From assembly GCA_045613445.1 (NCBI GenBank), contig JAZLAZ010000020.1, positions 10,433 through 74,432 of the forward strand: a DNA stretch of 64,000 nucleotides, read 5' to 3'. The position numbers and the translations under genes were made by a program. Under the pieces are notes generated by a model. That model was not told the DNA's origin. It made no database searches and was given only the letters and a program-made list of their open reading frames with translations. The stretch is from Candidatus Enterousia sp. (GTDB taxonomy: Bacteria > Pseudomonadota > Alphaproteobacteria > Rs-D84). Shown here piece after piece: positions 1-64,000 of this stretch (position 1 is the stretch's first letter; the number at the start of each line of letters is the position of its first letter).

Positions 1-1
1 T

Positions 2-1336
2 GGTGCTGCTGGGGAAGGAATGATGATAAGTGGCAGTGTGCCAATGCCTGCATCAAACCGTGCAACATTGTCACTTGTTGCTGGTACATCGACAACCATA
101 GATTTTAGCAAATATTTTAATAATTGTAATGATTTGACTATATCTGCCACATCAAGTAATCCATCTGTTGTAGATGTACAGGTTGATGGTACAATATTAA
201 AAATAACAGGTAAGCAAAAAACGACAAGTGCAGAAACTGTTGATGTAACAGTTAATTGTGGTGGTACGGAAACTAAATACATATACAGTGTATCGGTAAA
301 TGAAGCAGTTACAGAAGCTGTTACAGATGTAACAATAAAGACTACCCCAGTGGGGATAGATTTTGGTTCAGAAACAATTAATTTGGGGAATTATACATGT
401 GCGTCGGACATTATTGTGGATGCAACGTCAAGTGATGAAAGTGTTGTTACCGTAATAAAAAATGGTAATAACATATCATTAGAATATAAGAATCCGGGTA
501 CCGCACAGGTTACAGTACAGATTAAGTGTGGTAAAAATGTCTTGGATACACATAAATATAACATAACAGTTCCGAAAGAGGGCGAAGAAGTAGAGGTTAA
601 AATAATAAGCGGTAACCAAAAAGGAATAACGTTTACATCGACAAAAACATCACCGCAGAACAAAGATATTTTAAATAAAAGTATTAAAAGTGGATCAGAA
701 GAAAAGAAAGTGAATAATACAACATATACAGTAACTTCATCGTCGGAAAAAGAGGAAGGACCGTGTAATCCTATAACTAAGTCTTTTAATGATGCTGTTT
801 TGTACTATTATGGTTATAAAAAGCCAAGAATTGGGCTGTACAGTAGTGTGTCCAGTGATGGAACAAATGATAATTTAGTCAAGTTAGATACTACTTATTA
901 TAAAGTAGCTTATGCCAGTGGTGGCGGTTCTAACAATATCAGACAAATTATATATAGTTGTCCTGAGAGTCCTAGAACCTACTTTTATCCTGTTTATAAT
1001 ATGGATAAGTATGGAAATATTGAATTGACGGCTGAGCATTTTGAAAGAAGTTTTTGTATTGATAGTTGTCCTGGTGGCCAAGGTGCTTGGTTTGAATATG
1101 AGCCTGTGGATAGTGGTGGCGGCAACAAAACATTTCTAATGTATTCAAGATATGCATGTTATTTTAATGAAGGACATGCATTGGATATATGTCAGCATTA
1201 TTGTGAAAAAAATGGTATACCAGATAGTGATAATTATAGTATCAAATCTTGTACAACAGACGTTGTTGCGATTAAAGATAGTCAGTGTATGTGTAATCAA
1301 AATGTAGATGGTGCGTGGACACATAAAATGTTATAA
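2..1336 (+). CDS. Secreted surface protein, probably 5'-partial: bacterial Ig-like (Big_2-type) repeats plus Cys-rich C-terminal domain
   Basis: The frame is open from the window edge to the first ATG at 20. Repeats 'SSNPSVVDVQVDGTILKITGK' and 'SSDESVVTVIKNGNNISLEYKNPGTAQVTVQ' resemble Big_2 domains. The last ~200 aa hold many Cys (CPESP, CIDSCPGG, CQHYCEKN, CMCNQN). Confidence 0.55.
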   Translation, partial: GAAGEGMMISGSVPMPASNRATLSLVAGTSTTIDFSKYFNNCNDLTISATSSNPSVVDVQVDGTILKITGKQKTTSAETVDVTVNCGGTETKYIYSVSVNEAVTEAVTDVTIKTTPVGIDFGSETINLGNYTCASDIIVDATSSDESVVTVIKNGNNISLEYKNPGTAQVTVQIKCGKNVLDTHKYNITVPKEGEEVEVKIISGNQKGITFTSTKTSPQNKDILNKSIKSGSEEKKVNNTTYTVTSSSEKEEGPCNPITKSFNDAVLYYYGYKKPRIGLYSSVSSDGTNDNLVKLDTTYYKVAYASGGGSNNIRQIIYSCPESPRTYFYPVYNMDKYGNIELTAEHFERSFCIDSCPGGQGAWFEYEPVDSGGGNKTFLMYSRYACYFNEGHALDICQHYCEKNGIPDSDNYSIKSCTTDVVAIKDSQCMCNQNVDGAWTHKML

Positions 1337-1354
1337 ACGAGCAATTGATTTTTG

Positions 1355-1383
1355 TTGACTTTTGCAGGGTGTTGATATAAAAT
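1355..1383 (+). promoter_or_regulatory. Sigma70-like promoter upstream of rpoA (TTGACT-N17-TAAAAT)
   Basis: TTGACT at 1355-1360, a 17-nt spacer, then TAAAAT at 1378-1383. A GCAGGG/CCCTGC hairpin overlaps the spacer and -10. Confidence 0.45.
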
Positions 1384-1451
1384 CTGCCCTGCGTACACGT
1401 TTGTATGCGGCCATTTGGCGAAAATAATAAACTAAGCTAAAAGGGAAAAAT

Positions 1452-2480
1452 ATGATTGAAAAAAACTGGATGACTTTGATCAAGCCAAAAAAATTGACAG
1501 TCAAAGTTGATGAACATAATCCTAATATCGCAACACTTATCGCTGAACCATTGGAAAAAGGGTTCGGTTTGACATTGGGTACCGCATTGCGTCGTGTATT
1601 GTTGTCTTCATTGCAAGGTTGTGCACCAATTTATATCAAAATCGATGGCGTTCAACATGAATTTTCCAGTATTTCTGGTGTTCGTGAAGATGTTACAGAT
1701 ATCATCTTGAACCTGAAAGGTGTTTATTTCAAAGCCTTGACCGAAGGGCAACATAAAGCATATTTGAAAGTTAAAGGACCAGCAGTTGTTACAGCAGGTA
1801 TGATTGAAACATCTGGTGGTGTCGAAGTTATGAACAAAGATGCAGAAATTTGCACATTGGACAAAGGCGCATCATTGGATATGGAAATCACATTGGCAAC
1901 AGGTCGTGGCTATGTTCCTGCATCGCAACACGCAGATGGTTTGCCATTGGGTGTAATGCCTGTTGATTCTATCTTTTCACCAATATTGAATGTTGCAAGT
2001 GCTGTTTCTGAAACACGTGTTGGACAATCAACAGACTTTGATAAATTGGAATTGACAGTTAAAACAAACGGTGCAGTATCACCAGAAGATGCAATTGCAT
2101 ATGCTGCACGCATCTTGACTGATCAGTTGGTTGTATTTATCAATTTTGAAGATCCAGCACAAATTGGTTCTGTAAATGACGAAGAATCTGCAAAAGATGC
2201 ATTGCCATTTGATCCAAAATTGTTAAAACATGTTGATGAACTGGAATTGTCTGTTCGTGCAAACAATTGTTTGAAGAACGACAAAATCAATTGGTTGGGT
2301 GAATTGGTTCAAAAGACCGAAGCTGATATGTTAAAAACACCAAACTTTGGCCGCAAGTCTTTGAACGAAATCAAAATTCAATTGGAAGCAATGGGATTGG
2401 GACTGGGTATGGAAGTACCAGGTTGGCCACCAGAAAATATTGCTGAATTGGCAAAAAAATACGAAGACCCATACAAATAA
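1452..2480 (+). CDS. rpoA: DNA-directed RNA polymerase subunit alpha
   Basis: 342-aa ORF. The N-terminal '[26 protein letters not shown]' and C-terminal '[14 protein letters not shown]...[11 protein letters not shown]' segments are hallmark RpoA NTD and CTD. rplQ lies downstream. Confidence 0.97.
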
Positions 2481-2493
2481 ATTAAAAAATATG

Positions 2494-2576
2494 GATTCTT
2501 GTTGCGTTTGTCGGTTTTCATGTAGGTCAACTACACTTCAAACCGTCAAACGCTTCCAATAATCTCATCTTTTTTA
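2494..2576 (+). terminator. Long imperfect hairpin (about 20 bp of stem with a nested TGTAG/CTACA apical hairpin) followed by a T-run; terminator or attenuator between rpoA and rplQ
   Basis: The 5' arm GATTCTTGTTGCGTTTGTCGGTTT (from 2494) pairs with AAACCGTCAAACGCTTCCAATAATC (to 2564). TTTTTT lies at 2570-2575. Confidence 0.5.
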
Positions 2577-2742
2577 ATTTCTTGTGCTATAGCAAGGGAT
2601 GTATATAAATTTCTTGCAATTTGTGGGGATTTATATAAAATAAAGCAGAATTTTAATCCCATAATACTGAATTTTTCGGGTTATGGTGTCTCAAAAAAAT
2701 CCCGCTCGATAGGAGTAGGGCAGAAAACAAAAGGAGTAATCG

Positions 2743-3180
2743 ATGAGACATATGAAAGCAGGTCGTACATTCAATCGCGACACAAATGCACGCAAGGCCT
2801 TGTTTATTGGTTTGGCGAAAAACTTGATTGAAAAAGAACAGATTAAAACAACTTTGCCAAAGGCAAAAGATTTGCGCAGTGTCGTTGAAAAACTGATTAC
2901 TCGCGCCAAGGTTGATACTGTTGCAAACCGTCGTTTGACAGCATCTGAATTGGGTAATTCTTCTGCTGCAACTGTTAAAAAGTTGTTTGATGTATTGGGT
3001 AAACGTTATGCAAACCGCCCAGGTGGTTATACACGCGTTTTGAAGGCTGGTTTCCGTTATGGTGATGCAGCACCAATGGCAATTATCGAATTGGTTGATC
3101 GTGATGTAAATGCAAAAAAAGCATCTGCACCGGTTGAAAATTCAGAAACTGTTGCCGAAGACACAGCAAAAGCAGAATAA
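2743..3180 (+). CDS. rplQ: 50S ribosomal protein L17
   Basis: 145 aa with the N-terminus '[21 protein letters not shown]' and '[10 protein letters not shown]', both typical of L17. It has the canonical position after rpoA. Confidence 0.95.
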
Positions 3181-3199
3181 TCTATTGAAAATAGATTCA

Positions 3200-3232
3200 A
3201 AAAAAAGACCCGTATGTGCGGGTCTTTTTATT
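3200..3232 (+). terminator. Rho-independent terminator after rplQ
   Basis: AGACCCG-TATGTG-CGGGTCT stem-loop followed by TTTTTATTT. Confidence 0.8.
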
Positions 3233-3305
3233 TGTGATTGTTGAAAAACTGCTTTTATTATTTATGTCAATGTGATAAAATTAAATAAATTGGAAGGGAT
3301 ATTTT

Positions 3306-6300
3306 ATGAAAAAGGTACTATTTTTATCATTGGCATTGGTTTCTGTATTGTTTGATTCTTCTGCGTTTGCAGCGGCGGCGCGTCGCGGTCGTGCAACATC
3401 GGGAACAACAGGGACGGCGGCGACTGCATCTGCGCCAAAGACAACTGCTGCACGTGCTGCGACTAATTCTCGGACTGCGCCACGCACTGGGGCGACATCT
3501 GGGACAGCTGGACGTACGACTGCTGCGCGCAGTGCAACACCTACAACGGCCAAGGCACCAACCGTGGCTGCGCGCGCAGCAACAACGCAAAAGGTTGTTG
3601 GTACTGGGACCAAGGTTGCAGGGGCTGCAAAAAATATAGTGGTCAATGAAGAATGTCAGGCAAAGTATGAAGGTTGTATGGATTCTTTCTGTATGCTGGA
3701 TAACGAAAGTGGTGGCAGATGTATTTGTAGTGATAAAAATGCAGAATTGGATGCGATTTTTGCAGAAATTGAAAAGTTGGACGAACAATCGTATCAAATG
3801 GCAACGCTGGGGGTTGAAAAACTGGAAATGGGTGCGGATGCAGATGCGGCAATCGCAGCAGCAAGCAGTGTTGTGAATTCAATAAAAAACGGTGATACAG
3901 CGGATGGGAAAAAGAAGGCTAGGAAAGCGCTTGATTTAAGTATGTGGGATGCGACGGCAGATTTTGCAGAGGAAGAAGATATTTTTGCAGTTGCGTCTGA
4001 TCCAAATTCATTAGATGGCAAAGAAGGCGATGCGTTGCATGTGGCTGCTGCTGCATTATGTAAAGCACAAATTCCAGAATGTGCCAATGATATCAATATG
4101 CTACAGATGATGTATGGTCAACGCATTAAATCTGACTGTGCAGCATATGAAAATGTTTTGAAACAAAAGAAAACACAAAGTGCACAAAAGTTACAGGCTG
4201 CGGAACGTGCATTGCGTGAAACTGCATTGGAACAGTATCAAAATGCAAATAAATATGACTTGGGACAGTGTACAATAAAATTCAAAGAATGTATGCAGAC
4301 AACAGCAGGTTGTGGCAGTGATTTTTCAAATTGTGCGTCTGTTTCTGCGTTTGATTCAACAAATACCAGACGAAGTACATCAAAAAAGACTAAAAATTAT
4401 CAAATTGCTGGTGCTGTGTCTAATATTGAAATTTCTGCATCGACATATGATGCATTGATGGCCAAGAAACCATTATGTGAAACTGTCACAAAACAGTGCG
4501 CCAAGGTTGCAAGTCAGGTATGGGATACTTTCTTAAAAGAAGTCGCACCACAGTTAAAATCTGCCGAAATCATCGCAGAAGATAATGCCAGACAGGATTG
4601 TATCGGTAATATATCGTCATGTTTTCAAAAAGCATGTAAAGATACAATTGATCCAAAAGATCCAGATGGGTCATATGATATGTGCTTGTCAAGACCAGAA
4701 GCTATGCTGAATCTGTGTAAGGTTCCATTGAATGCATGTGGAATTGATGCCAGTTCTGCGTCCGCAGCGCAAAAATCTGATATATGGGATTTTGTAACAG
4801 CCAGACTTGCTGCAATGCGTGTGGATTCTTGTACAACAGAAGTTAAAGAATGTCTGCAGGCAGAAGATAGATGTGGCAAAGATTATTCAAATTGTATCGG
4901 ATTGGATACAGATGCGATAATAAGAATGTGTCCATATGATAAGTTGGTTGGTTGTCAAAAGGTTTATGGCGAAGAAGAAATCCGTGGTGATGCTGTATAC
5001 GAAGAATTGGCAAGAATAGCACAGGGGATTATGCTAAATATTGATAATGAAATGATTGCACAGTGTCAAAAGGCTGTTGATAATGCAATGATAAAAGTTT
5101 GTGGTGATACACAAAGTTGTACATCTTTGACAGTTGATGAAAATATTGGTGCAAGATCTTTAGAATATAAGATTTGTGAATATACCGCGGATGAAAATGG
5201 TATGTTGGATATAAATTATAATTTGTGTCGCACAGATGTTTCACAGATTCAAGATAGTGAATTGGGACGTTATTCATCTGCTCCGATAACTGTGGATAAT
5301 CCCGATACTGCAAATGACGAGGTCTTAGATTCTGTATATGCAAATAAGGGGGGTGAGATTACACCATTTGCAGGTGTGCTTGATGGAACAATATACTGGG
5401 AAAGTGTGAACTTTGATTCAGAAACAGGTAAATTGACAACATCCGATGAATATTTAAGTAAAGCAGAATATCAAAATATGACACAGAAGCAAAAAGATCG
5501 TGTTGCGTCTGAATTGAATGTTTTACAGCGCAATATTGATATGGCGATTCAATCAATTGAATCTGATCCAACAGTTCAATATTGTATGAGTGGTCGTACC
5601 GTGCCAGGAGTGCAAATAAAAGAAGAAGTTCAAAAGATTGGACGTGGCAAGGATGCTGCAAGATACCCAGAACTTACCAAGCAGATGCGTATGATTATTG
5701 CAAATCAGGCATTAAAAATAGCAAAAGATAATTACTATAAAAAATACGATGAATTAAACAATAAAATATTATCTGATTATGCAAAGATAGGTGAACGTAT
5801 TGCCGAAATCCAAGGTAAAAATTCCGAAGATGCACGTCGTGAATTGGCACGAATTGCGTGTGTTGAATTTGCAGAATCAGCCAGTTTGCCAAAAAGTGCT
5901 GAACCACCAAAGAATGCATTTGGTAAAATTGTATCTATGGTTGCAATTGCTGGTGCAGCGATAGGAATACCTTTTACTGGTGGTTTGTCTGGAGCTGCTT
6001 TGTTGGCTGCGACTATTGCGCCTGCGGCGGGTGCTGTTGCAATATCAGGCATTGGGCTTCTTGGTAATGCAGGTTCAAAATCTGCAAATGGTGATGATGT
6101 AATAAATCAAACACAGCTGACAGGTTCCAAGGCGTTGAATAACTGGAATTATAAGGAAACGATTACTTCAACATTTACATGGGATACATTACAGTGTCAA
6201 AAATGTGTAAGAACACAGACATGTAAAACAACCAAGAATCCAGTGTTTGGTAACAAATATTGTAAAGATTGGAATGATGCAGTTGAAACCTGTACTGAAA

Positions 6301-6311
6301 CTCAATTCTAA
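3306..6311 (+). CDS. Large secreted cysteine-rich protein, family member P1 (signal peptide, Ala/Arg/Thr tract, Cys modules, glycine zipper, CxxC tail)
   Basis: Signal peptide MKKVLFLSLALVSVLFDSSAFA. 'CQAKYEGCMDSFCMLDNESGGRCICS' starts at nt 3654. Modules are CTIKFKECMQTTAGCGSDFSNC and CTTEVKECLQAEDRCGKDYSNC. A Gly/Ala hydrophobic segment covers aa 872-924 (nt 5919-6077), and the tail is CQKCVRTQTCKT. Collinear with the ORF at 58670. Confidence 0.85.
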   Translation: MKKVLFLSLALVSVLFDSSAFAAAARRGRATSGTTGTAATASAPKTTAARAATNSRTAPRTGATSGTAGRTTAARSATPTTAKAPTVAARAATTQKVVGTGTKVAGAAKNIVVNEECQAKYEGCMDSFCMLDNESGGRCICSDKNAELDAIFAEIEKLDEQSYQMATLGVEKLEMGADADAAIAAASSVVNSIKNGDTADGKKKARKALDLSMWDATADFAEEEDIFAVASDPNSLDGKEGDALHVAAAALCKAQIPECANDINMLQMMYGQRIKSDCAAYENVLKQKKTQSAQKLQAAERALRETALEQYQNANKYDLGQCTIKFKECMQTTAGCGSDFSNCASVSAFDSTNTRRSTSKKTKNYQIAGAVSNIEISASTYDALMAKKPLCETVTKQCAKVASQVWDTFLKEVAPQLKSAEIIAEDNARQDCIGNISSCFQKACKDTIDPKDPDGSYDMCLSRPEAMLNLCKVPLNACGIDASSASAAQKSDIWDFVTARLAAMRVDSCTTEVKECLQAEDRCGKDYSNCIGLDTDAIIRMCPYDKLVGCQKVYGEEEIRGDAVYEELARIAQGIMLNIDNEMIAQCQKAVDNAMIKVCGDTQSCTSLTVDENIGARSLEYKICEYTADENGMLDINYNLCRTDVSQIQDSELGRYSSAPITVDNPDTANDEVLDSVYANKGGEITPFAGVLDGTIYWESVNFDSETGKLTTSDEYLSKAEYQNMTQKQKDRVASELNVLQRNIDMAIQSIESDPTVQYCMSGRTVPGVQIKEEVQKIGRGKDAARYPELTKQMRMIIANQALKIAKDNYYKKYDELNNKILSDYAKIGERIAEIQGKNSEDARRELARIACVEFAESASLPKSAEPPKNAFGKIVSMVAIAGAAIGIPFTGGLSGAALLAATIAPAAGAVAISGIGLLGNAGSKSANGDDVINQTQLTGSKALNNWNYKETITSTFTWDTLQCQKCVRTQTCKTTKNPVFGNKYCKDWNDAVETCTETQF

Positions 6312-6316
6312 GATAA

Positions 6317-6346
6317 TAAAAACCCGCTACAGCGGGTTTTTATTTT
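6317..6346 (+). terminator. Rho-independent terminator after P1
   Basis: AAAAACCCGC-TACA-GCGGGTTTTTATTTT. Confidence 0.8.
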
Positions 6347-6382
6347 GCAGGACAGAATAAATTAAAAAAAGTATATTTTTAC

Positions 6383-6411
6383 TTGATTTTTGGGGTGGGG
6401 TGGGGTATTAT
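6383..6411 (+). promoter_or_regulatory. Sigma70-like promoter of rpsB-tsf (TTGATT-N17-TATTAT) with a G-run spacer
   Basis: TTGATT at 6383-6388, spacer TTTGGGGTGGGGTGGGG (17 nt), TATTAT at 6406-6411. rpsB starts about 110 nt downstream. Confidence 0.5.
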
Positions 6412-6523
6412 ACGGGCACGCACGTCGTGCGAAGAACACAACCATTCTGCAATATTTGTGTCCAGATAATATTCTGGTCTGACCGCAGATGGCGAGGATA
6501 ACAACACAAAAAAGGATAAAATC

Positions 6524-7375
6524 ATGGCATTGCCAACTTTTACAATGAAACAGTTGATGGAAGCAGGTGTTCACTTTGGTCACCACACACGTCGCTGGAA
6601 TCCATTGATGACACCATATGTTTATGGCGTTAAAGATAAAATTCATATCATCAATTTGAACAAAACTGCACCACTGTTACACCGTTCTTTGGTCGCATTG
6701 GAAGCAATCGCTGCCGCAGGTGGTAAGGTTCTGTTCGTTGCTACAAAACATCAAGCAAAAGATATCGTAAAAGATGCTGCGGAACGTTGTGGTCAATTCT
6801 ATGTTAATAACCGCTGGTTGGGTGGTATGTTGACTAACTGGACAACAGTTTCTCAGTCTATCCGTCGCTTGAAGAAAATGGAAGCTGATATTGAAAACGC
6901 TGAAAAATTGGGCCTGACAAAGAAAGAAGTCGGTGTAATGACCAAAGAAGTTGAAAAACTGCGTGGTATTTTCGGCGGTATTATGGAAATGCATGGCACA
7001 CCACAGGCAATCGTTATTATTGACGTGCCACGTGAAATGAATGCTGTTCGCGAAGCAAAGAACTTGGATATCCCAACAATTGCAATTTGCGATACAAATG
7101 CAAATCCAGAAATGGTTGATTACCCAGTTCCAGGTAATGATGATGCTGCGCGCGCAACACAATTGTACTGCGACTTGTTCGTAGATGCGATTTTGTCTGG
7201 TATCGAAAAACGCTTAGGCGGTGCGGCTGGCAAAAAAATTGCATCTGAAAATATGGCAGATGCAGCCGATGAACTGGAAGATGAAATCAAAGAAAAAGAA
7301 GCCAGAGTTAAATCAAAAACAACTGCTGCACGCGCAGAACGCCGCAGCAAATTGGCTGAAAAAGCAGATAAATAA
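6524..7375 (+). CDS. rpsB: 30S ribosomal protein S2
   Basis: 'HFGHHTRRWNP' and 'NNRWLGGMLTNW' are S2 signatures. Followed by tsf. Confidence 0.97.
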   Translation: MALPTFTMKQLMEAGVHFGHHTRRWNPLMTPYVYGVKDKIHIINLNKTAPLLHRSLVALEAIAAAGGKVLFVATKHQAKDIVKDAAERCGQFYVNNRWLGGMLTNWTTVSQSIRRLKKMEADIENAEKLGLTKKEVGVMTKEVEKLRGIFGGIMEMHGTPQAIVIIDVPREMNAVREAKNLDIPTIAICDTNANPEMVDYPVPGNDDAARATQLYCDLFVDAILSGIEKRLGGAAGKKIASENMADAADELEDEIKEKEARVKSKTTAARAERRSKLAEKADK

Positions 7376-7400
7376 TATCTGATTTTATCAAAATATAATC

Positions 7401-7425
7401 GTGCAGGGGGAATTTGCCCCTGCAC
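7401..7425 (+). promoter_or_regulatory. Intercistronic stem-loop between rpsB and tsf (possible attenuator or processing site)
   Basis: GTGCAGGGG-GAATTTG-CCCCTGCAC is a 9-bp perfect stem. No immediately adjacent T-run. Confidence 0.35.
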
Positions 7426-7461
7426 AAAAGAATTCTTTTAACAAAGATGGGAGAAAATACA

Positions 7462-8331
7462 ATGGCAGAAATTACAGCAAAATTGATTCAAGAATTGCGT
7501 GAAAAAACATCCGCTGGTATGATGGATTGCAAGAAAGCCTTGATGGAAAATGATGGCGATATCCAAGCTGCTGCTGATTGGTTGCGCCAAAAAGGTATCG
7601 TAAAAGCTGCTTCAAAAGCAGGCCGTGTTGCTGCATCTGGTTTGGTAACTGTTGTAAAATGTGACAATATGGGTTGTGTTGTTGAATTAAATGCAGAAAC
7701 AGACTTTGTTGCTAAAAATGAAAAATTCCAAAAGTTGGTCGCAGATGTTGCAGCAAAAGCAGCGGAATTGCAGGGCGATTTTGATGCAACAATGGAAGCT
7801 GTCAAAGATGATATTGCTGCAACCATTTCTACAATTGGTGAAAATATGAATTTGCGTCGTATTGCAAAAGTAAATGGTGATAAAATCTTTACTTATATTC
7901 ACAATGCGTTGGTTCCAGGTATGGGGCAGATTGGTGTTGCTGTTGCAATCGACGGTACAGATGAAAAAATTGATGAAATTGGTTCAAAAGTTGCAATGCA
8001 TATCGCTGCAAATAAACCAGAATTTATGACAGTTGCAGATGTTGATCCTGTTGCTGTTGAACGCGAAAAGAAAGTGTTCGTTGAATCTGGTGCAACAGCT
8101 GGTAAACCAGAAAATATCGTTGAAAAAATGATCGAAGGTCGTATTAAAAAATGGTATGGCGAAAGCGTTCTGGAAGAACAACCATTTGTTATGGATCCAT
8201 CAAAAACAGTTAAAGAAGTCGTCGCAGAAGCTGGCGGTAAATTAGCTGGTTTTGCATTCTTTGTTTTGGGCGAAGGTATCCAAAAACGTGAAGATAACTT
8301 GGCAGACGAAGTTGCAAAAATGTTGGGTTAG
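7462..8331 (+). CDS. tsf: Elongation factor Ts
   Basis: 'MAEITAKLIQELREKTSAGMMDCKKAL' is the EF-Ts N-terminus. Start moved from the track's 7414 to ATG 7462, which has GGGAGA just upstream. Confidence 0.95.
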   Translation: MAEITAKLIQELREKTSAGMMDCKKALMENDGDIQAAADWLRQKGIVKAASKAGRVAASGLVTVVKCDNMGCVVELNAETDFVAKNEKFQKLVADVAAKAAELQGDFDATMEAVKDDIAATISTIGENMNLRRIAKVNGDKIFTYIHNALVPGMGQIGVAVAIDGTDEKIDEIGSKVAMHIAANKPEFMTVADVDPVAVEREKKVFVESGATAGKPENIVEKMIEGRIKKWYGESVLEEQPFVMDPSKTVKEVVAEAGGKLAGFAFFVLGEGIQKREDNLADEVAKMLG

Positions 8332-8345
8332 TAACATTTTGTATT

Positions 8346-8378
8346 AAAAAAGACCGTCGGATAGACGGTCTTTTTTTA
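8346..8378 (+). terminator. Rho-independent terminator after tsf
   Basis: AAAAAAGACCGTC-GGATA-GACGGTCTTTTTTT. Confidence 0.85.
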
Positions 8379-8422
8379 TTCTTTTGTTTGACAAAATAGA
8401 TTGGTGGTGTATATTTTTGTGT

Positions 8423-9235
8423 ATGAATTGTATAGAAGAAGCTTTTTTAACATATTTTTATGAAAAGGGCGCTTTGGGTTGCTTGACTGATAACTTTGGT
8501 CGTTTTTCTCCATCGTATACTATTTCTAATGAACATCTAAGTGAAGCGATGGAAATATTAAAGCCGTCTGGCAAATCTGTTTTGACAGTAGCTGCCAGTG
8601 GTGACCAAGCTTTTTTTTACAAAATCAATGGCGCATCACATATTGATACATTTGATATTTCGTATTGTGCACAGGTTATGATGAATATAAAAACAGCGGC
8701 CGTGCAAACATTAGATTATACTGGTTATAAAGAGTTTATAAAATCAATCAAGTCTGCTAATACAGATATTATGTGTGTGCCTAAATTTCCAAAGATATCT
8801 GTTGCGTTGTCACAGGATGCCAAACGATTTTTAAATGCTGTGCGCGGGCAAAAATATCGTTTGGGTATTGGGACTAATTTTAATCCGATGACGGCGGCGC
8901 AATATAAAAAACTGCGTGCAGGTGTAAATGCGCCGTTTAATTTTATTTGGTCTGATGTAATGAGTTTGTCGGGGCATTTAACGCAGAAGTATGACCAGAT
9001 GTATATGTCTAATATTTTTCAGTATAATTGTGATAAAGATAAAAATGTTAAACTGATTCAAGATTTGTTGCCGTTCTTAAATGACGGCGGTGAAATAATG
9101 TTGTGTGTAACACCTTTCTTTAGAAGTTTTGAATTAGATGTTATGCGTAATGTGGCCAAGGACTTGGAAAAGTTTGTGCAGATACGTTTAGAGGCAACCA
9201 GACATCAACAATATGCGATTGTAAAGAAATTATAA
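8423..9235 (+). CDS. Hypothetical protein, possibly SAM-dependent methyltransferase-fold / DUF3419 (BtaA)-like
   Basis: 'VLTVAASGDQAFFYKINGASHIDTFDISYCAQVMMNIKTAA' resembles the nucleotide-binding start of DUF3419/class I MTase folds. This is recalled from memory, not searched. Start set at ATG 8423. Confidence 0.35.
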   Translation: MNCIEEAFLTYFYEKGALGCLTDNFGRFSPSYTISNEHLSEAMEILKPSGKSVLTVAASGDQAFFYKINGASHIDTFDISYCAQVMMNIKTAAVQTLDYTGYKEFIKSIKSANTDIMCVPKFPKISVALSQDAKRFLNAVRGQKYRLGIGTNFNPMTAAQYKKLRAGVNAPFNFIWSDVMSLSGHLTQKYDQMYMSNIFQYNCDKDKNVKLIQDLLPFLNDGGEIMLCVTPFFRSFELDVMRNVAKDLEKFVQIRLEATRHQQYAIVKKL

Positions 9236-10162
9236 TGCTTCTATATCGGTTATAATTTGGATGCCGTCTGATTCCCACTGTGGAATCAATGTTTCTATGT
9301 CCATAATGTTTGTTTCTGCTAAATATAATACAGGTGTAACATTATGTTGGGATGCAATTGTTTTTATAGTTGTTATTGGTGATGGTTTTGTCTTGCCGGT
9401 TGCGAACCAGTTTTCGTTATCAACGACCCAAAAGTCAGAATCATCGTGTGTTGCGATTGCGTGTGTTTTTGTAACGATGATGTCATCAATTATTTCGAAT
9501 TCTATGTTTTTGTTGTTTAAGTATTCTGTTATATATGATTTGGTTGTTTCTGGTTCGTTTGTGTCAAAATTAAAATCTGTAAATGTTGGTATGGTTTCTG
9601 AATCTGTTTGTGATTCTGGTTCAATGTCGAAATCAGTTGGTAATGGTAATGTTGTATCAGAAATATCACTGTTGTTATCTGTGTTTTGTGTGTTCAGTGG
9701 TTTTATCTTTATGTCTAATGGGTGATTTTTTGCGCGTATAAATGCAGCACGAATTTCTGGTGGAATATTCTCATTCTGTTCTGTTGTTTCGTCTTTTGTT
9801 TCGGACTTTGTTTCTGTGATGGGGTCAATAACAGGTGTTTCTGTCTTTTTTGACTTTATACAATCAGGTAGTTTTGGCAACGGAATTGTTATCAGTGGTT
9901 TTTTATTGCGAATGATCAACAGGCTGGTTGATATGTAAATTAGTGGTGCTGCAAATATTATTGTGCCAAAAACAAATCCGATAAATCCATGTAATCGGGA
10001 ATGTGTCAGGCGATGCCATTGTGATGTGTTGAAAATAGAAAAACCAAACATGTTGTACAATATTGCCCATAAAACAAATATGTAACATATTGTCCATATT
10101 ATGAAATATTTGTGTTCGGTTAAAGTTTTTAGTATTTTATTCATCAAAATTATTATAGACAA
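9230..10162 (-). CDS. Hypothetical membrane protein with an acidic Thr/Asp/Glu-rich linker
   Basis: There are 2-3 N-terminal hydrophobic helices (FIIWTICYIFVLWAILY, GFIGFVFGTIIFAAPLIYISTSLLII), an acidic low-complexity middle and a globular C-terminus. No recognisable motif. Confidence 0.5.
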   Translation of the reverse strand: MSIIILMNKILKTLTEHKYFIIWTICYIFVLWAILYNMFGFSIFNTSQWHRLTHSRLHGFIGFVFGTIIFAAPLIYISTSLLIIRNKKPLITIPLPKLPDCIKSKKTETPVIDPITETKSETKDETTEQNENIPPEIRAAFIRAKNHPLDIKIKPLNTQNTDNNSDISDTTLPLPTDFDIEPESQTDSETIPTFTDFNFDTNEPETTKSYITEYLNNKNIEFEIIDDIIVTKTHAIATHDDSDFWVVDNENWFATGKTKPSPITTIKTIASQHNVTPVLYLAETNIMDIETLIPQWESDGIQIITDIEAL

Positions 10163-10268
10163 CAGTTTTGTTTTGTCAATCTTAAATACGGTAAAAAAAT
10201 TATGTAAAAAAGTCTTTTTTTATAATGCATTTTATGTCATAATAAAAGAGATAATAGGAGAGGCCTTT

Positions 10269-12431
10269 ATGTCTAGGATTTTGAAAGTGTGTGGATTATC
10301 TGTTTTGTCAGCAGCGGTTTGTTTGTTGAATGTTGCTGCAAATGCGGCAACAGGACGCGCAGCATATGAAAATGTGCGCACTGGTTCGTTCACAGGGAAT
10401 GCAACATCAACTGCTCGTATGCCCAGTATGCCGACTTTGCCATTGATTGCAGTTGGTAATATTTCGACAGATGTGCCATCAAACCCAACCGATGGCGAAC
10501 CTTCACATGATGATGGGAATAATGGCGATGAAAATGGTAATCCGCCGGGACCGGATTTGCCTCCGACGGTTACTGTGCATGAATGTCCAGATGGTGGCGT
10601 CAAGAATTCTTCGTATACAGTTGATAATTGTATGCGTGATGTTTTGGCGTGTATCAATAATGGCGCGTTACCAAATGGATTAAATGATATGTTTAATTCT
10701 GATTTGCGTGCGTCAATTATCAATGGAATGGGGTTGTGCTATAACCAGGTTGATAAATGCATAACAGATGTCAGAAGAAATTGTAGCCGTGTATATAGTT
10801 CACGTGCAGATGTTTGGATTGACTTTAATTCACGCAAGGTTCAACCAGAATATTACAGCTTTGTATTGCGTAAAACTGGTTTAACACCGCGTCAGGCTGA
10901 AAATACATGTCTGTTATTAGATAAAAATGTTTATGGTAAATCGTTTGCTGCTGTTGGTGGTGAAACAAAGGTTACTGGTGAATATGACCAAAAAATTGGC
11001 GCATATAACCAACAGTTAAATAATTCGTTGGTAAAAGATAATCCAATGGGGCCGTATGAAAATAGACATGGTTATGTTGATTCACAACGTGGATATTATG
11101 CGCGTTGGGATGCGACCGCAGCAGAATGTTTAATCCGTGTCGCTGCGTATAATAAGGATAAACAAATTTCAAATAGTTGGTTGTTCGGCACAATTGGTGA
11201 TGATAGGCCTGCAGAAGTGTGGAAAGCTGCTGGTGACTCGTTCACATGTAACAAAGACTTGTTTGGTTTTTCTTTATTAAAAGATACAGAAACTGTTGCA
11301 TTGATTGGTGTTGGTGGTGGTACTGTTTTGGGTGCTGGTATTGGTGCTGCGGCGGGTGCAGGTGTCGCAAATAAAAATGCTAAGGCAGGTGAAGGTTGTG
11401 ACAATAAGGTGTTTCGTAATGATATGTTAAAGACTTTGCAACAATCCACAAATATGGAAGTTTTAAGTCGATTCTTGTCAGAGAGTATTAATAAAGCAAG
11501 TTCTGAAATGTCGAAACAGGTTTGTGAAGAAATTTTGAGATTACCAGATATATACGATGACTATGATATGTTAGTTTCTTTGTGTGAAAAAGGTAATGTA
11601 CAGAATTTGGATGTGTATTCTGTTGTTTGTGAAGGGGGTAAAGTCGAAGATTGTTTGCGTCAGCAGATAACAGAGCTTGGCAAGATTGAGTCTTCAGAAA
11701 TTGATGCGACGTTGTCACAATTGAAACCATGTGTTACAACCATTGATGCGGCCAAAGGGCAGTATGTGATTAAGGGCGACGGTACATGTGGTGAAATTAT
11801 GGCAGATGCTGGGTTTGAAAAAAAGCAAATGGGCGATTGTATGTTTAAAAATCCAGATAAACAGGCACAAAAATCAAATCGCGAAGATGTTCTTTGTTTT
11901 AGTGAAGGCGAATGTGTTGATCATATCAAGGCGCGTGAAAGTTTGAATATAATGGCAACTGTTTTGCCAACAATACAGTTAGAAATGCCAAAAACAGAAT
12001 CTCGTGGTGCAACAATTGGTAAGGGTGCTGCGATTGGTGCGGCCGTTGGTGCTGGTGCTGGTGGTTTGGCAACTGCGATTACTGCGTTGGTTGAACATGA
12101 TAATATCAACTGTCGTGTTGGTGATGGTTTGACTCAAGTAGGATTGAACAAATCGTATTCAATAGATGGTTTGAAAGATTTGTATGTAAAATGGAAATTA
12201 AATCTGCCAGATACACAGGTTATTGGTGGTGGTACGACTGTGAAAGACAAATCATCATGGGAAGATGCGTGTAAGACATATGTGTCCGAAGAAGCGTGTG
12301 AATCAGCAGAGTTCTATTACAAGAATGCAGTTGGTGCATTGGAATGGGTATATTCTGCATGTGAATATGATTCAGCTGGTGAGACATGTGACCCAAATGC
12401 AACATTATTGAAATCGTATGATGTTAAATAA
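10269..12431 (+). CDS. Secreted cysteine-rich protein with two glycine-zipper segments (divergent family member P2)
   Basis: ATG 10269 is preceded by AGGAGAGG. Signal peptide MSRILKVCGLSVLSAAVCLLNVAANA. Cx6C pairs are CMRDVLAC and CYNQVDKCITDVRRNC. Zippers are VALIGVGGGTVLGAGIGAAAGAGVA and GATIGKGAAIGAAVGAGAGGLATAI. Confidence 0.75.
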   Translation: MSRILKVCGLSVLSAAVCLLNVAANAATGRAAYENVRTGSFTGNATSTARMPSMPTLPLIAVGNISTDVPSNPTDGEPSHDDGNNGDENGNPPGPDLPPTVTVHECPDGGVKNSSYTVDNCMRDVLACINNGALPNGLNDMFNSDLRASIINGMGLCYNQVDKCITDVRRNCSRVYSSRADVWIDFNSRKVQPEYYSFVLRKTGLTPRQAENTCLLLDKNVYGKSFAAVGGETKVTGEYDQKIGAYNQQLNNSLVKDNPMGPYENRHGYVDSQRGYYARWDATAAECLIRVAAYNKDKQISNSWLFGTIGDDRPAEVWKAAGDSFTCNKDLFGFSLLKDTETVALIGVGGGTVLGAGIGAAAGAGVANKNAKAGEGCDNKVFRNDMLKTLQQSTNMEVLSRFLSESINKASSEMSKQVCEEILRLPDIYDDYDMLVSLCEKGNVQNLDVYSVVCEGGKVEDCLRQQITELGKIESSEIDATLSQLKPCVTTIDAAKGQYVIKGDGTCGEIMADAGFEKKQMGDCMFKNPDKQAQKSNREDVLCFSEGECVDHIKARESLNIMATVLPTIQLEMPKTESRGATIGKGAAIGAAVGAGAGGLATAITALVEHDNINCRVGDGLTQVGLNKSYSIDGLKDLYVKWKLNLPDTQVIGGGTTVKDKSSWEDACKTYVSEEACESAEFYYKNAVGALEWVYSACEYDSAGETCDPNATLLKSYDVK

Positions 12432-12458
12432 AAAATTCCCCCAGATGGGGGATTTTTT
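12431..12458 (+). terminator. Rho-independent terminator after P2
   Basis: AAAAAATTCCCCC-AGAT-GGGGGATTTTTT. Confidence 0.85.
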
Positions 12459-12495
12459 ATTGGTTTTTTTTTATATATTTGATATTTTCTAGATC

Positions 12496-13122
12496 ATGAA
12501 AAAAGATATTCCTGATTTTAATTTAGAAGTATTATCTGGATGTGATATTGTTGCAGGTGTAGATGAGGCAGGGCGTGGGCCATTGTGTGGACCGGTGGTG
12601 GCTGCTGCTGTGATATTCCCAGATCGGGATATTCACATTCCAATTGTTATTCGTGATTCAAAACAAATGTCTGCGCATCAACGCGCGGATGCGTATGAAT
12701 GGATTGTCAATAATACTGTGTGGGCTGTGGCAGAATGTAGTCCAACAGAAATTGATGAAATGAATATTTTGTGGGCTTCGATGTGTGCTATGAAACGTGC
12801 AGTTGATAAATTACAAATAAAACCACATTGTTGTTTAATTGATGGTAATCGTGTGCCAGATGGTATAAATGGACAATCTGTGGTCAAGGGTGATGCAAAG
12901 TCTTTATCAATTGCTGCAGCATCTATTATTGCAAAAGAAACACGTGATAAAATTATGCGTGATTTATCAAAAGAATTTCCGCAATATGGATGGGATAAAA
13001 ATGCGGGGTATCCAACAAAATCTCATTTACAGGCAATCGAAATATATGGTATAAATCAACATTATAGAAAAAGTTTTGGACCGGTTAAAGAAAGGATGAA
13101 AAATGAAAGTTCGCACGATTGA
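12496..13122 (+). CDS. rnhB: Ribonuclease HII
   Basis: 'VAGVDEAGRGPLCGPVVAAAV' is the catalytic motif. 208 aa. Confidence 0.93.
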   Translation: MKKDIPDFNLEVLSGCDIVAGVDEAGRGPLCGPVVAAAVIFPDRDIHIPIVIRDSKQMSAHQRADAYEWIVNNTVWAVAECSPTEIDEMNILWASMCAMKRAVDKLQIKPHCCLIDGNRVPDGINGQSVVKGDAKSLSIAAASIIAKETRDKIMRDLSKEFPQYGWDKNAGYPTKSHLQAIEIYGINQHYRKSFGPVKERMKNESSHD

Positions 13123-14272
13123 AAATGTAGAAGTTTGTGGAAAATTTGTATTGTTGCGTGATGACTTTAATGTACAAATAGTTGATGGAAAAATCACAGA
13201 CGCATTTCGTATTGAACAAAGTATGCCTACAATAAATGCATTGCGTGATGCAGGGGCTAAAATCGCAATTGTTGCACATCGTGGACGACCAAAGGGGCAG
13301 AGAAATTTGGAATACACATTACAACCAATTGCGGACTTTATGAATATTCCGTTGATTCCTGATTGTTTGGATAAAGAATTTATGAACTATATGCAAAATG
13401 GTGATGTTGTATTGTTGGAAAATGTTCGTTTTTACGATGGTGAAGAAAAAAACGATCCTGTATTTTCTGCAGAATTGGCACGTGGTTTTGACCTGTTTAT
13501 AAATGATGCGTTTGCAGTTTCGCATCGTGCACACGCAAGTACTGTGGGTGTTGCTGAAATTCTGCCATCGTATGCAGGTAAATTGTTGGCAAATGAAATT
13601 GAGCATTTAACTGATGTTATGGAAAATCCAAAACGCCCATTGTTGTCCATTGTTGCAGGAAGTAAGGTTTCAACAAAGATAGGTGTTTTGAAGGCATTGG
13701 CAAAATTATCAGATACAATGATTATTGGTGGTGCATTGGGGACAACATTTAATTATGCAATGGGAGGGCAGGTTGGAAATTCGTTGTATGAAGCAGATCA
13801 AAAAGATACTGCATTGGAAATACTGAAATATGCCAAAGAAAATAATTGTGATATCTTGTTGCCATTAGACAAGGGTGTTGCCAAGGAATTCGCACGTGAT
13901 GCACAAAGATTTAACAAAGATTTTACACAAATTGAACCAGATGATGTAATTATTGATGCAGGTGTTGCGACAACAGAACGTGATACAAATGCGATTCGTT
14001 CTGCGCGAACTGTTATTTGGAATGGTACTGTTGGTATGGCTGAATGGATGCCAACTTGGTCATATGGTTCATTTGCATTGGCAAATACGATTGCAGAACA
14101 AACACGTGCAGGAAAATTGGATAGTATTATTGGTGGTGGTGATACAGTTGCTGCGTTGGAAGCTTGTGGTGTCAAGGATGATATTACATATGTTTCTACG
14201 GGTGGTGGGGCGTTTTTGGAATTTATCGAAGGTCGTGTTTTGCCAGGTATTGCAATACTGGAATATAAATAA
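13103..14272 (+). CDS. pgk: Phosphoglycerate kinase
   Basis: 'IAIVAHRGRPKG', 'LLENVRFYDGEEKND' and 'STGGGAFLEFIEG' are Pgk motifs. Overlaps rnhB by 20 nt. Confidence 0.96.
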   Translation: MKVRTIENVEVCGKFVLLRDDFNVQIVDGKITDAFRIEQSMPTINALRDAGAKIAIVAHRGRPKGQRNLEYTLQPIADFMNIPLIPDCLDKEFMNYMQNGDVVLLENVRFYDGEEKNDPVFSAELARGFDLFINDAFAVSHRAHASTVGVAEILPSYAGKLLANEIEHLTDVMENPKRPLLSIVAGSKVSTKIGVLKALAKLSDTMIIGGALGTTFNYAMGGQVGNSLYEADQKDTALEILKYAKENNCDILLPLDKGVAKEFARDAQRFNKDFTQIEPDDVIIDAGVATTERDTNAIRSARTVIWNGTVGMAEWMPTWSYGSFALANTIAEQTRAGKLDSIIGGGDTVAALEACGVKDDITYVSTGGGAFLEFIEGRVLPGIAILEYK

Positions 14273-14298
14273 AAATCCCCAAACGGGGATTTTTTATT
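14212..14298 (+). repeat. 87-bp direct repeat, copy 1 (last 19 codons of pgk, stop codon and terminator)
   Basis: Matches 15851-15937 at 84 of 87 positions by manual alignment. Confidence 0.9.
14271..14296. terminator. Bidirectional terminator (AAAAATCCCC-AAAC-GGGGATTTTTT) between pgk and the inserted gene
   Basis: Perfect stem flanked by an A-run and a T-run, between convergent genes. Confidence 0.85.
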
Positions 14299-15791
14299 CA
14301 TCTTGAATATTGTTGTTGTGGAACCGAATTGTTGTTTGTTATGCGCGTCAGTGACATTTTCTGAACAGATACATCATCGTATTGCTTTTGTAGTGACAAG
14401 TCAATGCGATCATATACATTTTTTGGTGCAAAATTAGATTTGTTCATAATGTCTGTATATGAAATTTTGTGTGGTAGTGTCAATGTCATAATTGGCACGT
14501 TTATATGATTGTTGATAATTTTTTGACATTGATTATCTGCATTTATTTGCAGTTCTTTTAATAGTTTTAATATTTTGGGTGGAATAGTATTGTTTTTTGA
14601 TTTAGAAAATTTTATCTTTTCCATAAACTCCATAATTTCTTTGCGTGTTTCGGTGTTCATATATACATTCGCAAAGTATGGATCGAATAATTCAATTTCA
14701 GGATGTGTAAGTAATAATTTATTTAATTTGATTTCTTGTTCTGGTGTTAGTTTGTTTGTTCGGGCGATAGTTTGTATTTCAATGGCATCAATGTAGTCAA
14801 TGTATATGCTGTGAATAGTGCTATTCCCATAAATACGTTTTTTTAGATTTAGTGGATTTAACATATATGTTAGATAAGCTTGGTTGTAAATTTTGGCCAG
14901 TGTTATTCGTGTAAAAATGTTGTCGTATTGATTTATTACAAAATCATGTGGTTTTTTTATGCTGATTTCTGTGTCCAGTACAGAATTTGCTGTGATGCGT
15001 GAATTGTATTTTTCAACCAAGGGAACTAATGTGTTCATGGAGGTAAGATACAATTCTTTGTTATTTGTTTGTTCATTATATTCGCGAATTATTTTTGCAG
15101 TTGTTAAAAATATGTCAGAATATAATTTTACAAGTTTTGGATTATTTTGATGCTGAATAACAAATTCAATAATATTTACAATACATTTTTTGTATTCTTG
15201 GTTTTTTCCAATTTGTGTTATGTCACTGGTGGCAACATGTAGCGCCTTGGTCATAATAAGTTCTGGATTTTTTAATCGGTTAAAATATTTCCCATCAATA
15301 ATAAATCTGAATGCGTCATATTCTGGCATGTCAGATGCGCGTTTGTTTGCAGCCGTTATAATAATGTCTGATTTGTTAGTAATGTTTAATTTATTTTGTA
15401 ATTCAGGTGTAATACTGTTTGCTAAATAATTCGCATGATGCATAGATAGACGCATTTGTTCATACATTTTATCTGGGTGATCTATTTTATTTAATAAATC
15501 AATCAACTGATTGATGTTGTACTTTTCTGGGGTCGCGTTATATGTTTTTATAATATGATCGTGCACTGTTTTGATTTCTGATTCAGAAATAGAATCATTT
15601 ACAGCGCGACGGATAGAATCTGCCTGAGCATCGAAAAAATCGATGGTACTTTTGGGAATTTGAGTAATTTTGCTAAAATCGGTGATTTGTTTTTGTTGTG
15701 GTATAGAATCTGTTGTGTTGGTATCTGTGGCACGTGCTGATGGTGATAGACCCAGAAAGGTTAGCGGTAATAAAAACTTTTTGATATTCAT
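14298..15791 (-). CDS. Hypothetical secreted protein (Asn/Lys/Ile-rich), cargo of the pgk-flanked insertion
   Basis: Start set at ATG 15791, giving the signal peptide MNIKKFLLPLTFLGLSPSARA. No recognisable domains. Confidence 0.6.
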   Translation of the reverse strand: MNIKKFLLPLTFLGLSPSARATDTNTTDSIPQQKQITDFSKITQIPKSTIDFFDAQADSIRRAVNDSISESEIKTVHDHIIKTYNATPEKYNINQLIDLLNKIDHPDKMYEQMRLSMHHANYLANSITPELQNKLNITNKSDIIITAANKRASDMPEYDAFRFIIDGKYFNRLKNPELIMTKALHVATSDITQIGKNQEYKKCIVNIIEFVIQHQNNPKLVKLYSDIFLTTAKIIREYNEQTNNKELYLTSMNTLVPLVEKYNSRITANSVLDTEISIKKPHDFVINQYDNIFTRITLAKIYNQAYLTYMLNPLNLKKRIYGNSTIHSIYIDYIDAIEIQTIARTNKLTPEQEIKLNKLLLTHPEIELFDPYFANVYMNTETRKEIMEFMEKIKFSKSKNNTIPPKILKLLKELQINADNQCQKIINNHINVPIMTLTLPHKISYTDIMNKSNFAPKNVYDRIDLSLQKQYDDVSVQKMSLTRITNNNSVPQQQYSR

Positions 15792-15850
15792 AATGGCTAT
15801 TGTAACACATAAAATGTGTTTTGTCAAACATGTTCCTTGTTGTTTAGGAT
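14299..15850. mobile_element. Inserted segment bounded by the 87-bp pgk-3' direct repeats; carries one AT-rich gene
   Basis: It lies exactly between repeat copies 14212-14298 and 15851-15937. By eye it is more AT-rich and Asn/Lys/Ile-rich than its flanks. No recombinase gene inside. Confidence 0.55.
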
Positions 15851-15851
15851 G

Positions 15852-15911
15852 TTTTTTGAATTTATCGAAGGTCGTGTTTTATCAGGTATTGCAATACTGG
15901 AATATAAATAA
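15852..15911 (+). pseudogene. Orphan 3'-terminal fragment of pgk (19 codons plus stop)
   Basis: It translates to FFEFIEGRVLSGIAILEYK*, against FLEFIEGRVLPGIAILEYK* at the true pgk end. There is no upstream pgk body. Confidence 0.8.
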
Positions 15912-15936
15912 AAATCCCCAAACGGGGATTTTTTAT
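15910..15936. terminator. Bidirectional terminator (duplicate of the pgk terminator) serving the minus-strand gene 15933-16310
   Basis: AAAAATCCCC-AAAC-GGGGATTTTTT. Confidence 0.8.
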
Positions 15937-16310
15937 TTTGTTTTATTGTATTGGCATCTTCTGCATATGTTTAATCCGTGCAACATTGCAGCATGTTCGC
16001 TGACATGTGTGCCAGGGGTGTGCATGTCACCAATCTTGACCCAGAATTGTTTTTTAGGATCGCATGTAATACGACACTTTTCCGCGCAGCCATTACAATG
16101 AATGTCTGATTTTAATTCAAATGTTTTCTTGCCAGATGTCTGGGTGTCATAGTGTGTACACAATTTACACAGATTTAATCCGAAATCATATGTGTTGTCA
16201 TTTACAGAACAGTGCACCTGTGTTTCACCAATAACAAGATAACCAAATGACAATGCATAGATGTCACAATTTTGATTGCAACCATTACAATGTGCGCCAA
16301 GTTTATACAT
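15933..16310 (-). CDS. Small cysteine-rich cytoplasmic protein, putative metal-binding (possibly DUF3795-like)
   Basis: 125 aa with CNGCNQNC, CKLC, CNGCAEKCRITC and CRRC clusters and no signal peptide. The family call is from memory only. Confidence 0.4.
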   Translation of the reverse strand: MYKLGAHCNGCNQNCDIYALSFGYLVIGETQVHCSVNDNTYDFGLNLCKLCTHYDTQTSGKKTFELKSDIHCNGCAEKCRITCDPKKQFWVKIGDMHTPGTHVSEHAAMLHGLNICRRCQYNKTK

Positions 16311-16355
16311 GCTATATCCCTTTTGTTTTCAGGGAATATAGCATGTCGTAGCTAG

Positions 16356-17432
16356 TTAGTCAATCTTTACAGAAAATATTGTTTGTTGCTTTTCTGTATC
16401 CAATGGATGGTATTGAAATTGGACTGTTGCAAAATCTATGTTCTTCATATCAATACTGCGAATCGTTCGATTGTACATTGTGTGGTAATAGATAATCTTG
16501 TTTTTAAGGTCTGTTGCAATCGTCCATTGTGTTGCTGCAGGCATATCTGTTGGGGATTTCCCAACCGCGTATTCGACACCAGATGGAATATCAACGTTGT
16601 TCAAGATGTGAAATGCTTGTTCAACCGATTTTTCGCCTGTGTCTTGTTCCAGTGCAAATGTTTTTAAGAATGCTGCGCGAACAAATCGTGATGGTGGGGT
16701 AAAGTCGCCGGGTAATCCGCGCAGACCAGAACCAGAACCAAATGCGTGTAATGTAATTGGACCAAATTGTGTGGGGCCGGCAGTGCCTGGATGCAGATTT
16801 ACATAATTATTCAAATTTGTCATATGCCATGGAAATCCTGGAGAATTAGTCAGAACACCAATTTCGTTTTCATAAAAGTTTGGGCGGCCGTCAACTATTT
16901 CTAAGACAACTTGGCGACCATTTGGTTCTGTTATGCGCCAGTGTACAGTTGATGCGGTTGGATCAATGTTTATGATGCGAACATCGTTGATTGCGGCTTT
17001 GACCTGGTCAATGGTTGAAAATCGTGACAATATCCATGAAACAACTTGGAAATCTGCCAGTGATATATCTTTGCTTTTTTCATTGTATTCTTGGTATTCG
17101 CCATAGTTCGGGAAATAGAACAGGGCAGCCGATAAACCCGCTTCATTTGTGCCATCAACAACAAATTCTGGCTGTTCAACAGCGATTCCGGCATAACCAT
17201 ACAATGATATAAAGTTTAAACCGTCCATTGTTCCGTCTGGTAACAGTGATTGATTATGATGACCGCGTGGGACGATGGTGTACAGATTGTTCATTTCGGA
17301 TCCCGACCAATCAACAGTGCGTGCGACAACAGTTGCGTTGTCTTTTGATTTTAATGTTATGCCGGTGCATGCGCTGGCATTTTGTATTAGTGCGATACAG
17401 ATGCTTAGTGTTGCGATAAATAAATTTTTCAT
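16356..17432 (-). CDS. Exported choloylglycine hydrolase family protein (bile salt hydrolase / penicillin V acylase-type Ntn hydrolase)
   Basis: The signal peptide MKNLFIATLSICIALIQNASA is followed directly by the nucleophile Cys in 'CTGITLKSKDNATVVARTVDW'. A perfect AAGGAGG SD lies upstream of ATG 17432. Confidence 0.8.
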   Translation of the reverse strand: MKNLFIATLSICIALIQNASACTGITLKSKDNATVVARTVDWSGSEMNNLYTIVPRGHHNQSLLPDGTMDGLNFISLYGYAGIAVEQPEFVVDGTNEAGLSAALFYFPNYGEYQEYNEKSKDISLADFQVVSWILSRFSTIDQVKAAINDVRIINIDPTASTVHWRITEPNGRQVVLEIVDGRPNFYENEIGVLTNSPGFPWHMTNLNNYVNLHPGTAGPTQFGPITLHAFGSGSGLRGLPGDFTPPSRFVRAAFLKTFALEQDTGEKSVEQAFHILNNVDIPSGVEYAVGKSPTDMPAATQWTIATDLKNKIIYYHTMYNRTIRSIDMKNIDFATVQFQYHPLDTEKQQTIFSVKID

Positions 17433-17499
17433 AGTTGTGTCCTCCTTGATATAAATTATCTATATTTTTAAGGAGTTTGCACTAGGGATGTATTGCTAA

Positions 17500-18036
17500 T
17501 TACATTGACAGTAATGGTTGCCAGATTTTTAGTATCTCGTTATAGTCTGCGTACATTTCAAGAAATTCAATCGTAGAATATATTATTTCTAGTTGTTTTT
17601 GTGACCATTTGTATTTGTCGTTATAACGCAGTTTTTTTTCAAACCATTGTGATACGGTTAAATCATTTGGGTCTTTGTGCGTTAGGTATCTTTGTTCAAA
17701 GTTAGCACTGAACCAATCACATATCATTTCAATCAATGTTATGTTGCTGATTTCTGATGCGTTTGAATAGTAGTTTATATGGTGTGGTTGTGTGGCATGA
17801 TGTTCATCACTCATCGTTCTGAATAGTTCGCAATATTTTTCGGGAATATTATATTCAGGATGATAACTAGCATAATTTATATACGAGTATGCAATCATCA
17901 TTGGGCCAGAATTTTTATCGTTATCATGTTCTGGGAAATGGTAACCTAAGAGTCCTGCATGATAATTCAGGCAATTGATATGTGCCTGGGTTCGGATAAA
18001 ATGAAATTTGTTGATAGTTTCGATTGGGATCTGCAT
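17500..18036 (-). CDS. Hypothetical protein with His-rich motifs (HDNDK, DEHHATQPHHINYY), possibly DUF5662-like
   Basis: Start set at ATG 18036, because the longer ORF to 18120 would overlap the tRNA gene. The His/Asp pattern resembles a phage-associated family as I recall it. Weak. Confidence 0.4.
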   Translation of the reverse strand: MQIPIETINKFHFIRTQAHINCLNYHAGLLGYHFPEHDNDKNSGPMMIAYSYINYASYHPEYNIPEKYCELFRTMSDEHHATQPHHINYYSNASEISNITLIEMICDWFSANFEQRYLTHKDPNDLTVSQWFEKKLRYNDKYKWSQKQLEIIYSTIEFLEMYADYNEILKIWQPLLSM

Positions 18037-18112
18037 GGAATATATTATATCATAAGCATTAAAATATTTTAATTGCAAAATGAAAATAAGAAGCGTATAA
18101 TATGCGTCGCAT

Positions 18113-18186
18113 TGGGGCATAGTTTAATGGTAGAACTCCGGACTCTGACTCCGTCAGTGTTGGTTCGAATCCAGCTGCCCCAACCA
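18113..18186 (+). tRNA. tRNA-Gln (anticodon CUG)
   Basis: Manual cloverleaf: acceptor TGGGGCA/TGCCCCA, D-arm GTTT-AATGGTA-GAAC, anticodon arm CCGGA-CTCTGAC-TCCGT (U33, CUG, A37), T-arm GTTGG-TTCGAAT-CCAGC, encoded ACCA. One C:U mismatch at the top of the anticodon stem. Confidence 0.85.
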
Positions 18187-18191
18187 AAATT

Positions 18192-18220
18192 CAAACGCCC
18201 CGTGTGGGCGTTTTAATTTT
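18192..18220 (+). terminator. Terminator after tRNA-Gln
   Basis: ACGCCC-CGTGT-GGGCGT followed by TTTTAATTTTT. Confidence 0.7.
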
Positions 18221-18226
18221 TGGTTA

Positions 18227-18324
18227 TGGGGTAATGAGATGAGAACCAACAGTTCGAGCCGTAGGCGAAAGGGGCCCATAGAGCGAAAGCGAATATGGGA
18301 ATTACAATCCAGCTGCCCCAACCA
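18227..18324 (+). other. tRNA-like element or decayed tRNA-Gln copy whose ends can form the tRNA-Gln acceptor stem
   Basis: 5' TGGGGTA (18227-18233) pairs with 3' TGCCCCA (18314-18320), followed by ACCA. The 80-nt interior does not fold as a cloverleaf and contains GAAA-loop mini-hairpins. Confidence 0.3.
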
Positions 18325-18325
18325 A
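18306..18325 (+). repeat. Perfect 20-bp direct copy of the tRNA-Gln 3' end (att-like)
   Basis: AATCCAGCTGCCCCAACCAA at 18168-18187 and again at 18306-18325. Flanking bases are also similar. Confidence 0.9.
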
Positions 18326-18329
18326 GATA

Positions 18330-18448
18330 GACAAACCCGTCGATAAAGGCGGGTTTTTGTTTGGTTTCTAATGTTTCCAGTGAGTTCGAAAGTTAAATTT
18401 TGAAAAATGGCAAAAAAAATTATCATTTTCGAACTTTTGTGGTATAAT
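18330..18448 (+). repeat. Module A, copy 1 (hairpin, operator-like inverted repeat and promoter)
   Basis: Aligns with 19851-19967 at roughly 85-90% by eye, with a 2-nt indel. The first 65 nt differ at only 2 positions. Confidence 0.85.
18420..18448 (+). promoter_or_regulatory. Cassette promoter 1: TTATCA-N17-(TGG)TATAAT with the TTTCGAACT half-operator in the spacer
   Basis: The -35 is at 18420-18425 and the extended -10 TGGTATAAT ends at 18448. AGTTCGAAA (18383-18391) is the exact inverted partner of TTTCGAACT (18427-18435). Confidence 0.6.
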
Positions 18449-18455
18449 ATTTTGT

Positions 18456-19568
18456 ATGAAAACAGAGAGTTATAATAAAGCCATAGATAAAGTTCATGCA
18501 CTTGTTGGTGAATCTGTAACTAAACAGATACCTACATTGGATCATGTTATGGATGTTGAGCATATGTCCGAATCAGATAAAATCTGGTATGAAGCATATA
18601 AAAAATATGGGAATCGTAATCATACATGGCAAGATTTTAAAGATATGTTTTATGGTGATATGCAAACCATGCAAAAAACGGTTGTAAACTGGAAAACTTG
18701 GGATGAAATAAATGATTTATTATCCCAATCCGATGTTTTAAGAACAGAAGTGCGAAAATTACTAGGAAAATACGATATACGTTCTATTAGCGAAGAAAAA
18801 ATAGAAGAATATGCACGTATAAAAAAAGAACACCCCGATTTAGTAGCGATTTATGAAAAATATCTGGCTGTTGATGATTTAACACATGCAAATTATTCTA
18901 CATTTAATCCACAAGTTGCGAAACTGGAAAAAGAATTTGAAATAAAATCAAAAGCTATAAACCCTGATGATAAAAAATCAAAAATAGATTTAATTGTAGA
19001 ATATATAAAAAAAATGGACGAATATGTTGATTTAAAAAACGGTGATTTTGTGCTTGGCGAACGTATAGAAATGTACAGAAAAATTATATTGAAAGATTCA
19101 ACAATTTTAATGATGATACAAAATTTTGATAATTTATCTGGTGCAGAAAAGGTTGATTTGGCGCGTATGATTTTAAATAAAAGTGCAAAAATTACAGGCA
19201 CACCAACAGGAAGAGTGATCCACGATGATGCTACTGATGGACCACATGTATTAAGAGAAAATCAAGGCGCTGGATACAATAAAAAAGGTGAAAGATTTTT
19301 ATTTCGTGGGGATGTGTCTAATTTTTCTAAATTATGGAACTTTTTGAAAACACTGGCACATGAAGATGCGCACAGAATTGATTATTATAATGCAGAATAT
19401 GGTATGATTGGGACTCAACTTATGCAATTTGTAGAAAATAATTATCTGAATAATTCAGATATTGATGAAGAATTATATCGTAAATTTGCTACCGAGCAAA
19501 GTTCTTACTATCTTGATAAAACAATCGGGTCTGCATTGAAATACGAAATAGAACACCAAAATTCATAA
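18456..19568 (+). CDS. Hypothetical protein with an HExxH zinc-metallopeptidase-like motif (cassette 1 cargo)
   Basis: 370 aa, no signal peptide, 'LAHEDAHRIDYYN' near the C-terminus. Otherwise unrecognised. Confidence 0.55.
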   Translation: MKTESYNKAIDKVHALVGESVTKQIPTLDHVMDVEHMSESDKIWYEAYKKYGNRNHTWQDFKDMFYGDMQTMQKTVVNWKTWDEINDLLSQSDVLRTEVRKLLGKYDIRSISEEKIEEYARIKKEHPDLVAIYEKYLAVDDLTHANYSTFNPQVAKLEKEFEIKSKAINPDDKKSKIDLIVEYIKKMDEYVDLKNGDFVLGERIEMYRKIILKDSTILMMIQNFDNLSGAEKVDLARMILNKSAKITGTPTGRVIHDDATDGPHVLRENQGAGYNKKGERFLFRGDVSNFSKLWNFLKTLAHEDAHRIDYYNAEYGMIGTQLMQFVENNYLNNSDIDEELYRKFATEQSSYYLDKTIGSALKYEIEHQNS

Positions 19569-19604
19569 ATCAAGTAAGAAATAGTTTATCTTTAATTTCA
19601 TAAA

Positions 19605-19660
19605 TCTCTTTTCCAATCTTTACCAATTCGGTTCGCGAATTGCATGACATGCACAACCAA
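19605..19660 (+). repeat. Module B, copy 1 (3'-UTR hairpin CAATTCG-GTTCG-CGAATTG, then ...ACAACCAAGATA)
   Basis: Aligns with 20710-20765 at about 80% by eye. Contains a 7-bp perfect palindromic stem. Confidence 0.75.
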
Positions 19661-19667
19661 GATAAGA

Positions 19668-19697
19668 TAAAAATGTCCCTATGGGGCATTTTTATTT
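19668..19697 (+). terminator. Terminator of cassette 1
   Basis: ATGTCCC-TAT-GGGGCAT followed by TTTTTATTTT. Confidence 0.7.
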
Positions 19698-19850
19698 TAT
19701 TCGGGGTGGCTGGATCGGTCAGAGTGTCAACGGCACGCACGACCAATACGAGAATAGACAATTAAAAAAATCTTCAAAAATCGACCAAGGGAGATTTTTT
19801 TGATTTTTATTATTGTATATCGAGGCACCCAGCTGCGACCGATCAAGATT

Positions 19851-19967
19851 GACAAACACGTCGATAAAGGCGGGTTTTTGTTTGGTTTCTAATGTTTCCA
19901 GCGAGTTCGAAAGTTGAGTTTTAGAAAACATCAAAAAATTGTCATTTTCGAACTTTTGTGGTATAAT
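19851..19967 (+). repeat. Module A, copy 2
   Basis: See copy 1. Preceded at 19828-19850 by CCCAGCTGCGACCGATCAAGATT, a degenerate version of the tRNA-Gln 3' end. Confidence 0.85.
19939..19967 (+). promoter_or_regulatory. Cassette promoter 2: TTGTCA-N17-(TGG)TATAAT
   Basis: The -35 is at 19939-19944 and TATAAT at 19962-19967. It has the same TTTCGAACT spacer element and upstream AGTTCGAAA partner. Confidence 0.6.
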
Positions 19968-19994
19968 TCTGTAGAAAAAAATAAAGGTCATAAC

Positions 19995-20576
19995 ATGGAA
20001 AAATTCTTTGAAATATTTAAGAAAAATCAAAAAACAGAAAGATTAGAACTTCGTATTTTGGAACCAACAATTGAAAATGCGAAGTTGGTATGGGATATTG
20101 TTAAATCACAAAATCCAGACGATTTCAAATATGTATGGTTCACAGCTACACATAATTCTCATATGACAGAATCTTTGGAAGAAACTTTACAAAGAATTAA
20201 ATTAGATTATGAATCTAAAACAGGTTGTGCATATTATATATTCCATAACGGTAATTTTGTTGGTTATCAAAGAATTCATTATGTTGAATCTTCAAGAACC
20301 TTGCAATGTGCAGCAGTTTGGTTTGTTAAATCTGCATGGGGTAATGGTTTTAATCAAGAAGTTCATAGGAAATTAGAATCTATGGCATTTGACGAATTGG
20401 GTGCAAATCGTATATGTCGTCAAATCATGCCAGCCAATATTCGTTCAAAAAAATCTATTGAAGCTGGTGGGTATCACCTTGATGGTATAGACAGACAAGC
20501 AGAAATGCAACCTGATGGCAGTTTTACTGACAGGTGTTTATATTCTAAATTGCTAAGCGAATATAAACAAAAATAA
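19995..20576 (+). CDS. GNAT-family N-acetyltransferase (RimJ/RimL-like), cassette 2 cargo
   Basis: 'TERLELRILEPTIENAKLVWDIV' N-terminus and 'FVGYQRIHY...VKSAWGNGFNQE' core, about 190 aa. Start set at ATG 19995. Confidence 0.6.
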   Translation: MEKFFEIFKKNQKTERLELRILEPTIENAKLVWDIVKSQNPDDFKYVWFTATHNSHMTESLEETLQRIKLDYESKTGCAYYIFHNGNFVGYQRIHYVESSRTLQCAAVWFVKSAWGNGFNQEVHRKLESMAFDELGANRICRQIMPANIRSKKSIEAGGYHLDGIDRQAEMQPDGSFTDRCLYSKLLSEYKQK

Positions 20577-20709
20577 AAAGGATTTTGGTTTTGATGTATC
20601 TGATGAAAATATATCTGATATATTAAATGCAATTCCAAATTGGAACGAACCAAATATAAACGGTGGTATTACAAATAAAATTTGGGCAGAAAACAAAAAT
20701 AATTTTCAA

Positions 20710-20765
20710 TCTCTCGTCCAATCTCCGCCAATTCGGCTCGCGAATTGCATGACGAGTACAACCAA
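20710..20765 (+). repeat. Module B, copy 2
   Basis: CCAATTCGGCTCGCGAATTGCATGACGAGTACAACCAA, against CCAATTCGGTTCGCGAATTGCATGACATGCACAACCAA in copy 1. Confidence 0.75.
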
Positions 20766-20766
20766 T

Positions 20767-20794
20767 ATAAAAACGCCCAAATGGGCGTTTTTTT
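20767..20794. terminator. Bidirectional terminator shared by cassette 2 and ssb
   Basis: AAAAACGCCC-AAAT-GGGCGTTTTTTT. Confidence 0.8.
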
Positions 20795-21245
20795 AAAATG
20801 GAATATCATCACCGATTTCAGAAACGGATATTTCTTCGCGTGGTTGTGGTGCAGATGGTGTTGATGAGCTGTATTCACCACCGTCAATTGTTTTTGCACC
20901 AGACAGAATAACCATTTGGCCTGCGAACTGATTTAATACAACTTCGGTTGTAAATACGTCTGCACCGGATTGGTTTTGCCATTTGCGTGTGCGCAGGGAG
21001 CCTTCTAAATACAATTTTGTGCCTTTTTGCAACATACGTTCTGCAACTTCGACCAAGTTCGAATTAAAGATTACAACACGATGCCATTCTGTTTGTTCTT
21101 TCTGTTCGCCTGTGCTACGATCGCGCCAACGTTCAGATGTTGCCAATGAAAAGCTGACAACTTTTTGACCGCTGCCCATTGTGCGAACCTGAGGTTCTTG
21201 ACCAATATTTCCAACCAAGATTACTTTATTTATACTGCCTGCCAT
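20793..21245 (-). CDS. ssb: Single-stranded DNA-binding protein
   Basis: '[19 protein letters not shown]' is the OB-fold start, with an acidic 'DDIPF' tail. 150 aa. Confidence 0.95.
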
Positions 21246-21317
21246 AATCGCTTCCTTTGTTTTTTGTTTTTAGTATGATTTATTTGAGCAATTATGGCAG
21301 AAAAATGCAAGGATTTT

Positions 21318-23150
21318 TTAGAAACTGATTTTTGACTTTGCCAAGATATAAAATTCATCTGTGCCGTATGGATTGTCAACAAAACCCATTGTTACTGATT
21401 TGTATGTAGCTGAATATTCAATTGCTGGGCGTGTTGCCATGCCAATCGCATAATCTGAAAAAACATAGCTGCCGTTTGCACTGCGACCTGATAATGTATG
21501 TAAATACATTTGACCGCCAACAATTGTGTCTGGTGTGCCAACAGATAACTTGAAATCATTATACTGTAATGCAATGTTTGCAGATGCAGTGAATATATTT
21601 GAAAAACCTGATATGATTGATTCTGCAGATGTCTTTGGTGTCATTGAACCAAATGTTGTGCGATATGATAATGTTATATCACCAAATGTAATTGCGTCAC
21701 TGAAACCAACAAAGCTTAAAATATCATTTGATTTTGTTTGTAAAATACCACTGGCATTCATCATGTCTGTTTGTTTAAAGCCAATTTCAATGTTGCCTAT
21801 CTTTACATTATTTATGTCATGGTTTGTCAGACGTTCAAAACCGATACCACGATTTTTAACTGTGATATTATCATTCAAGTTTGTTTCAAATGCGCGACCA
21901 AAACTGTCAACAAAAGATAATTTGATGTTTTGTGATTTTAACTGATTGCCAATTGTGCTGCTGATGCGGGAATGTTGCATTGCGATATTTGTGCTGTCTG
22001 ATACTGGAATTGTTGTTGCACCAACAGGGCGGGTTGCACGTTCCATATCCAGCAAACCATGACCATATATCGCGTCAACCCCAGTGTCACCTAAATCACG
22101 TGCGGTTGTGAATAACAAGTTTGTTATTTCAGATGATTTCATGTATGGAAATGCTTCACGAATTACTGAAATCGCAGCTGATACGATTGGGGCTGCAAAA
22201 CTGGTGCCATTCAAGTTTTTGTTTGATGCGCTGGATTTCAAATCTGTACCAGGTGCTGTGATGCAATAATTCATTGTGACACCACATGCATTGCTGAAAG
22301 TGGCCAATGATTGTGTGTCACTGTCCCATGCAACAACATTTACAAAATGACCTTTTAATTCTGGAATGACACGTGGCATTGCAGATAATGAACTGGATTG
22401 AAAGTTATATTCATTGCCAGCCGCCCAAACAAAAATCGCATCGTTTTGTGTTGCAGCATTTGATAACGCATCGATAAAATGTTTATCTGTCATGTATTCT
22501 ATTTGGTTGCGAGAATATACTTCGTTTGCAAAAGAATCTGTTGCAGACCAACTGAAATTGTATATGTTCGCATCAGATGCAGATGAAATAATGTCACCAA
22601 TTTCATAAAATGACTTAAAGTTGCCAGAAGTGTCGACAACTTCGTATATTGCAATATTTGCATCTGGGGCAATCTGGTCAGATGCAATGTGGGCAACGCC
22701 ACTGCCATGAGTTGTGTTTATGCCAGAATCAAATACAGCAATTGTAGAATTTTTGCCTGTAAATCCGCGTGCCAATGAATATCCTAAACGAATATCATCG
22801 TACTGTTTTGTATTGCGTGTATATGAATTTTGATTTGTTACACTGGCAAAACGTGCATAGTCGATATCATTGCCAACTTCGTCATATGATGCGCGTGTTG
22901 GTATGCTTGGTGTGTTGTCGGAATTGTTGCTGGATGTGCCTAATAATGCAATCGCACCGCCAATCAATGCGATGCTGCCACCAGCAACTGTTGCGCTGGT
23001 CGCAAAAGAAAATGTTTTTTCGTTTGAGCATTTTTCTGGGTTTGAAATACGGTACATGTCATTGACACACTGGTTTGTGCGTGCCACAGCAGGTGCAACA
23101 ACAAGTGCACAACTGATAAATGCCGACAAAAATGTTCTGTATGAACTCAT
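21318..23150 (-). CDS. Subtilisin-like (S8) serine protease autotransporter
   Basis: Signal peptide MSSYRTFLSAFISCALVVAPAVA (ATG 23150, GGAG upstream). Catalytic D ('IAVFDSGI'), H ('THGSGVAHI') and S ('GTSFAAPIVSAA'). The C-terminal beta-domain ends in '...AKSKISF'. Confidence 0.8.
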   Translation of the reverse strand: MSSYRTFLSAFISCALVVAPAVARTNQCVNDMYRISNPEKCSNEKTFSFATSATVAGGSIALIGGAIALLGTSSNNSDNTPSIPTRASYDEVGNDIDYARFASVTNQNSYTRNTKQYDDIRLGYSLARGFTGKNSTIAVFDSGINTTHGSGVAHIASDQIAPDANIAIYEVVDTSGNFKSFYEIGDIISSASDANIYNFSWSATDSFANEVYSRNQIEYMTDKHFIDALSNAATQNDAIFVWAAGNEYNFQSSSLSAMPRVIPELKGHFVNVVAWDSDTQSLATFSNACGVTMNYCITAPGTDLKSSASNKNLNGTSFAAPIVSAAISVIREAFPYMKSSEITNLLFTTARDLGDTGVDAIYGHGLLDMERATRPVGATTIPVSDSTNIAMQHSRISSTIGNQLKSQNIKLSFVDSFGRAFETNLNDNITVKNRGIGFERLTNHDINNVKIGNIEIGFKQTDMMNASGILQTKSNDILSFVGFSDAITFGDITLSYRTTFGSMTPKTSAESIISGFSNIFTASANIALQYNDFKLSVGTPDTIVGGQMYLHTLSGRSANGSYVFSDYAIGMATRPAIEYSATYKSVTMGFVDNPYGTDEFYILAKSKISF

Positions 23151-23303
23151 CTGTTTTCTCCATCGCTGGCAGGTATCACACCCACACATATTTAATATAG
23201 TACAAATATACTGTTTTGTCAAGGTTGTGCGTAAAAGTTCCTAGACAAAAGGGTGACGTCTTGTGATATACTGAATACACAGAAAATAACCAAGGGGGTA
23301 ATT

Positions 23304-23702
23304 ATGAAAAAAATATCAATATCTGTATTTAGTGTTTTGATGTCTATTGGCTGTGCGTTTGCGAATTTTAGTGGACCTGATAATATGGCAGTAGATACAC
23401 AACATGTAAACCCAAAGGGTGGATTTGTTGGCGGTAAAGAAACAATCGTTACAGTTAAACAGGTATCTGAAATGCGAGATGATGTGCCTGTAATTGTTCA
23501 GGGACATATTTTGCAACGCGTTGGCGATGAAAAATATTTGTTTGAAGATAATACTGGTTCAATGACAGTGGAAATAGATGATGATGACTGGCGTGGTCAA
23601 ACAATTACACCAGCAGATACGGTGAAACTGTATGGTGAAGTTGATAGGGGGATTTTCAAAACAGAAATCGATATAGATTATGTTGAAAAAAATATAAGAT
23701 AA
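23304..23702 (+). CDS. Periplasmic OB-fold (BOF) protein, YgiW/YdeI family
   Basis: Signal peptide MKKISISVFSVLMSIGCAFA. 'VIVQGHILQRVGDEKYLFEDNTGSMTVEIDDDDW...VKLYGEVD' matches the YgiW pattern. Confidence 0.75.
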   Translation: MKKISISVFSVLMSIGCAFANFSGPDNMAVDTQHVNPKGGFVGGKETIVTVKQVSEMRDDVPVIVQGHILQRVGDEKYLFEDNTGSMTVEIDDDDWRGQTITPADTVKLYGEVDRGIFKTEIDIDYVEKNIR

Positions 23703-23727
23703 AGCCCCGTTTGGGGTTTTATTTTTT
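23701..23727. terminator. Bidirectional terminator between the BOF gene and the small membrane protein gene
   Basis: AAAGCCCC-GTTT-GGGGTTTTATTTTTTT. Confidence 0.7.
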
Positions 23728-23925
23728 TGTGGCCCAAAACAGTGACCATACCCATGCGATTATTGACCAACCAAAAACCCAACTGCCCAATCGAACGGCG
23801 TGCATGTCTGGTTTGCCCTTGCCATTTTGACGGGCAATCCACGCAGGTGCTAATATAACAATAATCAGCAACAGTACGCATAATGCGTACCTGGTAAATA
23901 GTAAAATTTCAGTTATTCCAATCAT
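23719..23925 (-). CDS. Small two-helix membrane protein, superinfection-immunity (Imm)-like
   Basis: 68 aa. 'LAPAWIARQNGKGKPDMHAVRLGSWVFGWSIIAWVWSLFWA' resembles the Imm family pattern, from memory. Confidence 0.45.
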   Translation of the reverse strand: MIGITEILLFTRYALCVLLLIIVILAPAWIARQNGKGKPDMHAVRLGSWVFGWSIIAWVWSLFWATKK

Positions 23926-23960
23926 TTTTTATAAAAAAGGGGGCGTTTGCACGTCCCCCC
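23925..23960 (-). terminator. Terminator of eno (minus strand)
   Basis: Read on the minus strand: GGGGGGACG-TGCAAA-CGCCCCC followed by TTTTTTAT. Confidence 0.75.
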
Positions 23961-23980
23961 TAACATTCTTTATGGCTGGA

Positions 23981-25243
23981 TTATATACCATACTTTGCGT
24001 TCTTGTCCAGTTCTTCTTCGATGCGAATCAACTGATTGTATTTTGCCATACGATCTGTGCGTGACATTGAACCAGTTTTTATTTGCCCAGCGTTTGTAGC
24101 AACCGATAAATCTGCAATTGTTGTATCTTCGGTTTCACCGCTGCGATGTGAAATTATAACACCGTAATTTGCATCTTGGGCCATTTTGATTGCGTGCAAT
24201 GTTTCGGTCAAAGTGCCAATTTGATTTACTTTGATTAAAATTGCATTTGCAATATTATTTGCAATCCCACGTTCCAAACGCGTAGGATTTGTTACAAATA
24301 AATCATCACCGACCAGTTGACATTTTTTACCAATTCTTTCTGTCAATTTTTTCCAACCGTCCCAGTCTTCTTCGGCCAGTGCATCTTCGATTGAAATAAT
24401 CGGATATTCTGTTATCAGTTTTTCATAAAATGCAATCATTTCATCTGAATTTAACTGTTGACCTTCAAAATTATAGATGCCGTTTGAATAAAATTCAGAT
24501 GATGCAACATCTAATCCAATTGAAACTTGTTCGCCAGGGATATATCCAGCAGAAGTTATTGCAGATATGATTGTGTCTAATGCATCGTGACAGCAATTGA
24601 AGTTGGGAGCAAAACCACCTTCGTCACCAACATTGGTAGAATTTCCGCTTTTCTTTAATATTGATTTTAAGTGATGGAATATTTCAGAACCCATGCGAAT
24701 TGCATCTATTTCGGATTTTGCGCCATTTGGAATAATCATAAATTCTTGGACGTCCAGACCATTATCTGCATGTGCGCCACCGTTGATAATGTTCATCATT
24801 GGACGTGGTAAAACGCATGGATTGTCGTTTCCATATATATTTGCAATGTATTTATACAAAGGTGTTTTTTTTGCGTTTGCAGCAGCATGTGCAATTGCCA
24901 TAGATACAGATAAAATTGCGTTTGCGCCCAGTCTTTCTTTGTTTGATGTGCCATCTAATGCCAACATTTTATTGTCGATTTCTGATTGTTGGGTCGCGTT
25001 CATGCCAATCAAAGCAGGTGCGATAATTTCATTTACATGTTTTACAGCGGTTGCGACACCTTTGCCCATGTATGTATCATCGCCGTCACGCAATTCCAAG
25101 GCTTCGAATGTGCCTGTGGATGCACCAGATGGAACGGCTGCGCGCCCAAATGCACCATTGGATAATTCAATATCGCATTCAATGGTTGGATTTCCGCGAC
25201 TGTCCATGATTTGACGTGCATGTATTTTTTTTATTGAAAACAT
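23981..25243 (-). CDS. eno: Enolase
   Basis: '[12 protein letters not shown]', 'GDDLFVTN' and '[15 protein letters not shown]'. 420 aa. Confidence 0.97.
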
Positions 25244-25353
25244 ACTTTTTACTCCCTTGTTTTATCATGTTATTTTGAAAATCGTCTTGCCTTGTGGGGG
25301 CTAAATGTGGCATAATTATAAGCATATTTATGACAGGAAGAAAAGAAGAAAAA

Positions 25354-28300
25354 ATGTTCAAAAAGATAATTTCTTTGTTGTGCTGTGTTGTGCCGGTGGC
25401 AGCAGTGGCAGATATTGTTGATGTCTCAGAAACAGATGTGACAACAGGTGGTGTTATTTCTACGGATTTACCGTTGTGGAAAGATGCTGTGGCTGCGGGG
25501 GATACTGTGCGTATAAATTACGGTAATCAGATAAGTGATGTTGATATTGCTGCCGATAATACCACAGGGGTTGTTTTTTCAGACAGTTTGATTGTTGGGT
25601 ATAATGGTGAATCTGGTTTTAGTACGTTTGGAAATTTGTATATAATGGATAATGCAAATACGGATTCTGTGTTCAAAATTTCAACTGGGCGTCAGGTTTC
25701 TGTTGGAACTTTGATACAGGTATTAGATTCTTGGAATTTAGAAATAACAGGCAGTGTAAATTCATCTGGTGTGACAGTGGCAGATGTTATCGCAGGTGGT
25801 ATAAGTGTCGAAAATAATGCAGGGTTGCAGTTTTCTGGTTTGAATGCAGTTACAGTAAATGGTGGTGTGACTGTGGCAGATGGTGCGTTGCTGCAAATCA
25901 ATAATGTTGGTGCTGTTGCCATGGGTGGGCTAAATGCAAATGGAACAGTAAATATCACTACTGTTAAACTTGGTCAAAATGGTGGTGCAACCAGTGGTGA
26001 TTTAACCATGGATGGTGCGAAATTTGCAAGTGGTGCAACTGTAAATGTTGCGGGCGATATAACTGTTTCTGGGACATTGCAAAATGATTCTGAAGACGCA
26101 GAAGTTTCAATTGTAACAGGTGGGGGTATTGTTGTTGGTAATTTGGAAAATTCTGGTCGGTTGATGACAATCAGTAATGCTGCACTGACTGTCAATGGAA
26201 CAATGAAAAATGACAATGTTGATGGTAAATTAGTTTTGGAAAATTTACAATCATGGCAGGTTTTGGGAACTGGTGAAAATGGGTATTCTTTTATCAATTC
26301 GGGGGATTTTATAGGTGCTGTATCTGGGTTGACTAAATTGGCGCATGGTTGGAATATTACAGGTATGGATGCGTCAAATATTTTTTCGTTGACCACAGGT
26401 CAAATTGATTTAGGTGGTAATAATGCGATATTAAATGTTTTGAATGATTTTGAATTGAATGTAACAAATGGTAATTTTGTCGCTACGACGATTTCAAATG
26501 AAACAAATAATGCGCACTTGGGTATTTCTGTGTCTGGGGCTTTGACAGCAGGATATGTTTTGGATAATGCAGTTGTATCTGGAACCGAAAATTCAATGCA
26601 GTTGGATGCGTCGCAGATTGTTTTGAATGGACAAAAAATTGATGATGTAAATACCGCAATCAATGTGTTGTCTGGGGCATCAACTATGCTTTCGGCGTCA
26701 GATTCACTGACTGTGAATGCGTTGGTTTCAAATCAAGGAAAATTGACTTTGAACAGTGCAAGTGTGGTATTGGGGACTGTTTCAAACAGTGGTAGTTCTG
26801 CAAATTTGAAGATTGGTTCCTTGTTAAATGATTCTGGCAGTGTTGTAATAGCAGGTAATATTACAAATGATGACGGAAATGTGCTGGTGAATTCCAAGAG
26901 TATACAAATTGCGGGTGATGTTATAAATAAAAGTGGAATTTTTGAAGTCTTGGGTTCTGATGCAAATGGGTCGGCAATGTCGATTGGTGGTATAAATCTG
27001 TCTGGTGGTGTTGTCAATATAAATGCCAGTGCAGGAAGTTTAGCAATACAAAATGATATTGAGGTTGATGGTGGTACATTGAATTTTGCTAATTCTGTTA
27101 AAAATGTGACTGTTGGTGGTGATTTAACTGTTGATGGAGATGTCGTTTTGGGTGGGACAGATAATATTGCAAATAATATGAATTTAGCATCCAGTTCTGT
27201 TGTGTTAAATGCCACGGGTGATATAACCATGAATAATCTAGACGCATCAAAGTCTGGATATTCAGCACAGTTTATATCTAATGATATTCAAATTAAAGAA
27301 GATGTAAATGTGGCCAGTGGCAGTGTGATTATATTTGGTAATACTAATGTAAATGCGACATCAGGATTGGAAATCGATGGCTTGATGACGGTTGAAGCGT
27401 CTGGGGGTGTTAAAATTTATTCCAAGACAACGGGTGTAAATGCATTGAATAACAGTGGGTTGATAACTGCATATGGAAATGCAATTGTTGCAACCGGTGG
27501 TAATCTGGATATTACAGGTTCTGTCAGATTTGATGCAAATGCAACTATGGGTGCAGGATTATCATTGATGAATAATTCGTTGTTTACATTACAGACCACG
27601 GGGCAGGGGGCAAATATAGCATTGGGATCTGTTGATGTCGCTGGTGGTAAAAGTTTATATTTGGATTCTGAAAAGGGTGGTGTAAATATTGTTAGTGGTG
27701 CAACTAATTCTGGGACATTGCAAATTGATGCATCTGGTTTAATTGATGTTGATGGAAATATAACAAATTTGGGAACGCTAAATTTAACAGCCGGTGCTGT
27801 TCAAGTTGCAAATATTGAAAATGGTACGAATGGTACCGTGAAATTGGTATCAACAGGTGATGTTGACATCGTGGGGATTTCAAACAGTGGTACATTTAAT
27901 GTCGCATATGATAATTTTGGATCTGCGGTTGATATGTTGAATGTTACAAATACAATTCAAAATTCAGAAGGTGTGATGAATTTGTATGCAGAACAAATTA
28001 GTGCATCTGATGTGTCCGTGCTGGGGGGTAAATTAAATCTGTACGATGTTACAAATATTGCTGTTGGTAATAGTATATATGTCGATGGTGATATTTATCA
28101 TGGTGACACAGGTGGTAATTTGAATTTAGTTGATGTTGCAAAAGTTGATGCAAAAACATTGACAGTAAACGGCAATTTGATTGCAGATAGTACTGATGTT
28201 GCGTATGAAATAACTGATTATGTTAGTGTAATTGGCGATATAAGTGTTTTGTCGGATGCGGTTGTGAATTTTGATGTTACAAATGGTTTTGCGGTCAATG

Positions 28301-30513
28301 ATTTGTTTAATAGTGGCGATGTTACAATTGTTGCAGAAGGTGGTATTGAAGCAACTGGTGCAATTGAAAATAATGCAGGTATATTAGATTTAGATTCTAA
28401 ATCATCAGATATTACAGCAGGGGCAGTGACCGTAAATGGTGGCGGTGTGGTTTTATCTGGTAATGGTATAACAACATCAGGTATGTTCAAGGCTAATGGT
28501 ATATTGGGGCAGGGGACAAGTTCTGCGTCTGTTGTTATCAATGAAAATGATTATGTAATGAATTTGGGGAATTTGTATGTAGATGGTATTTCGCAAAATG
28601 GAAAACTGATAATCAATTCCAGTGATATTGATGTTATGGGAAATATTGATGCATCTGATTTGTATTTCGTGGCCAGTGATGCAAATAATTTTATGAATGT
28701 TTATATCGATGGAGATGTTTCTGGAAATGTTGATTTCGTTGGTTTAGAAACAATGCATATAACAGGTAATTATTTGTTTAACAATAACAGCTTGATTGAT
28801 GTTGCTGTTTTACCTTATGCGTCTGGTGCAGGTTCTGTTGATATCAATTATTGGGCAACTATCAGTTTGCAAGATGATGACAGTTTTGGTCGTATTATAA
28901 ATCCAGAAGGTGCAAATGTATCAGCATTGATTACTGTTGACGGAAATTTTACTTCTGATTTAGATGTGACGGGTTTGGGCGATTTGAATGCACCAGTGTT
29001 ACAGGATTCTCAGATTGGTTTGCAGCTGTTTGATATGGTTGATACTGGTGATGCAATTTGGTTGCTGTATGCAGAACAAGGTGTATATGATTTAGATATA
29101 AAAATTCGTAACTTGAATGTAAAATTCTGTAATGAAGATGCATCGATTTGTGTGCCATATTATAATGATTTAGATAAATCGAATCCTGATTTGCCGGCGT
29201 ATGTATCTGTGCGTGATACAAACAGCGATGGTTTGGCAGATAGTTTGTATGTTGTATTTGATAATCGATTCGGTGGACCTGTGGAAGTCTTTGGAATTCA
29301 GCCTATTGTTGAACGCGAAACCAATCATACAGATGGTCAATATTTTGCAGCGGGGGCATTGGATCAGATGATTGCAGGGCAATTGGAAAATAATAAGTTC
29401 TTTAACAGAACACCAATAGAAGTTATTCCTGTGTTATTCCAAGATACAAATTTATCAACTGTTGCAAATGAATTATATTTGCGTATGGAAGATTATGTTA
29501 CAAATCGTGACGGTACTGCATTGACCAAATTTAGCGGTCTGTTTGAAAATTATGAACTGGAACAAGTGGCAGGAATTATGTCATTAAATGAACATACGTC
29601 ATTCCGTTCGTTCGAAGATAGAATGTTTGATGAATTTATTTGGAATCGTAATCGCAACTTGAAAAAGTCATGGCTGGATGTTGATTATGGTATGTTCTTT
29701 CAAGAAAATATTGATGGGCATCATGCAGACGGTGATAGATTTAGTATTGCAGGTGGATTTGATTGGCAAGAATCAGATACTTTGATTCTGGGATTGTTGG
29801 CTCGTGTGTCGCATTCTTCATCTGCATTGAATCAAGATATTGACCTAAGTTATGGAAATGTATCTCAGTTCGGGTTTATTGATACAAATGTGTCTGATAC
29901 TAATATTGGGTTGGGCGGGTACTTGATGAAGACATTGGGTGAAAAATATCGTATTTATGGAAATATGTTTATGGATGCGCATATATTTGATGTTCAACGC
30001 GAACAAACATTTGTTGATACGATTGAAGGTCATGGTAATGCGTTTAGCGTTATGTCAGAAGTCGGGTTGATGCATGATATCTTGAATCAATATATTGTTG
30101 GCAATGTTTATGCGCGTGTTGGATATAACTTTGGATTAGATATCAAGGAACAAGCCGCTGGTTCTGATTATATGCGTATGAAATCAGATGGATATTTGCT
30201 TTTAACCCCAGGTTATTCATTGATGGCACAAAAAAGAATATATCCGTCTGTGTGGTTCCAGATTCGTCCATATGCATCTGTTGGTATTGAATATGATGTT
30301 TTGGGTATGTCAGATTCTGCAGAATATAAATTTGTGACTGCGAACAAGTATTCACAATATGGTATTGAAATCGATCCGTTATGGGCGAATATTGGTGGTG
30401 GGGTTGAAATGTTGTCTGCGCGCGGTATTCAATTTGGTTTGGATTATCGTTATCAGTATAATACAAATATGCAATTACATAATATCAAGGTTTCTGGTTC
30501 ATACAGATTTTAG
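25354..30513 (+). CDS. Giant autotransporter (1719 aa) with a beta-helical Gly/Asn/Val-rich passenger
   Basis: Signal peptide MFKKIISLLCCVVPVAAVA (ATG 25354). More than 1300 aa of degenerate G-x-[VIL]-x-[VIL]-N repeats. The C-terminal beta-barrel ends in 'HNIKVSGSYRF'. Confidence 0.8.
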   Translation: MFKKIISLLCCVVPVAAVADIVDVSETDVTTGGVISTDLPLWKDAVAAGDTVRINYGNQISDVDIAADNTTGVVFSDSLIVGYNGESGFSTFGNLYIMDNANTDSVFKISTGRQVSVGTLIQVLDSWNLEITGSVNSSGVTVADVIAGGISVENNAGLQFSGLNAVTVNGGVTVADGALLQINNVGAVAMGGLNANGTVNITTVKLGQNGGATSGDLTMDGAKFASGATVNVAGDITVSGTLQNDSEDAEVSIVTGGGIVVGNLENSGRLMTISNAALTVNGTMKNDNVDGKLVLENLQSWQVLGTGENGYSFINSGDFIGAVSGLTKLAHGWNITGMDASNIFSLTTGQIDLGGNNAILNVLNDFELNVTNGNFVATTISNETNNAHLGISVSGALTAGYVLDNAVVSGTENSMQLDASQIVLNGQKIDDVNTAINVLSGASTMLSASDSLTVNALVSNQGKLTLNSASVVLGTVSNSGSSANLKIGSLLNDSGSVVIAGNITNDDGNVLVNSKSIQIAGDVINKSGIFEVLGSDANGSAMSIGGINLSGGVVNINASAGSLAIQNDIEVDGGTLNFANSVKNVTVGGDLTVDGDVVLGGTDNIANNMNLASSSVVLNATGDITMNNLDASKSGYSAQFISNDIQIKEDVNVASGSVIIFGNTNVNATSGLEIDGLMTVEASGGVKIYSKTTGVNALNNSGLITAYGNAIVATGGNLDITGSVRFDANATMGAGLSLMNNSLFTLQTTGQGANIALGSVDVAGGKSLYLDSEKGGVNIVSGATNSGTLQIDASGLIDVDGNITNLGTLNLTAGAVQVANIENGTNGTVKLVSTGDVDIVGISNSGTFNVAYDNFGSAVDMLNVTNTIQNSEGVMNLYAEQISASDVSVLGGKLNLYDVTNIAVGNSIYVDGDIYHGDTGGNLNLVDVAKVDAKTLTVNGNLIADSTDVAYEITDYVSVIGDISVLSDAVVNFDVTNGFAVNDLFNSGDVTIVAEGGIEATGAIENNAGILDLDSKSSDITAGAVTVNGGGVVLSGNGITTSGMFKANGILGQGTSSASVVINENDYVMNLGNLYVDGISQNGKLIINSSDIDVMGNIDASDLYFVASDANNFMNVYIDGDVSGNVDFVGLETMHITGNYLFNNNSLIDVAVLPYASGAGSVDINYWATISLQDDDSFGRIINPEGANVSALITVDGNFTSDLDVTGLGDLNAPVLQDSQIGLQLFDMVDTGDAIWLLYAEQGVYDLDIKIRNLNVKFCNEDASICVPYYNDLDKSNPDLPAYVSVRDTNSDGLADSLYVVFDNRFGGPVEVFGIQPIVERETNHTDGQYFAAGALDQMIAGQLENNKFFNRTPIEVIPVLFQDTNLSTVANELYLRMEDYVTNRDGTALTKFSGLFENYELEQVAGIMSLNEHTSFRSFEDRMFDEFIWNRNRNLKKSWLDVDYGMFFQENIDGHHADGDRFSIAGGFDWQESDTLILGLLARVSHSSSALNQDIDLSYGNVSQFGFIDTNVSDTNIGLGGYLMKTLGEKYRIYGNMFMDAHIFDVQREQTFVDTIEGHGNAFSVMSEVGLMHDILNQYIVGNVYARVGYNFGLDIKEQAAGSDYMRMKSDGYLLLTPGYSLMAQKRIYPSVWFQIRPYASVGIEYDVLGMSDSAEYKFVTANKYSQYGIEIDPLWANIGGGVEMLSARGIQFGLDYRYQYNTNMQLHNIKVSGSYRF

Positions 30514-30541
30514 AAAAGTGTCCCAATTGGGACATTTTTTC
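30514..30541 (+). terminator. Terminator after the giant autotransporter
   Basis: TGTCCC-AATT-GGGACA followed by TTTTTT. Confidence 0.8.
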
Positions 30542-30544
30542 TTG

Positions 30545-30573
30545 TTGATTTTTAATATGTGAAAATTTATTAT
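30545..30573 (+). promoter_or_regulatory. Sigma70-like promoter TTGATT-N17-TATTAT (same hexamers as the rpsB promoter)
   Basis: TTGATT at 30545-30550, a 17-nt spacer, TATTAT at 30568-30573. Confidence 0.5.
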
Positions 30574-30579
30574 ATTTTT

Positions 30580-30696
30580 GAGTCCAAAGGGATTTGGGTT
30601 CGGGACCGTAAGAAAGTCCGTAAATCAGTTGGTGTGTATTTATGATATATACCAAATCCGCAGGGTATGATGTGCGGCACAAGATGTGCCTTTTTA
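30580..30696 (+). ncRNA. Candidate ~117-nt sRNA or terminator-containing 5' leader of the Pmp-like gene; class unknown
   Basis: Bounded by the promoter above and the intrinsic terminator at 30676-30698. Internal hairpins are CCAAA-GGGA-TTTGG, GGAC-CGTAAGAAA-GTCC and GGTGTGTAT-TTATG-ATATATACC. No ORF. Confidence 0.4.
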
Positions 30697-30698
30697 TT
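30676..30698 (+). terminator. Intrinsic terminator or attenuator inside the 420-nt intergenic region
   Basis: GGCACA-AGA-TGTGCC followed by TTTTTATT. Confidence 0.65.
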
Positions 30699-30707
30699 AT
30701 ACCACAT

Positions 30708-30802
30708 CCCCGCTTGGTCGGGGGGCCACCAGTTATACAACAGGCGTTGTCCAAAGACTGGCGGGGTCATTCTGATTTATGATTTTCTTAACCCACCCGA
30801 CC
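30708..30802. other. GC-enriched nested-helix element with mutually exclusive pairings (strand unresolved)
   Basis: P1 is GGTCGGG (30716-22) with CCCGACC (30796-802). P2 is CCACCAGT (30726-33) with ACTGGCGG (30757-64). P3 is ACAAC-AGGC-GTTGT (30737-50). The alternative hairpin CCCCG-CTTGGT-CGGGG (30708-23) competes with P1. Confidence 0.35.
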
Positions 30803-30933
30803 GTCAAATTTCTTTGGCGGTATATTTTTATATAAAAAAATAACATTATAGGAATATTTTGTTATTGATAATGTGAAAATATGTGCTAGGAATAATATAG
30901 CTCTATTCAAGGGTTGTTATAAAAGGAGAAAAT

Positions 30934-33900
30934 ATGTCCAATACAAAACATTTGGCAGACCTGATGAAAGTCTGCAGTATCTTGCCAGTTTTTGCAGTTA
31001 TGCCGGCAATGGCTGACTTGCCAAAAGTATCTGGTAATGCATGGGTTTTTGGTGATTTGCAATTAGATAGCAAAGCAGATAAATCTGTAATTGGTGGTCG
31101 TGTGCATGTTGTAAACGGTGAACGTGGCAATGATTTGCCAAACTATAATGTGGTTGGTCGTTCTATTAAATTGACTGGTGACAAAGATGCTAAAATGAAT
31201 GTTTATGTGGGACCTGTAAATATGGTTTTACGTGAATTGGCAACCGATGAAAAATTCGTATATAATTGGCAAAAACCAAGTAAAACTGGTGAAACTAATT
31301 GGCAAGGTGAAGATTTAGCCAGTGGTGAAATTTCATATGAAGATGTTGATATTGCCGCACAAAATGGTATTGTGTGGGGCGATTCTGTAATGGATGTTTT
31401 GGAAAAAACTGGATGGCCAGTGGCAGATAATTATCCAAATATGGCAGCGGGTATTAGTTTGTTTGCGAATCGTGATGCAAATGTGGTTGCAGGTAGTTTG
31501 GAAGTAGAGAATACGAATCTGACATTGGATGGTTCAAAGCTGGTTGCTCAAAATGCTAAAGTCTCGAATTCTGATATACATGTTGTGAATTCTGTTGTTC
31601 CAAATGAGTTTTTAGGTGGTGGCCGTAATGCATCAGATGGTAAAACTGTAATAGAAACAAAAGATCTTGTTTTCCAAGATAATACTCGTATCGTGGTTGA
31701 TGCAGGTGCAGAATTAAATTTATCTGATGCGGGAAATGTTATCATAAGAAATAATACTTATGCAGATGATCATGGAAATGGTGGGGCGATTTACAATCAG
31801 GGTACGATGACATTTCGCGCAACGGATTTTACTGGAAACTCTTCCTTGGTTGATGGTGGTGCGATTTATAATAATGGTGGTACACTGAATATCAATGGTG
31901 GTAACTTTGAAAACAATCGCGCAAGTCAAAATGGTTGGGATGACGAGGGCTATGCAGGTGCAATCTTTGATAAAGGCGAATTAAAAATCGTTGGAACAGA
32001 AACAGATAAAGTTTCGTTCGAACAAAATGTCGGGTATTCTGGTGGTGCAATATATGGTTCAAAAAACACATCCAAGGGTATGACAATTACAAATGCAGAA
32101 TTTGAAGACAACCATGCAGTGGCTGATGCTGGTGCGTTGGGTATCTTTAACGACGCAAAGTCTGTTTTAACAAATGTTGATTTCGAAGATAATACTGTTG
32201 CTGTCAAATATGGCAAAGATGTTATTAAATTAGAAGATATTACAGAAGCAGACGGTGGTGGTGCAATTCAATTGGGGCAATTGGCCAGTGCAACATTGAA
32301 TAATGTTCATTTTGAACATAATATCTCTGGTGTTCGTGGTGGCGCAATATCTGCGCGTCATTTTGGTGACGAAGTATTAGAAATCAATAATTCTGATTTT
32401 GAACATAATATTTCATATACTCAGGGTGGGGCAATTGCAAATGGATTTGCTGGTAAGGTTGTATCTAACTCGGTTGATTATATGTCGAATATTGCATATG
32501 AATCCGGTGGCGCGATATACAATGGTTCTGTGCCTAATTTCGGTGGCGCAGCAGTTGCAAAACCATCAACTGGTGACGGTATACTTGAATTTGCTGGTGT
32601 GAATCGATTTGAAAACAATCATGCCGGTCAAAACGGTGGCGCAATATTTAACGGTGAAAAAGGTACTGTTATATTTAATGGTACAAATACATTTGTAAAT
32701 AACACTGTTGGTGAAAAATATGGTGCAAATGATATTCATAACTTGGGCAGTGTAACTGTTGCATCTGGTACAACAAAATTGTCTGGTGGTGTAACTGGTA
32801 ACGGTACATTCACAATTGATAATGGTGCAGAATTGTATATCGGTTCTTCGACCATATCCCAAGGCAGTATCGTTATCAATGGTGATGTGTATGCTGATGT
32901 TCTGACAGACGGTTCATCAAAATATATTGACCGCGCAGACAAAGAAGAAAATGTACGCGAAAACAATACAGGTACATATGCAAAACTGTACGGTAATGTT
33001 TCTGGTAATGGTTCAATCAATCTGAATATCGGAACAGTTGGAACATACAAAATGTTCAATAAAGCAATTGATGACGAATTGGCTGATAATATCACTGCAG
33101 GTAAAGCGTATGATATTGATGTTATCAATGGTACAGATGTAAAAGTTACATTGAAATCTGTTGAAACATTGGCAGAAGATTCTGGTTTGTCACAAAAGGC
33201 CGCTGGTGCAATCAGCAGCTTGGCATCATCTTCTAATAGAAATATCCAGATGGTATCATTGGCCGCACAAAAGTTGCTGAATTCTGGTGATGTAGATGCT
33301 GTTGCAAAAATTGAACAAGAAACAGCAAAATTGAACCCAGAAGATAAACCGGTGACACAGTCTGTTGCGACTTCATTGAATAACCAAGTCTTGTCGCTGA
33401 CAGCTGGTCGTATGTCTGGTGGTGCGCCTGTGATTGGTCGTTCTGGTGGTGATGAATCTGTTGCAACAAATGGATTCTGGGCCCAGGGACTGTATAATAA
33501 ATCAAAATCTGGCAGCGCGTTTGACGGCACAACTCGTGGATTCGCGTTGGGGGCAGATACATTGATTGATAATAAGTATACTTTGGGTGCTGGGTTTGCA
33601 TACAATAATACAGATATGTCTTCTGGCACACGTGATACAGAAATAGACAGTAAAACACTGTTTGTTTATGGTCAGTATAAACCAAGCAACTGGTTCGCAA
33701 ACGCAACATTGGCATACACAATGTCTGAATATACAGAAGATACTGATCCGTTCGGTATCGCTGTCGAAAGCACATATGATGTCGATGTCTATGGCGCACA
33801 GTTGATGGCAGGTTATGATTTCGCAACTGGTATTACGCCAGAAATGGGATTGCGTTATCTGCATATCGCACAAGATGAATATAGTAATGGTGTAAATACA

Positions 33901-34236
33901 ATTGCTGCATCAGATACTGATTTCTTGACAGCGGTTGCTGGATTGAAATATGCGTTCTATGTTGAAACAGAAAATATGTTAAAGTTCCGCCCAGAATTGC
34001 GTGCTGCATTGACATATGATGTTATCAATGATGGTTCACATACAACTGTTATGTTGCCAAGTGTTGGTGCGTCATATAATGTTGATGGCCAAGCATTGAA
34101 CAAATTGGGTGGTGAATTTGGCATTGGTTTGACAGCTGAATACAAAGGCTTGGAATTCAGTCTGATGTACGATTTGGATGTACATGAAGATTATACTTCA
34201 CAAACAGGTATGATTAAATTCCGCAGTCAGTTCTAA
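30934..34236 (+). CDS. Polymorphic-membrane-protein (Pmp)-like autotransporter with GGAI / FxxN repeats
   Basis: At least 8 GGAI(Y/F/Q/S/A) motifs are paired with F(E/T)xN: 'GGAIYNQGTMTFRATDFTGN', 'GGAIYNNGGTLNINGGNFENN', 'VHFEHNISGVRGGAISA', 'SDFEHNISYTQGGAIANG', 'RFENNHAGQNGGAIFNG'. The C-terminal beta-domain ends in 'MIKFRSQF'. Confidence 0.8.
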   Translation: MSNTKHLADLMKVCSILPVFAVMPAMADLPKVSGNAWVFGDLQLDSKADKSVIGGRVHVVNGERGNDLPNYNVVGRSIKLTGDKDAKMNVYVGPVNMVLRELATDEKFVYNWQKPSKTGETNWQGEDLASGEISYEDVDIAAQNGIVWGDSVMDVLEKTGWPVADNYPNMAAGISLFANRDANVVAGSLEVENTNLTLDGSKLVAQNAKVSNSDIHVVNSVVPNEFLGGGRNASDGKTVIETKDLVFQDNTRIVVDAGAELNLSDAGNVIIRNNTYADDHGNGGAIYNQGTMTFRATDFTGNSSLVDGGAIYNNGGTLNINGGNFENNRASQNGWDDEGYAGAIFDKGELKIVGTETDKVSFEQNVGYSGGAIYGSKNTSKGMTITNAEFEDNHAVADAGALGIFNDAKSVLTNVDFEDNTVAVKYGKDVIKLEDITEADGGGAIQLGQLASATLNNVHFEHNISGVRGGAISARHFGDEVLEINNSDFEHNISYTQGGAIANGFAGKVVSNSVDYMSNIAYESGGAIYNGSVPNFGGAAVAKPSTGDGILEFAGVNRFENNHAGQNGGAIFNGEKGTVIFNGTNTFVNNTVGEKYGANDIHNLGSVTVASGTTKLSGGVTGNGTFTIDNGAELYIGSSTISQGSIVINGDVYADVLTDGSSKYIDRADKEENVRENNTGTYAKLYGNVSGNGSINLNIGTVGTYKMFNKAIDDELADNITAGKAYDIDVINGTDVKVTLKSVETLAEDSGLSQKAAGAISSLASSSNRNIQMVSLAAQKLLNSGDVDAVAKIEQETAKLNPEDKPVTQSVATSLNNQVLSLTAGRMSGGAPVIGRSGGDESVATNGFWAQGLYNKSKSGSAFDGTTRGFALGADTLIDNKYTLGAGFAYNNTDMSSGTRDTEIDSKTLFVYGQYKPSNWFANATLAYTMSEYTEDTDPFGIAVESTYDVDVYGAQLMAGYDFATGITPEMGLRYLHIAQDEYSNGVNTIAASDTDFLTAVAGLKYAFYVETENMLKFRPELRAALTYDVINDGSHTTVMLPSVGASYNVDGQALNKLGGEFGIGLTAEYKGLEFSLMYDLDVHEDYTSQTGMIKFRSQF

Positions 34237-34241
34237 GACAG

Positions 34242-34269
34242 AAAAATCCCCCAATCGGGGGATTTTTTA
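34242..34269. terminator. Bidirectional terminator (AAAAATCCCCC-AATC-GGGGGATTTTTT)
   Basis: Between the convergent Pmp-like gene and ccrM. Confidence 0.85.
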
Positions 34270-34273
34270 TTCG

Positions 34274-35374
34274 TTATGCAGCTTGTTTCATATGTGTTTT
34301 TATGTTGCGTATATATTTGCGCAGTTCATCAATTGGAACCAATGTACCGTCTTGTTTCTGTGCAGACCAATAATCCCAGCCATTAAAGCTGACACTGCGT
34401 TGCATTTTTGCAGCCATAACATGAATTGATGCTTTGCCATATAATTGATGTGTCAATTGACCGTCTTGTGTTATCATAACGCGTTCGCCACGCGGACTGA
34501 CCAGTGTCTGGCCCATATACAGTAAACCTGCATCGATCAATTCTTTGAATGCAACACGGATCTCTTCGCGTTTTGGTTTTGTAACTTCTATATCGGTTAA
34601 ATCGATTGGTTTTATGTTCGCAATGCGTTCACGAGCCGCAGAAACATATGTATTATCTTGTTCAATACCGATAAATTGACGGCCCAGTTCAATGGCAGCA
34701 GCGGCAGTTGTGCCAGAACCCATAAATGGATCAAGTATTATGTCGCCGGGTTTTGTCGATGCCAGTATTACACGGTGTAATAAATCTAGTGGTTTTTGTG
34801 TGTTATGTAAACTTTTGCCGTTGATATCTTTGACGCGTTCTTCGCCCAAGCATATGTTTAAGTCCCAATCAGAACGCATTTGTTTACCACCATTTAATTT
34901 TTTCATTGTTTCATAATTAAATGTATATTTGCCGGTCTTGGTCGGTGTCGCCCATATCAGTGTTTCGTGTGCGTTGGTAAATCGTGTGCCACGAAAGTTT
35001 GGCATTGGATTAGTTTTGACCCAAACAATGTCGTTCAAAATCCAAAAACCCATATCTTGTAATATTGCGCCAACGCGGAATATGTTATGGTAACTGCCGA
35101 TTGTCCACATCGCACCATTTGGTTTTAATATGCGTTTGCATTCGGATAACCATTGACGTGTAAATTCATCATACTGTTCTGATGATTCAAAAGAATCCCA
35201 AGAGTCACGCACAGCACGCGCGGCTGTTTGATCTTCGGGACGATATAATGTTTTTGATCCCAGTTGCAGGTTGTACGGTGGATCGGCAAACACTGCATCA
35301 ACAGATGCGTCTGGGATGCCACGCATTACTTCGATACAGTCACCTAATAAAATTTGATTCAGGTATTTTTCCAT
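34274..35374 (-). CDS. ccrM: CcrM-like N6-adenine DNA methyltransferase (beta class), orphan
   Basis: 'DAVFADPPYN' (motif IV) precedes 'DPFMGSGTTAAAAIELGRQFIGIE' (motif I), with a ~70-aa C-terminal extension as in CcrM. ATG 35374 has GGAGAG upstream. No adjacent endonuclease. Confidence 0.85.
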   Translation of the reverse strand: MEKYLNQILLGDCIEVMRGIPDASVDAVFADPPYNLQLGSKTLYRPEDQTAARAVRDSWDSFESSEQYDEFTRQWLSECKRILKPNGAMWTIGSYHNIFRVGAILQDMGFWILNDIVWVKTNPMPNFRGTRFTNAHETLIWATPTKTGKYTFNYETMKKLNGGKQMRSDWDLNICLGEERVKDINGKSLHNTQKPLDLLHRVILASTKPGDIILDPFMGSGTTAAAAIELGRQFIGIEQDNTYVSAARERIANIKPIDLTDIEVTKPKREEIRVAFKELIDAGLLYMGQTLVSPRGERVMITQDGQLTHQLYGKASIHVMAAKMQRSVSFNGWDYWSAQKQDGTLVPIDELRKYIRNIKTHMKQAA

Positions 35375-35543
35375 CTCTCCGCTTTCCCCTGTGATGTTTA
35401 TTTTATCATATTTTATGGTGTAAAAATTTGCACCTTGGTCAGAAAAAGTGAAATAAAGCACTTGATTTTTATAAAAAAGCGATTTTTTTGTTGGCTAAAT
35501 TATAACTTGCCAACGCTGGATTTGATTGCTAATCTATATCAAT

Positions 35544-36044
35544 ATGAGATGTCCATATTGTAATTCTACTGACAGTCGTGTGACAGATTCGCGTCCAGAT
35601 ACCGAAGACGCGATTATTCGTCGTCGTCGTGTGTGTGAACAATGTGGGGCAAAATTCACAACAGTTGAACGCATCCAAATGCGTGATTTAATGGTTCGTA
35701 AAAATAGTGGAAAGTTAGAAGCTTTTGATCGTGAAAAATTGCGCCGCAGTATTAAATTAGCATGTCGTAATCGTGATGTCGGTGATGAACAAATTGAAAA
35801 GTTGGTTACATCAATTCATCGTCGATTAGAAACAGAAACACCAGATGATACTGTTACCAGTGTACAAGTTGGTCAGATGGTGTCGGATTCTTTGTTGAAT
35901 TTAGATCCGATTGCGTTTGTACGCTTTGTTTCCGTTTATCGTAAGTTTTCACGCATATCGGATTTTAAGAAAATTATCGACAAAATACCAGAAGATGACG
36001 ATAACGCAATTGTATGCAAGTTGCCAAAAAATTCGCTGTTCTGA
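35544..36044 (+). CDS. nrdR: Transcriptional repressor NrdR
   Basis: 'MRCPYCNSTDSRVTDSR...RRRRVCEQCGAKFTTVE' zinc ribbon plus an ATP-cone. Confidence 0.95.
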   Translation: MRCPYCNSTDSRVTDSRPDTEDAIIRRRRVCEQCGAKFTTVERIQMRDLMVRKNSGKLEAFDREKLRRSIKLACRNRDVGDEQIEKLVTSIHRRLETETPDDTVTSVQVGQMVSDSLLNLDPIAFVRFVSVYRKFSRISDFKKIIDKIPEDDDNAIVCKLPKNSLF

Positions 36045-36048
36045 TAAA

Positions 36049-37773
36049 ATGAAGAAAATTTTTGCTCTTTTTATTGCTCTGTTTGTTCCGCAAAGTTTGT
36101 GGGCGTTGCAGTTGCCACAAATTTTTACTGATGTTGATGCCAGTCTGTATCGACAGATATTTGTTTTGCAGGATAAGGAAAAAATAAATACTGCGATAAA
36201 TGTCCAAAGTCAGATTGCAGATAATTTGTTGATGAATGAGGTGTTATATCAGCGATATATTTCAGATACATATCATACACGTGGTCGTGAAATTGCATCG
36301 TGGATGGAACAGTACTATAATATGCCTGGGGCCAAGCGTATGGAAAAATTGGCCAAGATAAAACAAACAACTGTTCGCAAGGCTGTTGTTCCAAATGTAA
36401 TCAGTGGTTCTGAATCAATTGATACTGCGCAATCCGAAACATGGACAGAAAAAAAGTATGCTGGAAATGCAGAAAAAAAGATAAATGAATTTAAGCGCGC
36501 AATTCGTAGTGGGTCAACCAAGGTTGCGCGTCAGATTCTGGAAGACAAATTATTCAAAAAGAAACTGACAGAATCTGATTATGGACGTTTGGCAGGTAGA
36601 TTGTCTTATTTGTATTACACCAATGGCGAAATGGAATTAGCAAAAAAGTGGGGTTTTATTGCATCTGATGCAAAATCAGAATATGGTTTGTGGTCAATGG
36701 GGTTGTTGTATTTCAAAGAAGAAAACTATATTGAATCACAAAAGTATTTCAGCCGAATTTTAGATTTGCCACAAATCAATAATGCCCGTAAGACCGAAGC
36801 TGCTTTTTGGGCAGGACGTGCTGCAGATTTCAAGGGCGATCGTGAAAACGCAAAGCGTTATTGGCGTATTGCTGCAACATATCCGATGGCTTTTTATGGC
36901 GCATTGTCGGCGGTAATGTTGGGACAACAGCCACATTATGAATTCTTTGAAAACGAAGCTACAGAAGAAGATGTAGCAGAACTGATGAATACAAAATATG
37001 GAAAAATGGCATTGGCTTTGTTGCAGGTCGGACGCAAGGATAGAGCCGAAGAATACTTGAAGTATTTAATTACACCAAAGGCGTCTGACAGAACATTGCA
37101 TGCGATAAATTCAATTGCATCTGAATATGGCTTGCCACGGGTTTCAATTCAATCTGCCAGTGTCATTAAAGATAGGGGTATTTTGGAAATCGATGATGAT
37201 ATTATTTATTCTGCCCAGTATCCATTACCTGATTGGGAACCAATGGGTGGTTGGTCAATTGATAGGGCATTATTGTTGGCAATTACAAAACAAGAAAGTA
37301 ATTTCAGAACAACTGCAAAATCAGGGGCAGGGGCAAATGGCGTAATGCAAATTATGCCAAGTACTGCGAAAAAAATTGCACGTGCAAACAAGGTCGATTT
37401 ATCCCAAATGGATATGTCAAATCCAGAACATAATATGTATCTGGGACAACAGTATATTGTTGATTTGTTACAGCATCAAAGTATTGAAAACAATATTATA
37501 AAAATGTTGGCCGCATATAATGCAGGTATGGGTACAATGGTAAAGTTTGAAAAATCTTTTTATACATATGATCCATTGTTATATATTGAAAGCTTTCCTG
37601 CATATGAAACACGCAGTTATATAAAACGCGTTATGTCTAATCTGTGGTTGTATCGTGCCAGATTGAATCAGCCGCTGACATCAATGAAAGAATTAGCACA
37701 TGGAAATTGGCCGTTGTATAACAGCGAAGATGCGTATGTACAACAGCAAATCAGACAACGTATGATGATATAA
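36049..37773 (+). CDS. Soluble lytic murein transglycosylase (Slt family)
   Basis: Signal peptide MKKIFALFIALFVPQSLWA. 'LLLAITKQESNFRTTAKSGAGANGVMQIMPSTA' is the SLT catalytic domain, with a helical-repeat N-terminal region. Confidence 0.85.
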   Translation: MKKIFALFIALFVPQSLWALQLPQIFTDVDASLYRQIFVLQDKEKINTAINVQSQIADNLLMNEVLYQRYISDTYHTRGREIASWMEQYYNMPGAKRMEKLAKIKQTTVRKAVVPNVISGSESIDTAQSETWTEKKYAGNAEKKINEFKRAIRSGSTKVARQILEDKLFKKKLTESDYGRLAGRLSYLYYTNGEMELAKKWGFIASDAKSEYGLWSMGLLYFKEENYIESQKYFSRILDLPQINNARKTEAAFWAGRAADFKGDRENAKRYWRIAATYPMAFYGALSAVMLGQQPHYEFFENEATEEDVAELMNTKYGKMALALLQVGRKDRAEEYLKYLITPKASDRTLHAINSIASEYGLPRVSIQSASVIKDRGILEIDDDIIYSAQYPLPDWEPMGGWSIDRALLLAITKQESNFRTTAKSGAGANGVMQIMPSTAKKIARANKVDLSQMDMSNPEHNMYLGQQYIVDLLQHQSIENNIIKMLAAYNAGMGTMVKFEKSFYTYDPLLYIESFPAYETRSYIKRVMSNLWLYRARLNQPLTSMKELAHGNWPLYNSEDAYVQQQIRQRMMI

Positions 37774-37804
37774 AAATCCCCCCATTTTTGGGGGGCTTTT
37801 TATT
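37772..37804. terminator. Bidirectional terminator (AAAAATCCCCCC-ATTTTT-GGGGGGCTTTTT)
   Basis: Between convergent slt and grpE. Confidence 0.85.
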
Positions 37805-38306
37805 TTGCGACGATTACCATTGCGGTTCGTAAAACTGTGTCACCAAACATGTAACCAGATTGCATTTCATCAACGATTATATTTGATGCGTGTTCGGGTG
37901 ATTCAATAACTTGAATCGCATTATGATGCATTGGGTTTAATGTCTGACCAATTGATTCTATTTTTGTTATACCAATGTCTTGAAATGCGGATTCCAAGGC
38001 CAGTGCCATTGATTTAATACCTGCATCATCAGGTGTGTGTTTTAATGCCGCGTTTACTGCATCCATCACAGGTAAAATCTTTTGTGCAACAGACATTGCA
38101 CGATTTCTGGCACGTGATTCTGCATCCAATGCACTGCGACGACGGGTGTTTTCAAGTTCCGCCGCCAAACGCAAATATTTATCATTCATATCTGCCAATT
38201 GCGCAGTCAATTTTTCTATCTCTGGTTTTGCAACATTTTCAGTCGTTATGTTTGTGGCATCATCTATTGATACTTCTTCTATTTTTACTTCTTTGTCATC
38301 TGTCAT
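37800..38306 (-). CDS. grpE: Nucleotide exchange factor GrpE
   Basis: 'DKYLRLAAELENTRRR' and 'FDPMHH-like NPMHHNAIQV'. 168 aa. Confidence 0.92.
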   Translation of the reverse strand: MTDDKEVKIEEVSIDDATNITTENVAKPEIEKLTAQLADMNDKYLRLAAELENTRRRSALDAESRARNRAMSVAQKILPVMDAVNAALKHTPDDAGIKSMALALESAFQDIGITKIESIGQTLNPMHHNAIQVIESPEHASNIIVDEMQSGYMFGDTVLRTAMVIVAK

Positions 38307-38338
38307 ATTTTTAACCTATGTTTTGCAATACTATAAAA

Positions 38339-39043
38339 TTATTTTACACTGGTTATTATAGGTATGAAATCATCGCTTTTCAAGGATGCGCCGCCAACCA
38401 ATACCCCATCAACATGTGGTATCGACATTATTTCTGCGGCGTTACTGCCTTTGACTGATGCGCCGTATAAAATTGGTGTGCCGCCCAGTCCCATGTCAGT
38501 CAATATTTTGGCAATAAATTCATGGGCAGATACTATTTCTTCGCGTGTTGGGGTGATACCTGCGCCAATCGCCCAACGCGGTTCATATGCAATGATAATA
38601 TCTGATTGTACATCAGATGGTACAGATTCACGCAGACCGCTTTCAATAATTTCTAGCGTTTTGCCAGCCTGCTTTTCTTCCATTGTTTCACCAATGCAAA
38701 TAATAGGTGTTAAACCATTTGCCAATGCTAATTCTACCTTGACGCGAACAGTAGTGTTTGTATCCCCATGATACTGGCGGCATTCGCTGTGGCCAATAAT
38801 TGTATATTTTGCACCGGTGTTAGCCACCATTGATGCAGATACTTCGCCTGTGTATGCGCCGTGTGTGTGCGCGCTGATGTCTTGGGATGCCAATGCAATT
38901 GATCCAGATTCTGTACACAGCATTGTATATGGAACGCATAAAATCACCGTATTGTTCGTGTCAATTGATGACAGGTCTGATATCATTTGTTTTAATGTAC
39001 TGTATGTGCCGTTCATTTTCCAGTTGCCAGCAATAATTTTCAT
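38339..39043 (-). CDS. tpiA: Triosephosphate isomerase
   Basis: 'IAGNWKMNG', 'IGHSECR', 'ICIGE' and 'YEPRWAIGAG'. Start trimmed to ATG 39043. Confidence 0.95.
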   Translation of the reverse strand: MKIIAGNWKMNGTYSTLKQMISDLSSIDTNNTVILCVPYTMLCTESGSIALASQDISAHTHGAYTGEVSASMVANTGAKYTIIGHSECRQYHGDTNTTVRVKVELALANGLTPIICIGETMEEKQAGKTLEIIESGLRESVPSDVQSDIIIAYEPRWAIGAGITPTREEIVSAHEFIAKILTDMGLGGTPILYGASVKGSNAAEIMSIPHVDGVLVGGASLKSDDFIPIITSVK

Positions 39044-39111
39044 TGAAAAATTCCTTTTTTTCGTTGCTTTTATATGTTTCGTTTTGCTATGGTATCGCAA
39101 AAGGGGAACAA

Positions 39112-40527
39112 ATGCTAGAATATTTAAGAAACGCATCAGAAAAACCAGTCGCAAAAATTTTAATCAGTATATTGGCCTTCTCATTTGTGGGATGGGGGGT
39201 TGCAGAATGGATTTTTGGCGGATCGGTTGGTGATAATACATTGATAAATGTCGGAAGTGCTGAAATTTCTGCACAACAGTTCAGTTCTGAAAAGTCGCGC
39301 GAATTGGCACAAATGACGCGTGATGAACAACGCGCTGTGTATGCGGATGAACAATCGCAGGCTGAATTTGCACAACAGGTTTTGACTAAACTTGCAACAC
39401 GACAGATGGCACAAAATCGTGCAAACGATTTGAATCTGGTTGTCAGTGATAAACGAATCGCACAAGAAATTCGTGATATGCCAGAATTTCAGGTAAATGG
39501 TGCGTTTTCAACATTTGAATTTGATAATGTTTTGAATAATTCTGGTTACACAGAAGCGGAATTTGCGAATGCGTTGCGCGGTCAGGTTGCTAGATCTATG
39601 GTGTTGGGGGCTGTGTCAGAACCTGTGGCGGTGCCAGAATTTGCTGTGTTGGCGGCATATAATGCCAGATATGGAAAACGCGATATCGAATATACAACTG
39701 TAAAGTATTCTGATTTTGATGTTGCAGAACCAAATGATAAACAGTTACAAGAATTTTATAAACAAAATCCACAAACTGTGCCAGAAACCAGATCTGTTTC
39801 ATACGTGTTTGTCGAGACAGATATGAGTCAGCCTGATAAATATGATGAAGGTTATGCGACTGCTGTAAAAATCGAAGATGATATTATCGCAGGTGATGCG
39901 ATGGTCGATGCAGCAAAAAAGCATAATGCAAAGTTTGTGAAATTAAAATCGTTTAGTCGTGATAAACGTCCTGTGGACAAATTGCTTACAGATGCAATGA
40001 TTGATAAAATCTTTGATATGGATGCCGGTCTGGAAAGCGAAATGATTGAAACAAAAGACGGATTTTTATTCATTCGTGTTGATGTAATAGATTCTGCGCA
40101 TACAGCAAGTTTTGCGTCGGTAAAAAAATCATTGATAAATGATTGGAAAAAAGCAGAACAGAAAAAACAGGCATATGTTCGTGCAAATGAAATGTTGCTT
40201 GCTTTGAATAACAAAGGCGGTAAATTGGCGGATAAAAAATCTGTGACAGTATCGCGTGCAGATGGTGCGCCAGCAGAATTGTTGGTATCTGTATTTCGTA
40301 ATAAAGTTGGACAAAATTCAATTGAAAATGGTACGGATGCTTTCTATGTGTTGCGTGTAAAATCTGCAACTGCACCAAAAGTTGATAAAGAAAAAATGGA
40401 TAGTTTGCGTAAAGAATTGGAGCATTTGTCTGTAACAGGATTGCAAGAAGATTATAATTCTTTCTTGATGCGTGAATATCCAGTAAAGATAAATGACAAG
40501 GTTTATAACCGTGTGTTTGGAAAATAA
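39112..40527 (+). CDS. PpiD-like periplasmic chaperone (SurA_N-type, membrane-anchored)
   Basis: 'MLEYLRNASEKPVAKILISILAFSFVGWG' is a PpiD-type anchor, with a long helical/chaperone region. Divergent from tpiA. The parvulin core is not clearly seen. Confidence 0.6.
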   Translation: MLEYLRNASEKPVAKILISILAFSFVGWGVAEWIFGGSVGDNTLINVGSAEISAQQFSSEKSRELAQMTRDEQRAVYADEQSQAEFAQQVLTKLATRQMAQNRANDLNLVVSDKRIAQEIRDMPEFQVNGAFSTFEFDNVLNNSGYTEAEFANALRGQVARSMVLGAVSEPVAVPEFAVLAAYNARYGKRDIEYTTVKYSDFDVAEPNDKQLQEFYKQNPQTVPETRSVSYVFVETDMSQPDKYDEGYATAVKIEDDIIAGDAMVDAAKKHNAKFVKLKSFSRDKRPVDKLLTDAMIDKIFDMDAGLESEMIETKDGFLFIRVDVIDSAHTASFASVKKSLINDWKKAEQKKQAYVRANEMLLALNNKGGKLADKKSVTVSRADGAPAELLVSVFRNKVGQNSIENGTDAFYVLRVKSATAPKVDKEKMDSLRKELEHLSVTGLQEDYNSFLMREYPVKINDKVYNRVFGK

Positions 40528-40554
40528 AAAAATCCCCAATTTGGGGATTTTTTT
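40526..40554. terminator. Bidirectional terminator (AAAAAAATCCCC-AATT-TGGGGATTTTTTT)
   Basis: Between the convergent ppiD-like gene and virB11. Confidence 0.85.
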
Positions 40555-41512
40555 AGACTACTTCGGTTACTGCACGTAATGAACCATCACGCGATAATTG
40601 AACAACGCGAATTTTCTTTTTCATTTCGGCAATTAAATCTGTGCGATTGTATGCAGGTTGTGTGTGTAAAATTCTGTCAGCAAATGCAGCATATGCAGCA
40701 TCAGCACTTTCTGCGTGAATTGTTGTATAAAAATGATCGTGCCCAGTACCCAACATTTCCCACAGCACAGATGCGTTATCTGTTGAAATTTCACCGCCAA
40801 TAATCACATCTGGGGTCATGCGTACAACCAAATCCAGTAAACGGGCATAGTTAAAATTATTTGTTTGTTCTGTGCGCGATAATACAAAGTGAACACGATT
40901 CGCCTGGGGCACACGAATTTCACGTGCGTCTTCGACAGTAATAACACGACTGTTTTGGTCAATCAGTGTCAGCATGTGATTCAAAAATGTTGTTTTCCCT
41001 GTTGATGTTGCGCCACTGATTAAAATTGGACTGCCGTCATTTATTGCAGACATCAATCTGTCATATGGATCGTCTGGACGAACGCTTTCACGTGGTTTTA
41101 CTTTTAATAATTGTTCCCCACGACGCAGGTGATAGTTTTCAAAACTGGTATCATGTGTGCCACCACCACGGATGTTTAATGCCACGCCACCAGTAATATC
41201 GCGTTCGTCATATTGAACATTGGGGCCAGCAATCGCAGTGAAACGATGATTGCCCGGTAATGTTGCATAAACCACAGGCATACCATGTATCGGATCAAAT
41301 GGACGTTCGTAAATATTTGCAACAGTATGAATTAAATCAATCAAGTATTGTTTGCTTAAAACTTCTGATTGATATGATACCCATGAAACGCGTGCACCAT
41401 GCAGACGCATCCATACTTCGCCAGCATGATTTATGGCTATTTCTTCTACGAACGATGGTTTGTAGAATTCTTCCAGTGGCTTTAATAAAGATTCCAGAAC
41501 AATATTTGACAT
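40553..41512 (-). CDS. virB11: VirB11-family type IV secretion ATPase (orphan in this window)
   Basis: 'FVEEIAINHAGEVWMRLHG' N-domain, Walker A 'ISGATSTGKTTFLN', 'RVITVEDAREI' and a His-box 'GTGHDHFYTTIHA'. About 320 aa. Confidence 0.7.
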   Translation of the reverse strand: MSNIVLESLLKPLEEFYKPSFVEEIAINHAGEVWMRLHGARVSWVSYQSEVLSKQYLIDLIHTVANIYERPFDPIHGMPVVYATLPGNHRFTAIAGPNVQYDERDITGGVALNIRGGGTHDTSFENYHLRRGEQLLKVKPRESVRPDDPYDRLMSAINDGSPILISGATSTGKTTFLNHMLTLIDQNSRVITVEDAREIRVPQANRVHFVLSRTEQTNNFNYARLLDLVVRMTPDVIIGGEISTDNASVLWEMLGTGHDHFYTTIHAESADAAYAAFADRILHTQPAYNRTDLIAEMKKKIRVVQLSRDGSLRAVTEVV

Positions 41513-41593
41513 CAATATGATTTTATCATAAATCGTGACTTGAATCAAAACGCTTTATTTGATAAAATTAAAAAAAAGTAAGAGAGAAATATT

Positions 41594-42151
41594 ATGAAAA
41601 AAATATCTTTATTATCAGTGTTGTGCGCATTGACATTGTGTGCATGTACAACTGGAACGACATATAACGAACAGGATTTTGCCCAGGGTGGGCCAGATGC
41701 ACCGTTGTATAACGAAAGAACCAGTGAATTTATGCAGGCTGATAATCAGTATTCAAATATTGATTCTTTTAAGCCAAAAACAGATGCAGAAAAAGAACAG
41801 ATCAGTAATCGCTGGGAAACATCACGCAAGGAAACAAGATGGCAAGAATACAAAGGGGCAATGGTGCGTGTTGAAATATTGTTGGGTAATACCGATTTAC
41901 GTGAAATGCGTCTGCGTTTGATGCAAAATGCAGATGGTATGGATATTGATGGTGATACACGTTCTGTTTTGGCGGCTGTTGCAGATTATGAAATGAAGCG
42001 CGTATGTGGTCGCAATGCGGACAGTATTGTTATGGTGTTTGATAAACCATCTTTTGATGTGATGCGTCCAACACCGTACTTTGATTACAGAATCGAGGCC
42101 GAAGGAACGACAATGCGTGAATATGGTTTCAGATGTGTATATAACAAATAG
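41594..42151 (+). CDS. Hypothetical lipoprotein
   Basis: [18 protein letters not shown] has a lipobox-like end. No recognisable domain. Confidence 0.55.
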
Positions 42152-42173
42152 TATAAACAACAAAGAGGGAAGT

Positions 42174-42503
42174 ATGAAAAAAATTATATCAGTTATGGGG
42201 GTATTATCGATGATTGGTTTAACAGCATGTGACGCTGCACAAACTGCGAAAAATGGTGATACAGTTGTAATCAATTTTGCAGGATTTTTAGATGGTGTTC
42301 AATTCCCGGGTGGTACTGCCGAAGCGTATCCATTGACATTGGGTAGTGGTGCATTTGTTCCAGGGTTTGAAGAACAATTGGTTGGTATGGCAGAAGGGGA
42401 AGAACGTGATATAAATATCACATTCCCAGAACAATATGTCGAAGGTTTAGCAGGCAAGGCCGTTGTGTTCAAGGTGAAGATAGTCGATATCTTGGAAAAA
42501 TAA
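42174..42503 (+). CDS. Small FKBP-type peptidyl-prolyl isomerase lipoprotein (trigger-factor-like PPIase domain only)
   Basis: [19 protein letters not shown] lipobox. '[45 protein letters not shown]' matches an FKBP_C/trigger-factor PPIase. Confidence 0.75.
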
Positions 42504-42531
42504 AAAAAATCCCCGTTTGGGGATTTTTTTT
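42503..42531. terminator. Bidirectional terminator (AAAAAAAATCCCC-GTTT-GGGGATTTTTTTT)
   Basis: Between the FKBP gene and the end of the Cys-rich operon. Confidence 0.85.
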
Positions 42532-42548
42532 ACTGAATATTTTATTTT

Positions 42549-44465
42549 TTATGCATCACATTTACCAGATTTGATAGATATGTCAACGCGGCGACATTTT
42601 GCGCGTTCTGCTGGTGTGCTATATTTGTCTGTTGGGGTGCATTCTGATTCTCCCTTGCTGATGATTCTGTAACCTGATTCTGGCAATTTGCCGTTTGATG
42701 TCCCGATCAGTACCCTGGCAACAGTTTGGGCGCGTTCTTTTGATAGTTTGTTATTGAAATCTGTTTTGCCTGTCCAGTCTGCGTGACCTGTGAATGTCAG
42801 ACATATATCTGAAAACAGACTTGAAGTTGCGTTTGGATATTGTTCAGCAATTTTCTCCCAGATGCTTGCAATCAGTTTTTCTTTGTTCGGATCAGTGATT
42901 GTGGATTGATTACTGTCAAAGAATGCGTCTGATGATATTGAAATAGTTGCGATTTCTTCTACTGCTTCTTCTTCCTCTTCTTCTGGGGGTGGCGGATTAT
43001 AAACTTTGCTTTTTATTAGTGTTGTATCAAGCGGGGTTGTGTCAACAGTCAAAGGTGTGATAGATGTCTTTTCGCATTTGCCGTTCTGTAATTGATATCC
43101 AAGCCTACATTTACATTCTGAAGCCACAGGCCTTGCGTTTTCAATACATTTACAAGTTTTATCATCAATCAGTCCAGTTAGTTTGCATTTACAATCGTTG
43201 CTGTTGGCGTCATATGTTGCAACATCGTCGTCGCATTTACATGTTGTATCATCATAGAAACGTTTCAATGGACATATGCATTGTGTGCCATTGGATGATT
43301 TTGTTGCATGGTTGATGCATGAACAGTCTGATGGATTTAATAAAGAATTGTTGGCTAAATTACATTTTTTTTGTATGCATACATCATTGACAAGTTCTTG
43401 GTTGGATTCACATGGAACACATGCACCGTCAGTGTATTGATGATTTTGTTTTTTGCAGTTACAATTTGGATGTGTTCCTGTGGCGTCATCGGGGCATTGT
43501 GGTGATGGCAAATTGTCTATTTCTGTTTGGACTTCTTGGAATGCCTGTTTTAATTTTGCGTATTTTGCATTTATTTTATCGGAATTTTCCTGTGGCCCTT
43601 TGGCGTTTATGGATAGGTTTGCAAGTAAACTGCCTGCTGCACCAACGCCTGCTGTAATTGCGCCTGTTTTCAGTTTTTTTGCGGTTTCTTCGCGTTGTGC
43701 TGCCCACATTTTTGCGTCTTTGCCGTCTGGATTTGACAGTGCGCGGGACAATGATGCATATGTCCCAGATGTAATGCCAGTTCCAACATCGTCATATAAA
43801 CCAGATGTCGCGCTGTCTAAAATAGTTTCTGATTCAATGCCTGGTTTTACCCCCAGTGCGTTTTTACGTGTTTTTAAATCGTTTGCCAATGCGACATATT
43901 CGCTGTACAGGTCAATCAGTTCATTGCCCCCAGGCAAGTCGACAGATGTTTTTCCACCAGAAACACGATTGTCACCGTATTCACATGTGAATGTTGCAAG
44001 GTATGCAGTCATTGCCTGTTCTGCATTGTTGTCCGCAGACTGTTCAGATAATGCAGATGCCAGTTGCATACCCCCAATACCGGTTGCACCAATACCGGCA
44101 GCACCTATCAATTTATTTGCAGTTGATTGTTCTTTGTTGCGCATTGCGTCTGCGTTTTCGCGCAATTCAGATATCTGTTGGTTCTGAGCTTCGTCAAGGG
44201 TCTGGGGTGTTTTACCTTTTTGGTTTTGTTGCGTGTTTGTTATTGAATGTTCTGCCAACATTTTATTACGCATTTCTTGTAATTTATTATATTCTTTATT
44301 TTTTAATTTATCTTTGTATTCATCTAAAATAGATTGTGATTGTGTTTCAAAAATTTCCCATGCCTGTTCAATTGTTGATGCATTTGTAAATGGATTGTTT
44401 TCAGCTGCTGCAAATGCAGGTAATGTTAAAATTGTCAGTAAAGATATTACATATAATGTTTTCAT
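42549..44465 (-). CDS. Secreted Cys-repeat protein with a C-terminal OmpA-like peptidoglycan-binding domain (P3; last gene of the four-gene operon)
   Basis: Signal peptide MKTLYVISLLTILTLPAFA. Glycine zippers LIGAAGIGATGIGGM and GAITAGVGAAGSLLA. About 10 CxC/Cx2C repeats (CNCKK, CSCINH, CICPLK, CKCDDD, CKCKL, CKCIEN, CKCRLGYQLQNGKCEK). Poly-Glu. 'FTGHADWTGKTDFNNKLSKERAQTVARVL...CRRVDISI' is OmpA_C. Confidence 0.8.
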   Translation of the reverse strand: MKTLYVISLLTILTLPAFAAAENNPFTNASTIEQAWEIFETQSQSILDEYKDKLKNKEYNKLQEMRNKMLAEHSITNTQQNQKGKTPQTLDEAQNQQISELRENADAMRNKEQSTANKLIGAAGIGATGIGGMQLASALSEQSADNNAEQAMTAYLATFTCEYGDNRVSGGKTSVDLPGGNELIDLYSEYVALANDLKTRKNALGVKPGIESETILDSATSGLYDDVGTGITSGTYASLSRALSNPDGKDAKMWAAQREETAKKLKTGAITAGVGAAGSLLANLSINAKGPQENSDKINAKYAKLKQAFQEVQTEIDNLPSPQCPDDATGTHPNCNCKKQNHQYTDGACVPCESNQELVNDVCIQKKCNLANNSLLNPSDCSCINHATKSSNGTQCICPLKRFYDDTTCKCDDDVATYDANSNDCKCKLTGLIDDKTCKCIENARPVASECKCRLGYQLQNGKCEKTSITPLTVDTTPLDTTLIKSKVYNPPPPEEEEEEAVEEIATISISSDAFFDSNQSTITDPNKEKLIASIWEKIAEQYPNATSSLFSDICLTFTGHADWTGKTDFNNKLSKERAQTVARVLIGTSNGKLPESGYRIISKGESECTPTDKYSTPAERAKCRRVDISIKSGKCDA

Positions 44466-45859
44466 TATTGTTCGTTGTTCAATGTTTTTAATTTTTCATC
44501 CAACAAGGATTTTAATTGTTCTAATTTTTTTGTTGCTTGGTTCAGGTTTTCGGTACTGGCAACACAACCATCATTTTCATCCCAGAAATAGTTATTTCTG
44601 CAGTCGCATTTATTTTGTTTTTCTTGCCATTTGCCATTACCGTCTTTTTCACATAATTTTTTTGATGTTTCAAAGTTTGGTTCTATGCATTTTGTATAAT
44701 ATACCAGTGGTATATTCTGTCGTGTGCATCGATGTTTGTATGTGTCGGGTTGTGTGCCATTTTTACAAATGGCTATTTGCCAATTGCCTTGGACGCATAT
44801 GGCAGCCTCTGCGTTTGGGTGTTGATTTAAGAATTGTTGTTTGTCTTGCTTACATGCGTCTTCATCGCCACATGTATCGGTGTCTGTTGGTTGTATTGTT
44901 GTTTGGTCGATACATTTGCCGGTGTCATTGACTGTTTGGCTGTCTTGGCATTTAACAGATTTTTTTGATACACATTTGTTTTGTGTACTGTCTAAGAAAT
45001 GCGTGTCTTTGCATGTTTCTATTTTACATACTTTTTTATCGCCCTGACATTCATAATATGCCGCACTTGCGTTCAGGGCAGTGCATTTTTTTTCATCCCT
45101 TTGTAATTCGATACATTTATGATTTGATAATTTATACCCACATTTGCATGATTTTGCATGACAAACAACATCATTGCCCACCTTGACATACTTGGCGGTT
45201 TTTGCATTTTCTGATGTACAATTATCACCAACCTTTAGTTCGCATCCTGTATAGTACACAACGGTTTCGCCATTGCGTATACATGTGGCACGATTCTGTG
45301 GTTTATAGGGTTCAACACAGCCTGTGACATGAAGAACATTATTGATACAAACCGCACCAGAAATTTTGTTTTGATTTGTTTTCAGGAAATCAAATGTTGC
45401 TGTTTTAGAACACTTGTCATCTGGGCCGCATGTATCAGTTACAGTTGATTCAACTGTTGCTACTTTTTCTGCTTCTGTTACTGTGGATACGACCGCATCG
45501 TTTGTTGCAGGTGGCAGTTGCCACGCAGGAATTTCATTTTGTGTGGCACGACTTGCGGCTGCAAAGTTAAAACTTGATTTTGAATTGTTGTTATATAAGA
45601 GGTTGCAATATTCTGTGGCAGCAGCATCAAGTTCTTGTTGTGATATGCCTGATTTCAGTCCGTTTGTACATCCTAACATACCCGAATATTTTGTTGTTTC
45701 ATCCCCGTTTATTGTTACCTTGGAACAGTGTAGTTCGCCACCACCGTTGCAGAATCTTGATGTGGGGCTTTCTGGTAAATTGTCCAGAATTTTCGCGCCA
45801 AGTGCGGGCAGGGCGGATAATACAGATGTTATAAAAATGCCGATAATTCTGCGATTCAT
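44465..45859 (-). CDS. Secreted Cys-rich protein with an internal ~65-aa duplication (P4)
   Basis: Signal peptide MNRRIIGIFITSVLSALPALGA. Repeats are DTCGPDDKC...VVYYTGCE (nt 45239-45439) and DTCGDEDAC...LVYYTKCIE (nt 44684-44881). 'CKCGYKLSNHKCIE'. The stop overlaps the P3 start (TAATG). Confidence 0.75.
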   Translation of the reverse strand: MNRRIIGIFITSVLSALPALGAKILDNLPESPTSRFCNGGGELHCSKVTINGDETTKYSGMLGCTNGLKSGISQQELDAAATEYCNLLYNNNSKSSFNFAAASRATQNEIPAWQLPPATNDAVVSTVTEAEKVATVESTVTDTCGPDDKCSKTATFDFLKTNQNKISGAVCINNVLHVTGCVEPYKPQNRATCIRNGETVVYYTGCELKVGDNCTSENAKTAKYVKVGNDVVCHAKSCKCGYKLSNHKCIELQRDEKKCTALNASAAYYECQGDKKVCKIETCKDTHFLDSTQNKCVSKKSVKCQDSQTVNDTGKCIDQTTIQPTDTDTCGDEDACKQDKQQFLNQHPNAEAAICVQGNWQIAICKNGTQPDTYKHRCTRQNIPLVYYTKCIEPNFETSKKLCEKDGNGKWQEKQNKCDCRNNYFWDENDGCVASTENLNQATKKLEQLKSLLDEKLKTLNNEQ

Positions 45860-45925
45860 GGATACGCTAAACTCTCTCTGTTACAGATAATTCTATCATT
45901 TTATAAGCGTTCAGACAAGGTGTTT

Positions 45926-47188
45926 TTAGTTGTCTGATTCATTGCGACGCGCGTTTCTGTTTGTTTCGCGCGCTGCTTGTTTGTTTGCGCGATCTATTTT
46001 CTTTTGATCGTCAATACAGCCACTTTCTTCGTCAAATGATTTTGTACCTTTGCATTTGCAGTTGTTTATTGCTTTTTGCCATGTGCCACCGGTGGTTGTG
46101 CATAATTCTTCGCCCAGGGCGCGCTCTGCCTTGGCGCGGTCGGTTGCACGATCAATCGCACCGGATGTTAGTGCGCCAGCCGCCATACCGACGCCTGCAC
46201 CCAATGCTGCAGATGATGCAGATGTTTGGGCGCGTGTTAAACGAAATGCGTTTTCCATAAATGTTGTAATGTCAACACCAAACCAGTTTTGTGTGCAATC
46301 AAATGTTGAACCGGCATATGCTTTCTTAGATGCGTATAATGTGTTGTCTTCACCAGCATAGAAATTTACAGTATAAACACAATCTAGCGATCGTTCGTCA
46401 AACATTGCGCCCAATCGATTACATGTGTCGCGCATGGCGTCACGTAATTCGTATAAACGCTGTTCATCGCGTGCGATGGCTTTTTCTGCGTTGCCACGCA
46501 GGTTGCCGAATACCTCCATCGCGCGGGATGACAAACCGCTGTCTTGCTGTTTGCAATTTGTTGCAATCTTTGCGCATTTTTGTATCGCTTTGTCACCAGC
46601 GGATTTGCCAAGGCAGTTTGTGAATTTTTGACCACATTCTGTTATTATGCAGTTATTGTATTCGTTCCCACAGTCAATAACAGATGTGTATTGTGACAAT
46701 TTGGCGTTCATGTCACGGTCAGCCTTGATTTCAGTGCTGAATAATCTGTATTCTTCGCCAGTGCATTGTGTGTCGCGACGACATAAGTCCATTTTGTTGC
46801 CCCATGCGGTGTCTGTGTCGCCAGAACATTGACCAAAGTCGTTCCCGCATTTCGATTTTATGCATGCGCGCAATTTTTGGTCACAATCATTTATGCCAGA
46901 TTTCTGGGTGGACTTAGTCTTTTGTGCCGCTGTCTCGCGGGCGGATTGTGCATTTAATGCAGCACGCTGTTTGCGAATTTTGTCTGCCAATGCATCGTCG
47001 TTTGCTGTGTTTGCAGCAGAATTTGTTGCGCCCAATACTTCATCAAACTGAGAAGTTTTCATTTCTATATTATATTCAGATGATGCCGCATGTGCGTTTG
47101 TGCACAGTAATGCACATACTGTAACCAGACCGCCAAGAAACAACGATGTTATTGTTTGTTTATTAAATTTTGATGAATTTTTTATCAT
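45926..47188 (-). CDS. Secreted Cys-rich protein with a glycine zipper (P5)
   Basis: Signal peptide ...LVTVCALLCTNAHA. Modules CDQKLRACIKSKCGNDFGQC and CGNEYNNCIITECGQKFTNC. Zipper AALGAGVGMAAGALTSGAI. Tail CTTTGGTWQKAINNCKCKGTKSFDEESGC. Confidence 0.75.
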   Translation of the reverse strand: MIKNSSKFNKQTITSLFLGGLVTVCALLCTNAHAASSEYNIEMKTSQFDEVLGATNSAANTANDDALADKIRKQRAALNAQSARETAAQKTKSTQKSGINDCDQKLRACIKSKCGNDFGQCSGDTDTAWGNKMDLCRRDTQCTGEEYRLFSTEIKADRDMNAKLSQYTSVIDCGNEYNNCIITECGQKFTNCLGKSAGDKAIQKCAKIATNCKQQDSGLSSRAMEVFGNLRGNAEKAIARDEQRLYELRDAMRDTCNRLGAMFDERSLDCVYTVNFYAGEDNTLYASKKAYAGSTFDCTQNWFGVDITTFMENAFRLTRAQTSASSAALGAGVGMAAGALTSGAIDRATDRAKAERALGEELCTTTGGTWQKAINNCKCKGTKSFDEESGCIDDQKKIDRANKQAARETNRNARRNESDN

Positions 47189-47208
47189 TTCTTCTTAGGC
47201 TTCTTTGG

Positions 47209-48066
47209 TTATCGTAATGTGTTGCATGCGATCTTGTGGAATTGGCATAACAGACCAGCAGAAACAAGTTCTGTGTTGTTTTCGCATTGATCTGGCATAT
47301 TGTTTGTGCATACTGTTTCGACGCATTTGTCGTATTCAGAATTGTTTTCACAACCTGTGCGTGTGTCAGATAATTTTGTCGCACGGGAATTTTGATATGC
47401 AGTGATAATTTGTGTCAAAATATTGTCTGTGTTTTTTATCGCATTGTCACGTTCAGACAGTAATGTAATGCGTATATCAGACATGAATTCGTCGCATCCA
47501 GTTGATTGAACGCCACATGCAGAAAAGAATTTGTCAAAGTTTGTATTTTCTTCACAATTTCTGTAATCGGCGTTGCATGCTTTTTCTGCAATTACGCAGG
47601 CTGTAATTTCTGATTCACATTCTGATTTTGTGTGTGTTTTTTTTGCATTTGCCTGTAATTTTGTCATTTGGGCAGATATACCAGCTGCAGTACAAGACTG
47701 TTCAATCAAATTATCGTATGTAGCAGTTACATCATCAGGTGTACAACCTGCAACCTTGGCAATGCATTGTTTTGTAGCCCAAACATATCTTTCGCCAGGA
47801 TCGTTTGGCGCTTTCTTTAATTCGTTCGCAGAAATATTATATTTTGCGGATGTGCCTGTTGATACAGAACGCATATTATTTTTTTGCGGTGCGCCAGCCC
47901 CAGATGTGCCACAGTACTGACAGCGCGCAGCCGGATTTGACGATATATTTATCGCACATACAGAATCCAAACATCTGGTCAGATTTGCGCGTGAACAGGT
48001 CGTCGCAGCATCTGCAATGTGACAGGTTAGTATAACAATTGGTAAAAATAGTAGATGTGCTTTCAT
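47209..48066 (-). CDS. Secreted Cys-rich protein (P6; first gene of the operon)
   Basis: Signal peptide MKAHLLFLPIVILTCHIADA. 'CSRANLTRCLDSVCAINISSNPAARCQYC' is a knot variant. Module CESEITACVIAEKACNADYRNC. Confidence 0.75.
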   Translation of the reverse strand: MKAHLLFLPIVILTCHIADAATTCSRANLTRCLDSVCAINISSNPAARCQYCGTSGAGAPQKNNMRSVSTGTSAKYNISANELKKAPNDPGERYVWATKQCIAKVAGCTPDDVTATYDNLIEQSCTAAGISAQMTKLQANAKKTHTKSECESEITACVIAEKACNADYRNCEENTNFDKFFSACGVQSTGCDEFMSDIRITLLSERDNAIKNTDNILTQIITAYQNSRATKLSDTRTGCENNSEYDKCVETVCTNNMPDQCENNTELVSAGLLCQFHKIACNTLR

Positions 48067-48137
48067 ATTCTCTCTGGTCTGGTTGATTATAACATATTAT
48101 ATGTATTGCGTGCAAAGAAAAAATATTAAAATAACAC

Positions 48138-48166
48138 TTGACAAAATAATATTGTTTGTCTATAAT
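48138..48166 (+). promoter_or_regulatory. Consensus sigma70 promoter TTGACA-N17-TATAAT
   Basis: TTGACA at 48138-48143, a 17-nt spacer, TATAAT at 48161-48166. It lies 32 nt upstream of ATG 48198. Confidence 0.65.
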
Positions 48167-48197
48167 ATACTGTGTAATTAAACAAAAGGATTAAAAT

Positions 48198-48668
48198 ATG
48201 GCTTCTAGTTCGAATACTTTAAGAGATATTGCATTGTCAATAAGTGCGGCTTCTTTGGTGACGGTTGCGATTTTGTTCGGTGTAACACAATGTTCTGGTG
48301 ATAAAAAATCAGAAAAAGTTGTTGATAAAAAAACACCAAAAATCGAAGTTGTAAATAACAATAAAGTTGTTGCCAATGGTAATGCAAATGTAAAGAGCAA
48401 CAGCAGAGTCGTCGTTGGTGATGCGATTGTCGTTGAAAATAATAATGAAGTTGTTGTAGAAAAAGATTGTGGTTGCAACAAGGTTAAGGTTGTAAAAGAA
48501 CAGCCAAAACCAGTACAAAAGAAAAAGCCTGTGCAGCCAAAACCAGCACCAGTTGTTGTGCGTGATACGGTATATGTGCCTGTGCAGGTGAAACAAGATA
48601 CTGTACAGCAGGCTCAGAAATTGAAATGTTCTATTGTTGGTTTTGAAATTAGTACACGTGTACGTTAA
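48198..48668 (+). CDS. Hypothetical membrane-anchored Lys/Val/Pro-rich protein
   Basis: Single N-terminal hydrophobic helix IALSISAASLVTVAILFGV, then low-complexity KVV / KPVQPKP repeats. Confidence 0.5.
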   Translation: MASSSNTLRDIALSISAASLVTVAILFGVTQCSGDKKSEKVVDKKTPKIEVVNNNKVVANGNANVKSNSRVVVGDAIVVENNNEVVVEKDCGCNKVKVVKEQPKPVQKKKPVQPKPAPVVVRDTVYVPVQVKQDTVQQAQKLKCSIVGFEISTRVR

Positions 48669-48697
48669 TTGAGCTAAGTTTTGTGTGTTGAAAAGTA

Positions 48698-48727
48698 AGC
48701 CTGTCATATATTGATGGGCTTTTTTTA
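48698..48727 (+). terminator. Rho-independent terminator
   Basis: AGCCTGTCA-TATAT-TGATGGGCT (9 bp including 2 G:U) followed by TTTTTTT. Confidence 0.65.
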
Positions 48728-48793
48728 TGTTTTTATACTAGACAGATAAATTATTCTTGTGATAAGATATTATTTGTATAAAAGAGTGTAGGA

Positions 48794-51700
48794 ATGAAAT
48801 TCATAAGAATTTTGCTGTTTTCATTGTTTTTTGTGCCTGTGGCATCGTTTGCGTCGTCAAGTGAGTTTATGATGGCTGCACAGTTATTAGCGGCCGCAAA
48901 AAATGCAGATATTCAACAAGTGCAAAGTTTGGTTAATGCTGGGGCAGATGTGAATTTTGTTGATTCTACGGGCTTATCGATTGTTTGTACTGCACTGATG
49001 AATAATGATGTGCGTGCTGCACAAATCTTACAGATGTATGGTGCTGATGCGTCCAGATGTGATTCTCAGATAAAAAAGTTTAATAATAGAACAAAACCAA
49101 AACCGTCAGGTGGATTGTTTAGCGGACTGTCGTCTGCCCAAAGTCTTACTTTAACGGCGGCGGGGGCCGCCGTTGTTGTAGGAGGGTTGTTTTTGCTGAC
49201 CGATGTATTTGATCCAGGTAATGACAACGAATCGTCTGGTAATGGTGGCAATCGTCCAAATAATAATCCAAATAATAATGGTGGTGCTGTTGGGGGTGGT
49301 AATTTGGCGTTGTCTGTGCCATACAGTCCTGCATATTTGGCGCCAGACGGTAAAATTACAACAGATGATGCCGTGTATCAGGCAAACTTAAAGTTGTGGG
49401 ACCCAAGTGGTAATAATGTTCGTACATGGGATTTTAATTATTTCAGACCAACTGTACAGACGGCTAATAATTACTTGGTTGATGGTATTGATGTTCCTGT
49501 GCAAAATTATTTGCTGATGATGCATGGGTATTCTGCGTTCGCAAATGATTATCTGGGACAGGAAATATTCCGTGATACAACAACGCATAATCCAGTGCCT
49601 GTGTCAAACAAGACAGGTGGTGGAAAACCCGTTGCTGTGGCATTGGTTACTGCAAATGGTTTGAATCCAACCGGTTCTGCAACGCGTGGTGATGGTATTT
49701 TGTATGCCGCAACCGCAGCTGCAGATTCTGTAACAGCACTGGTGGATAAGTATATAAATTATGGTAATCCGAATAAAGTATCTGGTGTTTTGGGAACAGA
49801 AATTTCGGGATTTGATTTGTCTGGTTCTGGTACTGCAATGAATCCTTTTGCCAGTGCATATCAAAATTCGCTGGGTAAAATCGTTGCCGGGTGGTATGGC
49901 ACGACAAATGATTTAACAGATGCTGATGTGCGTGGTTATGGTGATTTCTTTGGTTTTGTGCCAAATGGACGGCTGGGAATATATCGAACCGGTAATGGTA
50001 AACAGTGGGGCGATGTTGACACACCAACCAGTGGTGCTGTTGTTGGAACTGTTACAGACGCAGATGCGAATTTAGCATTGAATTCCGGTGATACGATTGT
50101 GCTAAATGGTGTTACATATAATTTGAAGTTGGCATTGGATGAAACAACACTGACCAACCCAACTGTTACAATTGGCGATACAACATATAAACTAGATGAA
50201 AATAGTAAAATGCTGATAGGGCAATGTGTTGGAACAGATTGTTCTGATATCGCAATTTATCAAGGACTGGATAATTTTTACTATGTAAATACGACTGGTG
50301 GGGATACTGTGGATTCTGTTTATGTGCTGAATAATAATAATCTGTATGTGCAAAAAGAATTACAGGATGCGGATTTTGCAACTTTCCAGGCGTTAAATAA
50401 AGCATGGGCATCTGGGGCAGGTGTGGTGGCAAATGTCAATCTGATTGATGCATCGCGTAACAGTAACTATAAAACAATTGCGGATATGCCTGCGTATATA
50501 GCAACCAGTTCACAGGCAGACGATCAAGATTTTATTGGTCTGATAAATTCTGTGTACGAAGGTAACAATGCAGATGTAAAAACACAGGGGGCATATGCAA
50601 ATGAAATGTTCTATAATTACAGTGCGTCGTCCCCAATTATGGTGATGCCTGCGGGTGAATTTGTATGGAATAATGGTTCTGTATTGGATGCGACATTTGA
50701 AAATTATGCGCCTGTGTTGTATGGAAATAATGTTGCAGATAATTTTATGACAGTTGTTGCAGTGCAACATTCGTCAGATAACGGCACATCCAGTGCAAAT
50801 TCTATTGGTGCATATGGTAATGGAACGGGGGCTGATTATGGGCCGTTATATTTGTCAATGTATTCCAAAGATGATGTGCTGTATTCTTCGCGTAAATGTG
50901 GTGTGGCAGGAACAGGTGTCGGAACAATTGATCCATGGTGTTTCGCAGCAGCAGGGGCAACAGCAGAAATGGCAACAGCATCTGCAGCAGGTGCGGTGGC
51001 TTCGTTGCAGGGGGCTTTTGATTACATGTCTAATTCACAGGTTTATCAATTGTTGGCATTGACCGCAGATGGGTATTTGCTGGGGACAGATGCATCTGGG
51101 GTTGCGTTTAATCAGGAAACATTGGCGACATATTTAAAAACAATGTATGCATTGCCACCAGAATATTATGCAGACAGCTTGACACCAGATAAATATTTAG
51201 AAGCGTTTGCAGAAACATATGGTTATGGTTTAATCAATCTGGAACGCGCGATGACACCGGGCAAGTCAATATATTTCTTTGATGGAAACGAAATTGTTTC
51301 CGCAGATGGTAATGCGTATTGGCGTGCCGCATCAAATACAGTATTCAGACCATCAGCTGCATTAAATTTATCTGGGGTATCAATCAGTGCACCGTTCTTT
51401 GATGTGGTGGAAAGTGTTGATGGTAAAATGTCTTTGCCGCGTGTATGGGAAAATGAATTTGCGTTTGATTCGACCGATGTACACGGATTGTATATGGGCG
51501 ATGTATTGGGTGACTTAAAAACAACGCGCGATAATCAGCAAGTAATAAAAGTGGGTAATTTGAATTTTTCAATGGCTGTGTCTGAACGGGCGTATGAAGA
51601 TTATATGGGTGGATTGGACAGTTTAAGATTATCGTACAGTTCTGGTAATTTAGATTTAGGCGCGTCTTATCAACGATATTTAACAAATGGCACATCACGG

Positions 51701-52480
51701 TTCAGCGGGTTGCAAAATCCGATTATGGGATTGGTATCAAACGCAATTGTATCAGATGTTGCGTATAATATTGGTAATTTGACATTTGGTGGTCATGTCT
51801 TTTCTGGGGTGATAACGGATGAAGGTTTGTTGGAAAATGATCCGACGATTTCTGCGCAATATATGCCTGCAAAATTGGGGTTGATGGACGGTGTGGATTC
51901 TTTTGTTGCGTGGAACAATAATGATTTTCGTTTAAAAACATCGTTTGGTATCGCAAATGAAACAGATACTTTGTTGGGGGCATATACAGATGGTTTATTA
52001 AATCTGGGGGCAGGTAAGACAATGTACACAGATATAGAAGCCCAGTATAAATTAAATGCAAATATAGATGTTATTGCGCGTGCCACATTTGCCAAGACAT
52101 CGTCTGATGCAACAGGTAATTTTATCTTGGGGTTGTCTGATGTTTATTCAAATGCGTTTGCGTTTGGGGCAAATATAGGTAATTTTGAATTTAGTGTTTC
52201 GCAGCCATTGGCAATAAATAGTGGGTCGATGAAATATGCATACGCAAAATACGAAGTTGATGCAGATTCAAATCTGAATATTGTTGATACTTATATTGCA
52301 GATTTGTCGTTAAAGACAGATGTTCGTGAAACAAGATTTATGGGAACTTATCGTCATAAGTTTGGTGAATTTACAGATGGTGCGTTTGGATTCATATATC
52401 GTATAAATCCAAATCATACTGATGAATTTGGAAATGAATCTATATTTATGATGAAAATAAATCATCGTTTGGGAATATAG
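48794..52480 (+). CDS. Ankyrin-repeat-headed autotransporter with a degenerate (probably inactive) S8 subtilase-like domain
   Basis: Signal peptide MKFIRILLFSLFFVPVASFA. Ankyrin-like 'LLAAAKNADIQQVQSLVNAGADVNFVDSTGLSIVCTALMNNDVRAAQILQMYGADAS'. Collinear with the S8 autotransporter at 21318-23150, but 'GTSFAAP' becomes 'ATASAAG' and 'VFDSG' becomes 'LVTANG'. Confidence 0.65.
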   Translation: MKFIRILLFSLFFVPVASFASSSEFMMAAQLLAAAKNADIQQVQSLVNAGADVNFVDSTGLSIVCTALMNNDVRAAQILQMYGADASRCDSQIKKFNNRTKPKPSGGLFSGLSSAQSLTLTAAGAAVVVGGLFLLTDVFDPGNDNESSGNGGNRPNNNPNNNGGAVGGGNLALSVPYSPAYLAPDGKITTDDAVYQANLKLWDPSGNNVRTWDFNYFRPTVQTANNYLVDGIDVPVQNYLLMMHGYSAFANDYLGQEIFRDTTTHNPVPVSNKTGGGKPVAVALVTANGLNPTGSATRGDGILYAATAAADSVTALVDKYINYGNPNKVSGVLGTEISGFDLSGSGTAMNPFASAYQNSLGKIVAGWYGTTNDLTDADVRGYGDFFGFVPNGRLGIYRTGNGKQWGDVDTPTSGAVVGTVTDADANLALNSGDTIVLNGVTYNLKLALDETTLTNPTVTIGDTTYKLDENSKMLIGQCVGTDCSDIAIYQGLDNFYYVNTTGGDTVDSVYVLNNNNLYVQKELQDADFATFQALNKAWASGAGVVANVNLIDASRNSNYKTIADMPAYIATSSQADDQDFIGLINSVYEGNNADVKTQGAYANEMFYNYSASSPIMVMPAGEFVWNNGSVLDATFENYAPVLYGNNVADNFMTVVAVQHSSDNGTSSANSIGAYGNGTGADYGPLYLSMYSKDDVLYSSRKCGVAGTGVGTIDPWCFAAAGATAEMATASAAGAVASLQGAFDYMSNSQVYQLLALTADGYLLGTDASGVAFNQETLATYLKTMYALPPEYYADSLTPDKYLEAFAETYGYGLINLERAMTPGKSIYFFDGNEIVSADGNAYWRAASNTVFRPSAALNLSGVSISAPFFDVVESVDGKMSLPRVWENEFAFDSTDVHGLYMGDVLGDLKTTRDNQQVIKVGNLNFSMAVSERAYEDYMGGLDSLRLSYSSGNLDLGASYQRYLTNGTSRFSGLQNPIMGLVSNAIVSDVAYNIGNLTFGGHVFSGVITDEGLLENDPTISAQYMPAKLGLMDGVDSFVAWNNNDFRLKTSFGIANETDTLLGAYTDGLLNLGAGKTMYTDIEAQYKLNANIDVIARATFAKTSSDATGNFILGLSDVYSNAFAFGANIGNFEFSVSQPLAINSGSMKYAYAKYEVDADSNLNIVDTYIADLSLKTDVRETRFMGTYRHKFGEFTDGAFGFIYRINPNHTDEFGNESIFMMKINHRLGI

Positions 52481-52553
52481 TTTGTAAATTTTGTATCACT
52501 TGACAAGATTGATTTTTGTGATATTTTTCATTTGTATGTAACAGGATATAAAA

Positions 52554-53003
52554 ATGAAAAATAGTTGTAAAAAAGTTTTGCGTGTCGTTGTTGATTATGT
52601 ACAAGATTTAATCACAATGCATCAGGATAAAAATTTTTATGAAATAAAATCCAATACACCGGAAAAGGATGCACAGGCATTGTTTCATTTGTTAAATGGG
52701 CATGCGTTTTGTGACTATGCGCGTAATGGTAATAAATATTTATATTGCTTTCTTTTTGGTGACAGTGAACAAGATTTGCGTGTTGCAAAATATATCTTGC
52801 GTTCCAATGGTATAAAACCAAGATTGCATCTTAGTTATTACTATTCTGAACCAGTATTGGCATTTCGTGCTCGTATTTTTGATATTGAAAACAATGACAA
52901 GGCAAATGTTTTTAAAGAAAATTTAATAAAATTGCGAACTGAATTTAATATAGATAAAAATGCAGTTAGGCATTTGGAGCAAATCAAACAAAAGGTTATG
53001 TAA
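52554..53003 (+). CDS. Hypothetical cytoplasmic protein
   Basis: 149-aa ORF with a terminator downstream and no recognisable motif. Confidence 0.45.
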   Translation: MKNSCKKVLRVVVDYVQDLITMHQDKNFYEIKSNTPEKDAQALFHLLNGHAFCDYARNGNKYLYCFLFGDSEQDLRVAKYILRSNGIKPRLHLSYYYSEPVLAFRARIFDIENNDKANVFKENLIKLRTEFNIDKNAVRHLEQIKQKVM

Positions 53004-53034
53004 AAAAATCCCAAAGCTGGGATTTTTATTTTTT
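53002..53034. terminator. Bidirectional terminator (AAAAAAATCCC-AAAGC-TGGGATTTTTATTTTTT)
   Basis: Between convergent genes. Overlaps the last codons of the 53026-53730 ORF. Confidence 0.7.
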
Positions 53035-53730
53035 GAAATATTGCGATTTTTGGGCCTGAGAGATTGATTCCATTTTATCAAACATTCGTTCTGCATCTGT
53101 TGTAGTGGTTGGCCCCAAATGTGTGTTTTTGGAATATGTTGCACCATTTAATATGATTATGCGTTCCGGCTGTAATTTGTTATTGACGCAGTCTATATAG
53201 TATGTGCTGTTGTCATAGTATTTACCGAAACATTTTCCATTTTCAACGGCGGCATAACTGTTTTTCTTTAATGTTTCACATGTTGGTTGTGTGCCATGTA
53301 AAATGTCACCGTTTGGCAGTGTTTCATCAGAATAATCCAATACACCTTCACACCAAACCTTTACATAATCGCCTTTGACCATTACTTCGTTCCCTGACTT
53401 ATTAGTTTTGCGTCGGCCAAAGCAATCGCCATTTTCTGATAATAATTCTGTGTCATAATCTGTTTTAATAATATTTTTGTTGTTCATATCTTTTTTGCTG
53501 ACTAAAAGAGGAACAGCAGTATTTTCAACCAAGGCGTCTGGGCAAATATATTTCATGCCACGACATTTGGAATATGTATCCCACATTTCTGTATCAAATC
53601 CATTTCCCATAGTGGTGTAACATTTTGTTGTGTCGATGCGACAAATTGTTATTTGTTCCCACCATGGCAATGATATTGCCTGGTGTGTGAAAATTATAAT
53701 GCTTGCCAAGATTATTAAAAAACTTTTCAT
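53026..53730 (-). CDS. Hypothetical secreted Cys-containing protein
   Basis: Signal peptide MKSFLIILASIIIFTHQAIS, about 12 Cys, no shared module with the P family detected by eye. Confidence 0.5.
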   Translation of the reverse strand: MKSFLIILASIIIFTHQAISLPWWEQITICRIDTTKCYTTMGNGFDTEMWDTYSKCRGMKYICPDALVENTAVPLLVSKKDMNNKNIIKTDYDTELLSENGDCFGRRKTNKSGNEVMVKGDYVKVWCEGVLDYSDETLPNGDILHGTQPTCETLKKNSYAAVENGKCFGKYYDNSTYYIDCVNNKLQPERIIILNGATYSKNTHLGPTTTTDAERMFDKMESISQAQKSQYFKK

Positions 53731-53792
53731 GCTTTTGTTTTATTGTTGTTGTTGGTTATTCTATCATATTTGTAGTTATATAACTATTGTTT

Positions 53793-56015
53793 TTATTGTC
53801 GGCAGTATCCCCATTTTGTATTTGCGGATGTTTCTGTATAAAATTCTGATAACAGTTTATCTTTATTGCCGTCTTCGTATGCGGTGCTGACCCATGTGCC
53901 ACCCAAACGTTCACATTCACGTGCCAACTGATTTCCCAAGCCATTGCGTATTTCGTCCATAACAACATTGATATCTTGTAATACGGTGTGTGGTAATGCG
54001 TCGTCGCGTTTGGATGGTCGTATGCATGCATCCGCAGCATAGTTGGCCATTTTGTAATACAGACTGCCTGTGTAATCCAATGGGCATGTAAGTTCTTCTA
54101 TATCGTTCAATGTGGTTGTGCCACCTGTGCAGTAATAACCATCGGGACATTTTATGCATTGACCGGGTGCCACATAGTAAAAACCTGGGTTACAAGATAT
54201 GTAGGTTCGTTTGCAAAGTGTTGTATATTTTGTGTTTTTTGAAGCAATGATAGATGCAGTTGCTTTTTCGCGGTTGCATGTAGGGTTTGATACATATTCT
54301 TGGGCCCCTGGATTATATACACGACAGCCATATGGATATGAATGTAATGTGTCTGTTCCAGGAACAGCGCATAATTCTTTGGCATAGTTTTGCAATGTGC
54401 TTAGACACTGTTGAGCAATTTGTTGTTCGATAATATTTCCCATTGTGTTTACCAAATCTTCTAGACCAACTGTGCCACCGCCGTACAAGTTACTACATGT
54501 GTCCATTTTTTCGCGACACATTGCTTCGGATAATTCCAAACGTGATCCCAGTAATAATGCTTCGTCTGTGTTGCTAAAATCTTTCAAAGATTTGTTTTGT
54601 TCGTCATAACATTGATTGACGACATTTAAGCATTCATCTTTGACCTGACGGATTTTATTTTGCTGGCCTTGATGAATTTCTGTGATTGCTTGGCGCAAAA
54701 ATTCATCCCACACATTGTCTGCAATGTCGCGACATGTGTCCAGTCCACGTTTGGCATAATCACGCATGTTGTTCAATCTGTCAACCAGCAGACGATTTGT
54801 TTGATTCGTCAATAAATCGCCAGATAAAGATGTCTGGGAATCCAATTGAAAAAAGTTCGCAGTATATATCGGTTCGCCAGTTTCATAATTCAAATATCGG
54901 CCTGTAACATCTAAACAGTGTACATAGTCTGTTCCACACGCGGCATTTGATGTGATGTCTTTACGGACCTGGGCGATACATTCGTGTATGGATGAAGAAT
55001 TATGGGCATTATAATTTTCCAGACGTAAATCGCCCATTGTGTACTCTGTGTCACGAATCGTTGCGTTTGCTGCAATCAATTGTTTGTCTAATGTGTTTAT
55101 CAACATTGAACAATCGTTTTCAATATACATTCCATATGCTGTTACAACCATTGTTTGGTTTGCACTATCCGGACAACTGGATGCAACCATTTCAGAACAT
55201 TGGGCGTGTACCGCATTATACAAAGATTCACCAGACAAGTTAGCGATATTTGTTCCGCCCGCCAGATTCGTTGTCGACCATATTGCATTTATGTCACCAG
55301 CGATATCAAGTGTACCCTGGGTGGATAATGATTCTTTTTTTGTTTTTGATAAAACAGCACTTATTCCAGATAGTTGCTTGGCACTGTCTGATTTGTCTTT
55401 TGTTTGTGATTGTGATGTTTCGCCCGCGGTTGCAGAAAGCATTGATTGTACTTCTTTGGCAGACTTATCAATAACAGCCAGATTTAATGATTTGAAATCT
55501 TCCAGTTGATTTGCAGCCTGTGATAATGCGCGTTCGCGTGATTGGATTTCTGTCAGACGCGATGAACAATAACATCTGCGATATGTGTCATTGGCAGTAC
55601 CACAGAATTGATCCATGCATGTAAAATATGCATCACGACATGTTGTATACCTGTCACCCATCTGGGTCGAGATATCAGAAGGTGTTATTGTCGCGCGATT
55701 GGTAATTGTTTTCGTATTGCGTATAACGGTGTTGCGTGGTGATGTATTTTTAGATTGCGTAGAACGTGCAATGTTTGATTTTGTGTTCCGTGCAGTTGTA
55801 TTTGTTATGGTGCGATTTGCACGCATAGAAACTGTATTGCGCTGTGAAGCATTGTTGCGGTTTTTAATATTTTTTTCAATAGCAGTGTTTTGGGCAGTAC
55901 GCGCAGGATTTATGCTGGATGTATTTCGTATAATTGTTTTTTTATCACGAACAGCAGCGTTGGCAACGCCAACACTGATAAGTAGCGCAACAAGAAGTAT
56001 TATTTTCTTCTTCAT
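53793..56015 (-). CDS. Large secreted cysteine-rich protein (P7)
   Basis: ATG 56015 (AAGGGG upstream). Signal peptide MKKKIILLVALLISVGVANA. An Arg/Asn/Thr tract (QRNT, ARNT, PRNT, IRNT). Knot 'CRDAYFTCMDQFCGTANDTYRRCYCS'. 'ACGTDYVHC'. Tail 'CERLGGTW...WGYCRQ'. Confidence 0.8.
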   Translation of the reverse strand: MKKKIILLVALLISVGVANAAVRDKKTIIRNTSSINPARTAQNTAIEKNIKNRNNASQRNTVSMRANRTITNTTARNTKSNIARSTQSKNTSPRNTVIRNTKTITNRATITPSDISTQMGDRYTTCRDAYFTCMDQFCGTANDTYRRCYCSSRLTEIQSRERALSQAANQLEDFKSLNLAVIDKSAKEVQSMLSATAGETSQSQTKDKSDSAKQLSGISAVLSKTKKESLSTQGTLDIAGDINAIWSTTNLAGGTNIANLSGESLYNAVHAQCSEMVASSCPDSANQTMVVTAYGMYIENDCSMLINTLDKQLIAANATIRDTEYTMGDLRLENYNAHNSSSIHECIAQVRKDITSNAACGTDYVHCLDVTGRYLNYETGEPIYTANFFQLDSQTSLSGDLLTNQTNRLLVDRLNNMRDYAKRGLDTCRDIADNVWDEFLRQAITEIHQGQQNKIRQVKDECLNVVNQCYDEQNKSLKDFSNTDEALLLGSRLELSEAMCREKMDTCSNLYGGGTVGLEDLVNTMGNIIEQQIAQQCLSTLQNYAKELCAVPGTDTLHSYPYGCRVYNPGAQEYVSNPTCNREKATASIIASKNTKYTTLCKRTYISCNPGFYYVAPGQCIKCPDGYYCTGGTTTLNDIEELTCPLDYTGSLYYKMANYAADACIRPSKRDDALPHTVLQDINVVMDEIRNGLGNQLARECERLGGTWVSTAYEDGNKDKLLSEFYTETSANTKWGYCRQ

Positions 56016-56081
56016 ACCCCTTCTTATAATATTTAGATATATTTTATCAAAATGTGGTAATTTAGACAAGAAAAATGAGAT

Positions 56082-56105
56082 AAAAAAACCGCAAATTGCG
56101 GTTTC
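56082..56105 (-). terminator. Terminator of infA (minus strand)
   Basis: Read on the minus strand: AAACCGCAATTTGCGGTTT followed by TTTTTAT. Confidence 0.7.
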
Positions 56106-56114
56106 GTATTTTTA

Positions 56115-56357
56115 TTATGCATTTTCTGCATTTGATTTATTTCGTTCAACGAATGTGATGCGTCCCTTGTCCAAATCATAGGGTGTCATTTCGACACGGA
56201 CGCGTTCGCCGACATTGACCCAAATGCGCGCCTTGCGCATTTTGCCACATACAGTCGCCAAAATTTCATGGCCGTTTTCCAATTTTACGCGAAACATAGT
56301 GTTTGGTAATTTATCTTCGACGGTTCCTGAAAAAACAATTACATCATCTTTTGCCAT
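56115..56357 (-). CDS. infA: Translation initiation factor IF-1
   Basis: '[32 protein letters not shown]...[18 protein letters not shown]' is the S1-like IF-1 fold. Confidence 0.95.
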
Positions 56358-56497
56358 AAATAATCCTTCAGATTTATTTGATTTTTCTGCGTTATATAAT
56401 ATGTTGTAATGCGAACAAAATCAAGTTGTTTTTATGTGCTTGCGAAGCAAAAGTTTATTTGATAAAATAAAACATAGTTTATGTAGGGTGGAGTCCG

Positions 56498-58645
56498 ATG
56501 AATTTAAGATTTCTTACAACGTTGTTTGTCTTGTTCCCAGGGATGGTTTTTGGCGCGGTGCGTACAGATGCTGCACGTATTGGTGTGCAACGCGTATCTG
56601 CAGCGGGGGCGCGAATGCCCAGTGGTACATCTGTAAAGGTAAAGGCTGTGGCTGATGTGGCGTCTGAAACCGAGGGTGTTGTTGTCGGTAGTGAAGATTC
56701 TGTTGTCGATGATGTTGTTTTGCCAGATGAACCAGGTGGTATAGGCAATACCAATGATGAAACGAATACTGCGAATTGTCGTGATGCATATCGGACGTGT
56801 ATGGATGAATTTTGCTTATTAGATGAATCCGAAGGTTACAGATGTGCATGTTCTTCAAATATAGAATCTTCAAAATCTTTGATTCAAGAAATTCAAAAAA
56901 TCCAAGAAGAAGCGGATAAATTATATACCGAAGGCGTTGAACGTGAAAACTTGGGGGCTAAAGCCAGACTGGTGTTCGGTGAAAGTGAGGCTGCTAAGAA
57001 AAGTTCCCGTGCATCTGGTTTAAGTTTTTCAGAATGGATAAGTGCGGATTCCGATGTTGATGAATTGGATGCTGATTATGATATTGGTGATAATTTGTAT
57101 GCAATGGCGTCTGAATATTGCGCTGTGGAATTAGAAAATTGTGGTGCCAAAGCAGAGATGGAAGAAATGCTGTATTCGCGTCAGATTGTGTCTGATTGCA
57201 AGGCGTTTAATTTGTATTTGGCAGATCAAAAAACAAATGCGTTGGCGAATAAACGTACTGCGGAATCTGCTGTGCGTCAGGCCAGACTGGCAATGTTGGA
57301 TACTACAAATAAATACAACCGTGGCGAATGTTTGTTAGCGTATCGTGCGTGCGTTGCAGATAAAGGGGGGTGTGGTACAAACTTTGAAAACTGTTTGGAT
57401 GCAGAATTACTGGCGCGTCGTGCAAATGCATGCGAAGGGGTTTTGGATCAATGTATGGCGGTCAGAAAGGATGTTTTGCAAGATTGGGAAGCCGAATCGG
57501 AATCGATATTAGCTGATGCAGAAAAGTATGCAGATAAATATCGTCGTCAGACATGTTTGGCGCAAATACAGGTTTGCTTGGAAGATGGCTGTTCGACATC
57601 AACAAACTCTGCGTGTTTAACAGATGTCAATGTTGCCGCAGGTGTTTGTCCAATTATTGATGAATGTAATGAAATTATCCCAGGATTGAAAACCGTTGTA
57701 AATGACAAGTTGGGTTATTTGCGTACTCAGTTCTGTCAGAATGATATTGACGCGTGTTTGCGCGACAGATGTGGTGAAAACTTTACGGCGCCAGAATGTG
57801 TTGGAAAAACACCAATGGAAATTGTAGAATTGTGCCCACAAAATATGTTCCCATCATGTAAAAATGAAACGCAGTATGATGTTATTGTGTCGGCTGCTGT
57901 GTTGCAGATGGATTATCAAATGATGCAGGGCTGTGTGAACTATTTCAGTGAACAGTTGGGGCGCACATGTGGAACAGATATGGCGTGTTTGGCATCTGAT
58001 TCGACCGTTGCTGCATTAACTGAAATTCCAGAAGATGAACAGGGAATGATTGATTTGCGCAAGACTGTTATTGAAAATTCAAAGGTTGCAGTTGCAGAAT
58101 TCTTTAAGCAGTTTGAACAGGATACAACGGTTGCTGCGTGTCAAGATGCAGAAAAACCAGCAGGTCGTAACAGCCTGGGGACAAGTATCTTTAATACAGC
58201 GAAACTGATTGCGGAAATTGGTGCTGAAAATCGTGCGATGCGTGAACTGGAAACCAAGATTGCAGAACTGTCACGTCAGCAAGATTTAGAGGAAGCTGAA
58301 AAGAATTGTTTGAATACTTACAAGGTTGAGACACCAAATAAATCGGACAAGAATTATAGTTATATCAGAAGTGTATCGTTTGAGCCAAGTTTGCGTAACT
58401 GTCATGTGTGCCGTATGCAACAGGTTTGTGAAACAGGCGGTGAATCCAAGGCGGCATCTGCATTAAAGGCTGCATCTGGTGGATTGACGGCGGGCGCATC
58501 TGCAGGTACAATGGTCAGCCCAGGTTGGGGGACCGCCATCGGTGGTGTTGTTGGTGCTGTCGGTATGGGTGTTATGGGTGCAATGTCTGGTGGTGAAAAA
58601 GAATTCTGTCAACAGATTGAGTCTTGTGAAGATATCAATATGTAA
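56498..58645 (+). CDS. Large secreted cysteine-rich protein (P8)
   Basis: Signal peptide MNLRFLTTLFVLFPGMVFGA. Knot 'CRDAYRTCMDEFCLLDESEGYRCACS'. Modules CLLAYRACVADKGGCGTNFENC and CQNDIDACLRDRCGENFTAPEC. 'CHVCRMQQVCET', then the zipper GLTAGASAGTMVSPGWGTAIGGVVGAVGMGVMGAMSGG, ending in 'CQQIESCEDINM'. Confidence 0.85.
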   Translation: MNLRFLTTLFVLFPGMVFGAVRTDAARIGVQRVSAAGARMPSGTSVKVKAVADVASETEGVVVGSEDSVVDDVVLPDEPGGIGNTNDETNTANCRDAYRTCMDEFCLLDESEGYRCACSSNIESSKSLIQEIQKIQEEADKLYTEGVERENLGAKARLVFGESEAAKKSSRASGLSFSEWISADSDVDELDADYDIGDNLYAMASEYCAVELENCGAKAEMEEMLYSRQIVSDCKAFNLYLADQKTNALANKRTAESAVRQARLAMLDTTNKYNRGECLLAYRACVADKGGCGTNFENCLDAELLARRANACEGVLDQCMAVRKDVLQDWEAESESILADAEKYADKYRRQTCLAQIQVCLEDGCSTSTNSACLTDVNVAAGVCPIIDECNEIIPGLKTVVNDKLGYLRTQFCQNDIDACLRDRCGENFTAPECVGKTPMEIVELCPQNMFPSCKNETQYDVIVSAAVLQMDYQMMQGCVNYFSEQLGRTCGTDMACLASDSTVAALTEIPEDEQGMIDLRKTVIENSKVAVAEFFKQFEQDTTVAACQDAEKPAGRNSLGTSIFNTAKLIAEIGAENRAMRELETKIAELSRQQDLEEAEKNCLNTYKVETPNKSDKNYSYIRSVSFEPSLRNCHVCRMQQVCETGGESKAASALKAASGGLTAGASAGTMVSPGWGTAIGGVVGAVGMGVMGAMSGGEKEFCQQIESCEDINM

Positions 58646-58669
58646 TTTAGTTAAAATTTGGAGAGAGAA

Positions 58670-61159
58670 ATGTCCACAAAGAAATTATCTGTGATTTGTT
58701 CTGTAATTGCAATGATGGCGGTTTTGCCACATTGCGATTCGTTTGCAGCAACAAAAAAAGCAAGTAAACAATCTGCAATCCAAACAGGTACCAAAGTTCG
58801 TACAAAAGTAGAAGTTAGTGGATTGTATGATCAAGAATGCTACGATGCGTATTATGGTTGTATGGATTCTTTCTGTATTTCCGATAATGAAAATGGGGGC
58901 AGTTGTACGTGTAGTGATTTGAACGCACAGTATGAAAAAGATTTGTTGGAAATAAAAGATCTGTTGGATAAAGCAGAACATATCAAAACAGTCGAAGTTG
59001 AAAAAGTACAGGCTGGTGCAAATGCAGATATTATATTTGGTAATGGTGAACGTGAATATGACGAGGATGGTAATATTGTCGATTTAGATAAGAAGGAAAA
59101 AAAGCAGAAAAGACAAGACTTGTTGTCTATGTGGGATGCTGCAATCGAAGAAGAGGAAGATGAAATCGATATTTCTGATTTAGTTGGTGCATCATTGTAT
59201 GAAGCGGCACAAGATTTATGTCATGAACAGATTCCTGTAAAATGTGAAAAGGACTTTGCTTTTTTAACACAGGTTTATAAACGTCAGATTACATCAGATT
59301 GTAAAGGTTTCCAAAATACTATCACACAAAAAAGGGCAGAAGCCGAAGCAGAACTGGCCAGTGCCGAAGCAGATGTTCGTTCTGCATTGAAAGATTCGTT
59401 GAATGCGGCGAACAAGTACGATTTGGGCACATGTATGGTTGAATTCAAAAAGTGTATGATGACGGATGATGCATGTGGTAAAGACTGGATGGGGTGTGTT
59501 TCGACAATCGCAGATGTCAATATGCAGGGGATCAACGAATCTACTGTGTTTAACAGTTCAAATATGAAAAAGTCTGCACAAAAAGCGTTGGACGCCAGTG
59601 CATATGGAATTGCTGCATCAACAATGGAAGGTTTGGATTCAAAACGTATTATTTGTGAACGTGTTCTGAATCAATGTGTTGCAGTACGTGATCAAGTGTG
59701 GCCAGCATTTATTCGTGAAGCAGCGCCAACAATAAAGGTCGCAGAATTAAATGCAGAATCAAAGATGCGCCAATCTTGTTTAACAAATATTTCAAATTGT
59801 ATTCAAAAAGCATGTAAAGACGATATCGCGGGCAAGGGTGTTGATACAATGGATGCGTGTTTGGCACGTCCAGATATGGCACGCAGTTTCTGTAAGGTTG
59901 AATTAGAACCATGTGAAAAAATGGAACCACAAATTTGGTCTTATGTAACAGATAAATTGGCGGCAATGCGTGTTGATGCATGTACCGAAGAAGTGAAAAA
60001 TTGTTTTACTGCTGAAAACCGTTGTGGCAAGAATTTTGAAAACTGTATCGGCATGGACTATGAGTATATTCATGACATTTGCCCAATTGATACATTGGTT
60101 GTTTGTAAACAGGGAAATCCAAACTTTTCTATGTCAGATTTGGATTCTATGTTGATGGGGTTGTATCTGAATGTTGATAATTCTGCATTGGATAATTGTC
60201 AGGCACTGGTTGATGCAAAAATGACCGAAGTTTGTGGTAGCTTGACGGACTGTAATCGTTTTGCATCTGATGATGTTATTGGAACAAATTCTTTGCGTTC
60301 TGTCAAAGATGGTACAACATATCGTGTAACAGGTATGATTTCATTTGGTTCAATTAAAATGGGTGATGCGACAGGTGTTAAAGATGGTGAAGCAATATTG
60401 GGACCTGGTGAAATTGGTGTCGCTGATTATATTGCACAAATAAAAGAAAAGAATGCGAATGTCAAAGATGCAGACGCTGTTATCGCAACAATCGAAGATG
60501 AATTAAACAATATATCTGGTACAATCAATCGTACAATTGCGATGATTGAACAGGACCCAGAAATTCAATATTGTGTTGCAGGTCGCAGCTTAAAGAATAT
60601 AACAGGTAACGATGAAATGACCGAAGCACGTTTCCCAAATCTTTTGAATTCAATTAAAACACAGATTGCTGTATCTGCACTGCGTCAGGCACAAAATAAC
60701 TATAACAAGAAATTTACAGAAGAAGTATCCAAGGCAACTGCGGATGCATCATTGGATGTGGCGCAGTATATGTGTCAAAAAGCAGCGCAACAGGGTGTGA
60801 CAGATATCACAACACCACAAACAGATTTAATTGAAAATTATGCAATCAGTTACGATGTTGGTACGGGACTGAATCAAAAAGATTTGACCACTGGCGGTTC
60901 CAAGATAACAGATTTGGGTGGTGTAAAGTTCAGTAATGCTGGGTATTTGGGGAATAAAGATGCTGCCACTGAATTAAATGCTGGTCAAAAGGAAACGACA
61001 GCGATATTTAGTCGTGAAACACGTATTTGTCGTATTTGTACAACGACATTTACACAGAGTTGCAAGACCAAGGGCAGCAAGTCGTGGTTCCACAATAACA
61101 GAAATGTTGAATGTGAAGCAGCAGCCCCGATTGAAAATTGTCAAGATATACAAATGTAA
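58670..61159 (+). CDS. Large secreted cysteine-rich protein (P9), closest paralog of P1
   Basis: ATG 58670 (GGAGAGAG upstream). Knot 'CYDAYYGCMDSFCISDNENGGSCTCS'. Modules CMVEFKKCMMTDDACGKDWMGC and CTEEVKNCFTAENRCGKNFENC. 'LAAMRVDAC' and 'CLTNISNCIQKACKDD' are shared with P1. Tail 'CRICTTTFTQSCKT...ENCQDIQM'. Confidence 0.85.
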   Translation: MSTKKLSVICSVIAMMAVLPHCDSFAATKKASKQSAIQTGTKVRTKVEVSGLYDQECYDAYYGCMDSFCISDNENGGSCTCSDLNAQYEKDLLEIKDLLDKAEHIKTVEVEKVQAGANADIIFGNGEREYDEDGNIVDLDKKEKKQKRQDLLSMWDAAIEEEEDEIDISDLVGASLYEAAQDLCHEQIPVKCEKDFAFLTQVYKRQITSDCKGFQNTITQKRAEAEAELASAEADVRSALKDSLNAANKYDLGTCMVEFKKCMMTDDACGKDWMGCVSTIADVNMQGINESTVFNSSNMKKSAQKALDASAYGIAASTMEGLDSKRIICERVLNQCVAVRDQVWPAFIREAAPTIKVAELNAESKMRQSCLTNISNCIQKACKDDIAGKGVDTMDACLARPDMARSFCKVELEPCEKMEPQIWSYVTDKLAAMRVDACTEEVKNCFTAENRCGKNFENCIGMDYEYIHDICPIDTLVVCKQGNPNFSMSDLDSMLMGLYLNVDNSALDNCQALVDAKMTEVCGSLTDCNRFASDDVIGTNSLRSVKDGTTYRVTGMISFGSIKMGDATGVKDGEAILGPGEIGVADYIAQIKEKNANVKDADAVIATIEDELNNISGTINRTIAMIEQDPEIQYCVAGRSLKNITGNDEMTEARFPNLLNSIKTQIAVSALRQAQNNYNKKFTEEVSKATADASLDVAQYMCQKAAQQGVTDITTPQTDLIENYAISYDVGTGLNQKDLTTGGSKITDLGGVKFSNAGYLGNKDAATELNAGQKETTAIFSRETRICRICTTTFTQSCKTKGSKSWFHNNRNVECEAAAPIENCQDIQM

Positions 61160-61161
61160 AT

Positions 61162-61189
61162 AAAAATTCCCCGTACGGGGAATTTTTTA
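61162..61189 (+). terminator. Terminator after P9 (AAAAATTCCCC-GTAC-GGGGAATTTTTT)
   Basis: Perfect stem plus T-run. Confidence 0.85.
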
Positions 61190-61225
61190 TCATATAATTG
61201 TCTTGATATGTTGGGGGAATGGTAA

Positions 61226-61255
61226 GAAAAATCGGGGATAACCCCGATTTTTTTA
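61226..61255 (-). terminator. Terminator of the acyl-CoA ligase gene (AAAAATCGGGG-ATAA-CCCCGATTTTTTT)
   Basis: Perfect stem with A/T runs on both sides. Confidence 0.8.
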
Positions 61256-62845
61256 ATTTTCTGCACGGGTAAATGCGCCGTGGTTTAACATATCGCGAAC
61301 TGCAAAGTGTTTTACCTTTTTTGCAGATGTCGATGGTAATTCTTCTTCGGTAATTGCAAAGTGTTTAACCCACTTGTACTGTGCAATCGCCAAATTTGAC
61401 TTTTTTAACAGTAACGCAACACGTTCAACCGTGACACCTGGCTTTACTTGAAATACAGCAAATGGAACGATTTTGTCTTTGATTACATATTCAAATACAG
61501 CAGCGTTCAAGATTTCATCGTTTTGCATATATAAATCTTCCAGTTCGTCTGGATAAACGTTTTTGCCACTGTCCAGAACGATAACTTGTTTCATGCGCCC
61601 CTTTACTTGCAGACGACCGTATTTGTCCAAACAGCCAATATCGCCTGTCTTGAACCAGCCGTCTTCGAATGCTTCGGCATTGGCAGTGTCATTTTCCAAA
61701 TATCCTGGCATAACCATATTGCCGCGAACCCAAATTTCACCAATTCCATGCTTATCAGGATTGTGAATTTGGATTTCGTTGCCCAGCAGTGGACCGGCAT
61801 AATACATTGAACCGTTTGCTCTGCGGAACGCAAAGTTAAAGTTCGCAGGTCCCGTGGTTTCCGTCAGACCATAACAATCACCAACAACAAATCCCATCTT
61901 TTCATAGAATTTGCGAATTGATGGTTTTAATGTTGCACCTGCAGATACCAAAACCTTGGTATTTCCACCAAATGCATCATGTACAGGCTTTGTAACTTTG
62001 TCTACGATAACCCCCAGTCCAATTGCACGCAATATTTTGCGCATCGATACAACAATGCGCATCAATGTCCATGCGTGTTTGTCTTTGGCAGTATCTACGA
62101 TTTTCTTATAAAATACTTCCCAGATACGTGGAACTGCTGGAATAACTTCTGGTTTATATTGCTTAAAGTCTTTGATGAATTCTTGTGGTTTCAGTACAGG
62201 TTGTAACAACAATTTACCTTGTAATGAAACAGGTACAATTATGTTTATAACGACACCGTATATATGATACAGCGGCAAGAAACCGTAAAATGTATAACCC
62301 GGGAGAATAACATCTTTATAGAATTGTGCGCCATCGGACAATGATAACAGATTTTCATGTGTCAGACCTACAACTTTGGGATTGCCTGTTGAACCGGATG
62401 TAAATGACAGTTGCGCAATATCACTGCGTTCTGTGTCCGCCATTACAAATTCGTTTTCATCTGTATCATCAATGTTTTCGATATCGAACATTTCACATGG
62501 TGCATCTTCGATGAAATAGTGTTTTTGTGCCATTACCAATTTACAATCAGTGCGTTTCATCATATTGATGTGTTCTGTGGTTTGTAAACCTGTATCTAAC
62601 ATCAATGCGCGTGCACCCTGGGATGTAATGGCAAAATATGTACGCAAAAAGTCAGGTGTGTTCCCAGACAATATTGCAACAGTATCGCCTTTTTTTATTT
62701 TGAAACGTTTCGCCAATAAAACGGCGCGTTGTTTTACTTTTTTTAATAATTCTGCATATGTTTCGTTCTGCCTGACAAAGAAAATACCGTCTTTGTTCCG
62801 TGAACATACATCTTGCAGCATTTCATATATGTTTTTAGCAATCAT
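61253..62845 (-). CDS. AMP-dependent synthetase/ligase (long-chain fatty acid-CoA ligase-like)
   Basis: 'LSFTSGSTGNPKVV' (AMP-binding), 'GDCYGLTETTG' and 'DGWFKTGDIG'. Start at ATG 62845 or 62893 is unresolved. Confidence 0.8.
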   Translation of the reverse strand: MIAKNIYEMLQDVCSRNKDGIFFVRQNETYAELLKKVKQRAVLLAKRFKIKKGDTVAILSGNTPDFLRTYFAITSQGARALMLDTGLQTTEHINMMKRTDCKLVMAQKHYFIEDAPCEMFDIENIDDTDENEFVMADTERSDIAQLSFTSGSTGNPKVVGLTHENLLSLSDGAQFYKDVILPGYTFYGFLPLYHIYGVVINIIVPVSLQGKLLLQPVLKPQEFIKDFKQYKPEVIPAVPRIWEVFYKKIVDTAKDKHAWTLMRIVVSMRKILRAIGLGVIVDKVTKPVHDAFGGNTKVLVSAGATLKPSIRKFYEKMGFVVGDCYGLTETTGPANFNFAFRRANGSMYYAGPLLGNEIQIHNPDKHGIGEIWVRGNMVMPGYLENDTANAEAFEDGWFKTGDIGCLDKYGRLQVKGRMKQVIVLDSGKNVYPDELEDLYMQNDEILNAAVFEYVIKDKIVPFAVFQVKPGVTVERVALLLKKSNLAIAQYKWVKHFAITEEELPSTSAKKVKHFAVRDMLNHGAFTRAEN

Positions 62846-62963
62846 AATAATGCCTTTGTTTAAGTTGTAACTATATGTACCACCGTGGTACATACAACTA
62901 TGAATATACTGACATTTAGTAAGAAAAACAACCTAAAACTATCGATTCGAAAAATGACAAAAA

Positions 62964-62979
62964 ATACAATATATAGTGT
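62964..62979. promoter_or_regulatory. NrdR-box-like palindrome (distal)
   Basis: ATACAATATATAGTGT matches the published consensus acaCwAtATaTwGtgt at 15 of 16 positions. It is flanked by the inverted repeat TCGATTCG / CGAATCGA. Confidence 0.5.
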
Positions 62980-63183
62980 CGAATCGAAAATATTTAATCA
63001 ATATTTTGTAAAAAATGCTGTTTGCGAATCGTTGAAAAGGTTTTTCTTTGATACAAAATAGGTATTGGTGCAAAAATACCGATTCTGTTTTTTCGCTGTA
63101 ATACGCAGAAATGTAATGTTCATAAAATGTAAAGAGAAAAATAAGAAAAAATATTCTTTTTCTGTATTGCGGTTAAATAAATA

Positions 63184-63199
63184 AAACTATATATTGTTA
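63184..63199. promoter_or_regulatory. NrdR box (proximal pair, upstream member)
   Basis: AAACTATATATTGTTA matches the consensus at 13 of 16 positions. Confidence 0.5.
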
Positions 63200-63216
63200 T
63201 CAAATCAACAAAACAA

Positions 63217-63232
63217 TCACTATATGTTGTGT
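63217..63232. promoter_or_regulatory. NrdR box (proximal pair, downstream member)
   Basis: TCACTATATGTTGTGT matches at 14 of 16 positions. It lies 33 bp from the previous box (about 3 helical turns) and 25 nt upstream of the nrdD ATG. Confidence 0.55.
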
Positions 63233-63256
63233 TTTTACAAGGATTGGAGTTATAAA

Positions 63257-64000
63257 ATGTCAGAAACACAAAATGAAATAAAAATTCAGATTACACCAAC
63301 ACTTACCACACATTTGGTCGCTGTTCAAAAGCGCAGTGGGGAAACAGTTCCTTTTGATGTGAAAAAGATTTATGAAGCTATTAAAAAGGCTGTGGCTGTT
63401 ACAACAGAAATTTCTGATGTTGAAGTTGTAAAAGTAACACAGGATGTGTTAAAAAGACTGGATGCAAAATTTGCAGAAAAAACACCAAATGTTGAAAATA
63501 TTCAAGAAATTGTTATTCAAACATTGATGGATTCACGCGCATACAAAACGGCTGAGGCATATATTATATATCGTCAGAAACGTACTGAAATTCGCGAATC
63601 GATGGTTGATGCTGTCGAAATCATCGATGGTTATGTCGGTGGTTCAAATTGGCGTATCAAAGAAAATGCGAATATCGGTTATTCAATTGGTGGGCTGATT
63701 TTGCGCACCAGTGAACGTGTCACAGCAGAATATTGGTTAAATCTGTATCCGCGTGCTGCAGCCGAGGCACACAAAACAGCCGCAATTCATATTCATGATT
63801 TGGGGTGGTTGACAGGTTACTGTGCCGGTTGGTCGTTGCGTGAATTGTTGTACGAAGGTTTCAATGGGGTGCCTGGATATTTGCAATGTGAGCCTGCGAA
63901 ACATATGGCTACTGCGATTTCGCATATGGTAAATTTCTTGGGGACATTGCAGAATGAATTTGCAGGTGCACAGGCGTTTTCTTCTGTCGATACATATTTA
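63257..64000 (+). CDS. nrdD: Anaerobic ribonucleoside-triphosphate reductase, 5' fragment (runs off the window)
   Basis: Not in the ORF track because it has no stop. My own translation from ATG 63257 gives the ATP-cone 'VQKRSGETVPFDVKKIYEAIKKA', then 'AAIHIHDLGWLTGYCAGWSLRELL...PAKHMATAISHMVNFLGTLQNEFAGAQAFSSVDTYL', which is typical of NrdD. Confidence 0.85.
   Translation, partial: MSETQNEIKIQITPTLTTHLVAVQKRSGETVPFDVKKIYEAIKKAVAVTTEISDVEVVKVTQDVLKRLDAKFAEKTPNVENIQEIVIQTLMDSRAYKTAEAYIIYRQKRTEIRESMVDAVEIIDGYVGGSNWRIKENANIGYSIGGLILRTSERVTAEYWLNLYPRAAAEAHKTAAIHIHDLGWLTGYCAGWSLRELLYEGFNGVPGYLQCEPAKHMATAISHMVNFLGTLQNEFAGAQAFSSVDTYL

Follow-up and report, generated by a model that had tools for sequence, protein, structure and literature searches.

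What are the nine large, secreted and cysteine-rich proteins encoded in this stretch of 64,000 nucleotides from Candidatus Enterousia (hereafter the window), and do they belong together? An earlier note on the DNA had flagged their ORFs as a single family, and we refer to them as A (3306), B (10269), C (42549), D (44465), E (45926), F (47209), G (53793), H (56498) and I (58670). All nine were found where that note had placed them and they total 17,529 nt, which is the 27% of the window (about 17.5 kb) that it had calculated. The translations of 9/9 open with a typical Sec-type signal peptide, in which a basic n-region is followed by a hydrophobic core and then by an AxA-like cleavage site. None of the nine has a twin-arginine motif (S/T-R-R-x-F-L-K) in the n-region or a lipobox, and Pfam found in none of them the autotransporter C-terminal beta-barrel translocator PF03797, which the neighbouring gene 30934-34236 does carry; the Pfam scan of the window ORFs makes this gene a Pmp-repeat autotransporter. 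The unusual cysteine richness was also found as described, since the pooled Cys content of the nine proteins is 4.56% (3.6-7.3% in each) against 0.88% in 19 other proteins of the window. Other exported proteins of the window are Cys-poor (SLT 0.32%, SurA-like 0.2%, autotransporter-like 0.09-0.49%) and therefore this richness is specific to the nine.

Regarding their relationship, six of the nine (A, G, H, I, F and E) are related and form one lineage-specific family, which is confined to small-genome gut bacteria, Candidatus Enterousia. The proposed nine-member family thus held for these six and failed for B, C and D in both HMM and profile-profile comparisons. BLASTP relates I (2e-116), H (5e-44) and G (1e-20) to A, and an HMM built from A, I, H, G and 63 database homologs matched only these four among the 192 window ORFs, whereas the profile-profile comparison (hhalign) gave 99.5-100% for A-I, A-H and A-G and extended the relationship to E and F (A-E 76%, A-F 69%, E-F 90%). 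Gene A has 1255 homologs, and those named in their source are labelled as hypothetical proteins of uncultured Alphaproteobacteria.

B, C and D had no match to the A-type profiles past the signal peptide or the Gly zipper, and judging from these profiles B and C/D belong to other families. Gene B (10269-12431, + strand) has an AGdtFtC motif and Gly zippers at 11286-11378 and 12006-12104. Gene C (42549-44465, - strand) has Gly zippers, a lone Cys161 in ATFTC and, at 43074-43496, at least 8 CxC repeats. Its OmpA domain for peptidoglycan binding lies at 42597-42923 (PF00691 at aa 515-623, 3.2e-8, 34.3 bits against a cut-off of 27.2 bits). Gene D (44465-45859, - strand; 6.9% Cys) encodes a Cys-rich repeat protein unrelated to A, and the N-terminal part of the C orthologs of other genomes consists of D-like repeats.

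Nevertheless, all nine genes are syntenic across the genomes of Ca. Enterousia / Rs-D84. A and B are adjacent in 39/50 loci, B and C in 19/26, C and E in 21/26, E and F in 28/28, G and H in 8/8, and F stands beside an autotransporter-like gene (48794-52480 in the window) in 20/22. These bacteria, still uncultured, have small genomes (about 0.75-1.0 Mb) and turn up repeatedly in metagenomes from the gut and rumen of humans, birds and farm animals (PMC12306168). That such a genome spends about 17.5 kb on these genes and that the cluster is kept in dozens of species suggests that the proteins are central either to the build of the cell or to its contact with the surroundings.

Gene A (3306-6311, + strand; 1001 aa, 38 Cys) serves as the archetype of the family's long form. 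A consensus scan gave a terminator-like hairpin with a 12-bp stem (3202-3229, + strand) that would close the upstream unit, a promoter-like TTGTGA-18-TATTAT (3232-3261, + strand) and a putative RBS, GGAAGGGA, before the ATG at 3306 (+ strand). The upstream unit contains rpoA and one unscanned ORF, presumed to be rplQ. The signal peptide as read from the sequence, MKKVLFLSLALVSVLFDSSAFA/AA (3306-3371), is followed by a basic Ala/Thr/Arg-rich low-complexity region (aa 23-112, 3372-3641), which is predicted to be disordered (AF2 pLDDT <50) and varies among orthologs by entropy. Then comes a five-Cys knot, C-x6-CMDxFC-x9-CxCS (aa 117-142, 3654-3731), which is among the best-conserved stretches across A orthologs and whose Cys and MD-F core are invariant in an alignment of 67 sequences (63 homologs from databases together with A, G, H and I of the window). 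The four knot sequences quoted for A, G, H and I are all present; however, the spacing is FC-x9-CxCS and not x7/8 as had been given. A three-Cys element, C252-x6-C259-x18-C278, lies at a predicted helix-turn-helix (4059-4139) and makes 8 Cys together with the knot.

The centre of A consists of three six-Cys elements. In unit 1 (aa 322-398, 4269-4499) a predicted helix C322-x6-C329 is followed by a tip loop C336-GxDFxx-C343 and a return helix C391-x6-C398, with predicted pairs 322-398, 329-391 and 336-343. An antiparallel hairpin ladder (aa 432-478, 4599-4739; predicted pairs 444-460, 439-471 and 432-478) precedes unit 2 (aa 509-550, 4830-4955; predicted pairs 509-550, 516-542 and 523-530). Further conserved Cys 587, 599, 605, 624 and 641, the last two of which are often co-lost, lie in a mixed alpha/beta region (5064-5228). 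The protein ends with a Gly/Ala-rich hydrophobic, glycine-zipper-like segment of about 50 aa (5919-6089), whose composition is kept while its sequence varies, and a beta-rich five-Cys tail with CxxCx5CKT and a conserved TQF end (6102-6308). A tail of the type CxxCx5-7C[KE]T had been noted in three proteins, and indeed A, H and I carry it; Gly/Ala segments, attributed to most members, are present in A, B, C, E and H and absent from D, F, G and I.

The paralogs vary on this plan. Gene I (58670-61159, + strand), the closest to A, shares with it the knot, the ladder and two six-Cys units but lacks the Gly/Ala segment, whereas gene H (56498-58645, + strand; 36 Cys) has this segment at 58502-58603. 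Gene G (53793-56015, - strand; the probable start is the internal ATG at 56015) is divergent, without pairs 329/391, 444/460 and 523/530, and its tail contains TNFR/ELAPOR-like CxxC repeats with a sub-threshold Pfam/NCBIfam match. Gene F (47209-48066, - strand) is the minimal member with 285 aa. Its 20 mature Cys correspond one-to-one and collinearly to the 20 that come first in A, H and I, its AF2 model is all-alpha (pLDDT 86-94 over aa 145-285), and its N-terminus (CSRANLTRCLDSVC...CQYC) is knot-like too, so it had been under-called when the knot was confined to four proteins. Gene E (45926-47188, - strand) encodes, besides two six-Cys units (at 46763-46885 and at 46553-46672), a lone Cys298 that is invariant and lies in AGxTFxCxxxWFG (46274-46315), and a Gly zipper (46139-46231) followed by a hypervariable tail.

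The claim that the architecture belongs to no named family stood up to Pfam, NCBIfam, PDB sequence and Foldseek searches. In Pfam and NCBIfam the nine proteins and 10 diverse family representatives gave only the OmpA domain of C and the sub-threshold match of G, with no match to Chlam_OMP6/OMP3 at E<0.1 and none to the Sel1/SLR motif. The best E values in the sequence (phmmer) and profile searches of PDB were 0.54 and 0.59. Foldseek, run with models of moderate confidence (pLDDT 61 and 69; pTM 0.42 and 0.34), gave best E values against PDB of 1.8 for A and 2.8 for F, and of 4.5 for F against BFVD. A, E and H did not match the glycine-zipper models Gly-zipper_Omp, Rick_17kDa_Anti and YiaD, and B reached 0.028 against the glycine-zipper model NF053611, far under its cut-off. 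In the literature on Enterousia, Rs-D84, RF32/cysteine-rich Alphaproteobacteria and CX6C we found no account of the A-type family; a preprint that deals with gene transfer and cysteine-rich repeats proved to be unrelated to it.

What, then, do the cysteines do? They are the most conserved positions of the family, taking up 26 of the 35 invariant columns of the 67-sequence alignment, so the expectation that Cys columns are conserved in homologs was borne out. Adjacent Cys lie seven residues apart 11 times in A against 1.1 expected, 10 times in I, 8 in H, 6 in F and 5 each in E and G (all six p<0.001), whereas the unrelated B, C and D have 2 (not significant), 0 and 1 such gaps. The AF2 models are mostly helical and place the Cys on predicted helices or helix-turn-helix junctions. 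A heptad spacing along helices is not the usual geometry of a metal cluster.

In exported proteins, a bias towards even Cys numbers is accepted as the mark that disulfide formation leaves in genomes (PMC2823432). In 61/65 sequences A has 38 Cys, F has 20 in 64/64, and B has an even number in 41/41, though its count ranges from 20 to 36. The core of E has exactly 15 Cys in 120/120 sequences and its tail 0-20, even in 119/120, so that the total is odd in 119/120; C (13/15 orthologs) and G (8/9) also have an odd number. Among the 115 A orthologs in which the Gly/Ala segment was detected, 104 have an odd number of Cys on both of its flanks, which implies a putative disulfide bridging the segment.

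Moreover, Cys are lost in pairs. We scored 389 sequences for joint loss, loss of the first alone and loss of the second alone, and obtained 19-0-0 for 444/460 (in two sequence groups), 10-0-0 for 329/391, 9-0-0 for 523/530, 6-0-2 for 432/478 and 7-0-9 for 516/542; several of these pairs represent one or two evolutionary events, mostly in the G clade. Between aa 432 and 478 the pairs defined by co-loss are nested as in an antiparallel ladder. Parity and pairwise co-loss thus support a disulfide-bonded reading, which we infer for the family. They also redefine its module, a 22-aa, four-Cys motif in the earlier note. Its five quoted sequences are all present, and a loosened pattern (second gap x3-7, C[GN]) matched 7 sites where 0.0 would be expected from 2000 shuffles (6 with the original pattern). 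However, the motif is just the first 22 aa of unit 1, and C329 is co-lost with C391, which lies outside it, so a self-contained four-Cys module was rejected and the structural unit would be the six-Cys stapled hairpin.

The explanation that we tentatively prefer, with somewhat less than even confidence, is that the A-type proteins and their cluster partners make up a disulfide-stabilised, partly cross-linked and membrane-anchored envelope scaffold. A, I, H, G, F and E would be Sec-exported and mainly alpha-helical, with Cys seven apart on one helical face, and the Cys ladders would be intramolecular disulfides joining antiparallel helices, the repeat unit being a six-Cys stapled hairpin with two rungs and, at the tip, a small C-x6-C loop. 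The membrane anchor of A and H may be a hydrophobic Gly/Ala-rich hairpin at the C-terminal end, and E, B and C have similar segments. One conserved unpaired Cys each in E, C and G could make intermolecular bonds, and B, C/D (an OmpA-type peptidoglycan binder) and the autotransporter-like proteins would be the partners. What these products would most likely build together is a disulfide-stabilised envelope scaffold of anaerobic alphaproteobacteria that live in the gut and have very small genomes. A more specific version, namely that an anaerobe without respiration and with a genome of about 0.9 Mb independently invented a chlamydia-like disulfide-cross-linked lattice with an unseen heptad-laddered alpha-hairpin fold, tied to peptidoglycan by the OmpA domain, we consider unlikely; if true, it would involve oxidative folding without respiratory quinones, such as polysulfide-driven oxidation (PMC11921322).

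The anaerobic life of the organism counts against a scaffold of this kind. Ca. Enterousia lives strictly anaerobically by fermentation and has no respiratory chain (PMC12306168), so the DsbA/DsbB-quinone oxidation route is not obviously available. No homolog of DsbA, DsbB or thioredoxin was found in the window and 78 related loci (about 1.4 Mb of related sequence), but this negative carries no weight, as just a small part of the genome is covered. This literature, and not the nrdD gene that had been invoked, supports the anaerobic character, as the Pfam scan found no nrdD among the window ORFs and the gene at 35526-36044 is NrdR (ATP-cone/Zn-ribbon).

The alternative that survives best, possible but rather doubtful, is that the proteins are a surface coat or adhesins, whose disulfide-stapled helical stalks would expose variable regions towards phage, the host or partner cells, in a family that diversifies by duplication. 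Tandem arrays of at least two A-type copies are found in 29/78 loci and there are four paralogs in the window; A is 57-73% identical between genomes where rpoA, rpsB and tsf are 94-100% identical; the tail of E is hypervariable (37-298 aa, some with CarboxypepD_reg domains); TNFR/ELAPOR-like repeats end G; the cluster includes autotransporter-like genes, one of them with Pmp repeats; and dependence on partners is frequent in small-genome bacteria (PMC12306168). On the other hand, there is no recognisable outer-membrane route (no beta-barrel, lipobox, two-partner or T9SS signal), and the conserved part is the Cys-rich core while the variable parts are mostly disordered linkers. The whole-gene dN/dS of A (0.17-0.30) is well under 1 and indicates purifying selection. 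The autotransporter-like proteins of the window avoid Cys, which is expected if folded disulfide-rich domains hardly cross the outer membrane. Gene-wide positive selection had been considered for A and B and was rejected (dN/dS 0.17-0.33). The elevated dS in comparison with rpoA, rpsB and tsf may come only from codon bias in those three, since rnhB and DUF3419 show dS values in between. Duplication in tandem and rapid divergence agree with a surface or adhesin role no less than with a scaffold.

That we are looking at nine independent Cys-rich proteins without a common function, clustered by accident and sharing motifs through a general tendency of the exported proteins of this organism, seems quite improbable. 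B, C and D are indeed non-homologous to A, and more Cys-rich exported ORFs exist at 20-1336 and 53026-53730, but the adjacency persists in dozens of species despite rearrangement, the SLT, SurA-like and autotransporter-like proteins are Cys-poor, and an AGxTFxC-plus-Gly-zipper element is common to B and E.

Finally, a thiol chemistry in which the Cys would stay reduced and hold either metals (Zn, Cu, Fe) or sulfur or polysulfide, buffering or storing these in the periplasm under the sulfide-rich, anoxic conditions of the gut, would agree with the very high Cys content of a strict anaerobe (PMC12306168), the CxC and CxxC of knot and tail and the lack of a Dsb system in the sequence searched, but is highly improbable, because Cys are lost strictly in twos and never in sets of three or four, parity is kept though counts vary, the knot has CxC in A and CxxC in F, the heptad spacing does not suit it, and signal peptides without a twin-arginine motif make cofactor-loaded export unlikely. 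Therefore, of the two roles that had been proposed, disulfide bonding is favoured and metal binding is disfavoured. The homology relations, the export signals, the conservation, parity and paired loss of Cys, the synteny and the lack of known relatives are results of the analysis; that disulfides do form, the envelope lattice, the membrane topology, the intermolecular cross-links and a structural role are inferences.

The proteins deserve attention for two reasons. The family, with its putative stack of disulfide rungs at heptad spacing in helical hairpins, has no relative in Pfam, NCBIfam or PDB, and F, being 285 aa long, lends itself to structure determination. Furthermore, the clean parity and co-loss point to envelope disulfides in an obligate anaerobe without a respiratory chain, which raises the question of the oxidant of the Cys.

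Among known systems, the chlamydial proteins OmcB and OmcA are, like the nine proteins, Sec-exported, about 4-15% Cys and from a small-genome bacterium, and Pmp-repeat autotransporters co-occur with them, as here (30934-34236). OmcB is rich in beta structure and OmcA a lipoprotein, whereas the A-type proteins are predicted to be alpha-helical with heptad-spaced Cys, and there is no sequence similarity and no Chlam_OMP family by Pfam. As a further difference, Enterousia retains peptidoglycan genes (PMC12306168). Chlamydial envelope proteins are disulfide cross-linked (PMC6752827); for intermolecular cross-links of this kind in a detergent-insoluble envelope fraction, the conserved odd Cys number of E, C and G is at most an indirect indication. 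The likeness to the chlamydial outer membrane complex would thus be a functional convergence, as yet unproven, and not homology.

The Helicobacter Hcp proteins are another expanded family of exported alpha/alpha-repeat proteins in host-associated bacteria, in which close Cys pairs staple helix pairs. In comparison with this family (mentioned in PMC3046158), the A-type proteins have no 34-36-aa repeats and no Sel1/SLR match, are much larger, have putative membrane anchors, and their predicted rungs join positions i/i+7 of two long antiparallel helices. The glycine-zipper/OmpA anchors (YiaD, PA1041-type lipoproteins, Rickettsia 17-kDa antigen) share Gly/Ala GxxxG-rich segments with A, B, C, E and H, and C matches OmpA-family models of NCBIfam, those of YiaD and PA1041 among them, at 6e-14 to 2e-16 but under the cut-offs; nevertheless, the nine lack a lipobox, A, B, E and H have no significant zipper match, and the Cys-rich parts have no counterpart in these families. 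The structural principle, at least as predicted, is shared with the mitochondrial CHCH (twin-Cx9C) and small Tim (twin-Cx3C) proteins, in which two disulfide rungs, parallel and spaced by the helical periodicity, hold a helix-loop-helix together (PMC12114033). No homology to them was detected and the spacing of the A-type units is x6 instead of x9 or x3, with an extra putative tip-loop disulfide; moreover, unlike the twin-CxnC proteins, these units sit within Sec-exported bacterial proteins of 285-1000 aa.

All nine Cys-rich open reading frames of the earlier note are present: A (3306-6311), B (10269-12431), C (42549-44465), D (44465-45859), E (45926-47188), F (47209-48066), G (53793-56015 from its probable start), H (56498-58645) and I (58670-61159). 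They sum to 17,529 nt, which is 27% of the window, and a Sec-type signal peptide can be read from each of the translations (for instance, MKKVLFLSLALVSVLFDSSAFA followed by AA in A and MKTLYVISLLTILTLPAFA followed by AA in C). The pooled Cys content of the nine was 4.56%, against 0.88% in 19 other window proteins pooled. Since the exported proteins outside this set are Cys-poor (0.32% in the SLT, 0.20% in the SurA-like and 0.09-0.49% in the three autotransporter-like proteins), the richness is specific to the nine and not a habit of the whole proteome. Two further Cys-rich frames had not been listed before: 20-1336, with 14 Cys in its C-terminal half and a start that probably lies upstream of the window, and 53026-53730 (orf53026), which encodes an exported protein of 234 aa with 9 Cys.

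Regarding the motifs, every quoted sequence of the N-terminal five-Cys knot and of the 22-aa Cys module was located in the window proteins. The module pattern as first written matches 6 sites, and a loosened form matches 7, against 0.0 expected from shuffled sequences; the CxxCx5-7C[KE]T tail occurs in three proteins, A, H and I. Other details had to be corrected. The last part of the knot is spaced FC-x9-CxCS and not x7/8, and the Gly/Ala segments attributed to most members were found in A, B (two), C (two), E and H, the remaining four lacking them. Furthermore, scanning of window ORFs against Pfam revealed no nrdD, and the gene at 35526-36044 is NrdR (Zn ribbon and ATP cone).

The proposal of a single nine-member family was refuted by BLASTP, HMM searches and hhalign profile comparison. 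BLASTP from A matched I (2e-116), H (5e-44) and G (1e-20), gave only marginal local matches to E and F, and none to B, C or D. Of 192 window ORFs, an HMM of 67 A-type sequences matched just four, A, I, G and H; with a 30-aa module HMM, E (0.0014) and F (0.046) ranked next after these four, B was not significant and C and D were absent from the matches. When profiles of families built from orthologs in 78 related loci were compared, hhalign gave 99.5-100% for A-I, A-H and A-G, 90% for E-F, 76% for A-E and 69% for A-F, and the profiles of B, C and D found no match besides the signal peptide or the Gly zipper. The 20 mature Cys of F follow the same order, at nearly the same spacing, as Cys 1-20 of A, H and I: the knot gaps are 8,5,12,3 in F versus 7,5,10,2 in the other three, the gaps after the knot are 7,17 versus 7,19, then 7,7,7 and then 7, and the last gaps of F are 9,5,8,13,7 versus 7,5,8,11,6 in H. 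This collinearity is the strongest evidence for the membership of F. There is thus a superfamily of six members in two forms, long (A, I, H, G) and short (F, E); of the short ones, F is the minimal core, and E consists of two units with an anchor.

The other three proteins stand apart. B is a third family. C is a distinct protein that combines Gly zippers and an OmpA domain (PF00691 at 3.2e-8, which exceeds the cut-off) with a run of CxC repeats spaced about 13 residues apart. D is a Cys-rich repeat protein. In other genomes (L013, L053, L070 and L045), D-like repeats make up the N-terminal part of C orthologs, which are much longer there, 800-1500 aa. D and C of the window are separate genes with a one-base overlap and a signal peptide on each.

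Neither Pfam nor NCBIfam had a family that matched A, B, D, E, F, H or I, Pfam had none for ten diverse family representatives, and sequence and profile searches of the PDB returned nothing. In a set of 5.8 billion proteins, A has 1255 homologs, F has 729 and E has 906; all those with a source name were called 'hypothetical protein', and all the named organisms were Alphaproteobacteria MAGs. When 1.84 billion representatives were searched exhaustively with a profile, 1046 clusters matched at E<=1e-3, and 535 stretches of GTDB species genomes match, the best 78 of which are nearly all from gut or rumen alphaproteobacterial MAGs. By these searches, the family is sizeable yet confined to one lineage.

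The AF2 model of A (pLDDT 61) has a disordered basic region (16-112), long helices (about 115-600), a mixed region (600-780), a long helical hairpin (788-858), the unmodelled Gly/Ala segment (868-931) and a small, beta-rich Cys tail (933-1000). The model of F is all-alpha, with pLDDT 86-94 across aa 145-285. Foldseek of the AF2 models found nothing in PDB or BFVD.

The window DNA is chromosomal and of low GC (about 38%), from an uncultured gut alphaproteobacterium, and carries rpoA, rpsB, tsf, rnhB, pgk, eno, tpiA, grpE and ssb. Protein A is 100% identical to an NCBI protein encoded on a 142.5-kb contig. The closest loci are MAGs named Alphaproteobacteria bacterium, Candidatus Enterousia sp. 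or uncultured Rickettsiales, from the guts of cattle, sheep, deer, yak, chicken, horse and human. Two contigs with the Enterousia-type order rpoA-A or A/E/F, L021 (CAVGNU010000007.1) and L040 (CAZPLT010000001.1), are binned as 'Bacteroides fragilis' and 'Muribaculaceae' and were probably mis-binned or mislabelled. Ca. Enterousia (order Rs-D84) has a genome of about 0.75-1.0 Mb, is a fermenter without TCA cycle or respiratory chain, and retains MreB, RodA and MrdA (PMC12306168); one closed genome among the related loci (OZ007020.1) measures 958,618 bp. A choloylglycine (bile-salt) hydrolase family gene at 16356-17432 fits the gut habitat. The window also encodes a subtilase (S8) with a long C-terminal extension (21318-23222) and an N6/N4 DNA methylase with a RAMA domain (34274-35461). 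Pfam recognised one very large autotransporter (30934-34236), in which Chlamydia Pmp repeats are combined with a PF03797 barrel. Two autotransporter-like proteins, likewise very large (25294-30513 and 48794-52480, the latter adjoining F) had no Pfam matches to PF03797 or the Pmp repeats and were called from sequence only; the second has weak ankyrin-like matches near its N-terminus.

Although not one family, the nine are linked by gene order, which in relatives is usually rpoA, DUF3419, A, B, C, E, F and the autotransporter-like gene, with one to three copies of A, often two or three in tandem. A and B were adjacent in 39 of the 50 loci containing B, B and C in 19/26, C and E in 21/26, E and F in all 28, and F and the autotransporter-like gene (48794-52480 here) in 20/22. 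A second conserved block consists of orf53026, G, H and I (8/8, 8/8 and 7/7 for the successive adjacencies). Among the related loci L001-L078, examples of clusters are L004, L009, L027, L053 and L074, and also L003, L014 and L058. In the window, rearrangement has split the cluster, and rpsB-tsf and other genes spanning about 30 kb lie in between.

The earlier note had proposed disulfide-bonded or metal-binding proteins, and three independent sequence statistics, namely heptad spacing, parity and co-loss, point to disulfides. Firstly, seven-residue gaps between adjacent Cys, which place them on one face of a helix, are about tenfold enriched in A, I, H, F, E and G, and show no enrichment in B, C and D. 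Secondly, the incorporation of Cys in pairs is the accepted genomic mark of disulfides in exported proteins (PMC2823432). The Cys count is 38 in 61/65 sequences of A and 20 in all 64 of F. In B it spans 20 to 36, yet is even in 41/41. The core of E has exactly 15 Cys in 120/120 and its variable tail 0, 2, 4 and up to 20 (even in 119/120), so the total is odd in 119/120; odd numbers were also found in 13/15 orthologs of C (15-81 Cys) and 8/9 of G (53793-56069 as full ORF). Cys are thus gained and lost two at a time, with one unpaired Cys retained in each of E, C and G.

Thirdly, we counted co-losses in a 389-sequence alignment (both lost, first alone, second alone; numbering of A). The counts were 19-0-0 for 444/460, in two sequence groups, 10-0-0 for 329/391, 9-0-0 for 523/530, 6-0-2 for 432/478 and 21-2-14 for 624/641, and 542 was missing in all 7 sequences without 516. 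The co-lost pairs nest as antiparallel ladders, the pairs assigned by elimination being 432-478, 439-471 and 444-460 in one ladder, 322-398, 329-391 and 336-343 in unit 1, and 509-550, 516-542 and 523-530 in unit 2. From this nesting the repeating unit would be a six-Cys hairpin with two rungs and a closed C-G-x-D-F-x-x-C tip loop, of which the four-Cys module taken as the unit before covers only the first two-thirds.

In A, the Cys numbers before and after the Gly/Ala segment (roughly 50 aa) are both odd in 104 of the 115 orthologs where the segment was detected. Should every Cys have a partner, the segment must be spanned by one disulfide; its flanks would then share a compartment, and the segment would be a re-entrant hairpin or an element that does not cross the membrane. 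E has a lone Cys, C298, in an invariant AGxTFxCxxxWFG (46274-46315) just upstream of its Gly zipper. B, which hhalign relates to E at 54%, carries the same motif, AGdtFtCNkDLFGFSL (11229-11273), before the first of its zippers, and C has a shorter ATFrC form (43971-44003) just after its first zipper; A lacks the AGxTFxC...FG motif. The unpaired Cys of E and C are probably C298 and C161, beside a Gly zipper, and the motif sites in E, B (with C327) and C are candidates for intermolecular bonds. The post-zipper variable tail of E ranges from 37 to 298 aa, and in the homologs P0507 and P0535 it contains CarboxypepD_reg-like domains (PF13715/PF13620).

What the evidence supports best is that A and its relatives form a new family, restricted to this lineage, of helical exported proteins with stabilising ladders of disulfides. 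Their most likely role, although at slightly less than even odds, would be as a membrane-anchored envelope scaffold that is in part cross-linked; B, C/D and E would contribute to it, and C would tie it to peptidoglycan.

A role as surface coat or adhesin seems less likely, and divergence bears on it in both directions. Between the window and five close genomes (L001, L031, L051, L066 and L071), aa identity was 57-73% for A and 56-68% for B (dN/dS 0.17-0.30 and 0.24-0.33), compared with 94-100% for rpoA, rpsB and tsf (0.01-0.06) and about 80% for rnhB (0.15-0.16). A and B are therefore fast-evolving yet under purifying selection. In A, the knot, the Cys units and the helices in between are conserved; variation falls in the N-terminal basic region, an acidic loop (aa 176-250), two stretches at aa 351-375 and 626-750, and the Gly/Ala segment. 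For A and B, dS came to 1.0-1.7 against 0.17-0.59 for the flanking rpoA, rpsB and tsf, a two- to sixfold difference that could reflect codon-bias constraint on these three genes or exchange of old alleles. The fast divergence would suit a surface role, as would the tandem duplication of A-type genes, the autotransporter neighbours and the variability of the tail in E; however, dN/dS is well below 1 and no export route across the outer membrane was recognised. That the Cys serve thiol or metal chemistry instead of structural disulfides is very improbable, because metal sites should be lost in threes or fours, whereas the observed loss is pairwise, and the signal peptides are not twin-arginine.

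How an obligate anaerobe without respiratory chain oxidises so many cysteines is a puzzle. No Dsb-type genes were found in the window and related loci, which cover only a fraction of the genome. One candidate mechanism is oxidation by polysulfide, which has been reported to proceed under anoxia (PMC11921322).

The family and its predicted fold are new; expanded sets of disulfide-rich exported proteins in small-genome, host-associated bacteria are already known. The chlamydial envelope is likewise cross-linked by disulfides (PMC6752827), and the scaffold proposed here would be analogous to it, not homologous.

Follow-up and report, generated by a model that had tools for sequence, protein, structure and literature searches.

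A duplicated pgk 3' end and terminator around a secreted-looking protein gene in Candidatus Enterousia: a possible host recombination scar rather than a mobile-element attachment site

Phage 21 and e14 integrate in icd of E. coli, and ICESt1/ICESt3 and CIMEs sit at the 3' end of fda in Streptococcus thermophilus. These elements encode or depend on a tyrosine integrase, their att site is used recurrently, and the substitute gene end that they bring differs from the orphan end at synonymous sites. General bacterial genetics also knows the remnants of tandem duplications, in which a duplication is followed by partial deletion. Insertion with long target duplication forms another class (Nobusato et al., 2000, as cited in Furuta, Abe & Kobayashi, 2010, PMC2853133), whose cases were defined in the latter study through a related genome with an empty, single-copy target; the direct repeats in its tables span 46-420 bp, and the cargo consists of restriction-modification genes foreign to the site. 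Homology-facilitated illegitimate recombination and the C-terminal displacement arrays represented by rhs and T6SS orphans are covered in work cited in PMC5361080 (de Vries & Wackernagel, 2002; Prudhomme et al., 2002), on whose account we draw below.

Here we describe a locus that shares features with each of these. It lies in a metagenome-assembled genome (27 contigs) of Candidatus Enterousia, an uncultured gut alphaproteobacterium, within a stretch of 64,000 nt that we call the window and whose positions are used throughout. The top direct-repeat family is an 87-nt pair (14212-14298 and 15851-15937) identical at 84/87 nt, the copies disagreeing at repeat positions 7, 31 and 32; exact direct repeats between 12000 and 18000 reach 55 nt, whereas 200 shuffles gave 17 nt at most (mean 12.5). 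Copy 1 (14212-14298, plus strand) holds the last 19 codons of pgk, the stop codon and a terminator, and completes an intact pgk (13103-14272, plus strand; 389 aa; PF00162 1-379/379, E 1.4e-120). The pgk start is overlapped by rnhB (RNase HII; 12496-13122, plus strand, from the ORF list), the conserved left flank, and the adjacency of the two genes is kept in all genus relatives examined. Copy 2 (15851-15937, plus strand) is an orphan pgk tail with its terminator: the tail (15851-15911) lacks a start codon, translates as FFEFIEGRVLSGIAILEYK* and is followed by the terminator at 15910-15933. Only the 57-nt pgk-coding portion of the repeat is strictly two-copy, the terminator portion being of a genome-wide type. 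The original prediction had described an 87-nt direct repeat of pgk tail and terminator with three mismatches and an orphan second copy, far longer than a transposase target duplication; the repeat search and shuffles, the coordinates and translation, and the contigs of three further strains all uphold that description.

The duplication is present in three of three other strains, 98-99% identical and from different samples. Both copies occur in L030 (JGI 3300041726; 99.2% identity over 4186 nt) and on the 32-kb contig L101 (ENA ERZ27297762; ~98% identity), and L102 (Logan SRR12711146) spans the stretch from the orphan tail to terminator copy 1. The Pgk protein is identical across the strain contigs L030/L054, L055 and L056, and the three strains do not differ in the pgk-coding part of copy 1; in L101 the A-run ahead of the copy 1 terminator stem is shorter by one A. 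Three changes are specific to the orphan and common to all strains (L>F, P>S and one silent), two of them altering conserved residues, and none was found in any relative's pgk. Two of the three strains, L030 and L101, each carry one further private change in the orphan, with the functional coding tail invariant. This pattern points to copy 2 as a non-coding orphan in decay and suggests that the two tails were initially the same, the orphan differing by decay-type changes, not synonymous differences; no donor-type divergence was seen between them. An orphan that was initially identical to the functional copy makes an intragenomic origin at least as likely. Among the 255 other species of the genus, where pgk tail and terminator are single-copy, none has an orphan pgk tail, in a search of limited sensitivity for orphans below ~80% identity to the query. 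Seven recurrent 28-nt second matches to the pgk tail proved to be chance, reflecting a similar peptide motif in rnc (RNase III), lepB (signal peptidase) and a tRNA-synthetase gene.

The sole ORF between the repeat copies, ORF498 (14298-15794, minus strand; 498 aa from ATG), belongs to what we call the A type. The original prediction of one secreted-looking gene on the opposite strand was borne out: the N-terminus is conserved and signal-peptide-like, and the product is apparently secreted. It has no match in Pfam, NCBIfam or PHROG. Its AlphaFold2 model (pLDDT 80.8) is made up entirely of helices and finds no PDB fold match at E<=0.001, making it apparently an all-alpha protein outside the known families; its homologues fall into 8 clusters, every one from Enterousia-type contigs. 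The predicted promoter (TTGACA, 17 nt, TG-TACAAT; 15799-15827, minus strand; 11/12 matches) is the best promoter-like site in 13000-17600 and is homologous to a promoter module ahead of A and B genes in relatives, B being a paralog of A. Between this promoter and the orphan tail lies a 22-nt spacer, CATGTTCCTTGTTGTTTAGGAT (15829-15850, no strand assigned), whose right end forms the novel junction 15850/15851. The spacer is single in the 64,000-nt window and in the genome, and is otherwise found only in strains of the same species. The first six nucleotides of the repeat (GTTTTT) precede its first mismatch and are a candidate microhomology at the junction.

Terminator copy 1 (14271-14294), a GC stem-loop between an A-tract and a T-tract, is a predicted bidirectional intrinsic terminator of the form AAAAATCCCC-AAAC-GGGGATTTTT scored on both strands. 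It is common to the convergent pgk and ORF498, whose stop codon (14298-14300) abuts the hairpin. Terminator copy 2 (15910-15933), likewise predicted and scored on both strands, serves a gene for a Cys-rich protein (15933-16310, minus strand; 125 aa), which has several CxxC pairs, lacks a signal peptide and gives no family match in Pfam, NCBIfam or PHROG. The stop codon of this gene (15933-15935) falls in the T-tract of the terminator, a layout that recurs at the Cys-rich gene end in relatives without an adjoining pgk. In the genome, 23 terminators share the stem AAATCCCC-loop-GGGGATTT, and the loop found in both repeat terminators, or its inverse, occurs in 5/23 of them, so that a common loop speaks only weakly for copying. 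On the same count, the idea that the two terminators evolved in concert is unconvincing.

Beyond the Cys-rich gene lies CBAH, of the choloylglycine-hydrolase family (16356-17432, minus strand; PF02275, E 1e-66), a conserved right flank that is followed by a syntenic DUF5662 gene (17500-18120, minus strand; PF18907) and by a tRNA-Gln (18113-18186, plus strand; ARAGORN; Rfam 64.5 bits) that marks the outer right border of the variable region. The tRNA-Gln lies 2 kb off and is followed by repeated tRNA-tail modules around single genes. CBAH is 95-98.6% identical in nucleotides to that of lineages whose pgk is ~84% identical, with a sharp identity drop at the border between CBAH and the Cys-rich gene. 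These identities mark the locus as recombinationally active, with recent inter-lineage exchange at CBAH.

The pgk-CBAH interval of relatives in this Enterousia subclade draws on a pool of the Cys-rich gene (cys), the paralogous A and B, DUF1015 and DUF805, of which B, DUF1015 and DUF805 do not occur in the present genome. A or B homologues occupy the interval in six other Enterousia species (G144, G128, G170, G153, G087, G200). With T for the terminator, the orders are CBAH>A>B>T<pgk (L031/G144, L044-47, L050-53), CBAH>A>B>T<DUF805<DUF1015<pgk (G128), CBAH>A>B>cys>T<DUF805<DUF1015<pgk (G170, L048/49), CBAH>cys>B>T<DUF1015<pgk (G153 and the 10 contigs L057-66) and CBAH>B>T<pgk (G087). The Cys-rich gene comes after CBAH in at least 10 related lineages, and the order of CBAH, cys and then A or B is common to this genome, G153 and the L057 group; L044/G128 keep a ~12-nt relic of the cys 3' end ahead of the terminator-promoter module of A. 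At least six lineages have neither A nor B and a single terminator, with cys>T<DUF1015 in L105, L106, L107, L109 and L038/39. The identities of A (66, 54, 50%) rank in the same order as those of CBAH. Taken together, these arrangements argue that A is native to the pgk-CBAH locus, not foreign. In a pgk tree, the lineages with A or B form one 12-row clade (support 100/99), and L106, which lacks B, groups with G153 and L057, which both have it. Branching inside the 12-row clade is not resolved in this tree, so that an ancestral presence of A here rests on parsimony and on A/B-type orthology, and A could have been transferred among these lineages.

In every relative, terminators flank the A/B unit on both sides. 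The same hairpin (AAAAATCCCC-loop-GGGGATTTTT) stands on both sides of the unit in L044/G128, G153, L057 and this genome, and the hairpin on the CBAH side differs from that on the other side in G144/L031, G087 and L048/G170. These brackets suggest that the terminator is a recurrent breakpoint of the interval.

The original prediction expected relatives with an empty site (pgk, terminator and the Cys-rich gene) and further genomes in which the enclosed gene lies between duplicated gene ends. Neither appeared in other species: in relatives without A and B, DUF1015 alone or together with DUF805 separates pgk from the terminator, and the six other species carry A or B in the interval without a pgk duplication. 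Within the species, exact-protein look-ups gave only filled contigs or contigs ending at the repeat, and a pattern scan of JGI metagenomes, from which near-identical records are probably missing, gave no match.

We hold, with about even confidence, that the orphan pgk tail is a host recombination scar in a gene cluster under steady rearrangement, anchored in the terminator and closed by one illegitimate junction at 15850/15851, and not the attachment site of a mobile element. Such an ordinary scar is favored over a mobile-element footprint because A belongs to the locus in related species. The sequence of steps given next, and the precise route of recombination, are inferred. In the stem lineage of the species, gene A would have come to end at the pgk terminator. 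An event anchored in the terminator would then have placed a second copy of it, along with the neighboring 57 nt of pgk, beyond A, ahead of the promoter of A and next to where the Cys-rich gene ends. At its other end, the event would have been sealed illegitimately at 15850/15851. One likely route is a 1.64-kb tandem duplication (14212-15850) later trimmed by a terminator-to-terminator deletion; another is a one-ended ectopic conversion between the two terminators. From then on the pgk tail would have stayed under selection and terminator copy 2 would have remained in use for the Cys-rich gene, leaving the 57-nt orphan to decay neutrally.

The tandem route would leave what is seen at 15850/15851, where the end of a segment is joined to its own beginning and a short duplicated piece is kept, as in other tandem-duplication remnants, but no intermediate with two copies of A was seen and the 22-nt spacer is not accounted for. 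With homology-facilitated illegitimate recombination and displacement arrays, as far as the account in PMC5361080 goes, the locus shares one homologous end and one illegitimate junction, orphan 3' pieces downstream and the lack of a dedicated recombinase. As characterized there, displacement arrays strand functional toxin tips and immunity genes that carry donor-derived divergence, whereas here the stranded piece is 19 housekeeping codons that were initially identical. Against the scar, among the genomes and contigs examined, neither an orphan-less cys>T.P>A>T<pgk nor a tandem duplicate was found as an intermediate, and A adjoins pgk in this species only, the neighbor of pgk elsewhere being B, DUF1015 or DUF805, so that at least one further deletion must be assumed. 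Most relatives have the terminator fused directly to the -35 element, with no spacer such as 15829-15850, and these 22 nt are left unexplained by the scar.

A credible though unlikely alternative is an insertion that needed no integrase. An ancestor without A, of the order pgk>T<cys<CBAH, would have received a conspecific fragment or circle made of pgk tail, terminator, A, promoter and the 22 nt. Its entry, whether by a Campbell-type event in which RecA-type recombination used the 87-nt homology, or by homology-facilitated illegitimate recombination with its anchor in pgk or CBAH, would duplicate tail and terminator around A. A small gene unit within direct repeats longer than 30 bp (here 87 nt), with no transposase or integrase and with the flanking gene intact, is what defines the likeness to the class of Nobusato et al. 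(2000) and Furuta et al. (2010; PMC2853133). It differs from that class in that no empty site was found here and the cargo has same-locus homologues in related species. Relatives without A and B do carry just one terminator where the Cys-rich gene meets the pgk operon, A/B is patchy in the genus (8/256 species), and the inter-lineage recombination at CBAH implies that DNA exchange reaches the locus. The ENA contig L055 (99.8% identical) stops precisely where copy 1 does, at 14298, and could mark a branch to an alternative continuation, but a repeat left unresolved in an assembly of low coverage accounts for this end just as well. Against the insertion, the exact empty site pgk>T<cys is absent from all genomes and contigs examined, and three strains of three are filled. 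Because near-identical donor and recipient tails are needed, the donor would have to be of the same species, with an otherwise unseen A>T<pgk, and more steps are called for than by a local event (loss of A, loss of the donor cys, and rejoining).

It is also conceivable, if rather improbable, that A and B are cassettes independent of any recombinase, a promoter-bearing gene moving into and out of the chromosome by host homologous recombination between copies of the hairpin, of which the genome has 23. The 87-nt repeat would then be the footprint of a circle whose imprecise excision took along 57 nt of pgk as an extended address and which went back in at the pgk terminator, and terminators would be generic docking sites for gene shuffling in tiny genomes.

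We regard site-specific integration as very improbable. On this reading, a small element or the remnant of a larger one would have had its attB in the pgk 3' end and a substitute end in its attP, its integrase lost or acting in trans. The resemblance to phage 21/e14 and to ICESt1/ICESt3 and CIMEs is real in form: a central-metabolism gene has its 3' end in duplicate, the gene is intact and an orphan end lies beyond the insert, so that attL/attR-like direct repeats restoring the target gene fit formally. The tRNA-tail modules around single genes 2 kb away, after tRNA-Gln, speak for the same reading, as do recombinase genes elsewhere in the genome and beside DUF5662 in L058. But the integrase, the recurrent att use and the synonymous-type differences of those systems were not seen at pgk. 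As the original prediction had noted, no integrase is nearby: no recombinase was found in 14299-15850 (1.55 kb) or anywhere on contig C20, PF00589 matches only on other contigs, and the serine recombinases of this genome are on C7. Large serine recombinases leave just a short shared core, not 87 nt. The cargo gene appears native in relatives that have no att duplication, the 0/255 count for orphan pgk tails shows no recurrent att use, and the two tails differ by decay, not synonymous substitution, with all three differences in the orphan. Of the earlier proposal of a circular element integrated by Campbell-type or site-specific recombination, Campbell-type recombination across the repeat thus stands as one possible route, and a foreign element at an empty site is not supported, given the native A, the missing empty site, the duplication in three of three strains, the 255 species without an orphan and the decay-type changes. 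By the refuting condition that the original prediction had set, the fixed arrangement without empty-site alleles weakens the element reading but leaves it a small probability.

Of negligible probability is an assembly artefact by a chimeric or duplicated join of strain variants, which the original prediction had itself named as a way to be wrong: the genome is metagenome-assembled in 27 contigs and some contigs from other samples break at the repeat, but three other assemblies (L030, L101, L102), differing by 0.8-2%, carry the same structure, the orphan has strain-specific substitutions, and the 141-nt contig overlaps in this genome's assembly imply an assembly k (141) longer than the repeat.

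Taken alone, the locus amounts to a minor rearrangement, probably a scar, that is fixed in one uncultured gut alphaproteobacterium, and its value is one of documentation: a clean multi-strain case in which the tail and terminator of a housekeeping gene are duplicated by a fast-evolving secreted-protein gene, with no mobility gene nearby. Its setting is wider, with more than 12 related lineages that differ in gene order and are all broken at terminators. Alongside comparable cases elsewhere, it points to bidirectional terminators of convergent gene pairs as favored sites of breakage when reduced genomes gain, lose or reshuffle genes. The lesson we draw is that relatives have to be checked before a gene tail repeated on the two sides of a gene is taken for an integrase footprint.

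Several smaller candidates were tried and rejected. A chimera of A and B, which would explain the loss of B through paralog recombination, is contradicted by ORF498 being of A type in every 40-column alignment window. The 22-nt spacer is not significantly similar to the CBAH terminator of L031, of which it might have been a remnant (734/2000 shuffles), and CATCCT, which it shares with the G153 spacer, is too short a match to carry weight. The terminator-promoter fusion is not a widespread cassette module: the exact module occurs in one other species representative and once more in this genome.

The top direct-repeat family of the region pairs 14212-14298 with 15851-15937, identical at 84 of 87 positions, with a longest exact stretch of 55 nt where shuffles (n = 200) reach at most 17 nt. 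It lies in a metagenome-assembled genome of 0.96 Mb in 27 contigs, of which the window is C20:10433-74432. Copy 1 takes in the final 19 codons of pgk, which is intact (PF00162 over its full length), then its stop codon and then the hairpin AAAAATCCCC-AAAC-GGGGATTTTT, predicted by a scan to be a terminator on both strands. Copy 2 lacks a start codon and translates as FFEFIEGRVLSGIAILEYK followed by a stop. The sole gene between the copies, ORF498 (14298-15794, minus strand), has a stop codon that abuts terminator copy 1 and a predicted promoter, TTGACA-17-TACAAT (15827-15799), that is the region's best promoter-like site. Terminator copy 2 has in its T-tract the 3' end of a minus-strand gene for a 125-aa Cys-rich protein (15933-16310). 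From this terminator to the promoter is 79 nt, made up of 57 nt of pgk tail plus a 22-nt spacer that is unique.

The repeat is real, and an assembly artefact, the possibility raised against it at the outset, is ruled out. In the window's assembly the contig overlaps are 141 nt long, and the assembly k is therefore larger than the repeat; both copies recur in the same layout in a JGI contig of the same species (L030, JGI 3300041726, 99.2% identical over 4,186 nt) and a 32-kb ENA contig (L101, ERZ27297762, about 98%), and a Logan contig (L102, SRR12711146) spans the orphan tail through to terminator copy 1. The sample behind SRR13180937 also contains this species. All three mismatches between the copies arose in the orphan: two replace conserved residues (L>F and P>S), and no relative's pgk has any of them. 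They are common to all strains, L030 and L101 each carry one extra private orphan change, and the pgk-coding part of the functional tail does not differ among the three strains; the duplication thus goes back beyond the ancestor that the strains share, and the orphan is in decay. These changes fit the decay of a once-identical copy.

ORF498 has no family match in Pfam, NCBIfam or PHROG. Its homologues fall into eight clusters, every one from Enterousia-like contigs, and represent two paralogs: A, of 498-514 aa and 50-66% identity, and B, of 486-487 aa and about 40% identity. ORF498 is A-type over its whole length. The N-terminus, MxxKKxLLPLTFLGLSPxARA, is conserved. The AlphaFold2 model of ORF498 is all-alpha (pLDDT 80.8), with no significant PDB fold match, and together with the signal-like N-terminus it suggests a secreted-looking helical protein.

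While rnhB-pgk is conserved across the genus, the 3' neighbors of pgk vary by species. A/B genes are present in only 8 of 256 species representatives; in six of these besides the window's genome, and in many metagenome contigs, they lie between pgk and a choloylglycine hydrolase (CBAH)-DUF5662-tRNA-Gln block. ORF498 is thus not a foreign gene here. The original prediction holds for the repeat anatomy, the orphan pgk tail with its terminator, the single secreted-type gene on the minus strand and the absence of an integrase, and is not supported for a foreign element inserted at an empty site: the predicted site, of pgk, terminator and Cys-rich gene, was not found in any relative's genome or contig examined.

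Gene orders in this interval (G, genomes of other species; L, contigs; T, terminator; cys, the Cys-rich gene) include CBAH>A>B>T<pgk in G144/L031, L044-47 and L050-53, CBAH>A>B>T<DUF805<DUF1015<pgk in G128, CBAH>A>B>cys>T<DUF805<DUF1015<pgk in G170 and L048/49, CBAH>cys>B>T<DUF1015<pgk in G153 and ten contigs (L057-66), CBAH>B>T<pgk in G087 and, with neither A nor B, CBAH>cys>T<DUF1015(<DUF805)<pgk in L105, L106, L107, L109 and L038/39. The window reads CBAH>cys>(T, orphan tail, 22 nt, promoter)>A>T<pgk, its cys-then-A/B order being common to G153 and the L057 group. Synteny from pgk to CBAH is common to roughly 12 species. In a pgk tree the lineages with these orders form one clade (support 100/99) with interior branching not resolved, in which L106, which has no B, falls with G153 and L057, which have it. 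The window's whole assembly (95% complete) lacks B, DUF1015 and DUF805, the latter two without any tblastn match. In relatives, DUF1015 and DUF805 are 96-98% conserved and both adjoin pgk. A second small gene-tail relic occurs at the locus in L044/G128 and in L078, relatives without the cys gene (L044:990-1030, L078:2240-2280): the final 12 nt or so of cys (ATAAACAAAAT) are kept directly before the terminator-promoter module of A.

A terminator flanks the A/B unit on each side in every relative, and just one copy is present in relatives where A/B are missing. The flanking pair consists of copies of one hairpin in L044/G128, G153, L057 and the window, and in the first three the upstream copy is usually fused straight to the -35 element (GGGGATTTTTTGACAAAAC); the CBAH-side hairpin differs in G144/L031, G087 and L048/G170. 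The terminator part of the repeat is of a common type, since 23 intrinsic terminators in the window's genome have its stem (AAATCCCC-loop-GGGGATTT, 12 different loops); BLAST finds 28 matches to it there. The pgk-coding part alone is diagnostic of copying.

The best-supported reading, to which we give about an even chance, is that the orphan tail is a host-recombination scar with its anchor in the terminator and a single illegitimate junction, at 15850/15851. Such a scar would have arisen in the stem lineage of the species during reduction of the cluster (B, DUF1015 and DUF805 being absent), either by a 1.64-kb tandem duplication, later trimmed, or by one-ended ectopic conversion; the order of events would follow from parsimony over a clade without interior resolution. 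The main rival, distinctly less probable, is the entry of a conspecific A gene into an A-less allele, by integrase-free "insertion with long target duplication" (PMC2853133) or by homology-facilitated illegitimate recombination (discussed in PMC5361080). This route requires both an empty site and a donor arrangement, and neither was seen. Contig L055 (ERZ27227503, 99.8% identical) stops precisely at 14298; a branch at that point, as this alternative would have it, or equally an unresolved repeat could account for this. Decayed site-specific integration is unlikely, as C20 carries no recombinase (tyrosine-recombinase matches only on C7 and C12, serine recombinases on C7), a 153-nt pgk-end probe run against 256 species of the genus found pgk in 211, with the window's genome alone having a second copy, and the orphan changes are of the decay type, unlike the element-borne substitute gene end carried by elements of the phage 21/e14 kind.

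Weak recurrent second matches of the probe fall in rnc, lepB and a tRNA-synthetase gene, where a similar peptide motif is encoded, and are not orphan tails. The first 68 nt of L055 do not align to the window upstream of rnhB (12445-12512), which suggests another strain-variable point in the big776/rnhB intergenic region. In one related strain, L058:2604-4109 encodes a 501-aa large serine recombinase (Resolvase, Recombinase, Zn_ribbon_recom) next to DUF5662, between it and the tRNA-Gln side, and two genes of this kind lie at C7:19379-22314 in the window's genome.

CBAH (16356-17432) is 95.4% identical in nucleotides to G144 and 98.6% to L037, whereas the pgk, rnhB and Cys-rich genes of those lineages are just 80-86% identical, with a sharp fall at the CBAH/cys border. 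Within the species, too, CBAH is the most divergent gene (97.8% versus 99.3-99.7%). It looks like a recent exchange between species and, judging by these identities, foreign alleles do recombine into its neighborhood.

Other repeats recur in the window and its genome. A conserved element of about 100 nt (GAGATGAGAACC...GTTCGAGCCGNAGGCGAAAGGG.CCCATAGAG.GAAAGCGAATATGGGAATTACAATCC...), without Rfam match, lies 3' of tRNA-gene terminators and closes with a tRNA 3'-end copy (window 18216-18330; C20:142400-142505; C2:22392-22547, minus strand; C1:23854-23929); several copies are at contig ends. A 155-nt module of orphan tRNA-Gln tail, terminator and promoter (18309-18462 and 19829-19978, 86% identical) precedes ORF370 and a GNAT-like gene, one copy each, and in strain L101 these cassettes are missing or rearranged. 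C12:8236-12963 includes a weak paralog of the Cys-rich gene with a terminator at its end; this terminator is repeated over 48 nt (8622-8669 and 9857-9904) on either side of a 323-aa ORF. A 340-aa ORF (11941-12963) there has a P4-integrase-like N-terminus and a weak PF00589 match. On C16, a promoter and the 5' portion of a tRNA gene occur twice (49204-49290 and 52089-52175; 88 nt, 85% identical), with three small minus-strand ORFs in between; the copy at 52089-52175 is at the contig end.

Follow-up and report, generated by a model that had tools for sequence, protein, structure and literature searches.

Single genes carried as small promoter-bearing cassettes beside a tRNA-Gln gene in an uncultured gut alphaproteobacterium

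Several known systems gather accessory genes at one fixed chromosomal position. Staphylococcal SCC elements use the large serine recombinases CcrAB/CcrC, and ccr-less pseudo-SCC cassettes are found at the 3' end of rlmH/orfX. CIMEs are cis-mobilisable elements, known with the site-specific accretion of ICEs from ICESt1/3 of Streptococcus thermophilus. tRNA-linked genomic islands can also be built from element remnants, as in the Prochlorococcus islands and tycheposons. Here we describe a locus in an uncultured gut alphaproteobacterium where single genes are kept beside tRNA-Gln as small promoter-bearing cassettes. With SCC composite islands this locus and its relatives have in common a large serine recombinase, insertion at the 3' end of one conserved housekeeping gene, tandem arrays bounded by short direct repeats, accessory-gene cargo, and many recombinase-less units that are presumed to be mobilised in trans. 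On the other hand, the target here is the CCA end of a tRNA gene, the units are far shorter (1-1.5 kb, in most cases with a single gene) and appear to keep a stub of the recombinase gene as a promoter/terminator module, and the hosts are uncultured gut Alphaproteobacteria for which we infer mobility from sequence. CIMEs and accreting ICEs likewise form non-autonomous derivatives with att-bearing ends, placed in tandem at a chromosomal site and dependent on a sibling recombinase. Theirs, however, are tyrosine integrases and kb-scale remnants, whereas our case points to a serine integrase and to single-gene cassettes that form a uniform population across the lineage. The Prochlorococcus islands and tycheposons resemble our arrays in the tRNA hotspot, the partial tRNA 3' repeats between cargo segments and the recombinase-less remnants; the units here differ in being standardised by two conserved end modules, with high identity across species.

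The window, which is the whole 64-kb stretch of DNA analysed, holds one array of two cassettes between a tRNA-Gln gene and ssb (Table 1). A copy of the tRNA-Gln 3' end downstream of the gene, described in an earlier note on this DNA, was recovered as 23 nt with one mismatch (18306-18328). The same note's two units with common 5' and 3' modules and unrelated cargo were also borne out: the module A copies (18318-18467 and 19839-19986) showed 88% column identity in alignment, and the module B copies (19603-19665 and 20708-20770) 84% identity. The 26-nt core of module B occurred twice in the window, with 0 expected from 100 shuffles. The core CCAGCTGCCCCAACCA also had exactly two occurrences, where 0.37 matches would be expected if up to 3 mismatches are allowed. 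Both cassette promoters were the strongest TG-preceded consensus matches on the + strand of the region. The module A hairpin of cassette 2 resembles that of cassette 1, yet it was absent from the terminator-scan output. The unit starts had to be redrawn, since the tRNA-3'-like sequences assigned to them fit better as the right-hand termini of ORF-less units lying before the cassettes (18187-18324 and 19660-19845).

Table 1. Features of the array at tRNA-Gln (positions in the window)
Feature	Position	Strand	Remarks
tRNA-Gln(CTG), array head	18113-18186	+	ARAGORN; Rfam tRNA 64.5 bits
Native tRNA terminator, type X	18187-18226	+	Hairpin 18193-18213; terminator scan
ORF-less Type 1 unit	18227-18324	+	Pseudo-tRNA-like; ~48-nt insert after GTTCGA; end AATCCAGCTGCCCCAACCA
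Module A, cassette 1	18325-18455	+	Terminator hairpin 18333-18356; inverted-repeat arms AGTTCGAAA/TTTCGAACT at 18383-18391/18427-18435; outward extended -10 promoter TTATCA-17-TATAAT, TG-preceded, 18420-18448 (-35 at 18420-18425, TG-extended -10 at 18443-18448)
Cargo 1	18456-19568	+	370 aa; HEDAH; no Pfam match
Module B, cassette 1 (unit right end)	19598-19659	+	Hairpin CAATTCG-GTTCG-CGAATTG; GTTCG 29 nt from terminal CAACCA
Terminator and ORF-less Type 3 unit	19660-19845	+	Terminator inverted repeat 19662-19700; Type 3 unit about 19700-19845
Module A, cassette 2	19846-19994	+	Hairpin; arms AGTTCGAAA/TTTCGAACT at 19904-19912/19946-19954; extended -10 promoter TTGTCA-17-TATAAT, TG-preceded, 19939-19967
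Cargo 2, GNAT acetyltransferase	19995-20576	+	193 aa; PF13302, E = 1.5e-11
Module B, cassette 2 (array end)	20703-20764	+	GCTCG 29 nt from CAACCA
Distal terminator	20765-20797	.	Hairpin 20769-20792; at 3' end of convergent ssb
ssb	20793-21245	-	Convergent with array

The last bases of the tRNA, ...GGTTCGAATCCAGCTGCCCCAACCA, would form the left (B) half of an attachment site. The type X terminator behind them is presumably the B' half, and the tRNA-X junction looks like an unoccupied primary attB. The Type 1 unit terminates in an exact repeat of the tRNA 3' end and so provides a second B-type end, with cassette 1 located behind it; it matched no Rfam family, and about 9 relatives occur at other loci (e.g., two in L095). 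The Type 3 unit is structured; the tRNA 3' end recurs at its two ends as an inverted repeat, and its terminus is the degenerate B-type end CCCAGCTGCGACCGATCA, behind which cassette 2 is located. It has 22 relatives at other loci, and the terminal repeat switches according to the tRNA-Gln type of the locus. Terminator-like hairpins lie 3' of each CAACCA end in the window, and the distal terminator is presumably a B' flank.

Search patterns derived from the modules gathered 90 loci with the module A/B architecture in gut and rumen Alphaproteobacteria (Candidatus Enterousia and relatives); because of these patterns, the locus counts are not an unbiased census. Arrays ranged from 1 to 6 units. The head was visible in 61 arrays and lay within 500 nt of a same-strand tRNA in 50 of them: Gln-CTG (30), Gln-TTG (13), Met (5, all one lineage), Glu (1) and Ser (1). 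A tRNA-Gln was present further upstream in 3 of the other 11, and the gap in L141 is an intact recombinase element. Cargo across the arrays comprised 74 families, among them GNAT, APH, NUDIX, methyltransferases and transporters, with 69 in forward and 62 in reverse orientation. Cassette content was unlike between close relatives. Thus two checks proposed in the earlier note gave positive results: further copies of both modules exist in many species, and cassette number and cargo vary among the tRNA-Gln loci of relatives.

At the same tRNA site, relatives carry elements of ~7 kb with a large serine recombinase (LSR). The statement that no integrase is nearby therefore holds for the window, within whose 64 kb no LSR gene was found, but not for the relatives, where the proposed search for a recombinase succeeded in full-length sibling elements at the same site. 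No recombinase gene was syntenic with the arrays. L207 is a relative of the window, with an upstream hydrolase gene (16356-17432) 92.6% identical and a nearly identical tRNA promoter. Directly after the CAACCA of its tRNA-Gln lies the gene for a 506-aa protein that combines the Pfam domains Resolvase, Recombinase and Zn_ribbon_recom with a catalytic motif, RVSSREQ, and matches the A118 and TP901-1 phage integrase structures by sequence (PDB 4kis and 3bvp). Unlike those integrases, the recombinases here are on small non-phage elements (no matches in IMG/VR), they target tRNA 3' ends (of Gln, Met, Glu, Asp, Lys and Asn), and the 3' end of their gene overlaps the attachment region. L141 and L248 have intact elements with both ends visible, the right ends reading ...GTTCGAAATTCGTTTGCTATCGTCAACCA; the right end of the 7.3-kb element in L248 is followed by the same X-type sequence as the window's tRNA. 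One LSR element (97% identical) follows a tRNA-Gln(CTG) end in L207, whereas in L247 the end before it is of the tRNA-Gln(TTG) type, and the two junctions have CCCCAACCA alone in common.

Module A had been taken primarily for an operator-promoter with a possible common repressor. Instead, it appears to be the vestigial 3' end of an LSR gene read on the minus strand, with the inverted-repeat arms matching the SSKVE and LSN codons of the recombinase. Module A aligned at the nucleotide level with the 3' ends of the recombinase genes in L207, L141 and L248. This tail is conserved in a large part of the LSR family: of 120 tails, 39 have SSK together with L[SGTA]N without deviation, and the majority of the rest have close variants. 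Intermediate remnants were similar to LSR at the protein level (e.g., L164, 56% over 63 aa), and the window's own module A copies showed protein-level similarity to LSR without significance. The link is carried by the nucleotide alignment and the intermediate copies. By itself, this origin leaves the strong conservation of the arms in non-coding cassettes unaccounted for.

Module B, for its part, appears to be a P-type half-site that matches the other end of the recombinase element. Its layout is the same as in the right ends of intact elements, with the box 29 nt from the terminal CAACCA, and the similarity to these ends is modest (64% mean column identity). Of 73 distinct module B copies, 70 had G[TC]TCG at 29 nt from CCA. 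In the tRNAs, the corresponding distance, from the start of the T-loop GTTCGA to the CCA end, is 24 nt (57/57 heads), and the 24/29 spacing was repeated in a separate tRNA-Glu lineage. In the structure of A118 integrase with attP, the zinc-ribbon-domain motif of attP is displaced outward by 5 bp relative to that of attB. By analogy, the offset between 24 and 29 nt would be the attB/attP offset of A118-type integrases, the outward box shift of the element-borne half-site mirroring the rule from 4kis. Unit ends read CAACCA, which is the tRNA's own 3' end, and tRNA-Met heads likewise finish in GCAACCA. The right half-sites after CAACCA are diverse terminator hairpins and showed no clear inverted symmetry with the left halves.

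For copies of one cassette in different arrays, homology stopped exactly at CAACCA, even where the left neighbours shared that hexamer only. L054 and L173 have a common 719-nt unit (98.6% identity) with CAACCA exactly at both bounds, and its left neighbour is a degenerate end in one and tRNA-Gln(TTG) in the other. A methyltransferase cassette in L095 and L101 gave the same breakpoint result; its copy in L178 sits behind the degenerate end ...GCGGCCGCCCA, not CAACCA. Cassettes were 95-97% identical between genomes with flanking genes at 68-77%, indicating that single cassettes were horizontally transferred. For example, cargo 1 had 95% nucleotide identity to its copy in L001 and the neighbouring ssb 76%. 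The CAACCA breakpoints, the 90 loci and the cassette-versus-core identities agree with the earlier note's view of small self-promoted cassettes placed by site-specific insertion at a tRNA.

We consider it probable that the locus is a landing pad for LSR-driven integrative elements, the cassettes being recombinase-less mini-derivatives mobilised in trans. Elements would insert immediately after the 3'-terminal ...CAACCA of tRNA-Gln. The full-length element (~7 kb) would have the LSR gene at its left end, convergent with the tRNA, so that the last ~60 codons reach the junction, and a right end that is a pseudo-tRNA 3' end of the form G[TC]TCG-N24-CAACCA. A mini-cassette would retain three parts, namely the left ~130 nt (module A), one cargo gene and the right ~60 nt (module B), the former coding sequence of module A now acting as terminator hairpin, TTCGAA inverted repeat and outward extended -10 promoter. 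With a B-type end (the tRNA 3'-end copy) before it and a terminator after it, each cassette would be in an attL...attR configuration. Because the window holds no LSR gene, a trans-acting enzyme is assumed; it would read the tRNA T-loop box and CCA end and move the cassettes, helped by a directionality factor when they excise. The conserved modules may also undergo homologous recombination with one another, which would shuffle the cassettes further and make direct junctions of module B to module A. Such P-P' junctions are present in L001 and L002, and they need another route because large serine integrases normally recombine attP with attB only; the breakpoints of L079 and L101 lend indirect support to homologous recombination as their source. 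The locus would then swap genes as an integron does, yet be built from a different enzyme family.

Type 1 and Type 3 units end in perfect 19-23-nt copies of the tRNA 3' end, a classical hallmark of tyrosine-integrase genomic islets. On that reading, phage- or ICE-like elements targeting the tRNA-Gln 3' end would have left the repeats behind as decayed attL/attR scars, and the cassettes would be deletion leftovers. A ~8-kb element in L247 has a Phage_integrase gene at tRNA-Gln(TTG) and a 16-nt tRNA copy at its end. Such an origin is probable for the spacer units of Types 1 and 3. As an account of the array it is unlikely: module A is homologous to the end of a serine, not a tyrosine, recombinase gene, module B and the tRNA have just CAACCA and a shifted G[TC]TCG box in common, and the same cassettes recur with high identity in unrelated arrays. 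We regard as quite unlikely that the modules serve purely as flanking homology, swapped by homologous recombination after DNA uptake without a site-specific enzyme, as in the 'minimal mobile elements' of Neisseria. Modules 80-90% identical across cassettes would suit such exchange, and some cassette pairs (e.g., L079/L101) are highly identical only from the inverted repeat to the start of module B. However, one and the same unit was found joined to tRNA, Type 1-3, module B or B2 ends, and these have only 6-9 nt in common, too short a stretch for exchange by RecA; one would also have to put the LSR ancestry of the ends and the 24/29 geometry down to coincidence.

Integrons and CALINs offer a functional parallel to the proposed LSR-driven landing pad, and to that extent the earlier description as integron-like stands: both store interchangeable, mostly single-gene cassettes at a fixed chromosomal site, with typical cassette cargo (acetyltransferases, phosphotransferases, NUDIX, transporters) and some ORF-less units. 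In addition, many junctions have a long hairpin with CAACCA at its base; in an atypical integron or CALIN such hairpins would be attC-like single-strand folds for an IntI-type enzyme encoded elsewhere. We nevertheless find this highly improbable. IntI, attI, Pc and canonical attC are absent, a tyrosine recombinase was found beside 0 of 90 arrays and among 0 of 26 window ORFs, and the hairpins after CAACCA differ in kind from junction to junction. Cargo genes point either way, every forward cassette brings a promoter of its own, units join at the 3' end of a tRNA, and the enzyme would be a serine recombinase acting on double-stranded sites. According to Cury et al. 2016, integrons are not known from Alphaproteobacteria, which we also counted against this explanation. 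Ordinary local tandem duplication of the promoter/terminator region without mobility, to which the 88% identity of two module A copies 1.5 kb apart might point, was rejected as having a negligible chance, because the modules recur with differing cargo (74 families) in 90 loci of many species, the two cargo genes are unrelated and cassette content varies between close relatives.

As for the cargo of the window, cargo 1 had no significant match among solved structures (best E about 0.06), and the named sources of its 68 homologues were only uncultured Alphaproteobacteria MAGs. Cargo 2, whose start lies at 19995 rather than 19996, belongs to a GNAT family that is also cargo in L002, L034, L045 and L236.

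The features described in the earlier note, namely a tRNA-Gln gene followed by two promoter-bearing cassettes that share a 5' module (module A) and a 3' module (module B, ending in CAACCA), were all found, with positions exact or off by a base or two. ARAGORN and Rfam (RF00005, 64.5 bits) both called the tRNA-Gln(CTG) gene. The two copies of module A agree at 88% in alignment and those of module B at 84%. No further copy of either module was found in the 64-kb window, and the module B core had 0 matches in 100 shuffles. In each copy of module A, the inverted repeat AGTTCGAAA...TTTCGAACT is accompanied by a promoter whose -10 box is TG-extended and whose spacer measures 17 nt. The cargos are unrelated: the cargo 1 protein is 370 aa long, includes an HEDAH motif and belongs to no Pfam family, and cargo 2 is a GNAT acetyltransferase. 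Cargo 1 had no significant sequence match among solved structures, and exact-protein look-ups for both cargos returned nothing on record. Between the GNAT stop codon and module B lie about 126 non-coding nucleotides, for which cassette 1 has no counterpart; this segment may be a gene remnant.

Positions of the features at and around the tRNA-Gln(CTG) locus (window coordinates)
Feature	Position	Remark
Choloylglycine-hydrolase-family gene	16356-17432	
DUF5662 gene	17500-18036	Minus strand, between hydrolase gene and tRNA
tRNA-Gln(CTG) gene	18113-18186	
tRNA gene with terminator	18113-18226	Resembles an empty attB
Type 1 unit (ORF-less)	18227-18324	Second B-type end
Insert at GTTCGA^A	18258-18305	
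Copy of tRNA-Gln 3' end	18306-18328	23 nt, one mismatch
Module A, copy 1	18318-18467	
Cassette 1	18325-19659	Behind the Type 1 end, closed by a terminator
Module B, copy 1	19603-19665	
Type 3 unit (ORF-less)	~19700-19845	~145 nt; third B-type end, degenerate
Module A, copy 2	19839-19986	
Cassette 2	19846-20764	Behind the Type 3 end, closed by the distal terminator at the ssb 3' end
GNAT start	19995	
Non-coding segment	20577-20702	
Module B, copy 2	20708-20770	
ssb	20793-21245	Downstream, convergent

The search for further copies of modules A and B, proposed in the earlier note, yielded 90 loci in total. Species-representative genomes and metagenomes were each covered by one pattern scan, with profile searches in addition, and the named sources of the loci are Candidatus Enterousia and other gut and rumen Alphaproteobacteria. 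Homologues of cargo 1 came from metagenomes and MAGs only, the named sources being uncultured Alphaproteobacteria only; at three of these loci tRNA-Gln lies just upstream and different small genes lie downstream. Among the 61 arrays with a visible start, 50 have a tRNA gene on the same strand within less than 500 nt (Gln-CTG 30, Gln-TTG 13, Met 5, Glu 1, Ser 1), and tRNA-Gln is found further upstream in 3 of the remaining 11. An array holds one to six copies of module A. Of the 131 cargo ORFs, 69 run forward and 62 in reverse; they group into 74 families, of which 41 have a single member. Pfam calls include GNATs, methyltransferases, APH phosphotransferase, NUDIX, HIT, ADP-ribosyltransferase, NADAR and peptidases, as well as MFS, ABC and EamA transporters.

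The units are delimited by CAACCA. This hexamer closes every unit, whether a cassette, a second type of right end (B2) or one of the ORF-less Types 1-3, and tRNA-Gln itself has it at the 3' end, while the end of tRNA-Met reads GCAACCA. When the same cassette occurs in different arrays, homology stops at CAACCA. This is seen best in a 719-nt unit, which from CAACCA to CAACCA is 98.6% identical between two loci (L054 and L173), its left neighbour being a degenerate end in one and a real tRNA-Gln(TTG) in the other. That the neighbours have only 6-9 nt in common argues for site-specific over homologous joining. A second class of breakpoints, for example between loci L079 and L101, shows high identity only between the inverted repeat and the start of module B, which would fit homologous exchange between conserved modules. 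A crossover inside the T-loop TTCGAA was considered and rejected: the cleanest pairs break at CAACCA instead. Cassettes are 95-97% identical between genomes whose flanking genes are 68-77% identical, and movement between species is what these identities point to.

No recombinase was found by Pfam scans among the 26 window ORFs or in the gene families that recur beside the 90 loci, and a tblastn search with the large serine recombinase (LSR) of L207, a related metagenome contig, gave no match in the window. The window ORFs and the ten commonest flanking families comprised only housekeeping genes, a CBAH hydrolase-family gene, DUF1015, DUF374 and a MarR/efflux operon. The absence of an integrase nearby, as noted earlier, therefore holds for the window and the array flanks, but not for sibling elements: L207, L141, L248 and L249 encode an LSR with Resolvase, Recombinase and zinc-ribbon domains, which both cassettes lack. 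L207 is a close relative of the window, with a hydrolase gene 92.6% identical and a nearly identical tRNA promoter. Directly after the CAACCA of its tRNA-Gln, on the opposite strand, lies a 506-aa gene with these three domains, whose product matches the A118 and TP901-1 serine integrase structures. The upstream flanking genes of L248 are those of the window (choloylglycine-hydrolase family and DUF5662), and in both L207 and L248 the LSR element sits at tRNA-Gln(CTG), an autonomous partner in the same lineage and at the same target. L141 and L248 hold two intact elements of about 7.3 kb with both ends visible. Their right ends read ...GTTCGAAATTCGTTTGCTATCGTCAACCA|, a pseudo-tRNA end resembling module B, followed in L248 by a terminator of the same kind as follows the window tRNA. 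The L207 element also occurs in L247 (recombinase 97% identical), behind a tRNA-Gln(TTG)-type end, and the two junctions have only CCCCAACCA in common.

Both ends of such an element are retained in the cassettes. Module A resembles the 3' ends of LSR genes; in alignment it corresponds to the last ~60 codons of the L207 LSR gene. There the repeat arms encode SSKVE and LSN, and the hairpin after CAACCA encodes RKPFDVLL, past which the open frame continues into the tRNA; this C-terminal motif is kept in much of the LSR family. Module B has the layout of the L141 and L248 right ends, with a box 29 nt from CAACCA, at a modest similarity of 64% mean column identity. With reversed cargo, module A ends at the second repeat arm, and the space between the arms usually holds a G+C-rich hairpin, which would be a bidirectional terminator by prediction; with forward cargo, a -35 box lies there. 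In cassettes the arms have lost their coding role, yet they hardly vary. Pairing of the repeat as a hairpin received no support from covariation, since only one of five single-arm changes was compensated. Invariance without coding, together with mostly uncompensated changes, makes a sequence-specific function likely. The arms may be a site for the recombinase or a directionality factor, or the operator suggested in the earlier note, or they may be homogenised by gene conversion.

Counted from the terminal A of CCA, the T-loop GTTCGA or GTTCAA begins at a distance of 24 nt in all 57 head tRNAs. For module B, 70 of 73 distinct copies have the start of G[TC]TCG 29 nt away from the A of CAACCA. 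The same 24/29 spacing recurs in a tRNA-Glu-targeting lineage, whose module B analogue ends in ...GCATCACCA and mimics tRNA-Glu. A rule derived from the structure of A118 integrase with attP sets the distal recognition box 5 bp further out in attP than in attB. By this rule, the tRNA 3' end would correspond to a B half-site and module B to a P half-site, so that the left halves have the form of serine-integrase sites, with CAACCA as the core and a box at -24 versus -29. The right side of the junction showed no comparable pattern, and no convincing inverted symmetry was seen between left and right of CAACCA. In the window, each cassette stands behind a B-type end and is followed by a terminator, that is, in an attL...attR configuration, a placement that a serine integrase can produce without unusual reactions. 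Direct junctions of module B with module A, as in the arrays L001 and L002, would need a route beyond attP x attB, and we infer homologous recombination between modules for these.

Taken together, the locus is best assigned, on sequence features, to non-autonomous derivatives of a serine-integrase element; mobility of the cassettes and an enzyme acting in trans are what we infer from this assignment. Among known systems, SCC composite islands and CIME accretion come closest; in both, recombinase-less derivatives are likewise stacked at the site of the parent element. The trait of a tyrosine-integrase island, a tRNA 3' repeat of at least 15 nt at the far border, is present only in the Type 1 unit (23 nt) and degenerate in Type 3; module B has only CAACCA in common with the tRNA. 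The likeness to integrons, the textbook example of a system that stores and swaps single genes, is functional. Integrons have intI and attI beside the array, whereas no recombinase was found in the window or the recurrent flanks of the 90 loci. Integron cassettes are promoterless, in a single orientation and read from Pc; here forward cassettes have their own TGnTATAAT promoters and 62 of 131 cargo ORFs are reversed. Of the R''/L''-L'/R' boxes expected of attC, RYYYAAC is matched by eye by GCCCAAC, with a misfit in the partner box and in the order of the boxes. Integrons are reported not to have been found in Alphaproteobacteria (Cury et al. 2016). On inspection, HUH (IS200/IS605-like) elements, Xer/dif modules and canonical attC sites appear unlikely for want of matching end hairpins, dif-like sites or box order. 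The literature searched on Enterousia, cassette arrays at tRNA genes and tRNA-targeting serine recombinases gave no account of this arrangement.

These observations suggest that an uncultured lineage of animal-gut Alphaproteobacteria reached an integron-like solution from a different start, the proposed route being miniaturisation of LSR elements into one-gene cassettes stacked at a tRNA gene. A more far-reaching joint reading is tentative, and we consider it rather doubtful as a whole: that gut Alphaproteobacteria possess a true LSR-based integron analogue, in which a widespread LSR family reads the T-loop box and CCA end as attB; that standardised single-gene cassettes are captured, excised and exchanged between species in trans; that the LSR gene 3' end has been recycled into promoter, terminator and a conserved TTCGAA cis site; and that Types 1-3 are functional platform parts (e.g. 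extra landing pads or RNAs) and not scars. If the proposed miniaturisation route holds, the composite-island principle of SCC would extend to a new phylum-level context and a tRNA target, and short attB-like and attP-like sites, naturally paired, would become available for a large, mostly uncharacterised family of serine integrases that appear to read the tRNA T loop and CCA end. Since no organism lacks such targets, these sites may be of interest for genome engineering. The hotspot would also move acetyl-, methyl-, phospho- and ADP-ribosyl-transferases, transporters and peptidases between gut species.

The LSR family has more than 1,500 database members. Homologues are convergent with and abut genes for tRNA-Gln, tRNA-Asp (L229, L226, L145), tRNA-Glu (L140, L189, L191, L168), tRNA-Lys (L147) and tRNA-Asn (L167), and a wide variety of tRNA genes appear to receive insertions of the family at their 3' ends. 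Because the 3' end of the LSR gene overlaps the junction, translated tRNA sequence such as WLGQLDSNQH forms the C terminus of many predicted proteins. The intact elements carry defence-type cargo, with an AAA_21 (AbiEii-like) ATPase at L207 4817-6816 and a DNA methylase, an NgoFVII-type restriction enzyme and a HigB toxin in L249 (6500-9500) and L250. Two IMG/VR pattern scans for phage carriage gave one chance match in a GC-rich coding region and nothing else.

The ORF-less units form a subject of their own. Rfam at permissive thresholds, applied to the window region and eight related loci, returned tRNAs only, and the hairpins of Types 1-3, which show compensatory changes, had no match. An insert of ~48-85 nt sits exactly at GTTCGA^A in pseudo-tRNA T loops in the window, L027, L014, L038, L087 and other loci, and at L001 5861-5931 it interrupts the left arm of the inverted repeat in module A. 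The Type 2 insert, the common version, has two hairpins in which base changes between copies compensate each other, and it matches nothing in Rfam. The GTTCGA^A insert looks like a tiny site-specific insertion or a structured RNA of unknown kind. The Type 3 unit has 22 copies in other loci. The 3' end of the local tRNA-Gln recurs at its two ends as an inverted repeat, and these ends switch together, with CAGCTG at CTG-type loci and CGTGCGC at TTG-type loci, and its long A+T-rich hairpin keeps pairing through two-sided changes. In L247 (flipped, 1-8250), an element of about 8 kb at tRNA-Gln(TTG) encodes a 498-aa tyrosine integrase and ends in a 16-nt tRNA copy, directly behind which lies the serine-recombinase element. 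This tandem means that two integrase families use one hotspot. Types 1-3 may be scars of tyrosine-integrase elements like that of L247, or they may be functional.

The surroundings of the arrays differ by tRNA. Arrays at tRNA-Gln(TTG) always adjoin a divergent regulator of the MarR/HxlR type, behind which comes an RND efflux operon (OEP, fusion protein, ACR_tran), as in L014, L084, L087, L118, L164, L173, L222 and others. Those at tRNA-Gln(CTG) adjoin a choloylglycine-hydrolase-family gene (Pfam CBAH) and DUF1015 genes. The DUF5662 gene of the window may be accessory, since it is missing in L207 and a homologue is cargo in the L117 array. The ssb gene, downstream of the array in the window, lies upstream in L001 (3867-4316), and in L248 the whole segment of tRNA plus element is inverted relative to the upstream hydrolase-family and DUF5662 genes. 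Inversions among relatives may be driven by the repeats. At L146 1463-1530, two arrays meet tail to tail at module B.
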